Source: Basidiobolus meristosporus CBS 931.73 (Eukaryota; Fungi; Basidiobolomycota). From it: a stretch of DNA of 64,000 nt. A model generated the notes under the pieces. The model saw nothing but the letters and a program-made list of their open reading frames with translations. It was not told where the DNA came from and made no database searches. This document shows, one piece after another, positions 1-64,000 of this stretch. The DNA is taken from NCBI GenBank assembly GCA_002104905.1, contig MCFE01000303.1:35328-99327 (forward strand). The letters run 5' to 3'. Each line of letters opens with the position of its first letter. Position 1 is the first letter of the stretch. A program made the position numbers and the translations under genes.

Positions 1-582
1 TAGGGATAATTGTCGTCATTAGTTCTTTAGTTTAAGATCGCACGATTGGTGGCCACAACGTTGTCATAGAGTTTTAACCCAATATACAACAATAAATCTC
101 TTCTGTTCTATGACCAAGGTACTGTTGGCCGATCATGTTACTGCCCTAAACTGTAATCTAGTCGCATTGCGATGTACTCTGCAAAAGTGGAGTTGTGTGG
201 GAACACAGCTCAAAATAAATGGGAAATGTTATCGATCCAGATGCTCGTTTGTTTGCATTGTGGGGGTGCAACGGTAGTAGCGGTCACCCAACCCCTTAAA
301 TGTTCCAGTTTTTGCAACGCCTCAAGGTAAAGAGCTGGGGTCACCATACATATGGTACTATTATTGTGTGTCAATGACTTCGGATATTACTGTTAAGCTC
401 TGTGTCTACTCTATATGGTCTCTCCATAGCAATAATTAGTACGAGAAAGCATACGATTCATTCCTCTTTATATACTACATAATACTGCGCAGAGCTGTGT
501 ATTTATGAGACAACGTAACCCATGTATTCATGATGAGAGGACGTATAATAGTTGCTGAAATCACAAAGGACGATCGCTACGT

Positions 583-1293
583 TTACATGCGAGGCCCTAT
601 CTGGTTCCCCTTTTTGGCTCTAAGCTTAATGACTGTGATGATGTGTTTTGATACATATGGCCGTGTTGGGTTATTTCCGATAAGCCTGATGTGGATTCGA
701 TTGAGTCTCTGGACCCTGGGATCAATCAGCTGCCTCTCGTTCACGACTATCTGGCCTCCAACTCTTGCTTTGGGCACAGGCCTTGGCTTAGTGATTCCAG
801 GGAATTTCTTCTCCATTTCCTTCTCTAGATTGGCAAATGTTTGTAACATATCCGGGACGGTTTTCTCCAGGCCATCCGTATTGGAATTCACCTGAGAAGC
901 CATTGCCCCTGAAAGAGTGATCGTTTCTTTAGCCAGGGTTACGGATTGTCCCAGGAAGTGAAGGACCTGTCCCAGATTCTTCATTGCCTTGGCCAGCTTC
1001 ACTTTCTGGAATGGGTTGATCACCTCTATATCATCCTGACTCGAGCCTGTATAATAAGGGTTGGGTCGGGGATTTGTGGCAAACCTCCTTATATCATTCA
1101 AGTCACTGTCAATTTGGCTCACATGCGATCTCAGAGACCTGATCTGACCATCTTGGGCTTGATTCCATGCCGACTGCCTCATAATCTCCGCAGATAGAGC
1201 ATCACGACCTGGACCTTTATTCCAGTCTACCGGCTTCGCAATCGAAGCGGGCCATAATAATGTGGCAGCCAAAGCTATGGGATAGAGATGCAT
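583..1293 (-). CDS. Putative secreted protein of unknown function (236 aa from MHLYP)
   Basis: The internal ATG at 1293 begins a signal-peptide-like segment MHLYPIALAATLLWPASIA. The frame is open to TAA, central segments look helical/coiled-coil, and a TATA-like TATATTTAAAT lies at 1403-1413 on the minus strand. Confidence 0.6.
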   Translation of the reverse strand: MHLYPIALAATLLWPASIAKPVDWNKGPGRDALSAEIMRQSAWNQAQDGQIRSLRSHVSQIDSDLNDIRRFATNPRPNPYYTGSSQDDIEVINPFQKVKLAKAMKNLGQVLHFLGQSVTLAKETITLSGAMASQVNSNTDGLEKTVPDMLQTFANLEKEMEKKFPGITKPRPVPKARVGGQIVVNERQLIDPRVQRLNRIHIRLIGNNPTRPYVSKHIITVIKLRAKKGNQIGPRM

Positions 1294-4105
1294 CGCTCTT
1301 AATGCAGAAAACAGGCAGACAAGGGCGAAGAGACAGGAAGCACTTACAGGGGAATAGTATACCTCAATAGCCCCAACCACAGTTCCTTAGTGCAGTCCAC
1401 CAATTTAAATATACCATGCTAACAACTCCTCGCAACTTGGTTTTTCTACAGCCACGATATTCGTCGGTTTCAATTCCCGGTTTGGGTTGTTACAGATATA
1501 GTATGAACCGATGAATTTCAGTGTGTACCATCCAAGCAAGAAGAAACTATCCAGACACAGTGTTTCATCATCCCTAGCTCGTGGGATCGATATTGTCTGA
1601 CGAACGATCGGATGAAATGGTAGTGGATCGACCCTTATGTATAATATCTATATGACAGGAAGGTACTAGTATTGAATGGGCCCGGAGTTCTAAGCTTCGC
1701 TGTAGAGTTGTCTGTAGCAGACAAGGATGTGAAAGGATTGTGAGTGTTAACGTTCGACGGATGCACCTGCTCCAGGAACACTGGGCGTTCTCACGAATAG
1801 GTGCTCAATGAATATTGTAAGCTACACAAGTCCGTGGTGTTCAGGTATAGTCTATAGTCGAACACATTATAACGCAGCACTTCTATCATTGAATTGGCTT
1901 CTTTGATTGAACCTTCGTAATTTCAAGCAGCATACGTTGCACCTTCGGGATGTAATGGAAAACATCTGGGGGTTGGTGTTTATTTGTGAGAATTCTATAG
2001 GTAATATCCTATTCGAAATGGTATGCGACCACAAGCTGTTTTCAAGTCCACGAGGTATAACTATCAAATCTAGCTAATTGTTTACTTGTACCTCCTTAGG
2101 AGTTTTGGTTTTGAGGGCAAGTGCATGCAAGCCTTGAGCAAACTCGTCGTTTAGGAGACCATAGATCATACGATGGCGCTGCATAAGATTCTAAATAAAG
2201 GAAGAAAAGTCACAGTTTAGTGATGGGCTACAGAATGCCGAGAATGCACTAGCAAAAAGGAAGGATTCTCGAGCTACCTTTCCTTCAAATTGGCTAGAGA
2301 CGATCTTGACCCTGGTGAAATGAAGTGGGTGAGCTTTTTCCGATGGTCTATGCTACGTTCTTCATATGGCGGGGAAGGGGACTACCTGAAGTGTGTCTCT
2401 CGACTCGTCACACCTTGCATGGGCTCATGGTGAGCGTGTAAATGAGATTCATTAATGATTTCAAGGCTGTCAGGCTTCAAATTTTCTGTCAACTACGCAG
2501 TATGTTGATTAGAGGATGCTTTTCGAAGCCACTCGAGCTCTACAAACCTTTTTTTGGATACTTTGGTACACTGGTCCGCTCATGGCAACTGTAGTATAGT
2601 GTAGGCGGTTTGGGTTGAGGGTCAATGACTTCAAACGATTGGAAATAAGTGGAAACATGTTTCAACGAAAAATCCGTTTCCAAAAATTTATCTATATCCA
2701 ATTTCACCTGTCTGATACTCTCAAAAAAGATAATCTTTCCCAATCAACACGCACACTGGCGATATTGACTCATTAAAATGGGTATCTGTAAATCCTGATT
2801 CATGTAGCATGAATTACCTCGGTCATTTGGCTCTGGAACCTAGAGGGAATTGATGGATTGTGGAGTGGCCAACTCGAACCGCCTCTGCAACCGGCTCTCA
2901 ACACAACAGTAGGGCGGCCAACACTAGCAGTATGGGGCAATGGCCACCCCTCTAACGGGCTTTGTTTACTATTCCCCCATAGGATTATGCCTAACTGTTC
3001 TCCAAACATAAATACATTTCTTCAAGCGTGTATGCAACAACCACGAGGATTCTAAACAATATCGGAGATACACTTGCTGTGCATCTCACATAGGGTTTGG
3101 TCTATCGATAAGGATCATGGTTCATGGTCTATGGTAGGTGACCTTGCTAACCAAGCTGTGCTGATTTTCTTGAAATTGGCTCACGGGTGCGGTGAATAGT
3201 CCATTGTAAATGCTACGGATGTTACCATGATCGTATCCACTCTTTGAGCTTCCTTTGAATAGTATAATTGCTCGAAATTCATATTAACCATATTGTTGAC
3301 TTCGTAGCCGAATCAAATCCTCACGATACTATTCGGTTGTGGGACTGCATTAGGGAATGGTATGAGAATTTTACGGTGTAGGCCATAAGCAGCACCATTT
3401 TCCCGCTCATACCTGCCCAAAAGGCCACCGGCCACCCTAATCAATACATACAAGGCGGTGGGTTTTCCTAATAGTTTCGAAGCGTACAGCCACTCCTCTT
3501 ACTAGGCTCTCAAATCGGGTATCACCAGCGCTCACGCAAGGCTAACCTCCAAGACATCAGGTTCTGCGAGTGTTACTATGGAGGAGGAAAGCCCTGGAAT
3601 CTTGAGCTTCGCAGGAGTGGATCTGGTTGATTTCCGTACAATGCCGTTTGGAGTCTTCTATTGTATAACCAGGTGCTCGTTTTAATTGGGCCTCAAGTAA
3701 GCTTGGCAATGAAACTAGTACCTCTTGCGTTGCCTGAATCCACACTGAAATAGTACAAATGATACAATGAAGCACCGGGATCAGATCCGGTATCGATATG
3801 CCACTAGCATATATTTGACTCGATCTTAGCTGAGGGGCTTTTGTTGGATCTGTTTGTGTCGATCAGACAGGTGCTGATCCGAGAAATAATTTCTCTGTTT
3901 CAATATCACCTCGCACCTGATTGGTAGCTAATCGATTCCACATTTAGGGGGATGTATAGTGCCTCGAATTGCTCGCCTGGCCTTGAGGTTGGTAGGTACA
4001 TATGAGGAGGGCCTATGCGAATGAGATCATCCATCCATTATACTGCATATGCCCAAATTAAATTAGACATGGGTTGCTATTTACTCGATAGATCACTGCA
4101 TTATC

Positions 4106-4115
4106 TATATATAAA
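4106..4115 (+). promoter_or_regulatory. TATA box upstream of GH8 gene
   Basis: TATATATAAA about 40 bp upstream of the ATG at 4154; an AATAAA lies at 5323-5328 downstream of the stop. Confidence 0.5.
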
Positions 4116-4153
4116 GCATCACTCCACCTTTTATAGATTATTTCTTAACCATC

Positions 4154-5221
4154 ATGAGCCATCTTATTGAACAGAAGTACGTTGCTTGGAGGAATCGCTA
4201 CGTCCGTTCGGCCAACGGCAATAGTTTCTACGTTTATTACAACGACAAAGATGAGCTCGAGAAGATTGGAAACCTCAAACCCATCACCTGCAGCGAGGCC
4301 CATGGCTACGGAATGCTTATCTCCGTATTGAAAGGAAACCCCTACGACTTCGAGTGTATGGTTCGCTACTTCGATAGCTTCAGGAATAAGAAAGGTCTCA
4401 TGGCTTGGCAACAAGTGATGGACTTACGTTCTGGGCAAATCTCCAACGCCCCTGACGGTGGTGATAATTGTGCTACCGACGGGGATGTCGACATAGCTGC
4501 TGCACTCTTTATTGCTGCCAAAACATGGAATAACCCCTCGTACAGGGATAGGGCTGTGTCTCTATGTAAAGCCATATATGACCACTGTGTAAACTGGAAC
4601 ACCTGCATGTTCCGTCTGGGCGATTGGGTCGAGAGTGGCTCCAAGCACGACAAACTTACTCGTCCCTCTGATTTCCTTCTTACCCACTTGTTGCTGTTCT
4701 CCAGAGAGGACGCACCTGAGAGAAGAGATGGCTGGATTCGCATGCTGGAAGCTACTGTTCGCACAGTCGAGCGTCAGTTGACTTTTCACCCTCAAACCGG
4801 GCTAATTGCAGATTTTTTAGAGCATAACGGACACGAGTATGTCCCAGTGAAAGGTGAGGTTCTAGAGAGTAAGCATGACAAAGATTACAATTGGAATAGT
4901 TGTCGTGTCCCCTGGCGTCTTACCATCTACTATATCGAGTCGCGCGACACTCGTGTGTATCCCATTCTCCAAGCTCAGGCAAACTTCTTCGCACATCAGT
5001 CGGAAGTCAAGGCCGGTTACCAGTTGGATGGCAAGGCCCTGGTTGATTACACGGATCTTGCCTTCATGGCACCTGCCGCACTCTCCATGTGGTTAATCAA
5101 CCATCCAAATCTCCCCAAGATCCAGAAGCAGATGGAAGAGATGGATGACAACGCTTATTTCGGCGAGACTATTGCTCTGCTATGCCAGCTACAAATCACC
5201 AGACCTCACTTCACTGTCTAA
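4154..5221 (+). CDS. Glycoside hydrolase family 8, GH8b-like (chitosanase/lichenase type), no signal peptide
   Basis: 355-aa intronless ORF with GH8 motifs TCSEAHGYGML (acid Glu), ATDGDVDIAAAL, TRPSDF and LESKHDKDYNWNSCRVPWRL. Confidence 0.92.
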   Translation: MSHLIEQKYVAWRNRYVRSANGNSFYVYYNDKDELEKIGNLKPITCSEAHGYGMLISVLKGNPYDFECMVRYFDSFRNKKGLMAWQQVMDLRSGQISNAPDGGDNCATDGDVDIAAALFIAAKTWNNPSYRDRAVSLCKAIYDHCVNWNTCMFRLGDWVESGSKHDKLTRPSDFLLTHLLLFSREDAPERRDGWIRMLEATVRTVERQLTFHPQTGLIADFLEHNGHEYVPVKGEVLESKHDKDYNWNSCRVPWRLTIYYIESRDTRVYPILQAQANFFAHQSEVKAGYQLDGKALVDYTDLAFMAPAALSMWLINHPNLPKIQKQMEEMDDNAYFGETIALLCQLQITRPHFTV

Positions 5222-5410
5222 GTGGTAAATACCCGAGTGATCTTGACCTAATGACAGCCTCCTACCAGCCTCTACGTACATTGACCTCCGCTACCTCATT
5301 ATAAAGCCATACCATGTTAACTAATAAAGGCCTCTAATCGTGTAGAATTTACATCAATTTATATTACGGTTTTAGGGTAATGTTCAAGCATTGGTGTTGC
5401 GGAGCCTGGT

Positions 5411-5614
5411 TTACGGATTCTCGTGGGATGATTTCTCTTTCGGCTTCTCATTACTGTCCTTACTCTTTGCGGAAGGTTGGTGCTTGGCATGGGCTTCGGC
5501 ATTTTCCTGTTTAGTGATTCCATGGGATTGCATCGACTCGCTCCCCAAAATCCCGCCGAGAGCTTCCTCGAGAAGCCCTGTGCCAGCTTCGATCTCCTCT
5601 TTTTGATGGCTCAT
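5411..5614 (-). CDS. Small hydrophilic protein (67 aa), hypothetical
   Basis: ATG at 5614 (MSHQKEE...), E/K/S/H-rich composition, TATATATAT at ~5660 about 45 bp upstream, convergent with GH8. Confidence 0.35.
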   Translation of the reverse strand: MSHQKEEIEAGTGLLEEALGGILGSESMQSHGITKQENAEAHAKHQPSAKSKDSNEKPKEKSSHENP

Positions 5615-6138
5615 AAACACTCGTGTTGCGCTGGCGGGCCACCGCATTTGCCGCACACTTATATATATCGTGGCTCGAATAACGTCATCCTTGCCGTGAC
5701 AGTGTCATTACGTAACATGGCCTTTTAGAGAAGTCATGATCAAAGCTTGGCCGGACCCGGGCTCCATGTCTGTTGTCCCTGAAATCATTGGAATCCCATA
5801 ACCCACCTATGCATCCGGTTCACTCATCAGGAGCAATGGTGGGCGTCTGAACCAACCAACCAGTTATCTCCCATATATGTTTACAATGGAGTTACAAATA
5901 GAGTTTGAACTGGTCCAAACATGGCCCAATTAATCTCCATCAATTATTTAAGCTACACCCAGGACTGAGCTGGTTGATTGGCTGGGAGTCTACTTGCTTG
6001 TGCCAATAGTCTGACGGCTAGGTTCAGGACTGCACTCAAGAGCTTCAAATTTTCCTCTCTTTGTTCCATATACCTGAGGACACCTGGAAAGCATTGTAAA
6101 TAGCAGCATATTCAGGGAAATAGTTGACATAATTTGGA

Positions 6139-6881
6139 ATGGAAGCCCAGTCGCGATCTTTGATTGCCACCAGCACGGTGGGGAAGTCTGAGCGCAACGG
6201 CTCAACTGGTAATGGAAATGGAGCGGCGCAAAGTACGCTGGCCTCTTCGAACGACGCCACCGCCGTCGCTCGAAAAACGCCCTCGCTATCGCTGATGCCG
6301 GTTGACGGGGATATGAACGTGGTCCGGGTTCATTTCGGTAAGTCGATTGTTTTTGGGATACCTTGCTTCTACTTGCGGCGATAACCGACCCACATATGGT
6401 AGAGACCAGCAACGACTCGGTAGTCATGCTGAAAACCACGCTGCTTATCACCTGCCTTCTGGTTATCGTATGGTTTCTCTACGCCGTCATCTCCCAGGAT
6501 ATTTTGCCGAAACTGCGCCAGCCCACCTCGTTCTTTTCGTTCTTGAATTTCCGAACCGTCGTCCCCTTCGTCATGGTCATGTGGTTTATCGCTTTTTGCC
6601 TCCTCTCTCACCTGATCCACTTGAACTTCGACTTACCACCTGGGGGAGAGATGCTGTTTGCTGACACCCGGAGCGAGACCTCTCAGTGCAACGTTTGCGT
6701 CTTGCCCGGCGGGGGTGTGAGCATATTGCAGTTCGATAAGGAGAGGTCCTTCCTCCTAAAAGGCGGGGTCCAGGAGGAAGAAGAGGAGAAAGAACTTCAG
6801 CTTCGGAGAGGTGGTCGCAGTGCTCGCAACGAAACCTCTGAAGGGATTGAATTGCGGGTAGTGGAGCCTAGCCGAGTCTGA
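6139..6881 (+). CDS. Two-exon membrane protein of unknown function (exons 6139-6337, 6403-6881)
   Basis: A 65-nt intron (GTAAGT at 6338, GATAAC branch-like motif at 6380, TAG ending 6402) joins ORF 6139..6384 in frame to ORF 6363..6881, which has two hydrophobic transmembrane-like segments. Confidence 0.6.
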
Positions 6882-7299
6882 GGGCCCAGCACGCAGGTGT
6901 GAACACAACCTCGGTCGAATAGTGACCCTCTTCTTCCCACCCTTGGGCTTTCATCCTCCCCTACGATTTTGCTGGCATGGGGTATACCCTTAACTACGGA
7001 TTCCTTGGTCGCAGCTGGAATTGCATCATCCCCGGCTTCTGCCCTGTTAGGTTCTCCCGAACCTCATACTCCCTTACCATATCACACAATGCTACTGTTG
7101 CGCCGACCTACCTAGCTCGCATTGTGTATATTGCCCTGATAACACTAGGCCAATTTCGCTTGTTTCAATCAATCTTCCGGGTGCCAATAAATGGGGCCAA
7201 TCTCCCTGATCAGTGAGGATACTCTAAGTAGCCACTTCTCATTCCACACTATAATCTATACTTGTTATGGCCCTATCCCTGCGCATCATACTACATCCA

Positions 7300-8812
7300 C
7301 CATAAAACCAATAAATCACTAGCTGTTGTTGGTGAGGCCCCAACAGTGTCTTGCTGTACACATGTGGACTACATGATGTTATACCCTGGCAAGTGGTGTG
7401 CTAGGCATGGTCCCTGGAATCCCTGGCACCTGATTACACAACTTACCTCAAGGTCTGCCAAGTGTAATTTAGATGGAAGTGACTAGTATGGGATACTGTG
7501 GGAAAAGCCATAGGCTCCCCCACTTAGAATATCAAAGGTATTTTGAAAATATTCCCAATTCTCTCTCAGAGACTCAATGGAAGGTACCATTAAAAGACTG
7601 TCACAAAGTGCCTTATAAGTTGATGATATTATTCAAGCATTGGTGAAGTACTGTTAGAATAGATTCTCTGCCCAGGCACAGCGGCACTTTAGTCAAAATT
7701 CTCAATCCTAGATCTAAGGTCCCACCAAATGATTGGCATTTGATTCCCTCCCCTTCCAATCTTATTATATATCTTCGCCAGTGTCTTTCTATTGAGATCC
7801 TAGATGTGTTGTGTGGATTAAGCCCCAAGAAAAAGAGCTTGCAAAGGGCCAGCAGAATGCCAGTACAACACCAGTAGAAATCTAGCTTTTCTTAATGCTA
7901 CAACTTTCAGCATCAGAGGCTCTAAGCCTTTTAAGGACTAGTAGACAGATATCCTAGAAGTTGCTATACCCCAGTATTTGTCATTCCAATTAGAGTAGTA
8001 GTCTGATCACTGCAATATTTTAACTGAGAAATGAATTAATAAATGCCAGTCAAACACCAAATGAAAGGTATGACCAAAATATCCACTGGAACTGGCAGAT
8101 TTTGACAGAGACTAGTAGTGTTTAGAAGTCATCACACACATAACTGTATGACAGTAAACTAGCCTACTAGGCTACTCACTATAGCTTTCCAGACAAAATG
8201 ATGTCAAATATGTTGTAAGAGTCTTGGACATATTGGAAGTAATTGGGAGAACAAGTAGACCATGTGGCTTTCACTTAATAATTTATTGAATGTAACAGTA
8301 GTATTTAAACTTTTACATGGTCTTGGCATTACCAACACATAGAATAGGCTAAGGAAGGTCCCAAGAGCATGTGTGCAAAGTCTTGGGCTGTTTGGGCAAC
8401 TTTGAGAATTTTCATGTTCAGGGCACCTGGTATTTTGTTGAAATATTCCAAGTAAATCCCAACAAGGAATTTGGTCAGTATTCTCTAGGATTTGAGGGTA
8501 ATGATCTAAGTGACTAAGTTAGGTGAATATTTAGGTGGAATTACAAATTTTTACAACACAAAATACCTTCAAAATACCAGCAGAATACCAGTTGAAATTC
8601 CAATGGATTCCAGCTTTGAGATTTTTTTAAGGGTATACTCTACCACTGAGGAGGAAGATGCCACTGCTGGTCTATAAAGAGTAATTGCGTTCAACTCTTT
8701 TATTATTAAAAAGCTTCTGCATACCTTTTGAGTTCTAAAATGCTCTAAATTTTATTGTCTTAAAACAGTATCCAATGTTGAACAATTAGTCAATATCCTG
8801 CTTAATGTTATT
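7300..8812. repeat. Degenerate CpG-depleted repeat-derived DNA, unclassified
   Basis: No credible ORF, near absence of CpG, recurring motifs such as CCAGCAGAAT(G/A)CCAGT and AAATATTCC. The left boundary is approximate. Confidence 0.35.
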
Positions 8813-9143
8813 CCCTATGAAAAATTATTTTAACAATCCCATCAAAAGGCCATCACAAAGTTAAAAACCTGTGACTAAGGGGTACTGATCCCATCAGGAC
8901 ACCATCCAGGGACTGCTTAAAAATAATTGCACCCTAGATTTCACTAAAAAGTTGGTCAAAATTTTTCATCACAATAATATATAAGTGGCTTTTGATTGGT
9001 TCCCTGCCAATTAGCTCACTTTCTGATCCTGGACACTCTATCACCTCCTACATTTGTGTGCATTGATTGGCTATTGCCTCTTTTTCACACTCCTTACTTC
9101 CTGACTCAACTGTTCCTCTTACTTTTTGTGCATACAAATTGAT

Positions 9144-9446
9144 TTATTTCCATTGAAACTTCAGTTGTACCTCACTTGCCAATTGTATTGACCTATACAA
9201 GTCCCTATACCCTACACTAACATTAAGCCCAACCCCACACTCAACAAGTAACTCCATTAAAATCCACCACTCAATAAGTATTTCTGCTGTAACACTCTGG
9301 CTCCACAACTTTGGTGTGAACCCAATGGCTTTATACCACTGTTCATTCACTGGTTCCCACACATCTGGGTCTTCAGCTGGCACTGCAAGGTCTAGCACCT
9401 CATCTGCCAGTCTTTGCAATAAATCCTTGCAATATTTAAGTACATT
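9144..9446 (-). pseudogene. 3' part of CACTA-like ORF2, separated from the rest by the Harbinger-like insertion
   Basis: Joining 9446 to 20383 gives sequence collinear with the uninterrupted paralog at ~32945-33060. Confidence 0.7.
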
Positions 9447-9629
9447 AGACTTGTTCCGTTGGATAGTGCCACATAGTGCCAGCCTGTTTATGGTTCCGGA
9501 TTGATCTGGCACCCTACGGCACTATCTGGCACTATAATTTCTACCATGATGCCTGTGGTATGATACAGCTACTGGTAATTTTACTCAATCTTACTTATGT
9601 TGCTGAGAATAGTGCTTTCCTTGCTTTAT

Positions 9630-10514
9630 TTACTCTTCATAATGCTCCAGACACATTTCTCTCAGTGGATGTCTTCTTGTATGAACATACTGTACATTAA
9701 TAAGTATCTTAACTATTTTACCTATTCTGCTGTTTTCTCCTATATATGACTTTCCTCTGTATTTACCTGCCAATATGCTGAATCTCTTCAGATATCCAAA
9801 TGTGTGCTCTACCCTTACTCTGAAATGAATAAATATCTCATTGTAGAGCTTCTGCTTCCTGCTAAGTACACCATTCCTTGGCTTCCTATAAGCTGTAATA
9901 CATCTTAATCTCTGACAATCCTCTCCTATATAAGCTAAGTCTGCCATACATTTCTCCCCTCTACTGAATTCAGGATGATTCTCTACCCAGAGTGCTTTGT
10001 CATGCCTACTTCCAGCAAATGGCCCACTAAACCAGATGATGTTACCCTCAATGTCAGACAGTGCTTGAAACTTCACACAGTGTGCCTTGTACTTGCCAGA
10101 ATAAAAGTGCCTCTGCCCTCTAGAAGGTCTGTTAATCCTCACTGGGAAGGTATCCAAAATACTCCTGATATGGAACCTGTTGCTGAACACTCTGGGATAT
10201 GGAAGTCTATTGGAGCTTCTGAACCTAGTATTCCAAGCTTGCTCTAAGTCATTCATACCCTCTGCAAGGTGGTTCTCCATTGCTGTCAGCTGGGAATGAA
10301 AGCTTCTAGGACTTTTGTTGCCATGGATGGTGGGATGAAACCTTGTAGGGCAATAGTTCTTGCAATAGCAGAGAAGCTTGACAAGGGATCTCCTTGAGTA
10401 GATTGGGGTTGATGGTCCACAGTACTTGGAATAGATCTCCTCTAGTGTGTCAAAAGGAAATCCAGTGGTAGTGATGGGATTGATGAGAAAAGACCATTTA
10501 GATGAGTAAGTCAT
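9630..10514 (-). CDS. DDE_Tnp_4-type transposase (IS5/ISL2/Harbinger family)
   Basis: Motifs LDTFPVRINRP (D1), YSGKYKAH, GPFAGSRHD, MADLAY (D2), RVRVEHTFGYLKRF (E). Start at MTYSS is shared with the paralog at 46165. Confidence 0.9.
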   Translation of the reverse strand: MTYSSKWSFLINPITTTGFPFDTLEEIYSKYCGPSTPIYSRRSLVKLLCYCKNYCPTRFHPTIHGNKSPRSFHSQLTAMENHLAEGMNDLEQAWNTRFRSSNRLPYPRVFSNRFHIRSILDTFPVRINRPSRGQRHFYSGKYKAHCVKFQALSDIEGNIIWFSGPFAGSRHDKALWVENHPEFSRGEKCMADLAYIGEDCQRLRCITAYRKPRNGVLSRKQKLYNEIFIHFRVRVEHTFGYLKRFSILAGKYRGKSYIGENSRIGKIVKILINVQYVHTRRHPLREMCLEHYEE

Positions 10515-10966
10515 ATTAAAATTGGTGGATGATTGTATTAAGGTGGTTTGAATCAATTTGGCGCAATCCGCCTTATTTATCTGATTTTTAATACATTATG
10601 GTTAAATCTCCATCAATTGCCATGTATCTCATCATTATGTTGCAAAAATCATCCGCAAACAATGCCTTGGTACTTTTATTGATGCTTTAATCATAGGTCT
10701 ATAATCAAATAGGAAATCTGCGATTGATGTGATCTGATCCGTGTCAACGCAATCCGAGATGCATCATGCATAATATATGGAAAATTCAACAATCACATTA
10801 GTTTTCATATATATTTCATATAAGACCAGGTTGATGCCAATATACTGCTGTATAAGTATCCAAATCCGTTGCTATGGTCCCCATACCAAGCCTCAACTCA
10901 TCTTTAGTACAACCCAGACAAAACCCATCCCCCAGCTCACAAGCACGGTCCGGACCGGAAAAGTCA

Positions 10967-11579
10967 ATGTCAGATCCGTTTGAGTTCTCGCCAAATGATT
11001 TTAGTATGGCCCAAGTGTCTATGATGAGCCTTCATACAGATATTTGGGCACTACTGATTAATCTAGCAGAACTAGATACCTCAGAGAGTCAACAAAGATG
11101 GAAGAATTTGAGTAGAAAGCTGTGGCATGAGTTCTACATCAAGAAGCCAGCCTATGTATGTAAAAAGATATATAACAAGACAAGTATTGAAATCAAGAAT
11201 GAGCTGAGAGTGAGGGGATTTGACAAAGAAGCCGTGAGGGAGCAATTTCACGCGCAATTTGCACAGTACGGGCCGGACGCATCCGTTTGTGCCTCAACTT
11301 TGGGAACCAAAGAGATTTTGAATGAGTTTTTGCCTCAAATGACTAATGTACTATGTGATATATTAGTAGAGCTAAGTGGCTTCCAAGAGCAATATACACA
11401 GGACTCATCCAGGCAACAGCTCCAAAGTATCAGACAGAGGGTAAGTGAATACCTTGAGGAATCAGATGGTGAGCTTCAGGAGGAAGAATACAGACCGCAA
11501 GCAACATCATCCAGATTGCGCCAGCACGCCTTGCTGGATTCCCTACCATCTCTTGCAACCACAGCGCGCCGGCACACGT
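10967..11579 (+). CDS. Harbinger-like element ORF2, 5' part (interrupted by Gypsy-1)
   Basis: Divergent from the transposase; continues in frame at 19095 once Gypsy-1 is removed; uninterrupted paralog at 46616-47769. Confidence 0.75.
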
Positions 11580-11965
11580 CGTGAGTACTCAATGTAGTAC
11601 CCACTCTTTGCCCAAGAGTTCTCCCAAGAGTTCCCTCCAGAGTCCTACCCAAAGTCCTCCAGTACCCTCCCTATGATTCCCCCACGTGTCCTCCCCTCCT
11701 ATCCCTGCCCTTATCTAGTTAGAACACTTACCATAACAGGAAGGTGTTCACACCCCTATTTTATAACACATTGTCTATTGTCTAAGCCCCCCAAGTGATA
11801 TATATATCTACCCAAATGAACCAGGAAGAACAACGAGATTGGGACGAAATAAACAGAAGTCTTTATTACCTTGCTACCTTCTATTGGAAGCTATTCTGAA
11901 CCAAGTGGTACTGACATGACCTACAAGCTCTCCCACTCACCAAGTACAGTCAGTAATAACCCACA
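11580..11965 (+). repeat. Gypsy-1 5' LTR (386 bp)
   Basis: Direct repeat of 18703-19089 with three differences found (first base, one C in a C-run, one A/T). Confidence 0.95.
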
Positions 11966-11969
11966 TATT

Positions 11970-11978
11970 TGGTGCCGT
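11970..11978 (+). promoter_or_regulatory. Primer binding site, tRNA-His-like
   Basis: TGGTGCCGT four bases after the LTR, complementary to the ...ACGGCACCA 3' end typical of tRNA-His. Confidence 0.55.
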
Positions 11979-12006
11979 CTCTGCGGAAATAAGCACAAGT
12001 GAGGTA

Positions 12007-12879
12007 ATGACTACTACAATCAAACTAAAAACATACAAGGGAAAGAGAGAGAAAGCCCTTGAGTGGTTTGATAAGTTTGAGAGAGTTGTGGTTGATGCAG
12101 GATGGGACGGCAATAAGAAAGTAAGAGAGTTCGCAAGACATATGGAAGGGTCAGCATGGCAATGGCATTATGGGTTGGAAGACGCAGTCAAAGACGCCTG
12201 GGATGCACTAGAAGAAGCCTACAAGACACGCTTTCTATATGCCGAAGGATACCACTACGAAGCCCTTCTACTGTCCTCGCGGAAGAAAAGCAGTGAAAGC
12301 TATGAAGCCTACACTGAACTGTTTCTCCAACAAGTTTGATGTCTCCCAAAGGACGAAATCGCCGAACAACAGCTCATGAGGTATTACATCATGGGCTTAG
12401 ACGACGAAATAAGACGTAGGGCGTCCAAAGAACAACAGGGATGTAAAACGTTGCAAGAGTTGGTCGAACAAGTATGAGGGGTCATCTTGCTATGGGGGCT
12501 ACCCTATAGTGATACAAATGATTGAAGGACAGGGATCCCCTGTAAGAAAGGAAAAATTGCCTCCCCAAAAGACCGTGAGTTAGAGGAATTACGGCAAAAG
12601 GTCCAAGAACTCTTGATCAACAATGTCCAAGAAGTCCCCAAAGAAGGTGATAAACTCTGGGAAGCTGTTGTAGATCTAAAGGCCCAGGTTCAAGTCCTGA
12701 CCCAACAGATGGAACAACCGCGACAACAGTATCCGTGTTATGTGTGTGGAGAAGTAGGTCACTGGGCCCATGAATGTGAAAAACGGTACGGAAGAGAAGC
12801 CATACCGGACACAAAAGAGAAGAAGGCGTCAAAAGACAGAGTCCCTTGCCAGGAGGCCAACGGGACTCAGTCAATCTAA
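12007..12879 (+). pseudogene. Gypsy-1 gag with three in-frame TGA stops
   Basis: Single frame 12007-12879; TGA at 12337, 12475, 12523; zinc knuckle CYVCGEVGHWAHEC. Confidence 0.85.
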
Positions 12880-15800
12880 GCCCTCCGGTCAGGACAATCA
12901 AAGTGCGGAAGAAGAAGCGTCGACATGATGCTTCTAGAGAGGAGGCAAAGGAACCTGTAGTAGAGGTTCCGTCAAAAGGAAAGAGCGCGGAATTAGGTGA
13001 AGAAGTATGGAATGAACCTTGGGAAGAAGTGTTAAAGCAAACAAAGAACGCTAGCACGTCTTCCCATGGCCTATTCCCCATATTGAAGGTACTAGAGCAA
13101 ACCAAGGCAACCCTCCCAATAACCAATTTACTGGGACTGGCCCCGGCTCTAGTCAAGGAACTGATAGAGGGATTGAAGGAGATAACGACCCTCCATGTCA
13201 ACCAGACGGTCCTGCAAAAACCAAATAAAGGTACATACGTAAAGGTACGTATAGAGAATAAGGAGATTCTTGCCCTTATCAACACAGGATCCTCTACGTT
13301 GATCATGTCAGAGTCATTAGCGAAACGTCTCAAACTAAATATAGTCCCCAACGGCACCATTCGAGTACGGCTAGCAAATGACCAACTGGATACAACGGTA
13401 GGTGTGGTGCCTAATTGCCCCATTTGGCTAGGCAACTTGATAATACGCCAAGATGTCGTGGTCCTACCCATCGCAGCCAACAACTTACTCATTGGCGAGA
13501 GTTGGTTTATCCAACATAAGATGGATATACTTTACAGTGCATCTGAACTCAGGTGGGATACCAAGAGTATCCCACTGATTCATATCACCGATGAGAGCGA
13601 GGCGCGTAGCAACAGTGTGACAATCAAAGAGGTGAAACCGTCGCAGTCTCCGATCATCACACGAAAGGTGATAAAAATACCACCCGTCAGTGAGATGGTG
13701 ATCTCATTAGAAACACCAATAGCTTATTCAACGAGCGGAAGAATGATAACCGCAGCAAAAGCATCCAAGCAACTGGAAGGAATCTCGATCCCTAAAGTAT
13801 GGATACCACCAAAATTTGAAACGCAAAGCCTGAAATGCTTAGTGGTTAACAATGGGCAACACACGGTGACATTGCCTAGAGGAGTGCCATTGTTAAACTT
13901 AGAGGAAGTCGACGGAAACAACCAAGGACCACCTCCAAACAAAGAACCAGAAGAAGAGCTCCCCGAACTAGATGTGGACCCCGGTCTACTGCCTACGTTA
14001 CGAGACAAATTCCTAGAAGGAATACGTCCACTTGCCCAAGTATTCTCTAAGAACCAAGTAATTGGTCATATACCTGGGGTATATCACCAAATCCACCTTG
14101 CCGACAAATATCCCATCAAGCAAAAAGCCTATAGGAATTTGAAAATTGACACAGACTATCTCAAAGAGACGATTGAAACTTTATTAATAGACGACATCAT
14201 TACAGAGAGCCAGTCTCCGTGGGCCTCCCCCGTAGTGATAGTCCCGAAGAAAGACGGAAAGCAACGCTTTTGCATTGACTACCGGAAATTGAACGCCGTC
14301 ACCCGGAAGGACGTGTATCTGCTACCGCAAATAGACAACCTCTTGGACAGATTAATCGGAGCTAAATATTTTAGCTCTCTTGACTTAATCTCCGGGTATT
14401 GGCAAGTAGAAGTAGCCCCAGAAGATCAACCCAAAACCGCTTTTATAACATCATTTGGATTATACAAATGGAACCGACTACCCTTTGGCTTGTGCAATGC
14501 CCCCGCTACGTTCCAAAGGATGATTGACAAGGTGCTAGGAAATCTACAATGGGAATGCGCCCTTGTGTATCTGGACGACATCACAATATATTCCCCCAAT
14601 GTAGAAGAACATATACACAACGTGCAACGTATCCTGACATCCCTCCTCAAGAACCAACTCAAACTACATCCCAAGAAGTGCCATTTCCTGTATACGAAAT
14701 TGTTGTTCCTGGGCCACGAGATCTTGGCAGATGGAATATACCCATCTACGTCACTCCTGAAAGCCGTTCAAAATGCACCTGCACCAAAGGACATTAATGC
14801 AGTGTTGGGATTCCTAGGATTAGCCGGCTACTATTGCCGCTTTGTCAAAAACTTTGCGACAATAGCAGCCCCCCTATACAAATTGACGCAAAAGGGCCAG
14901 TGTTTTGTATGGTTGGAGCCTCAAAAGAGAGCATTCAATCAGCTGAAACATTCCCTGACGTCACCGCCAGTGTTACGATTTCCCAATTGGGATGCGAGAT
15001 TTTTTATTAACAGTGATGGAAGCCTCACCGGTATAGGCGCCGTACTGGGACAATACCACCAACCCGGCAAATTCCACCCAATCGGTTACGTGAGCCGTTT
15101 GCTAAACAAACATGAACGCCACTACCCCGTTACCAAGATAGAATGTCTGGCTGTTGTTTATTAGACTTGTTCCGTTGGATAGTGCCACAATGAGCCATAA
15201 GTGCCAAATGATGCCATAGTGTACCAGAGAGGTAAAGTGAGCCTATACTTGGCCACAGAGTGTGAAACATAGCTCTGCATCTTCATGTAAAGCAGTCCTT
15301 GTGTTTCACCCATTGTGTTGGAGAAAATCCATTTTTTGACCTTTTTTTATGGATCAATGAAGCTCAGGATGTGTAAGAGCACAGAAGTGCTGAAGATATG
15401 TGTCAGGTACTCAATACCCATGGCACTCTGAATCTAGCTCCTGTAGCTTGTATCATGTCTCAAAAATGAATGGCACTATCTTGGTCCACTGGTACTATCT
15501 GGCACTATAAGTGCTTTGTATAGATCTTACATTAGGTCTAATATTTAAATATAGTGCCAGATAGTACCAGTGGACCAAGATAGTGCCATTCATTTTTGTG
15601 ACATGATACAAGCTAAAGGAGCTAGATTCAGAGTGCCATGGGTATTGAGTACCAGATGCATATCTTTAATCTGCTTGTGCTCTAACACATCCTGCACAAC
15701 ATTGATCCAAAAAAAAAGGTCAAAAAATGGATTTTCTCCAACACAATGGGTGAAACACAGGGGCTGCTTTGCATGAAGATGCAGAGCTATGTTTCACACT

Positions 15801-17359
15801 CTGTGGCCAGGTAGAGGCTCACTTTACCTCTCTGGCACACTATGGCATCATTTGGCACTCATGGCTCAATGTGGCACTATCCAACGGAACAAGTCTATTC
15901 AATTAAACAATTCCATACATACATACATGGTCGCCGATTCACGATAGTAACGGACCACAGCGCACTGGTCTGGCTGATGAAAACTAAAGACTTTACCGGC
16001 CAACTAGCACGTTGGGCCCTACAACTACAGCAATACAACTTTGAAATAATTCACCGCGCTGGCAAGAAACACCAGGACGCAGACTTCCTCAGTTGCTATC
16101 CTGTTTGCCAAATACGTGTCATTGATGAGTACAAGGACGTAATCTGCTTTAAAAAGAAAGGGAGGTATCCCAAACACGTTGTTACAAACAAACAGAAGAG
16201 AGAATTTCGAAGGAAATGGTGTCAGTACGAAGTACAAGAAAATCGACTATGGTTCCTCCAAGGACAGTCCAGAGCCAAGGTACCCCCACTAGCAGCCCGT
16301 GAAGAAATCATACGAGAAAGACATATGTCATTAGGACACGCTAACCCCCTAACAACATATAAGATGTTAAGAAAAACGTCTTATTGGCAAAAAATGATGA
16401 CTGACGTTACAAATACGTTACAAAGATGCACCACTTGCAAAAGATTCAACCAGAGTCAGAAGATAGGGACAACCGCACCAATACCGGTTGACCTGCCCTT
16501 CCACCGAGTAGGGATTGACTTTGTTGGCCCCTTTATGAAAACAAAGAAAGGAGAACAATACATAATAATTGCAACCAATTATTTCTCAAAGTGGGTAGAA
16601 GCCCAAGCCGTCCGCAATAAAGATCAGAAGACAACCGCCCAATTCATTCTAGAACACCTCATCTGCCGACACGGATATCCTCAGATACTCCTGTCCGACA
16701 ATGGTGGTTCCTTCCTGAACAACACCGTGGCCCACCTGTGCAAAATGATGGGCGTGAAACAAGTCTTCACGGCCGCGTATCACCCCCAGACTAACGGATT
16801 AACCGAGAGGATGAACCAGACGTGTTGCCGCATACTGGAGAAGCTTCACTGGGAACTTCCCCAATCATGGGCCAAGCTGCTCCCACTGACACTCCTAGCA
16901 ATGCGCACCACACCAAATAAAACAACGGGTTTCTCCCCATATGAAATCCTATATGGACGAAGACCCAAGTGGCGGGAGGAAGTTGGATTGACAATGGAAG
17001 GTGTCCCCCTGACGACACATAACAACTATATAGAAAGGTTGATACACCGTATTGCCCACCTATACATAAAAGTATTCAAAAATGTCGACAAGCACCTTCC
17101 CCCTCCACCCAAAAATGAGAAACTAACAAGACAAAAGTGGAAACCAGGCGATAAGGTGTGGTACAACCAAACCGTTGCAGGCCTCAAGTTCTGCCCACGA
17201 TTTACACCCCAATGGATTGGCCCATGCACCGTTATCAGTTCGGACCATGGACCAAAGTACACCATCACCCTGAATAATAAGACAATCAGCAACGTAGCGC
17301 CAGCCCATCTGAAACCGTTTCATGATGATCCACCGATCATCACTGAGACCGAAGTGTGA
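12846..17359 (+). pseudogene. Gypsy-1 pol (protease, RT, RNase H, integrase), interrupted by a MITE
   Basis: Protease LINTG (Asp->Asn), RT YLDD, RNase H NSDGS, integrase HHCC and D,D35E (IDFVG, SDNGG, TERMN). Removing 15163-15899 restores one 1259-codon frame. Confidence 0.95.
15163..15896. mobile_element. Fold-back MITE of the Harbinger-like family (734 bp)
   Basis: 347-bp inverted arms (15163-15509, 15550-15896), 40-bp spacer, TSD ATT (15160-15162, 15897-15899), ends matching the left end at 9447. Confidence 0.92.
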
Positions 17360-17488
17360 TTAAACGATTATCAGGACAAGGATAGAGGAAGACACGGGAT
17401 ACATTCAAAGTTTATTAGAGGAGATTTTAGTTGATATAGGTACAAATAATATGCGCGAGGGAGTTTGCCCAAAGGGGAGAACAAAAGA

Positions 17489-18658
17489 ATGCATATGGAA
17501 AGCGCCAAAGGAAACAGTTCACCCAAAACTGGCGATACCCCTCCCACTAGCAAGAACCAAGATGATATCAAAAACAAAACCAACCTGCAAGTGTTAAGAG
17601 ATATGGTACAAGCGTTACGTACGACAAGAGCCACCTATGAAGAGTCGTTTGCCGGAGCAGTCACGCTAATACAAGACACAATCAGAGAGGGACGAGACAA
17701 GTTACCCATGCCGATACAAAGCATGGAGATACTACCCGAGAAGACTGTGTACCACCTAAGAGGAGGTTCCTTGATCATTAAGGAGAAGGACGCCGCGCTG
17801 ATTCCCGTATCCATACTGGACACAGTCAGACAGAAGACACAAGGAATCAACTGTTGCGCCCTCACGAGACCTCAAGAGCCCCCCTGTTTTGTTGCATACT
17901 TGCCATTAATAGGTACCACGGTTGTTGAGGTATACGCAGACCTGGTACGAGCTGCAAGAGCACCAGAAGTAGAACTCCCAATCAAAGGACTCCTCCAAGA
18001 AATTCACGAACATCTCAAACCACATTTCCAAGAAGGAACCATCTTAGAGAAGATACGCGAACGGATTAAATACACCGGCCAGTTAACCCATGCGATCCAC
18101 CAAGTTGCTGTGTTACAACTATTACAGTGGTTTACCATAGGACAACTCAGGAATCAGTACAAAGTCCAACTCCAAGAAGCCGAAGAAACCGCCACGGATT
18201 CTGTAGAAACCATGAGGCAAGTACGAAAGCGCCTCGATTGCGCCACAGTTTCTACGGAAGAACTACAATACGTCTTGGAAGAAGCAAAAACTCATTATTG
18301 ACAACGAGTGACTGCTGACCAAGTGTACGCCCTCTTCAAAAGGTCCCCCACCGTCATATTGAACACAAAAAGGACAAGCCCCAATAACGTTTGCAAGATA
18401 AAGAAGCAAGACTTTATCGCGCTATTGCACCTTTTCTCGTTCTCCGACCCTCCCGAGGAACTTACCCAGAACCCTATGGTTTGCCAACTATATGGCTTTG
18501 TGGAAAACATCCCTCGAGCAACACAGGCCACACCCTACTCTGCCGCCAAATGGTATCAGGTACTTGCCCGCAATCCCCTCGCAAGTGACAACCAGCAATG
18601 GTACTACGGTGACTCCCCATGCTCCGTAAACGAAATTGATCCTGGAGAAGCAAGTTAG
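17489..18658 (+). CDS. Gypsy-1 extra ORF3 of unknown function (one internal TGA)
   Basis: ORFs 17465..18301 and 18308..18658 share one frame, split by a single TGA at 18299; lies between integrase and the 3' LTR. Confidence 0.75.
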
Positions 18659-18702
18659 TCAAAGAACTTCGAGGACAAAGCTCCCACTTAACCCCCGGGA
18701 TA

Positions 18703-19089
18703 TGTGAGTACTCAATGTAGTACCCACTCTTTGCCCAAGAGTTCTCCCAAGAGTTCCCTCCAGAGTCCTACCCAAAGTCCTCCAGTACCCTCCCTATGAT
18801 TCCCCCACGTGTCCTCCCCTCCTATCCCTGCCCTTATCTAGTTAGAACACTTACCATAACAGGAAGGTGTTCACACCCCTATTTTATAACACATTGTCTA
18901 TTGTCTAAGCCCCCCCAAGTGATATATATATCTACCCAAATGAACCAGGAAGAACAACGAGATTGGGACGAAATAAACAGAAGTCTTTATTACCTTGCTA
19001 CCTTCTATTGGAAGCTATTCTGAACCAAGTGGTACTGACTTGACCTACAAGCTCTCCCACTCACCAAGTACAGTCAGTAATAACCCACA
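18703..19089 (+). repeat. Gypsy-1 3' LTR (387 bp)
   Basis: TG...CA ends; direct repeat of 11580-11965. Confidence 0.95.
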
Positions 19090-19094
19090 CATGT

Positions 19095-19636
19095 CAGTCC
19101 AGAGTACGCCAACACCCTTTACCAGAACGCCCTGCATCAAGTCAACACGCGTTGGGTCAATGCGCACGCTTCAGAGCAAAACTACAAGAACTTGCCAAAC
19201 TGCTCATTTAGACACAAGTCCATTGGAGCGGACCGAGTTGCGTCAACTTGCAGCATCACATCAAACTCAGCCAAGGGCCATCTCAACGCATCAAGGCGCG
19301 CCTGCGCATGCCATTTTGCCTGACCATCAGCGAGTTACTTCTGGTGAACTGACTGATGATGACCAACATGAAGTGCCTCAACCACCGGAGCCCTTGGCAA
19401 GTAAAAGAACACGTCAGTGCGTGGCGCTACAGGCCGGTTCAGTTGGTTCAGTTGGAGCAATTCAGCGCGGCCAAGCTGTAGCATTGCACTCATCAACTAG
19501 GAGGCAAAATACTGACTACGAATACACAAGTAGCCAAGATGACAGTCAGCCAGGAAGTAGTATAGGTGTGCAAAGTGAGTCACTACCAAATGCTTCAGTA
19601 GTAATCCCTGTGATAAAAAAACCCAGGAGAAGATGA
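19095..19636 (+). CDS. Harbinger-like element ORF2, 3' part
   Basis: In frame with 10967-11579; S/T/Q-rich, ends in basic KKPRRR; matches the paralog at 47230-47769. Confidence 0.75.
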
Positions 19637-20382
19637 TGCGATCACTTTGAATTGCGCACATTTGTAATGATCCCAACAACCCTTTTTTTTTGCAATCCAA
19701 ATCGAGCCATTGCAAATCAGTGATCATCAAATTTTTGATATAAGTAATATCAAGGTTGTCTCACATTTGAGACAGAACCCCTATAAATAAACACCCTGCA
19801 TATATATATATCATAGGTAATACCAGTGCAGCTATTGGATCTGTTTTGCACCTACACAATTGCTTGCGTGCTGGCTATGACACCTTGTCCAATCACTAGG
19901 ATCAGGGATTTACTTGCTCAATGAGCAAAATGGGATATTTGATGGCAAATCAGGTAGCTTTTTTAGTAGTCAATGAGCCAATTGGGGGCTGCCAGCTTCA
20001 GGATACTTTTGGACCAATTAACCACTGAGATACCGTCCAATTGGAGTGAGGGTAGCCAAAATGGCAAGTATTAGTGTAGTTTATAGTGTAATACACATTT
20101 ATTTCCATTTACATTAAAGAAACATATCCAAATACCGGATTTTACCTGCCATAATGGCGGTATCTGATGACGCACGTGATGCAAACATTACAAGTTGGCG
20201 CAATCATCTGTTCCAACCTCATTGTGTCAGATTGTGCCATAGTGTGCGAGATTGTCCCGCATAGTGCAAAATTGTCCAAGAACAATCCTTCCTTCTGGTA
20301 GCTATAATATTGCGCCTGATTGTTCTTTACAACCGCGGATCACGCCGCACGCCCTGGCATGGTACAATGGAACAAGTCTATT

Positions 20383-22137
20383 TTTTTGAGCACTGCTCTT
20401 GAAGAAGTGCTGCAACCTCTTGGTGTGCCTATTGATTTTCCAAAATTCCACTGAAGGCATCATGATAGTCTTTTGAGTTCTTGACATTGTAGCCTTGTCT
20501 GTCAGTAGGATCTCCATTCAGTCAACAGTGGAGGCTGTGGTAGACAAATTGCCTTTTTCTGCAAACTCATCTACCTTGCTGGAGTGAAGCTCAACTGGCT
20601 GCACTTCCAACTCTTGTGAAAACAGCTGCTTCTTGTCTGTAATTCTTCTTGGCTATGATGGGGTTCAGTCTGTTCTGGGCTTGCAGCATTAATTGGCAAG
20701 AACTGCAGTTTTTTTTGCGTGCCTTCCTGACTCAGGCTTGGGTAGACATTTTTCCCTTTCCCTTTTCCTTTATCACTGTCAGGTCTTTCACTGCTACTTT
20801 GTCTGAGTGCTTCTTGTAATAAACTAGATTTTCTCCTTGATAAATGCTGCTCTGACGCATCTGTTTTGGCCTGCTTATCCCTTGCTAGCACTCTCCTGCC
20901 AACCTGATATTTCTTTTTTGCTTGTTTTGAGCTCTCAACCAAAGTTGTGACAGGCTCCTGAAAAAGCTGCTGGTTTTTATCACTGCAAGGTCCTTCACTG
21001 CTACATTGACTGAGTGCTTCTTGAGTGGTACTAGGCTTTTCCTTGATAAATGTTCTGCTGGTACATCCATATCTGCCTGCTTGTCCCTGATTGGCACTCT
21101 TCCAGCCACCTGATGTCTCTTTGACACTTATCTGGAGCTTTTGGCCCCTCTTATAATGGGCTCTTGAGGAAGCCACTGGTTTTTAGCCATGGCACCCTTG
21201 TTCTTCTGCCTTTGATAGTTTCTGCTATTCTTAAGATACTTTCTTAGCATACCAATGCTGGCCCAAAATCTGTTTGCCTGTTTGAATTCAGGATAATGCT
21301 CATGGAACAACTCAAGTGCATTCTGCTTGGCCTTGAGTTCCCAATGGTCCCATGGTATGCTGACCTTAAGGTGATGGCATGCTAGACTTGTGACAGCCTC
21401 TTGAATATTAGCCCACTCTTCATTATTGCACTCAACAACTTGACTGATCTTCAATGTCTTTTGATTTTTAGGCTTTGGTATAAACAACACATTGTCTCCC
21501 TCCCATGCTGTGATAGGTTTTTCAGTGGGCTTTATCTTTGGGCATTGTTGTTGTGCTTCAAAGACTGCATGGTGTTTCTCTGCTTTTGCATTGGGAAATG
21601 GCTCAATTCTTGGCTGTGACATTGAGCTACTTGAGTTTTTTTTTGCAGCAAAGATACTGCTTTCTCTACCTGGGATATTGATTGCTCTACATGTATTATC
21701 TGCTCATCCTGTTTCTGGATTACTTCCTGATTTCTCCGGGCCATTGCAACTATCCAATCAGCCACTGCACCCAATTGCTTCATTAATGCTTTGGTATGAG
21801 CTGACAACATACTTGCTAATATGGGTGGTGGTGATGTTATGACAGCTACTTGCTGGTTTTTGATAGAGGGTGCTGCATTTTCTACATTCTCATCTGCCTG
21901 AGCATATTGGTCAGCCTGTGGCTCCGCAGAGGTTCTCAATTGCCTACTTGACTGAGAGCCTGAGGAGTCTGCATTATTACCTTTAATGGGCACACTGTCC
22001 ACAGGGCCTTTTTTGGATGTAGCCCCACTTGTTGCACTGAATGTCAAAGCAAGCTGTTGTCCAACTGTTCTTCTGTTGCTGTCAGTGGTGGGGATTGGTT
22101 GAGAACCAGACAACTTTGCTTTATTTTTTGGTGGCAT
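20383..22137 (-). pseudogene. CACTA-like ORF2 (5' and central part), frameshifted
   Basis: Overlapping ORFs 21532..22137, 21128..21622 and 20571..21176. The start MPPKNKAKLSGSQ recurs in paralogs at ~35450, ~50074 and ~51960, always head-to-head with the transposase. Confidence 0.75.
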
Positions 22138-22231
22138 ATATATGGAAGTGAGTCAAACTAAAGGGGAAATAGTGTTACATATACATGTGTATGTGGTGCC
22201 ACAACTTTATTTATAATGCTTACTATGGCAG

Positions 22232-23299
22232 TGTGGTGGTGTATAAGTCCAAGGGAGAGATATGTCCAACACTTCTCAAGTGTTTTGTGTGTGGGGTGCT
22301 CACTGGGTGCAATAACCTCTGGCAAAAGCTTGCTAGGAATACTTGGGTTCTGTCTCTAATCTAATGTGAAGGGGAATAAAGCCACAAGCTTGTCAAGGGA
22401 AAACTATTGAGCTACAATCCCCAACTTAGTTGGCGTCTTAACAAAAGTATGTGCTGGGTTCAGTGTCCTTTGAGATGACAATGTACTAAAGCTTCCAAAG
22501 TCAAAACAACTGTAAACTCCACCAGCAGGGACTTGATAAGAATGCAGCTGTGGTCAATAGTTACAAAGACAGAAAAGTATCTTTGCCTGTACAAGAACAA
22601 ACTTGGGAAAGAATCAAATATAATAAAAGATACCTACTCTGAGTATTCCTCACAAGTAGTGCCTCCAAGGTCAGTTGGCTGTCAGCATGGTTTCCTGGGA
22701 GTGTCCTGTGGTCTAGGGTTGGAAGTTCAGGCAGCAGGTAGCAGTGATCACACTAATCAAAAAGTTGGTATGTTGATAAAAGGGATGATGATTTATTGTT
22801 GAGGGATAGCCTCCCAAATATACTTTTCTCACTGGCTAAGTGATTACTAATCATGGTGTTCCAGAAGGTTCTGAATATCAAAAGAAATCTTAATGACATC
22901 AGAATGACCTAAGAATGTTCTAAGTATGTGCCAGAAGGTTCCAAGAGGCACAGCACATCCAACCAATCAGGAGTCAATAATCTGAGACCTGTGTAACATA
23001 GGGATACCATATATGGTATGGAAATGGTAGGGATGGTGACAGGGGTTGATCATGTGTCACAGGTACTGGCATGGGTACTTGCCTAATATAGAAGTACTTA
23101 TAGCTAGTAATCTTACACAAAGTGAGGGGTAACTTATGCAATAAGGTAAGCAGGTGTGATAGTCAACCAGCTTATGGGATAGTACTGATTGGGTAAGACA
23201 AATGGGATAAAACTAAAATAAGTGTAGAAGAGATATAGGGAAGTAGAAAATATGGGAATGAGCACATCTGTCAGTGGGTGTCACTGTCACCCCACTACA
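22232..23299. mobile_element. Solo LTR, 1068 bp
   Basis: TGTGGTGG...CCACTACA ends; absent from paralogous intergenic regions (35345, 50160, 52050); flanks GCAG/GTGG are both CpG-decayed forms of GCGG. Confidence 0.8.
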
Positions 23300-23431
23300 G
23301 TGGGTCATCATTGAATCTTACATTCATGTAGGTGCAATGTCTCAAATACAAGACTGTCTTAAGTTCACATGAGTATTGACCAAAAAGTGATATAATAGCA
23401 TTATGTTGTTGAAGGTCAAACTGTTTGCCCC

Positions 23432-25440
23432 ATGGACAAGACTACTTTGACTCAACACCGTAAGAGAAGAGAAAAAAGACCATGTGGCTATTGTGGCAAG
23501 CCTCTCAGCCATGAAGCACACAGACAGCATAGGAAGTATTACAAGGATCATGACCAGTGTTTTGCCACCCAAGTCATATTTGACCATTCATTGGTCACTA
23601 CTGTACCAACATTATCTTGCTGGCCAGTTGATACTCCTATATTGGCACCTGGCTGTCTTTGTCACCTTGCACAAACTGAGTCAGGTGAGTTTGTGACACC
23701 TTTAGGCTCACCTCAGCCTTCTGAATATGGCACGCAGAGTGATAGCCCTGACAAAGAAGGTTCACTGATGGATTTTGAGCCTATCTCCCCTAACAACAGT
23801 ACTACGTATGAGCCTGGTCAAATCCCTATATGCAATGATACAACACCTGTTGAAACAAATGCCAAGGATACTTTATGGAGCCAAGTGAGCCCAGTAATCC
23901 ATCTATTGGTAAATGATGTAATGTTGTGGCTAGAGAAGTGGCATGTTTTGACTAATATCAGTAATGGGGGCTTTGAGGATTTATTACTACTTCTTGCCAA
24001 AATCATACCAGGATGCAACTTACCATGTACATGGTACAAGTGGACAACCATCATGCGGCTGGCAACATATGATCCAGAGACTGTCTGGATTCCAGCATAT
24101 GTTAACAGTTGCATGGCATTCACATCCAAAAATGCTACCATTGCAACATGTCCAAATTGTCAGGAATCCACCACCATTGAGGGAAAACATTGTTCACACT
24201 CTGGATATATTCCAGTCATAACCTGTTTGAGGAAGCTGATGCAGTCTGACAAATATTGCAAAGCTATACAGTACCACAGTCAGTATCAATCAAGTGCAAA
24301 CATATCCAATATATTTGATGGCAAACATTACAAACAACTAAGAAGCAAGGGCTACTTTGAAGGTATGCATGACCATGCCTTTGCTTCAGCACTTGCTGGA
24401 TTCTCATTGAACAAGTACTCTAACAGCAAATCCTGCTGGCCACTGATTCTCATCAATCTGAATCTGTCACCCATCTTAAGGTATCTAAGCAATAATCTGA
24501 TAGTAGTCTCACTGGTATCTGGGCCTAAATCACTGTCCAACCTGGATAGCCACCTGTATCCATTGCTGGATGAATTATGTATGCTTTCCAGCGGGATAAT
24601 GGTAAATGGCCATCATGTAAAAGCACATATTATTATTGGCATTGGAGATACCCCAACCATCAGCAAGATAGCAGATTTTCTGGGCACAATGGATGGTATT
24701 GCTGTCAAATGTGTGAGATCCAGGGAATTTACTCATAACTCACACGCATTATTATTACCCAAACACCAGCACCAAGAATATCATCTTTCCACAGAGAGAA
24801 CATACAGAAGTAAGCATGCAATTGCAGCAAAGTTGGCAAGCTATAAGCCATTGGCCAGAATATGGAATCAATCAGAAACCGGAAATACTTAAGACAGAGG
24901 GTATCTGTTGGAGCAAAAGCTTTCCACTGGAAGCAAAGCATTTGCTTTTCAACAATATCCCTATACTGATGACCAAGTTTTACATGGATCATTTCAAGCT
25001 AAATGAGCCATCTGAGATACCAGAGAGATTTGAAAGAACTGTCAAGATACCACCAAGTATCTTCTACCCTCAGTACTTCTTGTGGGCTCCAATCAACATT
25101 CATATGCATATGCAGCAATTCAAGTGCAAGAACTGGATGAACCAGATTTGTATTTATTCAAGTGGCCTTCTAAAAGCATTTCTACCAAGAGTACATTGGG
25201 AGCACTGGGAGTCACATGTGGACATTGTTGGAATATTTATCCAGCGGTGGATCACCAATGCCAACATGATGCATCAGCAACTTTTATGCAAAGAGTTTGT
25301 GATAGGATTTGAGCTGATACACTACTAAAATAAAGCTGAGTGTATAGATCTCTGCCGCTACTTTATATATTTGCTACTCCATCTTGCTTGGTGTGCTCAG
25401 ATTATTGCACCTTACTTCACCTATTGTGAGTTTCCTATGG
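23432..25440 (+). pseudogene. CACTA/EnSpm-like transposase (Transposase_21-like), frameshifted
   Basis: N-terminal CGYC...H zinc motif, CPNC, IFDGKHY, SCWPLILINLNLSP..RY, GPKSLSNLDSHLYPLLDEL; continues in ORF 24816..25328. The end coordinate is approximate. Confidence 0.85.
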
Positions 25441-25489
25441 AGTGGATGTGTTAGGAGATAGGAAGAAAAGTCAAGTTGCAGGTCCTTGT

Positions 25490-25615
25490 CATTAGTAATC
25501 ACTTGGCAATCAGGAAAAGTATTTTAGGGAAGTCAATCCCTCATCAATAAGTCATCCTTTCTATTATTAACACTTTCTCCTTATTGATTAATAGTTGATC
25601 ACTGCACCTGCCTTT
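25490..25615 (-). repeat. Diverged fragment related to the 1068-bp solo LTR
   Basis: Collinear similarity to 37977-38100 (ATTAGTAATCACTT...GAAAAGTAT...ATCCCTCA.CAATAA). Confidence 0.45.
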
Positions 25616-26545
25616 TGCATATACACCTCAGACTTGTCCTCAAGGAGCTTTTCAGGGTAGTGCACAAGACACACAGAGGCCTTTGAAGACACATGGAGCA
25701 TCTAGGAAGCTTGAGAAGCAGGAGCTTTTACCATAGTTACATGTTGAAAAAGACACCACTGGTTTAGACACAGAGGTTATTGCATATATCAGGCAACTCA
25801 CACATCTTGAGTTGTGTAGCATCTCCCAGGAGTACCTCTAAACCTCCACACCATTATGGATGTAATGAGTTGGCACATGCAGGATAGCCAGGAAGAGTTG
25901 GAAAATACTGCAGACAGATGTTCACATGGAGACACCTATGCCTATGGCATTAAGAAGCTGAGTAGCCCCAATATGTGGGTAATCAGTCAAGTAATGCAAA
26001 GCTGGGTTGGGTGCCATAGTGTTTTTTTAATCAAACTATTTGTGAAGTACCCAAAGCAGTAGTGGGTAAGCAAATAAACAAGGGTATTCTGCAGTAGAAT
26101 ATATGAATTGCGCAAGATGAGGCAGAAAAAGGAAATACCATTTGGTAAATTGGTATGGTAGCATTATACTGAGCTAGCTGTAGGCTGCCATACTAACATG
26201 ATAATGCCATCAAAGGCTTGCAAAGAGGCCATCAAAACACTGACATGTTTTTTGCCATGTAAGGCAATTGGATGTACTGGCTGGTTAGATCTACTCAGGT
26301 AGGTGTAAAGTGCAATAAGACTGTAACAATGCCATGCCAACCTTGGCAAGACACTGTATGAGCACTGTCAAAATTTATCAACTTTATTTGGCTGAAAAAT
26401 TAGCAAAATGCCATTGTGATCCTGTCACAAAATTGTGTAGATGGTCATTAATTCCAGTTGCTACTTCTATTGCAGTCTCTTGACAGGATCCTGATGGCTG
26501 GTCTGGGTTAGATCCATCCGCAAGACCAAATAATTTTTTATAGGG

Positions 26546-27059
26546 AGAATGTGTGTGAGTTCTGGAGTAAGTCCCCTGGATCTCACAAATTTGACAGCTA
26601 TACCATCCATTGGGCCCTGAAAGGCAGGCTATCTTGTTGATGGCTGGGGTATCTCTATTGTAGATAATAATTTGAACTTTTACATGAAGGCCATTTATTG
26701 TTATCCTGCTGGAAAGCATACAAAATTCATCCAGCAATAAATACAGGTGGCTTCCCAGGTTAGACAATGATTTAGTCCCATATGCCAATGAGACTACCAT
26801 CAGATTTCTGCTCTGATACAATAACCAAGGCAGCAGATTCAGGTTGATAAGTATCAGTGGCCAGCAGGATTTGCTGGTAAAGTATTTGTTTAGTAAGAAT
26901 CCATCATGTGCCAAGGCAAAGGCATGGTCATACAAACACTCAAAGTAGCCCTTGCTTCTGAGCTGTTTGTAATGTTTGCCATTGAGTATATCTGCTATAT
27001 TTGTGCTTGATTAATACTGGGTGTGGTACTGTATAGCTTCATAATATTTGTGGACTGCA
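26546..27059 (-). pseudogene. CACTA-like transposase fragment
   Basis: DHAFALAHDGF...SCWPLILINLNL...CQICEIQG; cut on the left by the CCCTA TIR and on the right by the Gypsy-2 LTR. Confidence 0.8.
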
Positions 27060-30000
27060 TGAGCCTAAGTGACAACTAAGTGCAGAATCTTAGAAATGTC
27101 AAGAGTGCCTGAAGTATTAGCAGAGATGTTCTGGTCTAATATTGGTCTTATATATAGCTGAGTTGGGCTTATAAAGGCAACAGAGTAGGTTTGCTATGCA
27201 GGCTAGGCTTGGTGTTCTTGAGAGTGCTAGATATGCTAAGCTTGGGTAGAAACTAGAATGGATTTGTTGAATTCTTAATTTTCTTGAGACACACACTAAA
27301 CCAAAGGGTTCAGTAAGCTATATTTATATTTTCTGACTGAGTTGCATTAGTAAGCACCAAGAGACTGGACTAATTGAAATCTGTTGGGGTGTTGATAGGT
27401 GCATAAAATAAATGAAAAATTGCCTCATTAATCAGCTGATGTCTTGGCTACAACTAAGTGGTTGGATAAATATCAGATGACTAATCACTTGGAAAGGCTT
27501 AGCAAATCAGTTGAGGACATAATGACCACATGAAAATTAATCAGGTGTGACAGCTAAATATAGATTCTGAGAAGTGATAAAATAAATCATAACAGGGATT
27601 AGTTATGTTTGGATTAGGGAAAATCAGTTAGGGTACTAGATTTTCTAAAGGAGTGAAATTGGCCAAGTTTTAAAGGTTGATGGACAACATCACTTCCTCT
27701 TGGGAGAGGAGTTTTTTGATATCCTCTGGGTTCCCCTGTGGCTCCAATACTGATCAATAATGGCAATCTCATCAAAGTTGGTGTAAGGTTCCCAGGTGTT
27801 GTGTTTGGCATCCTAACCTTTCCACTTGACTAAATAAAGGCAATTTGGTTCTTCACCATCATGGTCAGCAAAAGCTTTAACTTCATAGGATTCAGAAGTA
27901 ACTGGGTCTTGAGATATAAGTTTGAGTGAAGAAGGTGGAAAGTTTTTGGGTAGTAGTGCTCCGGTGTTGTCCTGAAGTACATAAGATCCTCCAGTGGTAT
28001 GTCTTACAACTTTCAATGGGCCTTCATACTTGGGGTCAAGTTTACATTGTTGGATTGGATCTAGTGTCATGACATATGATCCATTGGGAAAGCTGCTGTT
28101 CCTGTGTCTTGAGGCATATGTTGAAGTCATCTTTTGCTCTGTGGCCTTACTTCTGGCACTGATAGCAGGGTAGACAATGTTTGTAAGGTGCTCAAGCTGG
28201 TTCTTTAGCTGGTCTGTATTCAAACTTGCTAGCTGTGTATGCTGGTAGTCCCCAAAGTGGTTGTATCTTCTTCCAAACATCAAAGAAGATGGTGTTGATC
28301 CATGTAGAGCGGCGATTTTGGTGTTGATAGCATACTGAACAGTGGAAATGTACTTGTCCCAATTCATCTTGATATCATTGATAGATTTCCTGATGATGTT
28401 CACTGAGGTCTGAACATGTCTTTCATCAAGTCCATTAGCTTTTGGATGATATGGAGTGATCAGATGGTGATCAATGGCACTATTCTGGCAGAGGGCTTTG
28501 ATAACATGATTTACAAATTCTATTCCATTACCCAATTGAATCACCTTAGGGAATCCAAAAAGGCAGAAGAGCTTGAATAGTGCTTGACTAATAGTGGCAG
28601 CATACTTGTCTGGGATAGCTTCTAGGAAGACAAAAAGTGTGCAGACATCCACAATTACAAAGAGGTAGTGATTACCATCATCAGTAGTGGTGAAAGGTCC
28701 AGCTAGATCAATTACAATATGATCCATAGGAAGGCTTGAATGAATGGGACTCAAAGGGTAAAATCCATGGGGCTGATATTGTGAAGTTGACATTCTCTGC
28801 AAGACTTGACAAATTCTAGGCAGTCAGCTTTGATATGTGGCCAGTGATATCCACCAGAGTGTAGCTTCTTTATAAGTGTGTCAGCTCCAAAATGTCCAAG
28901 TAGATGACTCCTCTGTATCCACATTTTCCTTTTGTTAGTATGTGGGATTTTCCAGGTTGCTGAATCCATTTGAGGAATCATTTTGGAAATTGTAGTGAGC
29001 TTACTGATTATGTCAGTAATCACATGCCCCTCCCAAGGTGAAGTTGAGAAAAGTCTTGAGAAGTGGTCAGGCAGGATATTGAGGATTCCTGGGCTATGAA
29101 TAACTCTATATTCATAATCAAGTAGAGTATCAAGCTAGTTGGTAAGCATTGAAGTCAGAGTCTTAAGGGTGTGGATATAGACAAGGGCTTGGTGGTCAGT
29201 ATACAAGGTAAAAGGGTTACCCCATAAGTACTGATGAAACTTCTTCAAGGCAAAGACTATGGCAAGTAGCTCCTTCTTGGTGGCAGAGTAGTTTCTCTCA
29301 GCAGGTGGTAGAGATCTGGCTTGAGAAGAGATCCAGTGAGGCAGATTTTGGTCTTCATCCTTGTGTAGGACAGCCCCCAACCCAACATTAGATGCATCCG
29401 TAGCAACAACAAAGGTCTTAGTAAAGTCTGGGTAGGATAGGGTGGGTGCCTTTGGGAGCAACTGGCAGAGTGACTCAAGTGCTTGGTCATGAACCTTGTT
29501 CCATGCTGAGGGAAGATCAGGACTATGGTGTAATGCATTTAAAGGGGCACTCAATGAGGGCATGAGAGGAATGTGTTCCTGGAGTTGCTGAATACTCCAA
29601 GATAATGTTGGAGTTGCTTAGCCCTAGTGGGTTTTGGCCATTCAGGAATATTGACCAGTTTGAAAGCATCAAGCTGGTGACCATTTGGTGTGACAATAAA
29701 CTCAAGTAGATTGATTTTGAGGTGGGCAAAGCTGCACTTTTCTGCATTAAGAATCAGTCCAGCAGCTGTTAGTCAGTTGATCACATCAGTGACATGGGTT
29801 GCATCATCATCACGGTTTGTGAAAAATATGATGACATCATTGACAAATACTAAGGCGTATGGTGCGTTCTTGAGTATTATAGTCATGACACTCTAGAACT
29901 TGCTGGTCAGTGTCTCTAGGACAAAGGGAGCTCCCTGAAACATCCATTGCATATTATTCCAAGTAAAGGCAGTCTTATGTTGATGATCAGAATGGATCTG

Positions 30001-32945
30001 GAATCAGTGATACACATCCTTCAAGTCCAATTTGGAGAATACTTTTGCACCTGATAGTGAGGAAGAGATATCCTAGATTCTAGGAATTGGAAATTTATAA
30101 TCTTGGAGGAGCTTGTTCAGAGGCCTAGGGTCCAAACAGGGTCTCTTCAGAGTTAGATTTCCATCAGCATCTTTCTTAGGTGCAAGCATCAAAGGGCTGT
30201 TGAATGTTGTGTTTACAGGGGCTAGAGCAATAATTCCATTGTCAGCCCACTTTTGGACTATTACATCAACCAAGTGCTGACAAGAATGCAGAATTGGGTA
30301 TTGCCTCCTCCACATTGACTCTCCAAGTGGGGTTTTTAGTGTAACAATGGATTCTGGAATAGTGCAGAAACTGTTGCTGGGAATGGCTTGGTTTCTTTCT
30401 ATGGCCAGCTGAATTTCTAATTTGATTGATTGAGAATACGCTTGAAAAACTGGGGTTGACTCCTCTGCTTCTGGATGGGGAGAGATAATCTCTGGAATCT
30501 GATCCATTCTGGGTAGCTGGGACTTAGTGATTCCAGGATATGAAACTGGTAGTCCATCTATGTGAAAGCCAAGTTTGGTGAAGGTGTCTAGACCAATGAC
30601 TACCGGAGGTCCATCTGGAATGTCAATAACTTCCATCTGATGGATTATAGTTATTGAGCCACAGTGTATGCTGATTGGGTTGTTGATACCATTTCTTGGG
30701 GCTGAGAAGTCCTTAGCCGCAAGTATGATTTTTCCTGGCTGCTTTTCTATTGCCAATTTGAGTTCTTTTACCACATTAGGTGATACAATAGAGTTAGATG
30801 ATCCAGTATCCAGTAGTGCTACATATGATTGGCCATTGAGCTTGAGTGGCACCTCTATAGCGTTTAGCTGCGCAATTGATTGCTTCTTTTCTTGAACAGT
30901 TGCAATTTTAGCCAAAATTTCAAAGAGGTTGTGATGATCTTGAGCTGTAAGTTCTTCAAATGCTTCCTCATACCCTGTCATATCATTGGTTGAATGATCA
31001 TCTAGAATCTGAGTAGTTTTTGCCAATGGTGTACAGTTCTTCTCAGGACAGGTAGGTGATCTATGTCCCATCATTCCACATTTAAAGCACTTGTCATCAG
31101 CATATGGATTATCAGTTTTGGTGTTTTGCTGCTTCTCTGACATGTTTCCAGACTTGTTTGACTGCTTGGTGATACCTTTGCACTCACTGGTAGATTGATA
31201 GTATCTTCCATGAAGCTCACAATGCTTGTTGGCAGCTGACTTATTTATAGTCATATGGCTGCTCTCTTTTCCAGATGTTGCTGCATCTTGTATGGAGTTG
31301 CCTGAAGCCTGGCTAACAGCTGCAGTCATAGTGATTGCAAGTGTACATATCTCTGAGATTTTCTCATAGGTACATGCAGGGTTGCATGCTTTGACAATGC
31401 AATATTGCTCTGTAGCTGGTGTGAAAAGTTTGAAAGAAAATGAGAAGTAAGCAATGGATTGTTGTCAATAACTCCAGCTAGTCTCATTTGTCTCTGGAAT
31501 CTATCACAGAAGTGTTGCAGAGATTCACCTTTTTGCATTTTAGTTTTCCATAAGTTGCAGTTTAGATGCGCTTTTTTGAGGGGATCTTCAAAATGGCCAC
31601 AAAAGAGGTACTGGGCAACTTTCCATGTACCATTGGAAGGAATGTTCACCTCACCCCAGTTGGCATCTTGCATGGTGAGACAGAGAGGCAGAAGTCTAGC
31701 CCAATTGGTATCAGGGTCTAGCTGGTGCTCAGCCAAGACATGACTAAACTTGTAAAGAAACTCAGTAGGATTCTTTATGGTACTGGTGCCTTCAGCATAA
31801 AGAGGCAAGGATTGTGGGACAACCACTGGGGTTGATCTAGAGCAAGATGTAGTTCTGGAGGATCCAAAGGCATGACCTCTTGGTGGCTGATGCAGAGCAA
31901 GGCTTGGTGGATTTTCAATGCTGTCAATTACAATGGCAACATTCTCCAGGGCTTCTATGATAATTCCAATTTCATCTTGGTAACCGGAGATAACTTCAAG
32001 AAGTTCATCTCTACAATGATTGTCAGATCTTGTCTTGGCAAGCTTTGAATGCTCAAGCATCAAGGTGTTTCTTTTATGCATAATGTTTTCAAGCTGCTCA
32101 GTTAGTTCTTCCTTATTTCTGCGGGCTTCTTCCAACATGAAAAGATTTGGATTGCTTGCTGCTGAGTACATATTGTAACATGGCTGAATGTAATGGAATT
32201 CAACAAAAAAAATGTTGTATCCAAGAGAAAAGTTCAATAAAACTCTTGAATGAGTTAATTGAACCTGAGTGACAACCAAGTGCTGAATCTTAGAATTGTC
32301 TAGAGTGCCGGAAATATTAGCAGAGATGTTCTGGTCTAATATTGCTCTTATATATAACTGAGTTGGGGTGATAAAGGCAACAGAGTAGGTTTGCTATGCA
32401 GGCTAGGCTTGGTGTTCTTGAGAGTGCTAGATATGCTAAGCTTCGGTAGAAAATAGAATGCATTTGTTGAATTCTTAATTTTGTTGAGACACACACTAAA
32501 CCAACGGGTCCAGTAAGCTATATTTATACATTTCTGATTGAGTTGCATTAGTAAGCGCCAAGAGACTGGACTAATTGAAATCAATTGGGGTGTTGATAGG
32601 TGAATAAAATAAATGAAAGATTGCCTCATTAATCAGCTGATGTCTTGGCAACAACTAAGTGATTGGATAAATCTCAGATGACTAATCACTTGGAAAGGCT
32701 TAGCAGATCAGTTGAGGATGTAATGACCCCATGAAAATTGATCAGGTGTGACAGCTAAATATAGATTCTGAGAAGTGATAAAATATGCCATAGCAAGGAT
32801 TAGTTATGTTTGGGTTAGGGAAAATCAGTCAGGGTACTAGATTTTCTAAAGGAGTGAAATTGGCCAAGTTTTAAATGTTGATGCACAACATCACTTCCTC
32901 CTGGGAGAGGAGTTTTTTGATATCCTCTGGGTTCCCCTGTGGCTC
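27060..32945 (-). mobile_element. Chromodomain Ty3/Gypsy retrotransposon Gypsy-2 (old, degenerate)
   Basis: LTRs 27060-27689 and 32260-32890 (8 differences in the first 60 bp); gag, PR LLDTGS, RT, RH ATDAS, integrase and chromodomain (YEV...YLVKWKG...TWEP); purine tract before the 3' LTR. Confidence 0.92.
27690..32171 (-). pseudogene. Gypsy-2 gag-pol with frameshifts and stops
   Basis: ORFs 31326..32279, 30073..31329, 29135..29563 and 27813..28802; knuckle CFKCGMMGHRSPTC; RT motif degraded to FVND. Confidence 0.9.
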
Positions 32946-34055
32946 AGCTGGCACTACATGGCTAGAGTCTCATCTGTCAGTCTTTGCAATAGGTCCTGAC
33001 AATATTCAAGTAAGTTCTTGTAAGCACTGCTCTTAAAGAGGTGTTATAACCTCTTGGTGTGCAAAGTAATGTTCCAAAATCCCACTGTAGACATTGTGAT
33101 AGCATTTATGTTCTCAGAGCTGTTCCTTTGTTGGTCAATGGGATGTCCACTCAGTCCACAATGGAGAATGTGGAGGTAGTGGTAGTCAAATTGCTTTTCA
33201 CTGCAAATTCATCTACCTTACTCAAATGTAGCTCAACTGGGTGCATGTCCAAGTCTTGAAAAGAAACAGCTGATTTCTTGTTGATAATTTTTCTTAGCTA
33301 TGATGGGATTTGGCCTGTTTTGGGCCAGTAGCATTAATTGGTAAGAACTGCAGCATTTTTATTATGCTTCCCTGTCTCTGGCTTGGGCAGACCATCTTCT
33401 CTATACCTTTGCCTTTATCACTGCCACTTTGACAGAGTGCTTCTTGTGGTGACTCTCTTGATCCTTGATGAATGCTGCACTGGCACATCTGTTATTGCCT
33501 GCTTGCCCATTGGTGGCACTAGTCCAGTAACTGGATGCTTTGATGCTACTTGCTTGGAACAATCAGCCCTGCTTGTAATGGGCTCATGAGAAAGCTGTGG
33601 GTTTTTATTTCTGTCAAGTCATTCACTGCTACTGTGACCAGGTGTTTCTTGTAATGTACTTTATGGACTTGTTCCATCCTTCCAGCTGATCATAGTGCCC
33701 AATAGCACCATAGTGTGCCAGATGGTGCCTGATCATGCTACAGAGTGCCAGATGGTGCCATACAGTGCCAATTTGGGATCAAAATTGACATGCATGTGAC
33801 CCTAAGATATCAGATTAATAACAAAATATACAGCACTTTCTGGCACTATGATCAATGGCACAATGTAAGAAGTCTTATTTATTCCTTGTTGCATGCCATA
33901 CTGGTGCATCTGTTTTTACCTGCTTGTCCCTTGCAGGTACTGTCCTGGCAACCTGACATCTCTTTTCTGCTTTTTTGGAACACTCAGCCCTTCTTTCCAC
34001 AGGCCCCTGAGAAAGCTGCTGGTTTTTATTACTGTCAAGTCCTCCGCTACTACAG
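32946..34055 (-). pseudogene. CACTA-like ORF2 fragment
   Basis: Collinear with 9375-9446 joined to 20383-20990. Confidence 0.7.
33665..33875. mobile_element. Small degenerate MITE of the Harbinger-like family (~210 bp)
   Basis: Starts GGACTTGTTCC, ends AAGTCT, GTGCCA/TGGCAC motifs, 3-bp TSD TAT (33662-33664, 33876-33878), absent from the paralog at ~20820. Confidence 0.65.
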
Positions 34056-34059
34056 TGAC

Positions 34060-36221
34060 TAGATGTTTGGGTAATATTGATATGTGTGAGTTATGGAGTA
34101 AGCCTCCTGGATCTCACACATTTGACTGCAATACCTTCCATTGTGCCCAGTAAAGCTTGCTATCTTGCTGATGGCTGGGTATCTCTAATGCAGATAATGA
34201 TATACACTTTGATATTATAGCCACTTAGCAGTATTTTGCTGGAAAGCATACAAAGCCCATCCAGCAGTTGATACAGATAGCTATCCAGGTTGGATGGTGA
34301 TACAGGCCTAAATACCAGTGAGACAACCATCAGATTTCTGAACTGATAACATAAAATTGGCAGCAGATTCAGGTTGATGAGAACCAGTGGCCAGCAGGAC
34401 TTACTGCTAGAATACTTGTTTAGTGAGAATCCATCAAGTGCCAAGGCAAAGGCATGGCCATACACACCTTCAAAGTAGCCCTTGCTTCTTAGCTGTTTGT
34501 AATATTTGCCATCAAGTATATCTGATATGTTTGCACTTGATGGGCATTGAGTGTGGTACTTTATAGCTTCACAATATTTGTTGGACTGCATGAGCTTGTT
34601 TAGATGGAGTATCACTGGAATATTTCCAGAACTTGAACTATGCTGCATCATGGGATGATTTTGGCAAGTAGTAGTAGTAAATTTTAAGAGCCCCCATTAC
34701 TGTTATTAGTGAAAACATGGCACTTTATTAGCCACAACATCACATCATTCACTAGTAGAAGGATTACTGGGCTTGCTTGACTTCATAAAGTATCATTGGC
34801 ATTATTTTCCACAGGTGTTGTCTTGTTGAATAATGGAATTTCTCTGGGCTTGTGCAGGGCACTGCTGTTAGGAAAGATAGGCTCCCAATCCATCAGTGAG
34901 CCTGCTTCTTCAGAGCTATAACTCTGCATGCCATATTCCAAAGGCTGGGGTAAGCCTACAGGTGTCACAAACTCACCTGACTCCATTTGTGCAAGGTAAC
35001 AAGTAAAGCCAGGTGCTGTTATAGAAGTATCAAGTGGCTGGCAAGATATTGTTGGTTCAGTAGTGGCTGGTCAAATATGACTTGTGTGGCATAACACTGG
35101 CCATATTCCTTGCAATACTCTTTATGCTGTATACATACCTCATGGCTGAGAGGCTTGCTACAACAAACACAGAGCCCATTTTCTGTTCTCTTACAGTGTT
35201 GAATCAAAGTAGTCTAGTCCATGGGGCAAAAAGTTGACACTCAACAATATAACACTATTATATCACTTTTTTGCCAATATTCATGTGAGTTTAAGATAGT
35301 CTTGTATTTGAGACATTGCAACTATATGAGTGTAATATTTCATTGATGACCTGCCATAGTAAGCATTATAAATAAGGCTGTGGCACCACATACACATGTT
35401 TATGTAACACCAACTCCCCTATGGTTTGACTCACTTCTATATATATACAGCCAAAAAAAAAAGCAAAGTCATCTAGTTCCCAACCAAACCCCACCACTGA
35501 CAGCAGCAGTAGAACAGTTGGACAACAGCTTGCTTTGGCATTCAGTGCAACAGGTGGGGCTATAACCAAAAAAGACCCTGTGGACAGTGTGCCCATCAAA
35601 GGGAATAATGAGACTCCACAGGCCCTCAGTCAAGTAAGCAATTGGGAATCTCAGAAGAGATGCAAGCTGACCGTAATGCTGAGGCAGATGATAATGTTGC
35701 AAAATCAGTACCTTCAGCTGAAGACCAGCAAGTAGTTGTCACAATATCACTACCACCTGTATTAGCAAGTATGTTGTCAGAGCATACCAAAGCATTAATG
35801 AGGTAATTAGGTGCAGTGGCTGATAGGACAGATGCAATGACCCAGAGTAGTTAGAAAATAGTCCAGAAACAAGATGCGTGGATAAACATGCAGAGCAATT
35901 AGTATTTCAGGTAGAGAAAGCAGAATCATTGCTGCAACAAAGGAACTCAAGTAGCTCTATGTCATAACCAAGAAATAAGCCATTTTCTAGTGTAAAAGCA
36001 GATGAACACCATACAATCTTTGAAGCATAACAGCAGTGTCCAAAGACAAAGCCCTCATAGGAACCTATCACAGCATGGGAGGGAGAAAGCTTAGTGTTTA
36101 TACCAAAGCCGAAAAATCAAAAGACATTGGAGATCTGTGAAGCCATTCAGTGCAATGATGCCAATTGGGCTAATATTCAAGAGGCTATTAGAAGTATAGC
36201 ACACCAACACTATAAGGCTAG
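34060..36221. mobile_element. Inverted, degenerate internal copy of the CACTA-like gene pair
   Basis: Transposase remnants on minus (34160..34651, 34783..34986, 35019..35207) head-to-head with ORF2 remnants on plus (~35450-36221); no solo LTR between them. Confidence 0.75.
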
Positions 36222-36598
36222 TATGGTGGTGTATAGGTACAAGGGAGAGATACATTCAACACTTCTCAAGTGCTTTGTGTGTGGGGTGTTCACTGGGTGC
36301 TATAACTTTAAGTAAAAGCTTGCCAGGAATACTTAGGTTCCATCTCTACTCAAGTGTGAACAGGAATAAAGCCACAAGTTTGTCAAGGGAAAACTATTGG
36401 GCCACAATCACCAATATAGTAGGCATCTTAACAAAAGTATGTGCTGGGCTCAGCATCCTTTCAGATGACAGTGTACTAATGCTTCCAACTTCAAAAATAC
36501 AGTAAGCTCTGCCAGCAGAGACCTGATTAGAATGCAGCCATTGTCATCAGTTACAAAGTCAGAAAAGTATCTTTGCCTGTACAAGAACAAACTTGGGA
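36222..36598. repeat. Truncated, diverged copy of the 1068-bp LTR
   Basis: Collinear with 22232-~22610; inserted in CACTA-like ORF2 and cut near the Harbinger-like end at 36615. Confidence 0.7.
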
Positions 36599-36614
36599 TA
36601 TAATTAAATATAAT

Positions 36615-38636
36615 AGACTTGCTCCATTGTACCATGCCAGGGTGTGTGACACAATACACGGTTGTAAAAAACAATCAGGCGCAATATTATAGCTACCAGT
36701 AGGCAGGATTGTTCTTGAGCAATTGTGCACTATGTAGGACAATCTTGCACACTATGGCACAATCTGACACAATGAGGTTGGCACAGATGATTGCGCCAAC
36801 TTGTAATGTTTGCATCACATGCGTGATTGGATGCCACTATTATGGCAGGTGAAATCTGGTATTTGGATATATTTCTTTAATGTAAATGGAAATAAATGTG
36901 TATCATACTATAAACTACACTGATACTTACCATTTTGGTTACCATCACTCCAATTGGATGGTATCTCAGTGATTAATTGTTGCAAAAAGTATCCAGAAGC
37001 TGGCAGCCTCCAATTGGCTAATTGACTACTAGACAAGCTACTTGATTTGCCATTAAATATCCCATTTTGCCCATTGAGCAAATAAATCCCTGATCCTTGT
37101 GATTGGACAATGTGTCATAGCAAGCACGCAAGCAATCAGGTAGGTGCAAAACAGATCCAATAGCTGCATTGGTATTACACATGATGTATATATATGCAGG
37201 GTATTTATCTATAGGGGTTCTGTCTCAAATGTGAGACAACCTAGATATTACTAACATCAAAAATTTGATGATCACTGATTTGCAATGGCTTGATTTGGAT
37301 TGCAAAGAAAATGGGTTGTTTGGATCTTTACAAATAATAGCAATTCAAAGCTATTGCATCATCTTCTCCTGGGTTTTTTTCTCACAGGGATTACTACTGA
37401 AGTATTTGGTAGTGACTCACTTTGCACACCTATACTACTTCCTGGCTGACTATCATCTTGGCTACTTGTGTATTTGTAGTCAGTATTTTGCCTCCTAGTT
37501 GATGAGTGCAATGCTGCAGCTTGGCCGCTGTAGTGGGGTGACAGTGACACCCACTGACAGATGTGCTCATTCCCTTATTTTCTACTTCCCTATATCTCTA
37601 CTACACTTATTTTAGATTTATCCCATTTGTCTTACCCAATCAGTACTATCCCATAAGCCGGTTGACTATCACACCTGCCTACCTTATTGCATAAGTTACC
37701 CCTCACTTTATGTAAGATTACTAGCTATAAGTGTTTCTATATTAGGCAAGTACCCGCGTCAGTACCCGTGACACATGATCAACCCGTGTCACCATCCCTA
37801 CCATTTTCATACCATATATGGTATCCCCATGTTACACAGGTTTCAGAATACTGATTCCTGATTGGTTGGATGTGCTGTGCCTCTTAGAACCTTCCGGCAC
37901 CTACTTAGAACATTCTTAGGTCATTCTGATGTCATTAAGATTTCTATTGATATCCGGAACCTTCTGGAACACCATGATTAGTAATCACTTAGCCAGTAAG
38001 AAAAGTATATAAGGGAGGCTATCCCTCAACAATAAATCATCATCCCTTTTATCAATATACCAACTTGTTGATTAGTGTGATCACTGCTACCTGCTGCCTG
38101 AACTTCCAACCCTAGACCACAGGACACTCCCAGGAAACCGCGCTGACAGCCAACTGACCTTGGAGGCACTACTTGTGAGGAATACTCAGAGTAGGTATCT
38201 TTTATTATATTTGATTCTTTCCCAAGTTTGTTCTTGTACAGGCAAAGATACTTTTCTGTCTTTGTAACTATTGACCACAGCTGCATTCTTATCAAGTCCC
38301 TGCTGGTGGAGTTTACAGTTGTTTTGACTTTGGAAGCTTTAGTACATTGTCATCTCAAAGGACGCTGAACCCAGCACATACTTTTGTTAAGATGTCAACT
38401 AAGTTGGGGATTGTAGCTCAATAGTTTTCCCTTGACAAGCTTGTGGCTTTATTCCCCTTCACATTAGATTAGAAACAGAACCCAAGTATTCCTAGCAAGC
38501 TTTTGCCAGAGGTTATTGCACCCAGTGAACACCCCACACACAAAACACTTGAGAAGTGTTGGACGTATCTCTCCCTTGGACCTATACACCACCACACCGC
38601 ACTGAATTGCTCCGGATGATGTAACTGAGCCGGCCT
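36615..38636 (-). mobile_element. Harbinger-like element copy B (inverted right end and ORF2 3' part)
   Basis: Begins AGACTTGCTCCATTGTACCATGCCAGGG (reverse complement of 20352-20379), preceded by AAT; collinear with 19430-20379. Confidence 0.85.
37529..38596. mobile_element. Solo LTR, 1068 bp, inverted relative to 22232-23299
   Basis: High-identity inverted copy of identical length; perfect TSD CCGC (37525-37528, 38597-38600). Confidence 0.88.
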
Positions 38637-38836
38637 AAATTAATCAGCTTGTATGTGTACCAATTAACCAAATTAATGAAGCAAGGAGGTAAGGAGTGTC
38701 AAAAAGATGCAAATGCCAACCAATTTACTCCAATACAAAAAGTGATTGAGGGTATACACGTAAAGAGTGAGAAAATTGCCAGAGAGGCAACTAAGAGCTG
38801 TAATGTTTGAGACTTGTTCCATTTTACCATTGCAGG

Positions 38837-41800
38837 TGTTACAAGTCTTGGTATAAGTGTTGTAGAGGACTAGGGAGTTTAGCTAGTATTGTATTCACTA
38901 AAACTTGAAATGATCTTGATCAAGATTCCATCAGCTTCTTATATACATTTTGCCAGATCAATTACTGACTAATTGTATTTTGTTATGTTGGCTGTGGCTG
39001 ATGACTCATTTGATTGCATCATTATCACCCAATAAGATCCTACCTAATATTTCTATTTCTGTCTGATGATAATCTGCTGATTCATTTGCTGACTAATGCT
39101 ACTGATCTGATAGATAATAGTGAAATACTGATAAGCTAAACATATAACTAATTGATTTGACTTAAAACTGATCTCACTCAAACATTCATGCTACAGATCA
39201 TAGCATTCTCCCCTGCCAAAGTTGAGAGGGTTCTCCTTAATCACTTTTCTTGTGATGCCAATATCTTGATGGTTCAGTATTATCAGCAAGTCATGCAAGC
39301 TTGATTCCGTCCCTATGCACTAAGTCTTCCCGGATAATGCCTTGTTTGTCCACTAATTGGTAAGTTGCAAATGAACATTCTCTGATGATCTTGAATGGTC
39401 CTGTCCTTTGTGGCTCAAACTTCTTCCAAGTGTGGTTTCTTAGCAATACAAAGTTCTCAACTGTCAATGCTTCTGGTGCTATAGTCTTATCAAATCTCTG
39501 CTTCATCTTTTCTGCACTTTGAGATACTTTGGCCTGTGCCTCTTGATGTCTTTGTTCCAGTTGCTGGTGCCTACTTGGCTGACTGAGCTCATCTTCTAGG
39601 GCATCTGTAAGCTTTGGTTGCCTGAGATCTCCTGGAATCCTTGGTTCACATCCACACACTAAGTAAATTGGTAATTGCTGGGTGGTGTTGTGTACTCTGA
39701 CTCTGCATGCATAGAGTGCTTGGTCTATATACTCATCCCATCTACTGACAGCTCCATTTGCATATTTGGTCAGCATTTTTCCAAATAATCCATTATACCA
39801 ATCAGTGACTATTAGATCTGGGGCAATATGTCAAGGTTTTCAAGTGTTTGATCTGCTGCATTTCCAGGTAAGCTTCCAATGTCTTTGCCATAGAGTTTGC
39901 ACCTCAATCAGATAGAATCTCTACAGGGCATCCAAACTTCATAAGGATCTCATGGTAGATGAAATTTGCAACTTCTTGCTCACTGGCTATAGGTAGAGCT
40001 TTAGCCACTAGCCATTTAGTGGCATGGTTGATTGCTACTAGGATCCAACAATTGCATTTCCTGGTAGCTTGCAGTCTTCCAATAAAGTTAATTCCCCATC
40101 TTTCAAATGGTCTGACAGTCTCCAAGGGAGAGATTTCAGCAATTCTCTGTGGTTGGCCTTGGTTAATATGGCAATTTGGGCACATTTCACTAGTTTCTCA
40201 ATGTCATGTTTCATTCTGGGCCACCATGCTCTGGCTTTCACAAGGCTATAGGTTCCTTTAATTCCAAGATGTTTGTATCCATTGTGTTGCTTATGTATTA
40301 AATCCAGGCAAGCAACATAAGGGTAATAGGCAATAGGGCTTCCATCAACAATTTGGTAGAATGTTTCATCCTGTACTACAAATTTGTTGGCTTCATCCCA
40401 GATAATCTTCTTGATATCTTCATCCACCTCATCAGGAATGGCTTGGTCCTCCAAGTACTTTGGTAATAGGCTAGGCCAATCTGATTCATGCACCAAGTGG
40501 AGTTGTGCAACTTGTTCTAATCTTGATAAGGTGTCAGCAACCCTGTTATTTTTTCCAGGGCAGTAGACAATCTCCAAGTCAAATTGCTGAATGTATTCAC
40601 TCCATCTTGCCATTCTTCCAGAGAGTACCTTCTGAGTAAATATATACTTGAGGGAGGCATGATCAGTCTTTACAGTGCATTTGACTCCCTCAAAATAGCA
40701 TCACCATGTCTTCAAACAGTTCATTATAGCAAGCATCTCCTTCTCATGCACTGGATAGTTTGTTCTGTGGAGTTCAGTTTCTTGGATTCAAAGGCAACAG
40801 GGTTGTCCTTTCCCTTGTGTTCATGGCTCAACACTCCACCAATTGCATAATCTGAAGCATCTGTGCACAGAGTAAACTCTTTTTGGAAGTCAGGTATTCC
40901 TAAGCTTGGCAGCTTAGCAAGTTCATTCTTGAGTATCTGGAAGGCAGTTTCACAAGCTATGTCCTCCATGTAGGTATTGCCTTTCTTGAGGATATCAGTT
41001 AAAGGGACTGCAATACTTGCAAAGGACTCAACAAATCTCTGATAATAGGAAACCATTCAGAGGAATGATCTGAGCTCTGATATGCTATGGGGCTGCTTCA
41101 GATTCCTGATAACTTCAACCTTCTTAGGGTCCAAGGTTACTCCTGTGCTAGTCACTATGTGTCCCAGATATTCAACATGTTCCTTGAAGAATTCACACTT
41201 GGGTAGCTTACCATAAAGCTTGTTCTTTCTTAGCTTCTTCAAGACCTTTTCAATGTGCACCAAGTGATCATCTTCTGTTGTGCTGTATATCTATATATCA
41301 TCTAGGTAGATTATCACAAACTTGTCTAAGTACTCCTGGAAGCCAGTCCACATCAGGGTCATGAATGTTGCAGGGGCATTGGTGAGGCAAAAACTCACAA
41401 CTAAGTACTTGTAATGTCCATATCTGGTCCTGAAAGCTGTCTTAAGATGTCTTCTGGCTTCACCCTAATCTGGTTGTATCCTGACATGAGGTCAATCTTG
41501 CTGAAAATAGTGGCTCCATTGAGTTGGTCCAAGAGCTCATCAATCCAAGATATTGGGTACTTATTCTTCACTGTAACTGAGTTGAGGGCCCTGTGGTCAA
41601 TGCACATCCTGAGTGTTCCATCCTTCTTCACAAAAATACTGGTGCTCCCCAAGGTGACTTGCTTGGTCTGATATATCCTTGCTCCAGTAACTGATCTATT
41701 TCTCTATTCATCTCTTCCAACTCCAATGGACTCATTCTGTAAGGTGCTTTACTCACTGGAGGGCCATCTCCTGTTTCAATGGCATGATCCACATCTCTGA

Positions 41801-43422
41801 CTGGTGGTAGGCTTACAGGCTCTTCTGGAAATACATCTGAATACTCCTTCAAAGAGTCTACTGATTTGGTCCAGAAGCTCAACAATCCAAGGTATGGGGT
41901 ACTTATTCTTCATGGTAAGTATGTTGAGGGCTCTGTGGTCAGTGAGTAATATGGTTAAATATGTGAGAGTTCCCATCCGCTGTTGAGACTGAAGCTGATT
42001 TGATAGGACCAAGTTGATTCCAGCTTTCAAAGCAAATTATTCTGACACTTACTCATGCAATGCTCCTGAGTCAATCATGATCTTGGCAGGTACTCCATTG
42101 ATTACTCCATTCAAGTATAATAGCTTCCCTGAGTTTGAGGTCATCTGGGATAGGTATTTCTCTGTCATACAGAAGGTAAGTTCTGAGTCTTCTTCAAGTT
42201 CATCCTCTGTGTTACTATGCTCTTTGGCTTCAATATGGTTCTTAATCACTGGTGTCCATTTCTTCTCTGAGGGCAGTACTTTGCAACATGTCCCTACTGG
42301 TGGCAATTGAAGCAAAGTCCTTTCTTCTTGCATTCTTCCAAGGTAGGATTCTTCTGCATAGCATCTATTTCCATTGGCACTGCTTCTGATTGTCTTCTTT
42401 CATAGTGATTGTAGCCGCTCTGATTAGTCATTGTAGGCTTCCCAACTCCAAACATAGTTGAGTCATAGTCAATGGCAATCATAATAGCTTCTTCAATAGT
42501 CTGAGGTCTTTGATAATTCCCTTCCTACAAGTTCTTTCTTTCAACCCATCAATAAAGTGTTCAACTTGATCCAGAGGGTCCATTCTTTCAATTTGCCCAA
42601 GTAGACATCTATATTCATAGATGTACTCTTGGACCATTCCTTTCTGTCTAAGTGTCTTCAACGTTCTTCTCAGTAGTGTCTGCTGGTGTGGGTGCTCAAA
42701 GGCATCCTGAATTTCCAACACAAACTCATCACAGGTAGGGATTGTAGAGCATCCCATCATAGTGGCTGACCTGATCTTGTTGTGGTACCACTGTAAAGCT
42801 ACATCTGTCAGGTAGGAGGTTGCATAATATAACTTGCTTTCTGGAGCAATTCTCTTAGCCTTGAGAGCTTCTTCAATCTGGTAGAGCCAAGTTCCCAGGT
42901 TTTCATTGACTCTACCATGATACTGGTTGACCTTCACGCTAAAGTTGCCCTTGACAGGGTTTTGCTGGCTTTGGGCCATGGTAGTCATTCCTTGTTGCTG
43001 CTAGGCCAGGATTTGTTGCATAGCATTCTTCCATTCTTGATGTGTGGACATCTTGAGGGGGGCTTCTTCTTTCTTCAGGAGGGAGGTTTCTGGTTATTGT
43101 TGCTACCAATGTTACAAGTCTTGGTATAAGAGTTGTAGTGGAATAGGGAGTTTACCTAGTAATGTATTCACTAAAACTTGAACTGATATTTATCAAGATT
43201 CCAGCAGCTTCTTATATACATTTTGCCATATCAATTGCTGACTAATTGTTTTTAATAATGTAGGCTGTGGCTGATGACTCATTTGATTACATTATCATCT
43301 GCCAATAAGATCCTACTTAATATATTTACTTCTATCTGATAAGGCTTGGCTGACTCATTTGCTGACTAATGCTACTGATTCAACTAAAAACTAATCTAAC
43401 TCAAACATTCAAGTGGTAGATT
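38837..43422 (-). mobile_element. Ty3/Gypsy retrotransposon Gypsy-3 (old, degenerate)
   Basis: LTRs 38837-39200 and 43110-~43422; PBS TGGTAGCA (tRNA-iMet-like, 43101-43108); purine tract at ~39203-39216. The right boundary is approximate. Confidence 0.88.
39291..43051 (-). pseudogene. Gypsy-3 gag-pol remnants
   Basis: gag 42479..42988, knuckle [33 protein letters not shown], integrase WGINF..RL; many stops and frameshifts. Confidence 0.88.
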
Positions 43423-45328
43423 TTAACAGTACTATATGGGTAAATCTTTCTTACTCTGAACAGATCTGGCTTATTGAGGCTGGCATGGATGATTATTACA
43501 GCATGTTATAGTTGATTCATATATACACTCAGATATAACTATTTTAGTAAGTAAAATCTGATTTAGGGATATTTTTCTTAAATATGAATGGAAATAAATG
43601 AGTAGTACATGCTAAACTGTATTAAAACTTACTCTATTGGTTGCCATCACTATACTAGAGTGATGTGTCTGTGGTGGATTTGTTTTAAAGTATCCTGAAG
43701 CTACAAGCCACCAATTGGCTCCTTTTCCAGTACACAAGCTACCTGATCTGCCATTAATTATCTTATTTTGTCTATGCTGCAAATAAGTCCCTGATATAAG
43801 TGATTGGACAAGGTGTCATAGCTAGCATACAACCAATTGGTTTTTGGCAATAAAAGTATAATGGCTGCAATGGTTTTACAGATGATGGATAAGTATGCAA
43901 GGTCTATATACATTGGTGTCCTGTCTCAAGTTTAAGACAACCTTGATATTACTTACATCAAGAATTTATTAATTGTTAGTGTACAGCGGTTTGATTGGGA
44001 TTGCAATGAAATGTGTTGTTTGGATCATGTCAAACAATAGTAATACAATGTGATTGTTTCATATTCTCCAAGTTTTTTCTTGCCAGAATTTCTACTGACC
44101 ATATGGTAGTGACTCACTTTGCACACATAAACTACTTTCTGTTTCACTTTAATCATGGCCACTTGTGTACTAATAGTCAACATCTTGCCTCCAAGTTAAG
44201 GAGTGCAGCACTGTAGCTTGGCTGTGCTGAGTTGCTCCAGAGGGTGTTACAGTACCACCCTGATGTGCCACATACTGGCACATTCCTTTATATGCCAAAG
44301 ACTCCAGTGGTGGAGGTACATCCAGTGGGTCTTTGTTGGTCAATTCTCCAGTAGGACCTTGCTGCTTTTGAGGTGTAACAGCACCAACAGGCACAATATG
44401 ACATACTGGCATAGCCCTAGGCTGATTTCAATGTGATGGGACATGTATATGCTGCTTGGCCAGCTCTGGCTTACTTGTGTCATATTGAGCAGTGTGGCAA
44501 GCTCTTGTACTCTAGCTCTGAACCATGCACATCAACCAAACACACTTTCACTTGGTGTATGGCACCATAGTCAAGGAAGCTGTTATATATTGAACCAACA
44601 TACTCTGGCACGTTGGATTGAAGGACATGGTAAGGAATCCAGTAAGATTTGCTGGCACAATCTGGATGCAGTTGCTCATGGTCTGTATTCTTCTTGAAGC
44701 CTACCTTCTGATTCATCAAGATATTTATTTGCCATTGTTAGACGCTTTAGATCTGCTGCCTTGAAGAGTTCATTATATTACTCTGACAAGCTACTTAGCT
44801 CTGATGATATATGACTAATAGCAATAGTTGTATGAGGCAAAAGCTTGTTCAAAATCTCCTTGACTCCCAGAGTGAAGGCACAATCAGATGCATCTAGTCT
44901 GTACTATGCAATTACTCACAAAATCATTTGCAGTCACCTTCTCCATTAAGTCTCCTCACTCTTAGCTCATTCTTAATTTCAAGACCGGAATATTTATTTA
45001 TGTTTTTAAATACATCTGCTGGCAACTTGATTTAGACTCTCCAAGGTATCCAGTTTTGCTAGATTAATGAGTGGTGGCAAATACCTGCATGAAGACTCAT
45101 CATAGACACATGGGCCTTACCAAAAGCATTTAGCTAATATGCTAAAGGATTTGAAATAGAGTCTTTCTGTAAAAACAAATTGTGTTAACCAGAGGATGGA
45201 TTGAGGGTGGGTGATACTAAAGATCATATAGTAGGCATAATGTGTCTTGTATTTTATTGGCACAAATCAGACCACATCAGTTGCAAATTTCCTACTTGAC
45301 CTGAGCCTTGCAGGTGATACATACTAAG

Positions 45329-48300
45329 TGTATGAGCGTACTGTGCATTAGTAAGTATCCTGACTATTTTACCTATTCTGCTGTTTTCTCATATATATGA
45401 CTTTCCTTTGTATTTACCTGCCAATATGCTGAATCTCTTCAGATATCCAAATGTGTGCTCTACCCTCACTCTGAAATGATAAAATATCTCATTTTAGAGC
45501 TTCTGCTTCCTGCTAAGCACCCCATTCCTTGGCTTCCTATAAGCTCTAATACATCCTAATCTCTGACAATCCTCTTCCATATAAGCTAAGTCTGCCATAC
45601 ATTTCTCCCCTCTACTGAATTCTGGATGATTCTCTACCCAGAGTGCTTTGTCATGCCTACTTCCAGCAAATGGCCCACTAAACCAGATGATGTTACCCTC
45701 AATGTCAGACAGTGCTTGAAACTTCACACAGTGTGCCTTGTACTTGCCAGAATAAAAGTGCCTCTACCCTCTAGAAGGTCTTTTGATCCTCACTGGGAAG
45801 GTATCCAAAATACTCTTCATATGGAACCTGTTGCTGAACACTCTGAGATATGGAAGTCCATTGGAGCTTCTGAACCTAGTATTCCAAGCTTGCTCTGAGT
45901 CATTCATACCCTCTGCAAGGTGGTTCTCCATTGCTGTCAGCTGAGAATGAAAGCTTCTAGGACTTTTGTTGCCATGGATGGTGCAATGAAACCTTGTAGG
46001 GCAATAGTTCTTGTAATAGCAGAGAAGCTTAACAAAGGATCTCCTTGAGTAGATTGGGGTAGATGGACCACAGTACTTGGTATAGATCTCCTTGAGTGTG
46101 TCAAAAGGAAATCCAGGGGTAGTGATGGGATTGATGAGAAAAGCCCATTCAGATGAGTAAGTCATATTAAAATTGAAAGGGATTGCGCTGAGATGATGTG
46201 AGTTGTTTTGGCACCATCAGCTTTATTTATCTGATTATCCATGCATTATGATTAAATCTCCATGAATTGCAATGTATCCCTTCATTATGTTGCAAAAATT
46301 ATCCTTAAACAATGACTGGGTATTTTTATTGATGTTTTACTCACAAGTCTATAAGCAAATAGGAAATCTGCAATTGATGTGATTGGATCTGTGTCAATGC
46401 AATCCAAGATGCATCATGCATAATATATGAAAAACTCAATAATCACATTAGTTTTCATATATATTTCATATAAGACCAGGTTGATGCCAATACACCACTG
46501 TATAAGAATCCAAATCCGTCACTATGGTCCCTATACCAAGTCTCAACTTATCTTTAGTCAATCCAGACAAAACCCATCCCCCAGTTCACAAGCATGATCC
46601 GGACTGGAAAAGGCAGTGTTGGATATATTTGAGTTCCTGCCAAATGATTTTGGTATGGCCCAAGTGTCTATGATGAGCTTTCATACAGATACTTGGGCAC
46701 TATTCATTGATCTAGCAGAACTAGATAGCCCAGAGAGTCAACAGAGATGGAAGAGCCTGAGTAGAAAGCTTTGGCATGAGTTCTATATCAAGATGCCAGC
46801 CAATGTATATAAGAAGATATATAACAAGACAAGTATTGAAATCAAGAATGAGCTGAAAGTGAGAGGATTTGATGAGAAAGCCATGCAGGAACAATTTTGC
46901 ACACAGATGCACAGCACTGGCCAGACACACCTGTTTTTGCCTTGACTTTGGAAACCAAAGAGATTTTGAATGAGTTTTTGCCTCAAATGACTAAAATAGT
47001 ATGTGATATAATAGTAGAGTTATGTGGCTTCCAAGAGCAATATACACAGGACTCATCCAGGCAGCAGTTGCAAAGTATTAGACAGAGGATAAGTGAATAC
47101 CTTGAGGAATCAGAAGGTGGGCTTCAAGGGGAGGAATATAGACCGCAAACAACATTGTCTAGATTGTGCAAGCATGCCTTGCTGGATTCCTTTCCATCCC
47201 TTGCAACTTCAGCACGCCAGTGCACGTCAGTCCAAACTATACCACCACCCTTCACAAGAGTGCCCCACATTGACTCAATGCGTATTGGGTCAGTGCGCTT
47301 GCTTTAGAGCAAAACCACCAGAACCCACCAAACTGCTAAAAAAGACACAAGTCCATTGGAGCAGGCCAAGTTGTGTCAACAAGCGGCATCACATTGAACT
47401 CAGCCAAGGGCCATGCCAGTGCATCAAGTCACATCTGCACAAGCTATTACACCTGACCATCAGCAAGTTTCTTCTGGTGAACTGACGGATGATGACCCAC
47501 ATGAAGTGCCTCCACTACCAGAGCCTTTGGAGAGTAAAAGAACACGTCAGCGTGTAGCACTGCAGGCCGGCTCAGTTGCATCATCCGGAGCAATTCAGTG
47601 CGGCCAAGCTGCAGCATTGCACTCATCAAATAGGAGGCAAAATACTGACTACAAATACACAAGTAGCCAAGAGTATAGTCAACAGGAAAGCAATTTAGGT
47701 GTGCAAAGTGAAGTACTACCAAATGCTTCAGTAGTAATCCCTGTGAGAAAAGAGCTTAGGAGACAATGAAGCATTTGCATTGAATTCCTATTATTTGTAA
47801 TGATCCAAACAACACATTTTTTTTGTGATCTGCATGGAGCCACCGCAAACCAGTGATCACTAAGTTTTTGATATAAGCAATATTAAGGCTGTCTCTCATC
47901 TGAGACAGGACCCCTATAAGTAAACACCATGCATATGTACATATCATCTGTGGCACCAGTGCAGCCATTTAATCTGGTTTGCACTCATACAACTGGTTGT
48001 GTGCTAGCTATGACACATTATCCAATCACTAGGTTCTGGGATTTACTTGCTTAATAGGCAAAATGGGATATTTGATGGGAAATCAGGTAGCTTGTGTATT
48101 GGTCAAAGAGCCAATTGGGGGCTGAAAGCTTCAGGATACTTTTGGACCAATTAACTGCTGAGATACCATCCAATTGGAGTGCTGGTAGCCAAAATGGTAA
48201 GTATTAGTGTAGTTTATAGTGTGATATGCATTTATTTCCATTTACATTAAAGAAATATTTCCAAATACCAGATTTTATCTACCATGATAGTGGTATCAAA

Positions 48301-48504
48301 TTGCGCACGTGATGCAAACATTACAAGTGGGTGCAATCATTTGTGCCAACCTCATTGTGTCAGATTATGCCATAGTGTGCAAGATTGTCCTACATTGTGC
48401 AAAATTGTCCAAGAGCAATCCTGCCTATTGGTAGCTACAATTTTGCTCCTGATTGTTCTTAGAGACCACAGATTGTGCTGTGCATAGTATGATGGAACAA
48501 GTTT
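45329..48504. mobile_element. Harbinger-like element copy D (left end missing)
   Basis: Collinear with 9680-11579 joined to 19095-20379; transposase pseudogene ~45390-46165 (minus), ORF2 pseudogene 46616-47769 (plus), right end ATGGAACAAGTTT at 48504. Confidence 0.88.
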
Positions 48505-48894
48505 AATGTGAAACCATCCAGAAGAACAAGTAAAGTATATGGATGAGAAGACATCATCCAGCGCATTAATGTGCCATCTTCCATCAATAAGCAAATTCTT
48601 GGAATAGATCTGGGCAATATTAAGCTGTTTTGTACTTTAATTTGCTCAACTTTGGCTTACTTTTGATAAGACCCTATGAGAAATAACGGAGATGATTGAA
48701 TCCATAGGCAGTTGCAAGATTACTGTTCCATGACTAAGCAGCATTGATGCTGTTGAGACACTATGCAAAGATTGTTTAGAACATGGCACCTCAGATTTCA
48801 GAAAAAGCTTGGTCAATATATATGTTACAATAAAATTTAAGTGGCCTTTTACAGGGTGTCCACCCATTCTCTCACTCAGTAATACTAAATACTC

Positions 48895-51800
48895 AATGAC
48901 CTCCCAAATTTGTGCACATTAATTGGCAATTGCTTCTTTTTCACCCTCCTTACTTCCTGACTCACACAATGCACTTATTTTCATGCACATCAGTTATCAA
49001 CGTTCCAGAATTCCACAGTAGGCATTGCAATAGTAGTTGAGCTATTAATGTTGTTGCTTTACTGTCAGTGTGATCCCTACTCTCACTACAATTGCAAATG
49101 TGAAGGTGGTGGTAGAATGTTTGCCTCTCTCTACAGCATACCCACCTCCCTCCCAGAGTGTAGATGAACTAACTGCACCTCCAACACTTGGAAAAGTAGC
49201 TCTTGTCTTACTGGTAATTTTTCTTGGCTATGATGGGACTCAGCCTGTTCTGGGCATAAGGCATTAATGGCAGAAACTGCAGCTCTTCACTTTTGCATGC
49301 CTGTTGCTGGCTTGGGTAGACTTTTAGCTTGGCTTATGGTATGCTGTCCTGGAGGCAATGGCATTCAAGACTTCTTACAGCCTCTTGAATATTATACCAC
49401 TCTTCATAATTACACTACATGGCCTTCTGGATGTTCACTGTCTTATAATTTTAAGGCTTGGGTATAAACAACACTATCTCTCCCTTCATTGCTCTGATAG
49501 GTTTCTCAGAGGGCTTTATCTTAAGGCACCGCTGTTGTCACTTAAAGACTGCATGATGCTCCTCTACTGTTACATTAGGAAGTGCCTAAGCTTGCAGCTG
49601 CAACACTCAATTACTTAAGTTATTTCTTTACAGCAATGATACTGCATTCTTGACTATGTATATTGAGTGTCCTACATGTATTATCTGCTCATTTCTGTTT
49701 CTATACTATTTCCTAACTTCTCTGGGCCATTGGATCTCCCTTATAAGCCACTGCACCTAGTTGCCTCATTAATGCTTTGGTATGAACTGACAAAATACTT
49801 GAACCAAAGAAACTATGCTTGCTACATTCACATCTGCCAAAGCATTTTGGTCAGCTTGCAGCTTCACAGAGGTTTTCAATTGCCTGCTTGACTGAGGGCC
49901 TAAGATGTCTGCATTATTACCTTCAGTGAGCACACTGCCCACATGGCCTTTTTTGGGGGTAGCCCCACTTGTTGCACTGAATATCAAAGCATGCTGATGT
50001 TCAACCATTCTGCTGCTATTGCTAGTGGGGTTGGGCTGGGAACCAGAAAACTTTGCTCTGTTTTCTGATGGCACATATATGTTTGTAAGTCAAAGCATAA
50101 GGGAAATAGCGTCAGGTACACATATATATATACTATCTCAACTTATTCATTATGCTTACTAAAGTGGGTCATCACTTGATTTACATTCATATAGATGAAA
50201 TGTCACAAATACAAGACTCTCTTTAATTGTCATGAGTATTGACAAAATAGTGGTATAATAGCATTACATTCCAGAGTGTAAAATGTATTGCCCTATGGAG
50301 AAGACTACATTGATTTAATACCATAAGAGAAGACAAGAAAGACGTTGCAGCTATTGTAACAGCCTCTCAGCCATGAAGCACGCAGAGAGCATAGGAGGTA
50401 TTGCAAGAATGACAGCCAGTGTTTTGCCACATAAGTTCTATTTGACCATCTAGTAGTCACTACTGCACCAACAATATCTTGCTGGCAGCTTGATACTTTT
50501 ATAACAACACCCAGACATACTTGTCACCTTACTCAATCTGAGTCAGGTGAGTTTGTGATGCCTTTAGGCTCACCTTGGCCTTCTGAATATGGCATGCAGA
50601 GTGATAGCTATGAAGGAAAAGGCTCACTGAGCAATTGTGAGCTTATCACCCCTAACAATGGTACCCTGCATGAGCCTGGCAAATTCATCTTATGCAATAA
50701 GACAACACTAGTGAAAAAGTGCCAAGAAAACATTATGGAGCTAAGTGAGCCCATTAAACAGTTTACTGGTGAATGATGTAATGTTGTGGCTAGAGAGGTG
50801 GTGTGGTTCCACCAATGTCAATAATGGGGGCTTTGAGGATTAATTACTACTTCTTGCCAAAATAATCCTGGGGTGATTCTTGCCATGAACATAATATAAA
50901 TGAAAAGCTGTCATGTAGCTGGCATTATATGTCCCAGAGACCATCATGATACCAGCATATGTCAGCAGTTGCATGGCAATCACATTGAATATGCCACCAT
51001 TGCAAGTTGTTGAAATAGTCAGGAATCAACCACCACAGAGGGAAAACATTTTTCTTGTTGTAGTTATATTGCAGAAATACCTGGTCTAAAGTAGCTCATG
51101 CAGTCTGACAAATTTTGTGAGACTATACATTACTGCACTCAGCATCAATCAAGCACAAATATTTCTGATATATTTGATGCCAAACATTACAGACAAATAA
51201 GATTCAAGGGCTGCTCTGAAGGAATGTATAACCATGCTTTTGCCTTGGCACTTGATGGATTATCATTAATCAAATACTGTGCCAACAAATGCCTCTGGCC
51301 TCTTATTCTTGTCAACCTGAAACAGCCACCTATCCCACATCATCAGAGCAGAAATCTGATGGTAGTCTCACTGTTATTTGAGCCAAAATCACTATCCAGC
51401 CTGAATAGCTACCTAAATTCATTGCTGAATGAACTTTGTATGCTTTCCAGCAGGATTATACCTAGTGTCTGTCATATTAGAACACATTATTTTTTGTGTT
51501 GGAGATATTCTTACCCTCAGCAAGATAGCCTGCTTTGCTGATTGCAATGGATGGTTTAACTATTGAACGTGTGAGATGCCAGGATTTACTCAGTAACTGA
51601 CCAAATTATTACTATCCAAACACCATCACTGAAAGCATCAAATGTAGGTGCAAAAGCTCTCCATTGGGAGCAATGCATTTGCTGGCCTCAGCGGAGGATA
51701 CTGCATTTGCTACATTCTCATATGTCTGAGCATAAGAGTCAGCTTGTGGCTCTGCAGAGGTTCTCAATTGCCCACTTGACTGAGACACTGAGGAGTCTGT

Positions 51801-54232
51801 ATTATTACCTTCAGTGGGCACACTTTTAACATGGCCTTTTTTGGATGTAGCCACACTTGTTGCACTGAACATCAAAGTAAGCTACTTTCCCACCATTCTT
51901 CTGCTGCCATCAGCAGTGGGGTTTAGTTGAGAACCAGACAACTTTGCTTTAATTTTTGGAGGCATATATATGGAAGTGAGTCAAATCAGTGGGTAAATGG
52001 TGTTACATATTCATCTGTATCTGGTGCCACAACTGTATTTATAATGCTTACTATGGTGGGTCATCATTGAGTCTTACATTGATGTAGGTGCAATATCTCC
52101 AATATAAGACTGTCTCAAACTCACATGAGTAGTGATAAAAAAGTGATATAATAGTGTTGTGTTGTCAAGTGTCAAGCTGTTTGCCCCATGGACAAGACTG
52201 CTTTAATTCAATGCCATAAGACAAGAGAAAAAAGACCATGTGGCTATTATGATAAGCCTCGCAGCCATGAAGCACACAGACAACATGGGATGCATTGCAA
52301 GGATCATAGCCAGTGTTTTGCCACACAAGTCATATTTGACCATTCATCAGTCACTATTTGCCACTACCACATTGTTGGCCACTTGAGATTTCCACAATGG
52401 CACCTGGCCACACTTGTCACCTTGTGCAACTGAGTCATATGAGCTTGCAACACCTTTAAGCTCACCTCAGCCTTGTGAATATGGCATGCAGAATGATAGC
52501 TCTGAAGAAGAAGGCTCATGGATGGACTGTGAGCCAATCTCTCCTGACTGCAGTAGGAAATAATGCAAAGGATACTTTATGGAGCCAAGTGAGCCCAGTA
52601 ATCCATCTACTTGGGCATGATGTGGTATGGAGGCTACAGAAGTGACATATATCTACTAATATCCATAATGGGGGCTTTGAGAATTTACCTTTACTTCTAG
52701 CCAAAATTTGCAGGGTTACAACTCACCATGCACATGACACATATGAGCAACTGTCATGCAGCTGGCAACATATGACACAGAGACTGTGCTGATACCAGCA
52801 TGTGTTAACTGTTGCATGGCACTCACATCAGAAAATGCCACCATTGCAAGGTGTCCAACATGCCAGGAATACTCTACCATTGGAAGAAATTATTGTTCAT
52901 GCTCCAGATATATTCCGGCAATACCCTGTCTAAAGAAGCTAATGCTGTCAAACAAATACTGTGAGGCTTTAGAGTGCCACACTATGTATTGATCAGGCAT
53001 AAACATTTGCAATATAATTGATGGCTAACATTACAAAATACTAAGAAGCAAGTGCTACTTTGAAGGTATGTACAAGCATGCCTTTGCCCTTTAAAATACT
53101 GAAGAAATTTGAAATAACTCGCCAGATGTTGCAGAGTATCTGCTACACAAGGTATTGCTCATGGGTTTTAATCAATGTTCATATGCATATGCAACAATAT
53201 AAACTCAAGAACTGGATACACTGCATATATATTTACTCAAGTGGCCTTCTGAGGTCATTTCTGCCATGAGTTAATGGGAATCATTGGGAGTCATATGTTG
53301 ACATTGTGGAATATTTATCTGGATGCAGATCACCAATACTTAATTGGTGTATTTATAGCTTTTATGCTCAAAGTTTGAGATGGGATATGAGCTGCTACAC
53401 TATAAGCATAAAGCTGAATGTGTAGATCTCTGCCACTATTGTATCCATTCTATACTCCATCTTAATTGGTTTGTTGTGTGGGGGAGATAGGGAGACAAGT
53501 GAAGTTTTAGGTAATACTATATCCCAATCTCATCAACAACTCTACCTTCAAATCTGACATGGATGTAATGAGTGGAACATGGAGGACAGCCAGGAAGAGT
53601 TGGAAAATACTGAGGACAGATGTGTATATGAAGACACCTATGCCTATGGTATTAAGATGCCAAGCAGTCCCAATGCATGAATAATGAGCCAAGCAATGCA
53701 AAGTTGGGATGGGTGCAACAATCCACTAACTTTTATTAGGAATGCTCTACCAAGATATGCTGTATATCTCTTGGTCACAAGCCAATTTCTACACCATTCA
53801 ATACAGAACTCACACAAGCAAGAGCCAGAGCACACCTATAAGGGGGATTAGAATCCAGCAGGGAAAAGGAATATATTGGCTCAATACCAGATATTTCTTG
53901 AGGTACTCATGGTAAAGGTGGCAGCAGCCTAGTATATGTTTGTAACCTGAATATGATGCCACCAATGCAAGGTATATGGCAACTTTGCAAGTGTACTCTA
54001 AAAGTTGTAAAGTGGAGGTGATGGAAATGCATCAATTGCAGCAGGCCTGCACATATGTGGAGGTTAGTAAGCAGGAGGCCATAGTTATTTTGATTTAAAC
54101 TACATGGGGAATATGCATGGTAGTAGTGGTTAAACAAATAATGAGGGGTGATTCTATAGTTGTAATATGAATAGCACCAAGGGAGGTAGAAAAAGAAACC
54201 AGCAATTGGTAAATTAGTATGGTAGCAATATA
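48895..54232. mobile_element. Two partial, degenerate CACTA-like units in tandem
   Basis: ORF2 remnants 49190-50090 and 51690-51965 (minus); transposase remnants 50295-51590 and 52188-53500 (plus); 53530-54232 matches 25830-26170. Confidence 0.75.
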
Positions 54233-54443
54233 CCCTATAAAAAATTATTGAGATGATCCCATCAAAAGCTTGTCACAAAGTTAAAGTCCCCTGACTAAGA
54301 GGTACTGATCCTGTCAGGACCGTTGAAAAATAATTGCACCCCAGATTTCACAAAAAACTTAGTCAAAATTTTTCATCACAACAATGTATTTGTGGCTTTT
54401 GGTTGGTTCCCTGCTGATTTGCTCACTTTCTGATCCTGGATAC

Positions 54444-57400
54444 TGTTGAAACATTGGACTATTTGGTATCATTCAGCAGCTAAAAATTTACTTAACAATT
54501 CTAGGCTAGTCTTAGTTGCTGTAGGACTCATTTACTGCCATTACTTTTCCACTTTCTCCAGATATATAATCTTATGATTATTCCCCTATAGTCAGGATCA
54601 AATTAGCACTATTACCAAATATTATGTACTAACCCTGAAACTGTTTCAGAATGCTCCTGAATATTGAGAAACCCTCCCTACTTAGTGTTGCAGCTGTATT
54701 ACTTCTACAATGGTATAAATACTGAGCTTCCTTATGAATAAACCACAGTTCAACTATTATCACTATTTCTTGATAAGTTCCTTATATCCAAATCACTTCT
54801 TAAATTGCAACAGGTTATGAGCCCCAATTGCCTTAATCTATTCTCAAGATGACTTCTACCAGCAAACAAAGCAATACCAACATCTTCCCTGTAAAGGAGA
54901 GGTTTGATGGGAAGAACTACAGACTTTGGAGAATCAAGATGCAGATCAACCTTGAGGAAAGAAAGCTTTGGAACATAGTAACAGGAAAGGAAGTTGAGCC
55001 CAAAGGAACAGCAGAAGATGTGGAGAAGTTTCAAGAGAAGGAGAGAAAGGCCTTCAGTGCAATATGCATCAACGTGCAAGACTCCTTCATTTGGACAAAT
55101 CCATGCCTCAAATATTGCCAAAGCAGCATGGGAATCCTTAGAGAAGATCTTTAGAGCAAAGTCAGTATCAAGCAAGCTTTATTTGAGACAAAAGTTCTTC
55201 AACATGAGAAAAAAGCCAGATGATGACATGCTACAACTCATTACCAGAATGGAGACACTTGCAGAAGAACTTTACAGTATTAATGCTGGTGTAGATGATG
55301 AAAAAAAGATACTCTGTCTGCTTTGCAGCCTACCAGACAAGTATGAGCCACTCATACTTTCTTTTGAAAGCAGAGAAGACAACTCGACTTTAGACTATGT
55401 CAAAGGAAGACTTCTCCATGAAGAACTCAGACGTAATTGTGAAGCAGAGAAAATTGAAGATAATGCTTTAATCAGTTCAGAAAGGCATACAGAAAAGAAG
55501 GGAAAGCAACAAAACCAAAGAAAACCTGGCTGCTGTAGCTACTGTAAGAAGCCAGGACACTGGGCAAGAGAATGCAAAAAGAAACAAGCAGACGAAAACA
55601 GAAACTAGAGCAGGCAAACCATATAACTACTGATGAACAGTTATTTGTCACTGTACAAGAGAGTGCAAGTAACCAAAGTAGTGAATGGTATATTGACTCT
55701 GGAGCATCACAGCATATTTGTGGTATAAAGGATTGGTTCAGCAACTTAAAGACTATTCCCGTAAGAAAGGTTTATCTGGGAGATATCTCTGCATTGGAAG
55801 CTACCGCCAGTGGGTCTATACAGCTAAATATGAGTGACAACTCAGGAGCAACAACAGCAAAACTGACTGACATACTCTATGTACCTGGAATAGCTAAGAG
55901 CCTACCCTCAGTCAGTAAAGCAACTATTCAGGGACTGAAATTTGTATTTACTAAGCTGAGCTGCTCAATATTGAGTGAAAATGGACAAAAATTAGCTTTG
56001 GGAATCAGAGATCACAATATATACAAGTTACAATGCAAGATCATTGTACCTGAGTATGTCAACATTGCTGAAACCGATGAAACCAACTGGGAGACGTGGC
56101 ATAGGAGGCTAGGACACATAGGGGAACAGAAAATGAGCCAATTGGTGAAAAATCAGCTTGTTTTGGGCCTAAAATACTCAATTCCAATCAAATTGAATGT
56201 TTGTAAAGGATGTTCATATGGCAAACAAGCTAGGCAACGTTTCAAGAGCTCAGAAGGCATCAATACCACCAAAATATTGGCTATTGTACACTTAGACATA
56301 TGTGGCCCCATGAGAATACTGTCCTTTGGAGCCAAGAGATACTTTATGACATTTATTGATGACAAGACAAGATATACATGGGTGTACTTCCTCAAAATAA
56401 AGGATGAAGCTTTAGAGACGTTTAAGCACTTCAAGAACATGGCAGAAACACAAACTGGGTGTAAATTGAAGGTACTACAAAGTGACAATGGAGGAGAATA
56501 CTGCTCAAAGGAGCTTGCAAAATACTGCTTGTCTACTGGTATACTTCAACAGACCACAGTTCCTCATACTCCACAGCAAAATGGAGTAGCAGAACGTGCA
56601 AATAGAACAATAGTAGAGATGGGAAGATCTATGCTACATGATAAGGGAATGGACTATAAGTTTTGGGCTGAATCTGTTGCTACCGCTGTATACATCAAGA
56701 ACAGATGCCCAACAACAGCACTACGTGATTCTACACCCTTTGAAGCATATACAGGCAAAAAACCAGATCTCCAGCACCTCAGGATCTTTGGCAGTGATGT
56801 TTTTTATCACATCCCTGACAAAAAACGCTCAAAGTTGGAACCAAAGAGTAGAAAAGGGATCTTTCTTGGGTATTGTGAAGATACTAAAGGGTATAGAGTG
56901 TATGATGGCAAAATCCAGAAGCTGATCAAGAGCAGGGACGTTGTATTTAAGGAGAATTCAGATCAGAAAGCCACAGAAATCATTGGCCAGCTGCCTGATG
57001 ATGCAATCAACACAAATGAAAAAGATACAATCCAAATTGAGCCAGAGATGGAAGATACTTCTACCAGTTCCAGATCAGAACATATTATCCCAGTTAGGAG
57101 ATCTACCAGAATAAGAAATGCCCCTGGATCCTGGTGGCAGACATCCAATGATCATGAAGAAGCTTATCTTGCCTTATGTGCCAAACCTCAGAATCTGGAA
57201 CAGGCAATGCAAGGTCCAGATGCTACTAAGTGGCAACAAGCCATGCAGGAGGAGTACCAATCACTGATCAAGGCAAAAACGTGGGAACTGGTAGATTTAC
57301 CAAATGGGAGAAAGCCAATAGGATGCAGATGGGTCTACAAGATCAAGATTACCTCAAATGGTGCCGTTGATAAGTACAAGTCTAGATTGGTAGCTAAAGG

Positions 57401-58688
57401 CTATTCCCAGATCCAGGGACTAGACTTTAAGCAAACATTTGCTCCGGTTGCCAAGTTTAACTCTATTAGGACAGTTCTAGCCCTGGCAGCTGTACAGAGT
57501 CTAGATCTACACCAAATGGACATCAATACAGCCTTTCTAAATGGGGATTTGCAAGAAACAATATATATATGGAGCAACCAGAAGGTTTTACCAATCCAAA
57601 AACCCCCCATAAGGTGTGCAAACTTAGAAAATCATTGTATGGGCTTAAGCAGGCACCCAGAGCATGGTATAACAAGATTGACACATATCTAGAGGAAATT
57701 GGGTTCTCTTGTAGCACTGCAGATCACAGTATATATTTGAAACAACTCAAAAAGGGTGTGATCATCCTAGTTCTTTATGTGGATGACCTAATTATAGCTA
57801 CAAGTGATCAAGAGGCACTTAAACAGACGAAATCGGATCTCTTCAACCCCTATGGACAATAACCTGAAATTAAGCAAATCTCAGCCAGTTATAGATGAAA
57901 ACAGCTCAAATATGGACCAAAACTTTCCCTATCAATCAATAGTTGGTAGCCTAATGTACTTGATGGTGTCTACACGTCCAGATATTGCAGTAGCAGTTGG
58001 AATAGTCAGTCAACTCATGCAGAATTATGGATCAGATCAAATTGCAGCAGTTAAGCGGATTTTCAGATATCTACAAGGTACCATAAATATGGTACTGGAA
58101 TACTCTGGAGCAGCTAATAGGCGAGAATTTGATGGTTATAGTGATTCAGATTGGGGTAGGGATCTGATTGACAGATGCTCTACCACAGGCTATGTATTTC
58201 TTTATGCTGGTGCAGCTATTACTTGGAATTGTAAGAAACAACCAACTGTGGCACTATTTACAACTGAAGCCAAATATATGGCGGCATGTCAGGCAACTAA
58301 GGAGGCTATATGGCTATGAAAATTATTCAAAGACTTAGGTTTTAATTCAGGTGAACCAACATGTATTTACAAGGATAATCAAAGTTGTATTTCATTAGCT
58401 AGAAATCCTACTAATCATGCCAGAACTAAGCACATTGATATAGAGCATCACTTTGTGAGGGAAGCTGTAGAAAATTACTTAGTGGAGCTGGTTTACTGCC
58501 CAACTGACAAAATGGTGGCAGACATATTGACAAAACCACTAGCTAGGCCACAGTTTGAGATCCTTAGAGAGAAATTGGGATTAAGAAATTATTTAGTTGT
58601 GGAGGAGTGTTGAAATATTGGACTATTTGGTATCATTCAGCAGCTAAAAATTTACTCAACAATTCTAGGCTAGTCTTAGTCACTGTAG
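54444..58688 (+). mobile_element. Ty1/Copia retrotransposon Copia-1 (degenerate, 3' LTR truncated)
   Basis: 5' LTR 54444-54812, PBS GGTTATGAGCCC 54813-54824, 3' LTR only 58608-58688; INT precedes RT. Confidence 0.95.
54849..58607 (+). pseudogene. Copia-1 gag-pol pseudogene
   Basis: Frameshifts near 55090, 55595 and 57568, a 155-bp deletion at 57844 relative to Copia-2, and CGA->TGA at 58317. Confidence 0.92.
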
Positions 58689-59390
58689 TCTTACTTTTCA
58701 TGAGTACAAATTGACTTATTTCCGTTGAAACTTCAGTTATACCTCACTTGCCAATAGTATTGACCTATACAAGTCCCTATACCCTACACTATCATTAAGC
58801 CCAACCCCACACTCAACAAGTAACTCCATCAAAATCTACCACTCAATAAATATTTCTGCTCTGACATTCTGATTACACAACTTTAGTGGGAGCCCAACAA
58901 CTTTATGCTACTGTTCATTCACTGGTTCCCACACATCCTGTTCTTCAGCCAGCACCGCAATGTCTAGCACCTCAGCTGCCAGTCTTTGCAATAAATCCTT
59001 GCAATATTCCAGTGAGTTTTCTGTTGAAATATTGGACTATTTGGTATCATTCAGCAGCTAAAAATTTACTTAACAATTCTAGGCTAGTCTTAGTCACTGT
59101 AGGACTCATTTACTGCCTTTACTTCGCCACTTTCTCCAGATATATGATCTCATGATTATTCCCCTATAGTCAGGATCAAATTAGCACTATTACCAAACAT
59201 TATGTACTAACCCTGAAACTGTTACAGAATGCTCCTGAATATTGAGAAACCCTCCCTACTTAGTGTTGCAGCTGTATTACTTCTACAAAGGTATAAATAC
59301 TGAGCTTCTTTATGAATAAACAACAGTTCAACTATTATCACTATTTCTTGATAAGTTCCTTATATCCAAATCACTTCTTAAATTGCAACA

Positions 59391-59402
59391 GGTTATGAGC
59401 CC
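59391..59402 (+). promoter_or_regulatory. Half-tRNA-iMet primer binding site (Ty5/copia type)
   Basis: GGTTATGAGCCC directly after the LTR, complementary to GGGCUCAUAACC in the anticodon arm of yeast-type initiator tRNA. Confidence 0.8.
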
Positions 59403-59426
59403 CGATTGCCTTAACCTATTCTAAAG

Positions 59427-62400
59427 ATGACTTCTACCAGCAAACAAAGCAATACCAACATCTTCCCTGTAAAGGAGAGGTTTGATGGGAAGAACTACAG
59501 ACTTTGGAGAATCAAGATGCAGATCCACCTTGAGGAAAGAAAGCTTTGGAATATAGTAACAGGAAAGGAAGTTGAGCCCAAAGGAACAGCAGAAGATGTG
59601 GAGAAGTTTCAAGAGAAGGAGAGAAAGGCCTTCAATGCAATATGCATCAATGTGCAAGACTCCTTCATTGGACAAATCCATGCCTCAAATACTGCCAAAG
59701 CAGCATGGGAATCCTTGGAGAAGATCTTTAGAGCAAAGTCAGTATCAAGCAAGCTTTATTTGAAACGAAAGTTCTTCAACATGAGAAAAAGCCAGATGAT
59801 GACATGCTACAACTCATTACCAGAATGGAGACACTTGCAGAAGAACTTTACAGTATTAATGCTGGTGTAGATGATGAAGAAAAGATACTCTGTCTGCTTT
59901 GCAGCCTACCAGACGAGTATGAGCCACTCATACTTTCTTTTGAAAGCAGAGAAGACAACTTGACTTTAGACTATGTCAAAGGAAGACTTCTCCATGAAGA
60001 ACTCAGACGTAATGACCAAGCAGAGAAAATTGAAGATAATGCTTTATTCAGTTCAGAAAGGCATACAGAAAAGAAGGGAAAGCAACAAAACCGAAGAAAA
60101 CCTGGCTGCTGTAACTACTGTAAGAAGCCAGGACACTGGGCAAGAGAATGCAAGAAGAAACAAGCAGACGAAAAACAGAAACTAGAGCAGGCAAACCATA
60201 TAACTACTGATGAACAGCTATTTGTCACTGTACAAGAGAGTGCAAGTAACCGAAGTAATGAATGGTATATTGACTCTGGAGCATCACAGCATATTTGTGG
60301 TATAAAGGATTGGTTCAGCAACTTAAAGACTATTCCCGTAAGAAAGGTTTATCTGGGAGATAACTCTGCATTGGAAGCTACCGCCAGTGGGTCCATACAA
60401 CTAAATATGAGTGATAACTCAGGGGCAACAACAGCAAAACTGACTGACGTACTCTATGTACCTGGAATAGCTAAGAACCTACTCTCAGTCAGTAAAGCAA
60501 CTACTCAGGGACTGAAATTCGTTTTTACTAAGCTGAGCTGCTCAATATTGAGTGAAAATGGACAAAAATTAGCTTCGGGAATCAGAGATCACAATATATA
60601 CAAGTTACAATGCAAGATCATTGTACCTGAGTATGTCAACATTGCTGAAACCGATGAAACCAACTGGGAGACGTGGCATAGGAGGCTAGGACACATAGGG
60701 GAACAGAAAATGAGCCAATTGGTGAAAAATCAGCTTGTTTTGGGCCTAAAATACTCAATTCCGATCAAATTGAATGTTTGTAAAGGATGTTCATATGGCA
60801 AACAAGCTAGGCAACGTTTCAAGAGCTCAGAAGGCATCAATACCACCGAAATATTGGCTATTGTACACTCAGACATATGTGGCCCCATGAGAACACTGTC
60901 CTTTGGAGCCAAGAGATACTTTATGACGTTTATTGATGACAAGACAAGATATACATGGGTGTACTTCCTCAAAACAAAGGATGAAGCTTTAGAGACGTTT
61001 AAGCACTTCAAGAACATGGCAGAAACACAAACTGGGTGTAAATTGAAGGTACTACGAAGTGACAATGGAGGAGAATACTGCTCAAAGGAGTTTGCAAAAT
61101 ACTGCTTGTCTACTGGTATACTTCAACAGACCACAGTTCCTCATACTCCACAGCAAAATGGAGTAGCAGAACGTGCAAACAGAACAATAGTAGAGATGGG
61201 AAGATCTATGCTACATGATAAGGGAATGGACTACAAGTTTTGGGCTGAATCTGTTGCTACCGCTGTATACATCAAGAACAGATGCCCAACAACAGCACTA
61301 CGTGATTCTACACCCTTTGAAGCATATACAGGCAAAAAACCAGATCTCCAGCACCTCAGGATCTTTGGCAGTGATGTTTTTTATCACATCCCTGACAAAA
61401 AACGCTCAAAGTTGGAACCAAAGAGTAGAAAAGGGATCTTTCTTGGGTATTGTGAAGGTACTAAAGGGTATAGAGTGTATGATGGCGAAATTCAGAAGCT
61501 GATCAAGAGCAGGGACGTTGTATTTGAGGAGAATTCAGATCAGAAAGCCACAGAAATCATTGGCCAGCTGCCTGATGATGCAATCAACACAAATGAAGAA
61601 GATACGTACCAAATCCAGCCAGAGATGGAAGATACTTCTACCAGTTCCAGATCAGAACAGATTATCCCAGTTAGGAGATCTACCAGAATAAGAAATGCCC
61701 CTGGATCCTGGTGGCAGACATCCAATGATCATGAAGAAGCTTATCTTGCCTTATGTGCCGAACCTCAGAATCTGGAACAGGCAATGCAAGGTCCAGATGC
61801 TACTAAGTGGCAACAAGCCATGCAGGAGGAGTACCAATCACTGATCAAGGCAAAAACGTGGGAACTGGTAGATTTACCAAATGGGAGAAAGCCAATAGGA
61901 TGTAGATGGGTCTATAAGATCAAGATAACCTCAAATGGTGCCGTTGATAAGTACAAGGCTAGATTGGTAGCTAAAGGCTATTCCCAGATCCAGGGACTAG
62001 ACTTTAAGGAAACATTTGCTCCGGTTGCCAAGTTTAACTCTATTAGGACAGTTCTAGCCCTGGCAGCTGTACACAGTCTAGATCTACACCAAATGGACGT
62101 CAAAACAGCCTTTCTAAATGGGGATTTGCAAGAAACTATATATATGGAGCAACCAGAAGGTTTTACCGATCCAAAAAGCCCCCATAAGGTGTGCAAACTT
62201 AGAAAATCGTTGTATGGGCTTAAGCAGGCACCCAGAGCATGGTATAACAAGATTGACACATATCTAGAGGAAATTGGGTTCTCTCGTAGCACTGCAGATC
62301 ACAGTATATATGTGAAACAGCTCAAAAAGGGTGTGATCATCCTAGTTCTTTATGTGGACGACCTAATTATAGCTACAAGTGATCAAGAGGCACTTAAACA

Positions 62401-63343
62401 GACGAAATCAGATCTCTTCAGCAAGTTTGAGATGAAAGATCTTGGAAAATTGAGCTATTTTCTTGGAATTGAGGTCAAATTTGACATACCTACGCAGAAA
62501 ATTGTGCTGAATCAGTCTAAGTACATCAGGGACATTCTTAGACGCTTCAAAATGGAAAATTGCAAACCTGCAGCAACCCCTATGGACAATAACCTGAAAT
62601 TAAGCAAATCTCAGCCAGTTATGGATGAAAACGGCTCAAATATGGACCAAAACTTTCCCTATCAATCAATGGTCGGTAGCCTAATGTACTTGATGGTGTC
62701 TACACGTCCAGATATTGCAGTAGCAGTTGGAATAGTCAGTCAATTCATGCAGAATTATGGATCAGATCAAATTGCAGCAGTTAAGCGGATTTTCAGATAT
62801 CTACAAGGTACCATAAATATGGTACTGGAATACTCTGGAGCAGCTAATAGGCAAAAATTTGATGGTTATAGTGATTCAGATTGGGGTAGAGATCTGATTG
62901 ACAGACGCTCTACCACAGGCTATGTATTTCTTTATGCTGGTGCAGCTATTACTTGGAATTGCAAGAAACAACCAACTGTGGCACTATCTACAACTGAAGC
63001 CGAATATATGGCTGCATGTCAAGCAACTAAGGAGGCTATATGGCTACGAAAATTATTCAAAGACTTAGGTTTTAATTCAGGTGAACCAACATGTATTTAC
63101 AAGGATAATCAAAGTTGTATTTCATTAGCTAGAAATCCTACTAATCATGCCAGAACTAAGCACATTGATATACAGCATCACTTTGTGAGGGAAGCTGTAG
63201 AAAATAACTTAGTAGAGCTGGTTTACTGCCCAACTGACAAAATGGTGGCAGACATATTGACAAAACCACTAGCTAGGCCACAGTTTGAGATCCTTAGAGA
63301 GAAATTGGGATTAAGAAATTATTTAGTTGAGGGGGAGTGTTGA
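59427..63343 (+). CDS. Copia-2 gag-pol polyprotein with a single frameshift
   Basis: ORFs 59427..59870 and 59804..63343; knuckle CNYCKKPGHWAREC, PR YIDSGA, GAG-pre-integrase WHRRLGH, integrase SDNGGE, RT YVDD, RH YSDSDW. The A-run at 59786-59790 is one base shorter than in Copia-1. Confidence 0.93.
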
Positions 63344-64000
63344 AATATTGGACTATTTGGTATCATTCAGCAGCTAAAAATTTACTTAACAATTCTAGGC
63401 TAGTCTTAGTCACTGTAGGACTCATTTACTGCCTTTACTTCGCCACTTTCTCCAGATATATGATCTTATGATTATTCCCCTATAGTCAGGATCAAATTAG
63501 CACTATTACCAAACATTATGTACTAACCCTGAAACTGTTACAGAATGCTCCTGAATATTGAGAAACCCTCCCTACTTAGTGTTGCAGCTGTATTACTTCT
63601 ACAAAGGTATAAATACTGAGCTTCTTTATGAATAAACAACAGTTCAACTATTATCACTATTTCTTGATAAGTTCCTTATATCCAAATCACTTCTTAAATT
63701 GCAACATTTCTTGACCACTACTCCTGAAGTAGATGCTGCAACCTCTTGGTGCTGCCATGATTAATGTTCCAAATACTCTACTGAAGGCATTGTGATATAG
63801 ACTTTAGCTCTTGACATTGTAGCCTTGTCTATCAGGTGAGGATCTCCACTCATGCTCAACAATGCAGATATGGAGGCTGTGGTAGATGCAATTACCTTTT
63901 TCGCTAAACTCATCTACCTTGCTGGAGTGTAGCTCAACAGGCTTTACTTCCAACTCTTGTGAAAATGGCTGTTTTCTTGTTGGTAATTCTACTTATCTAT

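What the first reader, a model, noticed from the sequence alone, without database searches (positions are those of the whole stretch)
54849..63343. TpCpG-biased C->T hypermutation of repeats (RIP-like or methylation-driven genome defence)
I compared the two Copia copies by hand and found about 28 CpG sites that differ by a transition (CG vs TG/CA) and about 19 CpG sites shared. Roughly 21 of the 28 mutated sites carry TCG or CGA, against 3 of the 19 retained (e.g. CTACGAAG>CTACAAAG, GCTTCGGG>GCTTTGGG, CTCGTAG>CTTGTAG). This suggests a 5'-T preference rather than uniform CpG decay. TpCpG-biased repeat mutation is known from Pucciniomycotina basidiomycetes, while classical ascomycete RIP targets CpA. 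If this genome lies outside those groups, it may be an undescribed repeat-silencing mutator. A context-biased methyltransferase plus passive deamination would look similar.
Basis: partly seen in the sequence, partly recalled or inferred. Interest (0 to 1): 0.78.

Follow-up and report, generated by a model that had tools for sequence, protein, structure and literature searches.

The report
TCG-biased CpG hypermutation in Basidiobolus repeats
In this early-diverging fungus (Basidiobolus meristosporus), transposon copies lose almost every cytosine that sits in a T-C-G context while nearby genes keep theirs. This mutational scar was so far reported only from rust and anther-smut fungi.

Summary

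- **Copia pair:** copy A (54444-58688, broken) and copy B (59022-63706) differ at 109 of 4242 aligned sites. With B as the ancestral proxy, A lost 17/22 TCG cytosines, 8/41 ACG, 1/19 CCG and 0/6 GCG. It lost only 29/1597 non-CpG cytosines. TCG therefore mutated about 80 times faster than non-CpG cytosines.
- **Polarity:** outgroup Copia proteins support B's residue at 11 CpG-linked amino-acid changes and A's at none.
- **Within single CpG pairs:** the T-flanked strand mutated 16 times and the other strand 3. In other repeat families the count is 11 to 0.
- **Composition:** old repeats keep 6 TCG among 232 CpG cytosines. Unique DNA has 369 among 1066.
- **Organism:** Basidiobolus meristosporus CBS 931.73, outside Dikarya.
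- **Literature:** I found the TpCpG signature reported only for Pucciniomycotina.

The most likely mechanism is mutation dependent on 5-methylcytosine and targeted to silenced repeats. A homology-triggered RIP-like process is not excluded. I class it as a new member of a known kind.

The scan found the same signal before on other DNA of this genome (s1-218914, s1-216331, s1-243054).

The parts
54444..58688 (+). Copia copy A: old, broken, TCG-hypermutated. The 5' LTR is 54444-54812. The 3' LTR is cut to an 81-nt stump at 58608-58688. It has a 155-nt deletion and small indels.
   Evidence: A lost 17/22 TCG cytosines relative to B. Its ORFs are fragmented.
58689..59021 (.). Fragment of another repeat, 89% identical to 9117-9436. 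It separates A's LTR stump from copy B.
59022..63706 (+). Copia copy B: young. Its LTRs (59022-59390 and 63338-63706) differ at 1 of 369 sites. It has a 1179-aa pol ORF at 59804-63343 and retains 24 TCG cytosines.
   Evidence: RVT_2, rve, gag_pre-integrs, Retrotran_gag_2.
20001..54400 (.). Old nested repeats (CACTA/tnp2-type, LTR elements and others). CpG O/E is 0.08 and TCG is almost erased: 6 of 232 CpG cytosines.
9678..11580 (.). PIF/Harbinger-type DNA transposon copy (DDE_Tnp_4), paired with 45329-47228 at 90% identity. Its CpG pairs with one T-flanked C mutated on the T side 3 times and on the other side 0 times.
11581..19089 (+). Young Gypsy element with LTRs 99.5% identical. It is still CpG-rich (O/E 0.63, 100 TCG), so it serves as an unmutated young-repeat control.
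1..7000 (.). Unique genic DNA (BolA, GH8 and other genes). CpG O/E is about 0.7 and TCG is the commonest NCG.

Best explanation
**What is shown.** Copia A is an old, dead insertion that decayed in place. Copia B is a much younger insertion of the same family nested next to it, and it still approximates the ancestral sequence.

In A, cytosines in T-C-G were converted to T on both strands about 80 times faster than non-CpG cytosines. A-C-G mutated about 12 times faster, C-C-G about 3 times, and G-C-G showed no mutations in 6 sites.

The older repeat families in the window, DNA transposons included, show the same hierarchy. Unique genic DNA does not.

**What is inferred.** Repeats are marked by CpG cytosine methylation. 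Funabiki et al. (eLife 2023) list DNMT1, UHRF1 and two Dim-2-like methyltransferases for this species and detect no RID/DNMT4 and no DNMT5.

The methylated cytosine is then turned into thymine by a step that strongly prefers a 5' T. That step could be enzyme-assisted deamination, flank-dependent repair failure, or polymerase error at T-5mC-G.

The outcome is irreversible inactivation of silenced repeats. The signature matches the 'RIP-like' TpCpG hypermutation of Pucciniomycotina, but here it occurs in Basidiobolomycota.
For: - Per-site rates and Fisher tests.
- Polarity from outgroup proteins: B's residue is supported 11 times and A's 0 times at CpG-linked changes.
- Within single CpG pairs the T-flanked strand mutated 16 times against 3 in Copia, and 11 against 0 in other families.
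- TCG was lost on both strands, 5/6 on plus and 12/16 on minus.
- Old repeats hold 6 TCG of 232 CpG cytosines. Unique DNA holds 369 of 1066, p = 3e-29.
- Young repeats (Gypsy, Copia B) are still CpG-rich although repeated.
- B lies 333 nt from A, is 97% identical over 4.2 kb, and is unmutated.
- The change is restricted to CpG, with no CpA excess.
- DNMT repertoire from the supplement of PMC10538959.
- 5mC is confined to repeats in other early-diverging fungi (PMC11258239).
Against: - No methylation data exist for this locus, and I found no published 5mC map for this species.
- Symmetric CpG maintenance methylation does not by itself explain a T-side bias of at least 5-fold within a CpG pair.
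- An 80-fold excess is well above the roughly 10- to 20-fold excess usual for passive 5mC decay. The latter figure is from my own knowledge of mammalian and plant rates.
- The quantitative rates rest on one pair of copies. The rest of the window supports them through composition and a few dozen sites.
- Genome-wide copies could not be fetched.
Confidence: 0.6

Rival explanations
1. A true RIP-like process. Duplicated DNA is recognised through homology around the sexual cycle, and TCG cytosines in both copies are mutated in bursts, independently of stable methylation.
For: - The signature is identical to the one called RIP-like in Pucciniomycotina.
- The 80-fold excess and near-saturation in copy A look like hypermutation rather than slow decay.
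- Two Dim-2-like genes are listed for this species.
- From my own knowledge, DIM-2 drives a RID-independent RIP route in Neurospora.
Against: - Copy B, 333 nt away and 97% identical over 4.2 kb, keeps its TCGs.
- The young Gypsy element keeps CpG O/E 0.63.
- No RID/DNMT4 was detected according to PMC10538959.
- VCG sites decay too, in a graded T>A>C>G series.
- An earlier follow-up on other DNA (s1-218914) reports that near-identical gene duplicates keep their CpGs. I did not check this.
Confidence: 0.25
2. Sunlight-driven mutation. A cyclobutane dimer forms between T and 5mC at methylated TCG, deaminates rapidly, and is copied as TT.
For: TCG is the fastest-deaminating CPD context, and UV mutations are 3- to 5-fold enriched there in yeast and melanoma (PMC12887450). 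This would explain why a 5' T is needed on the same strand.
Against: - There is no dipyrimidine excess at non-CpG cytosines: YCH 16/829 against RCH 13/768, p = 0.85.
- CCG is no more mutated than ACG.
- I saw no CC>TT tandem changes.
- Unique DNA keeps its TCG.
Confidence: 0.06
3. APOBEC-like editing of retroelement cDNA during reverse transcription.
For: The changes are C>T transitions with a 5' T preference in a retrotransposon.
Against: - Both strands are hit: 5/6 plus and 12/16 minus.
- TCA, TCC and TCT are not elevated.
- DNA transposons (DDE_Tnp_4 and tnp2 families) show the same loss.
Confidence: 0.02
4. Chance, alignment artefact, or selection on the active copy.
For: Only one pair of copies gives the quantitative rates.
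Against: - p = 4e-7 survives correction for 16 contexts.
- Seven of the CpG changes in the ORF are synonymous.
- Independent families and window-wide composition agree.
Confidence: 0.01

Closest known systems
TpCpG 'RIP-like' hypermutation of Pucciniomycotina (Microbotryum, Puccinia, Melampsora, Rhodotorula; Hood 2005, Horns 2012, PMC3318451)
   Same: - C>T at T-C-G on both strands in repeats.
- TCH is not elevated.
- VCG is moderately elevated over VCH.
- Young or expanding copies carry few hits.
- No RID homologue is present, and the only candidate enzymes are of the DNMT1 class.
   Different: - The host is Basidiobolomycota, an early-diverging lineage outside Dikarya.
- Dim-2-like genes are listed in addition to DNMT1.
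- Old repeats here go on to lose nearly all CpG (O/E 0.03-0.15), not only TCG.
Classical RIP of Pezizomycotina (Neurospora; RID and DIM-2)
   Same: Irreversible C>T mutation of repeated DNA that spares genes.
   Different: - The target here is CpG/TCG, not CpA.
- No RID is reported for this species.
- A closely linked 97% identical duplicate is untouched.
Passive 5mCpG decay in methylated transposons (Agaricomycotina, Tuber, plants, vertebrates)
   Same: It is restricted to CpG, repeat-specific and age-dependent. Active lineages stay CpG-rich.
   Different: There is a strong dependence on the 5' flank within the same CpG pair, and a much larger rate excess at TCG.
T[C>T]G at methylated sites in POLE-exonuclease mutant tumours (PMC5737810) and at UV photodimers (PMC12887450)
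   Same: The same trinucleotide, and in both cases 5mC or CpG context boosts the change.
   Different: These are somatic processes in cancer or UV exposure. They show no repeat specificity and carry accompanying signatures (TCT>TAT, dipyrimidine C>T) that are absent here.

Membership tests
TpCpG RIP-like hypermutation (Pucciniomycotina type) | Per-site C>T rate at TCG exceeds that at VCG and TCH | tested here: met
   TCG 17/22, ACG 8/41, CCG 1/19, GCG 0/6, TCH 10/499. Fisher p = 4e-7.
TpCpG RIP-like hypermutation (Pucciniomycotina type) | Affects repeats and not single-copy DNA | tested here: met
   By composition only. Unique DNA has 369 TCG of 1066 NCG and old repeats have 6 of 232. No polymorphism data for unique DNA were available.
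TpCpG RIP-like hypermutation (Pucciniomycotina type) | Seen across several TE families and on both strands | tested here: met
   Copia, PIF/Harbinger, CACTA-type and other families. Both strands are affected.
Classical RIP | CpA (or CpT) dinucleotide preference | tested here: not met
   NCA 15/623 against 14/974 for the other non-CpG contexts, with all the excess at CpG.
Classical RIP | Both members of a linked duplication are mutated | tested here: not met
   Copy B is 333 nt from A and 97% identical, and it keeps 24 TCG. B may simply be too young, so this weakens the reading but does not exclude it.
Classical RIP | RID/Masc1 (DNMT4) methyltransferase present | not tested
   Listed as not detected for B. 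meristosporus in the supplement of PMC10538959. I could not search the proteome myself.
Classical RIP | Acts premeiotically on duplications | not testable with these tools
   Needs crosses or transformation.
5mC-driven CpG decay | Mutation confined to CpG in silenced repeats, increasing with age | tested here: met
   CpG O/E runs 0.63 (young Gypsy), 0.26 (Copia B), 0.15 (Copia A), 0.08 (old repeats).
5mC-driven CpG decay | 5mC actually present on the repeats | not testable with these tools
   No methylome was available. DNMT1, UHRF1 and Dim-2-like genes are listed in PMC10538959.
5mC-driven CpG decay | Little dependence on the base 5' of the CpG | tested here: not met
   Within CpG pairs the T side mutated 16 times against 3 and 11 against 0.

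The most novel reading that the evidence does not exclude
Basidiobolus and Pucciniomycotina share an ancient, enzyme-driven T-C-G cytosine mutator. It would be tied to DNMT1 or Dim-2-class methyltransferases and would predate Dikarya. That would make it a second fungal genome-defence system, distinct from RID-dependent RIP, rather than a side effect of methylation.
Probability: 0.2. Interest if true: 0.8.

Novelty: new member of a known kind. Interest (0 to 1): 0.55.

Why it matters
The TpCpG signature has been treated as a peculiarity of one basidiomycete subphylum, and its mechanism is unknown. RIP-type mutation is said to have been observed only in Dikarya (PMC11105155).

Finding the same signature in Basidiobolus has two consequences. 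First, it is either much older than thought or it arises repeatedly wherever a DNMT1-type system silences repeats. Second, it cannot depend on RID.

Basidiobolus is culturable. From my own knowledge it also forms zygospores readily. It is therefore a second, distant system in which to ask what makes T-5mC-G so mutable.

In practice, CpA-based RIP indices would miss this process, and TE dating in this genome must mask CpG and TCG sites.

Tried and rejected
- **More copies of these families from the genome.** Exact look-ups of the Copia, Gypsy and transposase ORFs found no record. Word searches with the Copia and Gypsy polyproteins found nothing above about 50% identity. The TE region carries no gene calls in the public annotation. 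A genome-wide spectrum was therefore not possible.
- **Majority consensus of the old multi-copy families.** The consensus had already lost all TCG.
- **CpG-aware reconstruction from TG/CA mixtures.** It gave a T-side to V-side count of 38 to 36. That count is forced towards equality by how sites are ascertained and by inherited subfamily changes, so I discarded it. Among sites that still have CG in one copy, the T side wins 11 to 1.
- **Longer motif.** No TCGA requirement emerged. There is a possible extra T at position -2, but too few sites to judge.
- **cDNA-editing and UV readings.** Rejected, or down-weighted, by the strand and dipyrimidine tests.
- **Accession search in papers.** It found nothing.
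- **One literature search for a Basidiobolus methylome.** It returned only unrelated papers.
Full report
**Anatomy**

Self-comparison of 54-64 kb shows two copies of one Copia family.

- **Copy A** runs 54444-58688. Its 5' LTR is 54444-54812. Its 3' LTR is cut after 81 nt (58608-58688). It carries a 155-nt deletion and small indels, and its coding region is split into several ORFs.
- **Copy B** runs 59022-63706. Its LTRs are 369 nt and differ at a single site. It has a 1179-aa ORF with RVT_2, rve, gag_pre-integrs and Retrotran_gag_2 domains.
- **The 333 nt between the copies** resemble 9117-9436. The sequence after B resembles 20382-20650.

So A, a fragment of another repeat, and B are successive nested insertions, with A the oldest. 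They are not a tandem with a shared LTR.

**The observation**

A and B align over 4242 sites with 109 mismatches: 82 transitions and 27 transversions.

Each C/T or G/A difference was assigned to the trinucleotide of the C-bearing allele and normalised by conserved sites:

| Context | Mutated | Kept |
|---|---|---|
| TCG | 19 | 2 |
| ACG | 9 | 23 |
| CCG | 2 | 8 |
| GCG | 0 | 4 |
| non-CpG contexts | 0-6.5% mutated | |

TCG against the other CpG contexts gives Fisher p = 4e-7.

**Polarity**

Seventeen of the 19 TCG differences have CG in B and TG or CA in A.

I aligned B's protein with twelve distant Copia polyproteins (about 45-50% identity). At CpG-linked amino-acid differences the outgroups support B's residue 11 times, A's 0 times, and tie 5 times. 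One apparent 'TCG in A' is a derived T>C change in A.

Most non-CpG replacement changes are also derived in A (25 against 2). A therefore carries most of the divergence, and B is a fair proxy for the ancestor.

**Rates, with B as ancestor**

| Context | Lost in A | Rate relative to non-CpG C>T |
|---|---|---|
| TCG | 17/22 (77%) | about 81-fold |
| ACG | 8/41 (20%) | about 12-fold |
| CCG | 1/19 | about 3-fold |
| GCG | 0/6 | none seen |
| non-CpG | 29/1597 (1.8%) | 1 |

- TCG against ACG gives p = 1e-5.
- Both strands are hit: 5/6 on plus and 12/16 on minus.
- No TCGA requirement is seen.
- There is no dipyrimidine excess at non-CpG cytosines: YCH 16/829 against RCH 13/768, p = 0.85.

**The bias acts on the cytosine, not on the CpG pair**

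Twenty-two CpG pairs in B have a T 5' of the cytosine on exactly one strand. The T-flanked strand mutated in 16, the other strand in 3, one changed to TT, and 2 are intact (binomial p = 0.004). Of the 22 pairs with no T flank, 6 mutated and 16 are intact.

In all other repeat pairs of the window at 80% identity or more, the same test gives 11 on the T side and 0 on the other. These include a PIF/Harbinger DNA transposon (DDE_Tnp_4) and CACTA/tnp2-type elements. The only 2 intact pairs lie in the 99.5%-identical LTRs of a young Gypsy element.

**Window-wide composition**

| Region | CpG O/E | TCG among NCG cytosines |
|---|---|---|
| Unique genic DNA (14.6 kb, including 5.8 kb fetched upstream) | 0.72 | 369 of 1066 (35%), the commonest NCG |
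| Young Gypsy element | 0.63 | 20% |
| Copia B | 0.26 | 25% |
| Copia A | 0.15 | 15% |
| Old repeats, 20-54.4 kb | 0.08 | 6 of 232 (2.6%) |

Unique DNA against old repeats gives p = 3e-29. Relative to unique DNA, the count of each context in the old repeats is 0.02 for TCG, 0.25 for ACG, 0.34 for CCG and 0.38 for GCG. This is not corrected for the different lengths of the two regions. It is the same T>>A>C>G order as in the Copia pair.

TCG is more mutable after normalisation, and unique DNA does not show the depletion.

**Organism**

The GH8 gene of the window lies on NCBI record MCFE01000303.1 of assembly GCA_002104905.1. An intronless gene just upstream on the same 99,327-nt contig is ORX91845.1 of Basidiobolus meristosporus CBS 931.73. 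NCBI places the species in phylum Basidiobolomycota. This agrees with earlier notes of the scan.

**Literature**

- TpCpG hypermutation was described in Microbotryum and then in all four Pucciniomycotina examined. It was not found in Agaricomycotina or Ustilaginomycotina. The authors noted that known methylation patterns do not explain the 5' T and that no rid-like gene is present (PMC3318451).
- Later papers still call the bias specific to Pucciniomycotina (PMC4014442; PMC12730594 of December 2025).
- Amselem et al. link CpG-type TE mutation to Masc2/DNMT1-class enzymes (PMC4352252).
[quoted passage not shown] It offers only dinucleotide-index hints in that order (PMC11105155).
- My searches found no report for Basidiobolus.
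- The supplement of PMC10538959 lists for B. meristosporus DNMT1 (ORX99839), two Dim-2-like proteins (ORX98566, ORX84408), UHRF1 and HELLS. It lists DNMT3, DNMT4 (the RID class) and DNMT5 as not detected.
- 5mC is confined to repeats in Phycomyces and Linderina (PMC11258239).

**Mechanism**

Four things are shown:
- a CpG-restricted, repeat-restricted and age-dependent C>T process;
- it acts on both strands;
- it has a strong 5'-T preference at the level of the single cytosine;
- it affects retroelements and DNA transposons alike.

The rest is inferred. The restriction to CpG and the listed DNMT1/UHRF1 set point to 5mC as the substrate.

The bias within a CpG pair and the 80-fold excess go beyond what symmetric methylation plus spontaneous deamination would give. 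The 10- to 20-fold usual excess is from my own knowledge. A flank-selective step must therefore be added. It could be methyltransferase- or deaminase-assisted deamination, flank-dependent failure of T:G repair, or polymerase error at T-5mC-G. The last occurs in POLE-exonuclease mutant tumours (PMC5737810).

A homology-triggered RIP-like process remains possible. Several points speak against it:
- the untouched copy B lies 333 nt from A;
- the young Gypsy element is still CpG-rich;
- the decay of VCG sites is graded;
- no RID is reported.

An earlier follow-up on other DNA (s1-218914) reports that near-identical gene duplicates keep their CpGs. I could not check this.

UV photodimer deamination at TCG (PMC12887450) is not supported by the non-CpG spectrum. 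cDNA editing is excluded by the strand symmetry and by the DNA transposons.

**Limits**

- The quantitative rates come from one pair of copies.
- The rest rests on composition and a few dozen sites in one 64-kb window.
- No further copies could be fetched.
- No methylation data were available.
- I did not search the DNMT repertoire myself. It is taken from a paper.

**Verdict**

The reading is supported as a TpCpG-biased, repeat-directed hypermutation signature, with the mechanism unresolved between its two arms.

It is a new member of a known kind, found in a lineage far from where it was known. The same signal was already noted by this scan on other pieces of this genome (s1-218914, s1-216331, s1-243054, s1-197575), which fits a genome-wide process.

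Noticed in passing
window 7000-9100: CpG density collapses at about 7200-7500 (O/E 0.78 falls to 0.10). This is more than 1.3 kb before the first sequence with an in-window repeat match (9117) and just after the last called gene. It is either spreading of the process into flanking DNA or an unrecognised repeat end.
   Followed up: partly
window 54517-54518 / 58681-58682 / 59095-59096: A's 5' LTR reads TG where A's 3' LTR stump and B's LTR read CA. This implies an ancestral CG hit independently on opposite strands. A's 3' stump is also closer to B's LTR (1 difference) than to A's own 5' LTR (4 differences in 81 nt).
   Followed up: partly
window 9633-10556 (- strand): An intact PIF/Harbinger-type transposase ORF (DDE_Tnp_4) lies in a stretch with 0-1 CpG per 500 nt. 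The reading frame survived near-complete CpG loss. It was also noted earlier as s1-199563.
   Followed up: partly
window 59427-59870 and 59804-63343: In the 'intact' copy B, the N-terminal part of gag lies in a separate overlapping ORF. The long ORF matches only positions 100-170 of the gag profile. B also has two 1-nt gaps relative to A near 59668 and 59787. B may therefore carry a frameshift in gag, or use a frame change.
   Followed up: no
window 58689-59021 and 63707-63994: Copia B is inserted inside a fragment of the CACTA-like family, which itself interrupts Copia A's 3' LTR. The flanks match 9117-9436 and 20382-20650. This gives a relative order of insertions.
   Followed up: partly
window 59017-59021 / 63707-63711: The 5-nt flanks of copy B (TTTTC and TTTCT) are not an exact target-site duplication.
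   Followed up: no
window 22231-23303 vs 37525-38600: This inverted pair is 96% identical, yet all 12 of its CpG sites differ between the copies and none is shared. It has no TCG at all. CpG turnover is complete at under 4% divergence.
   Followed up: partly
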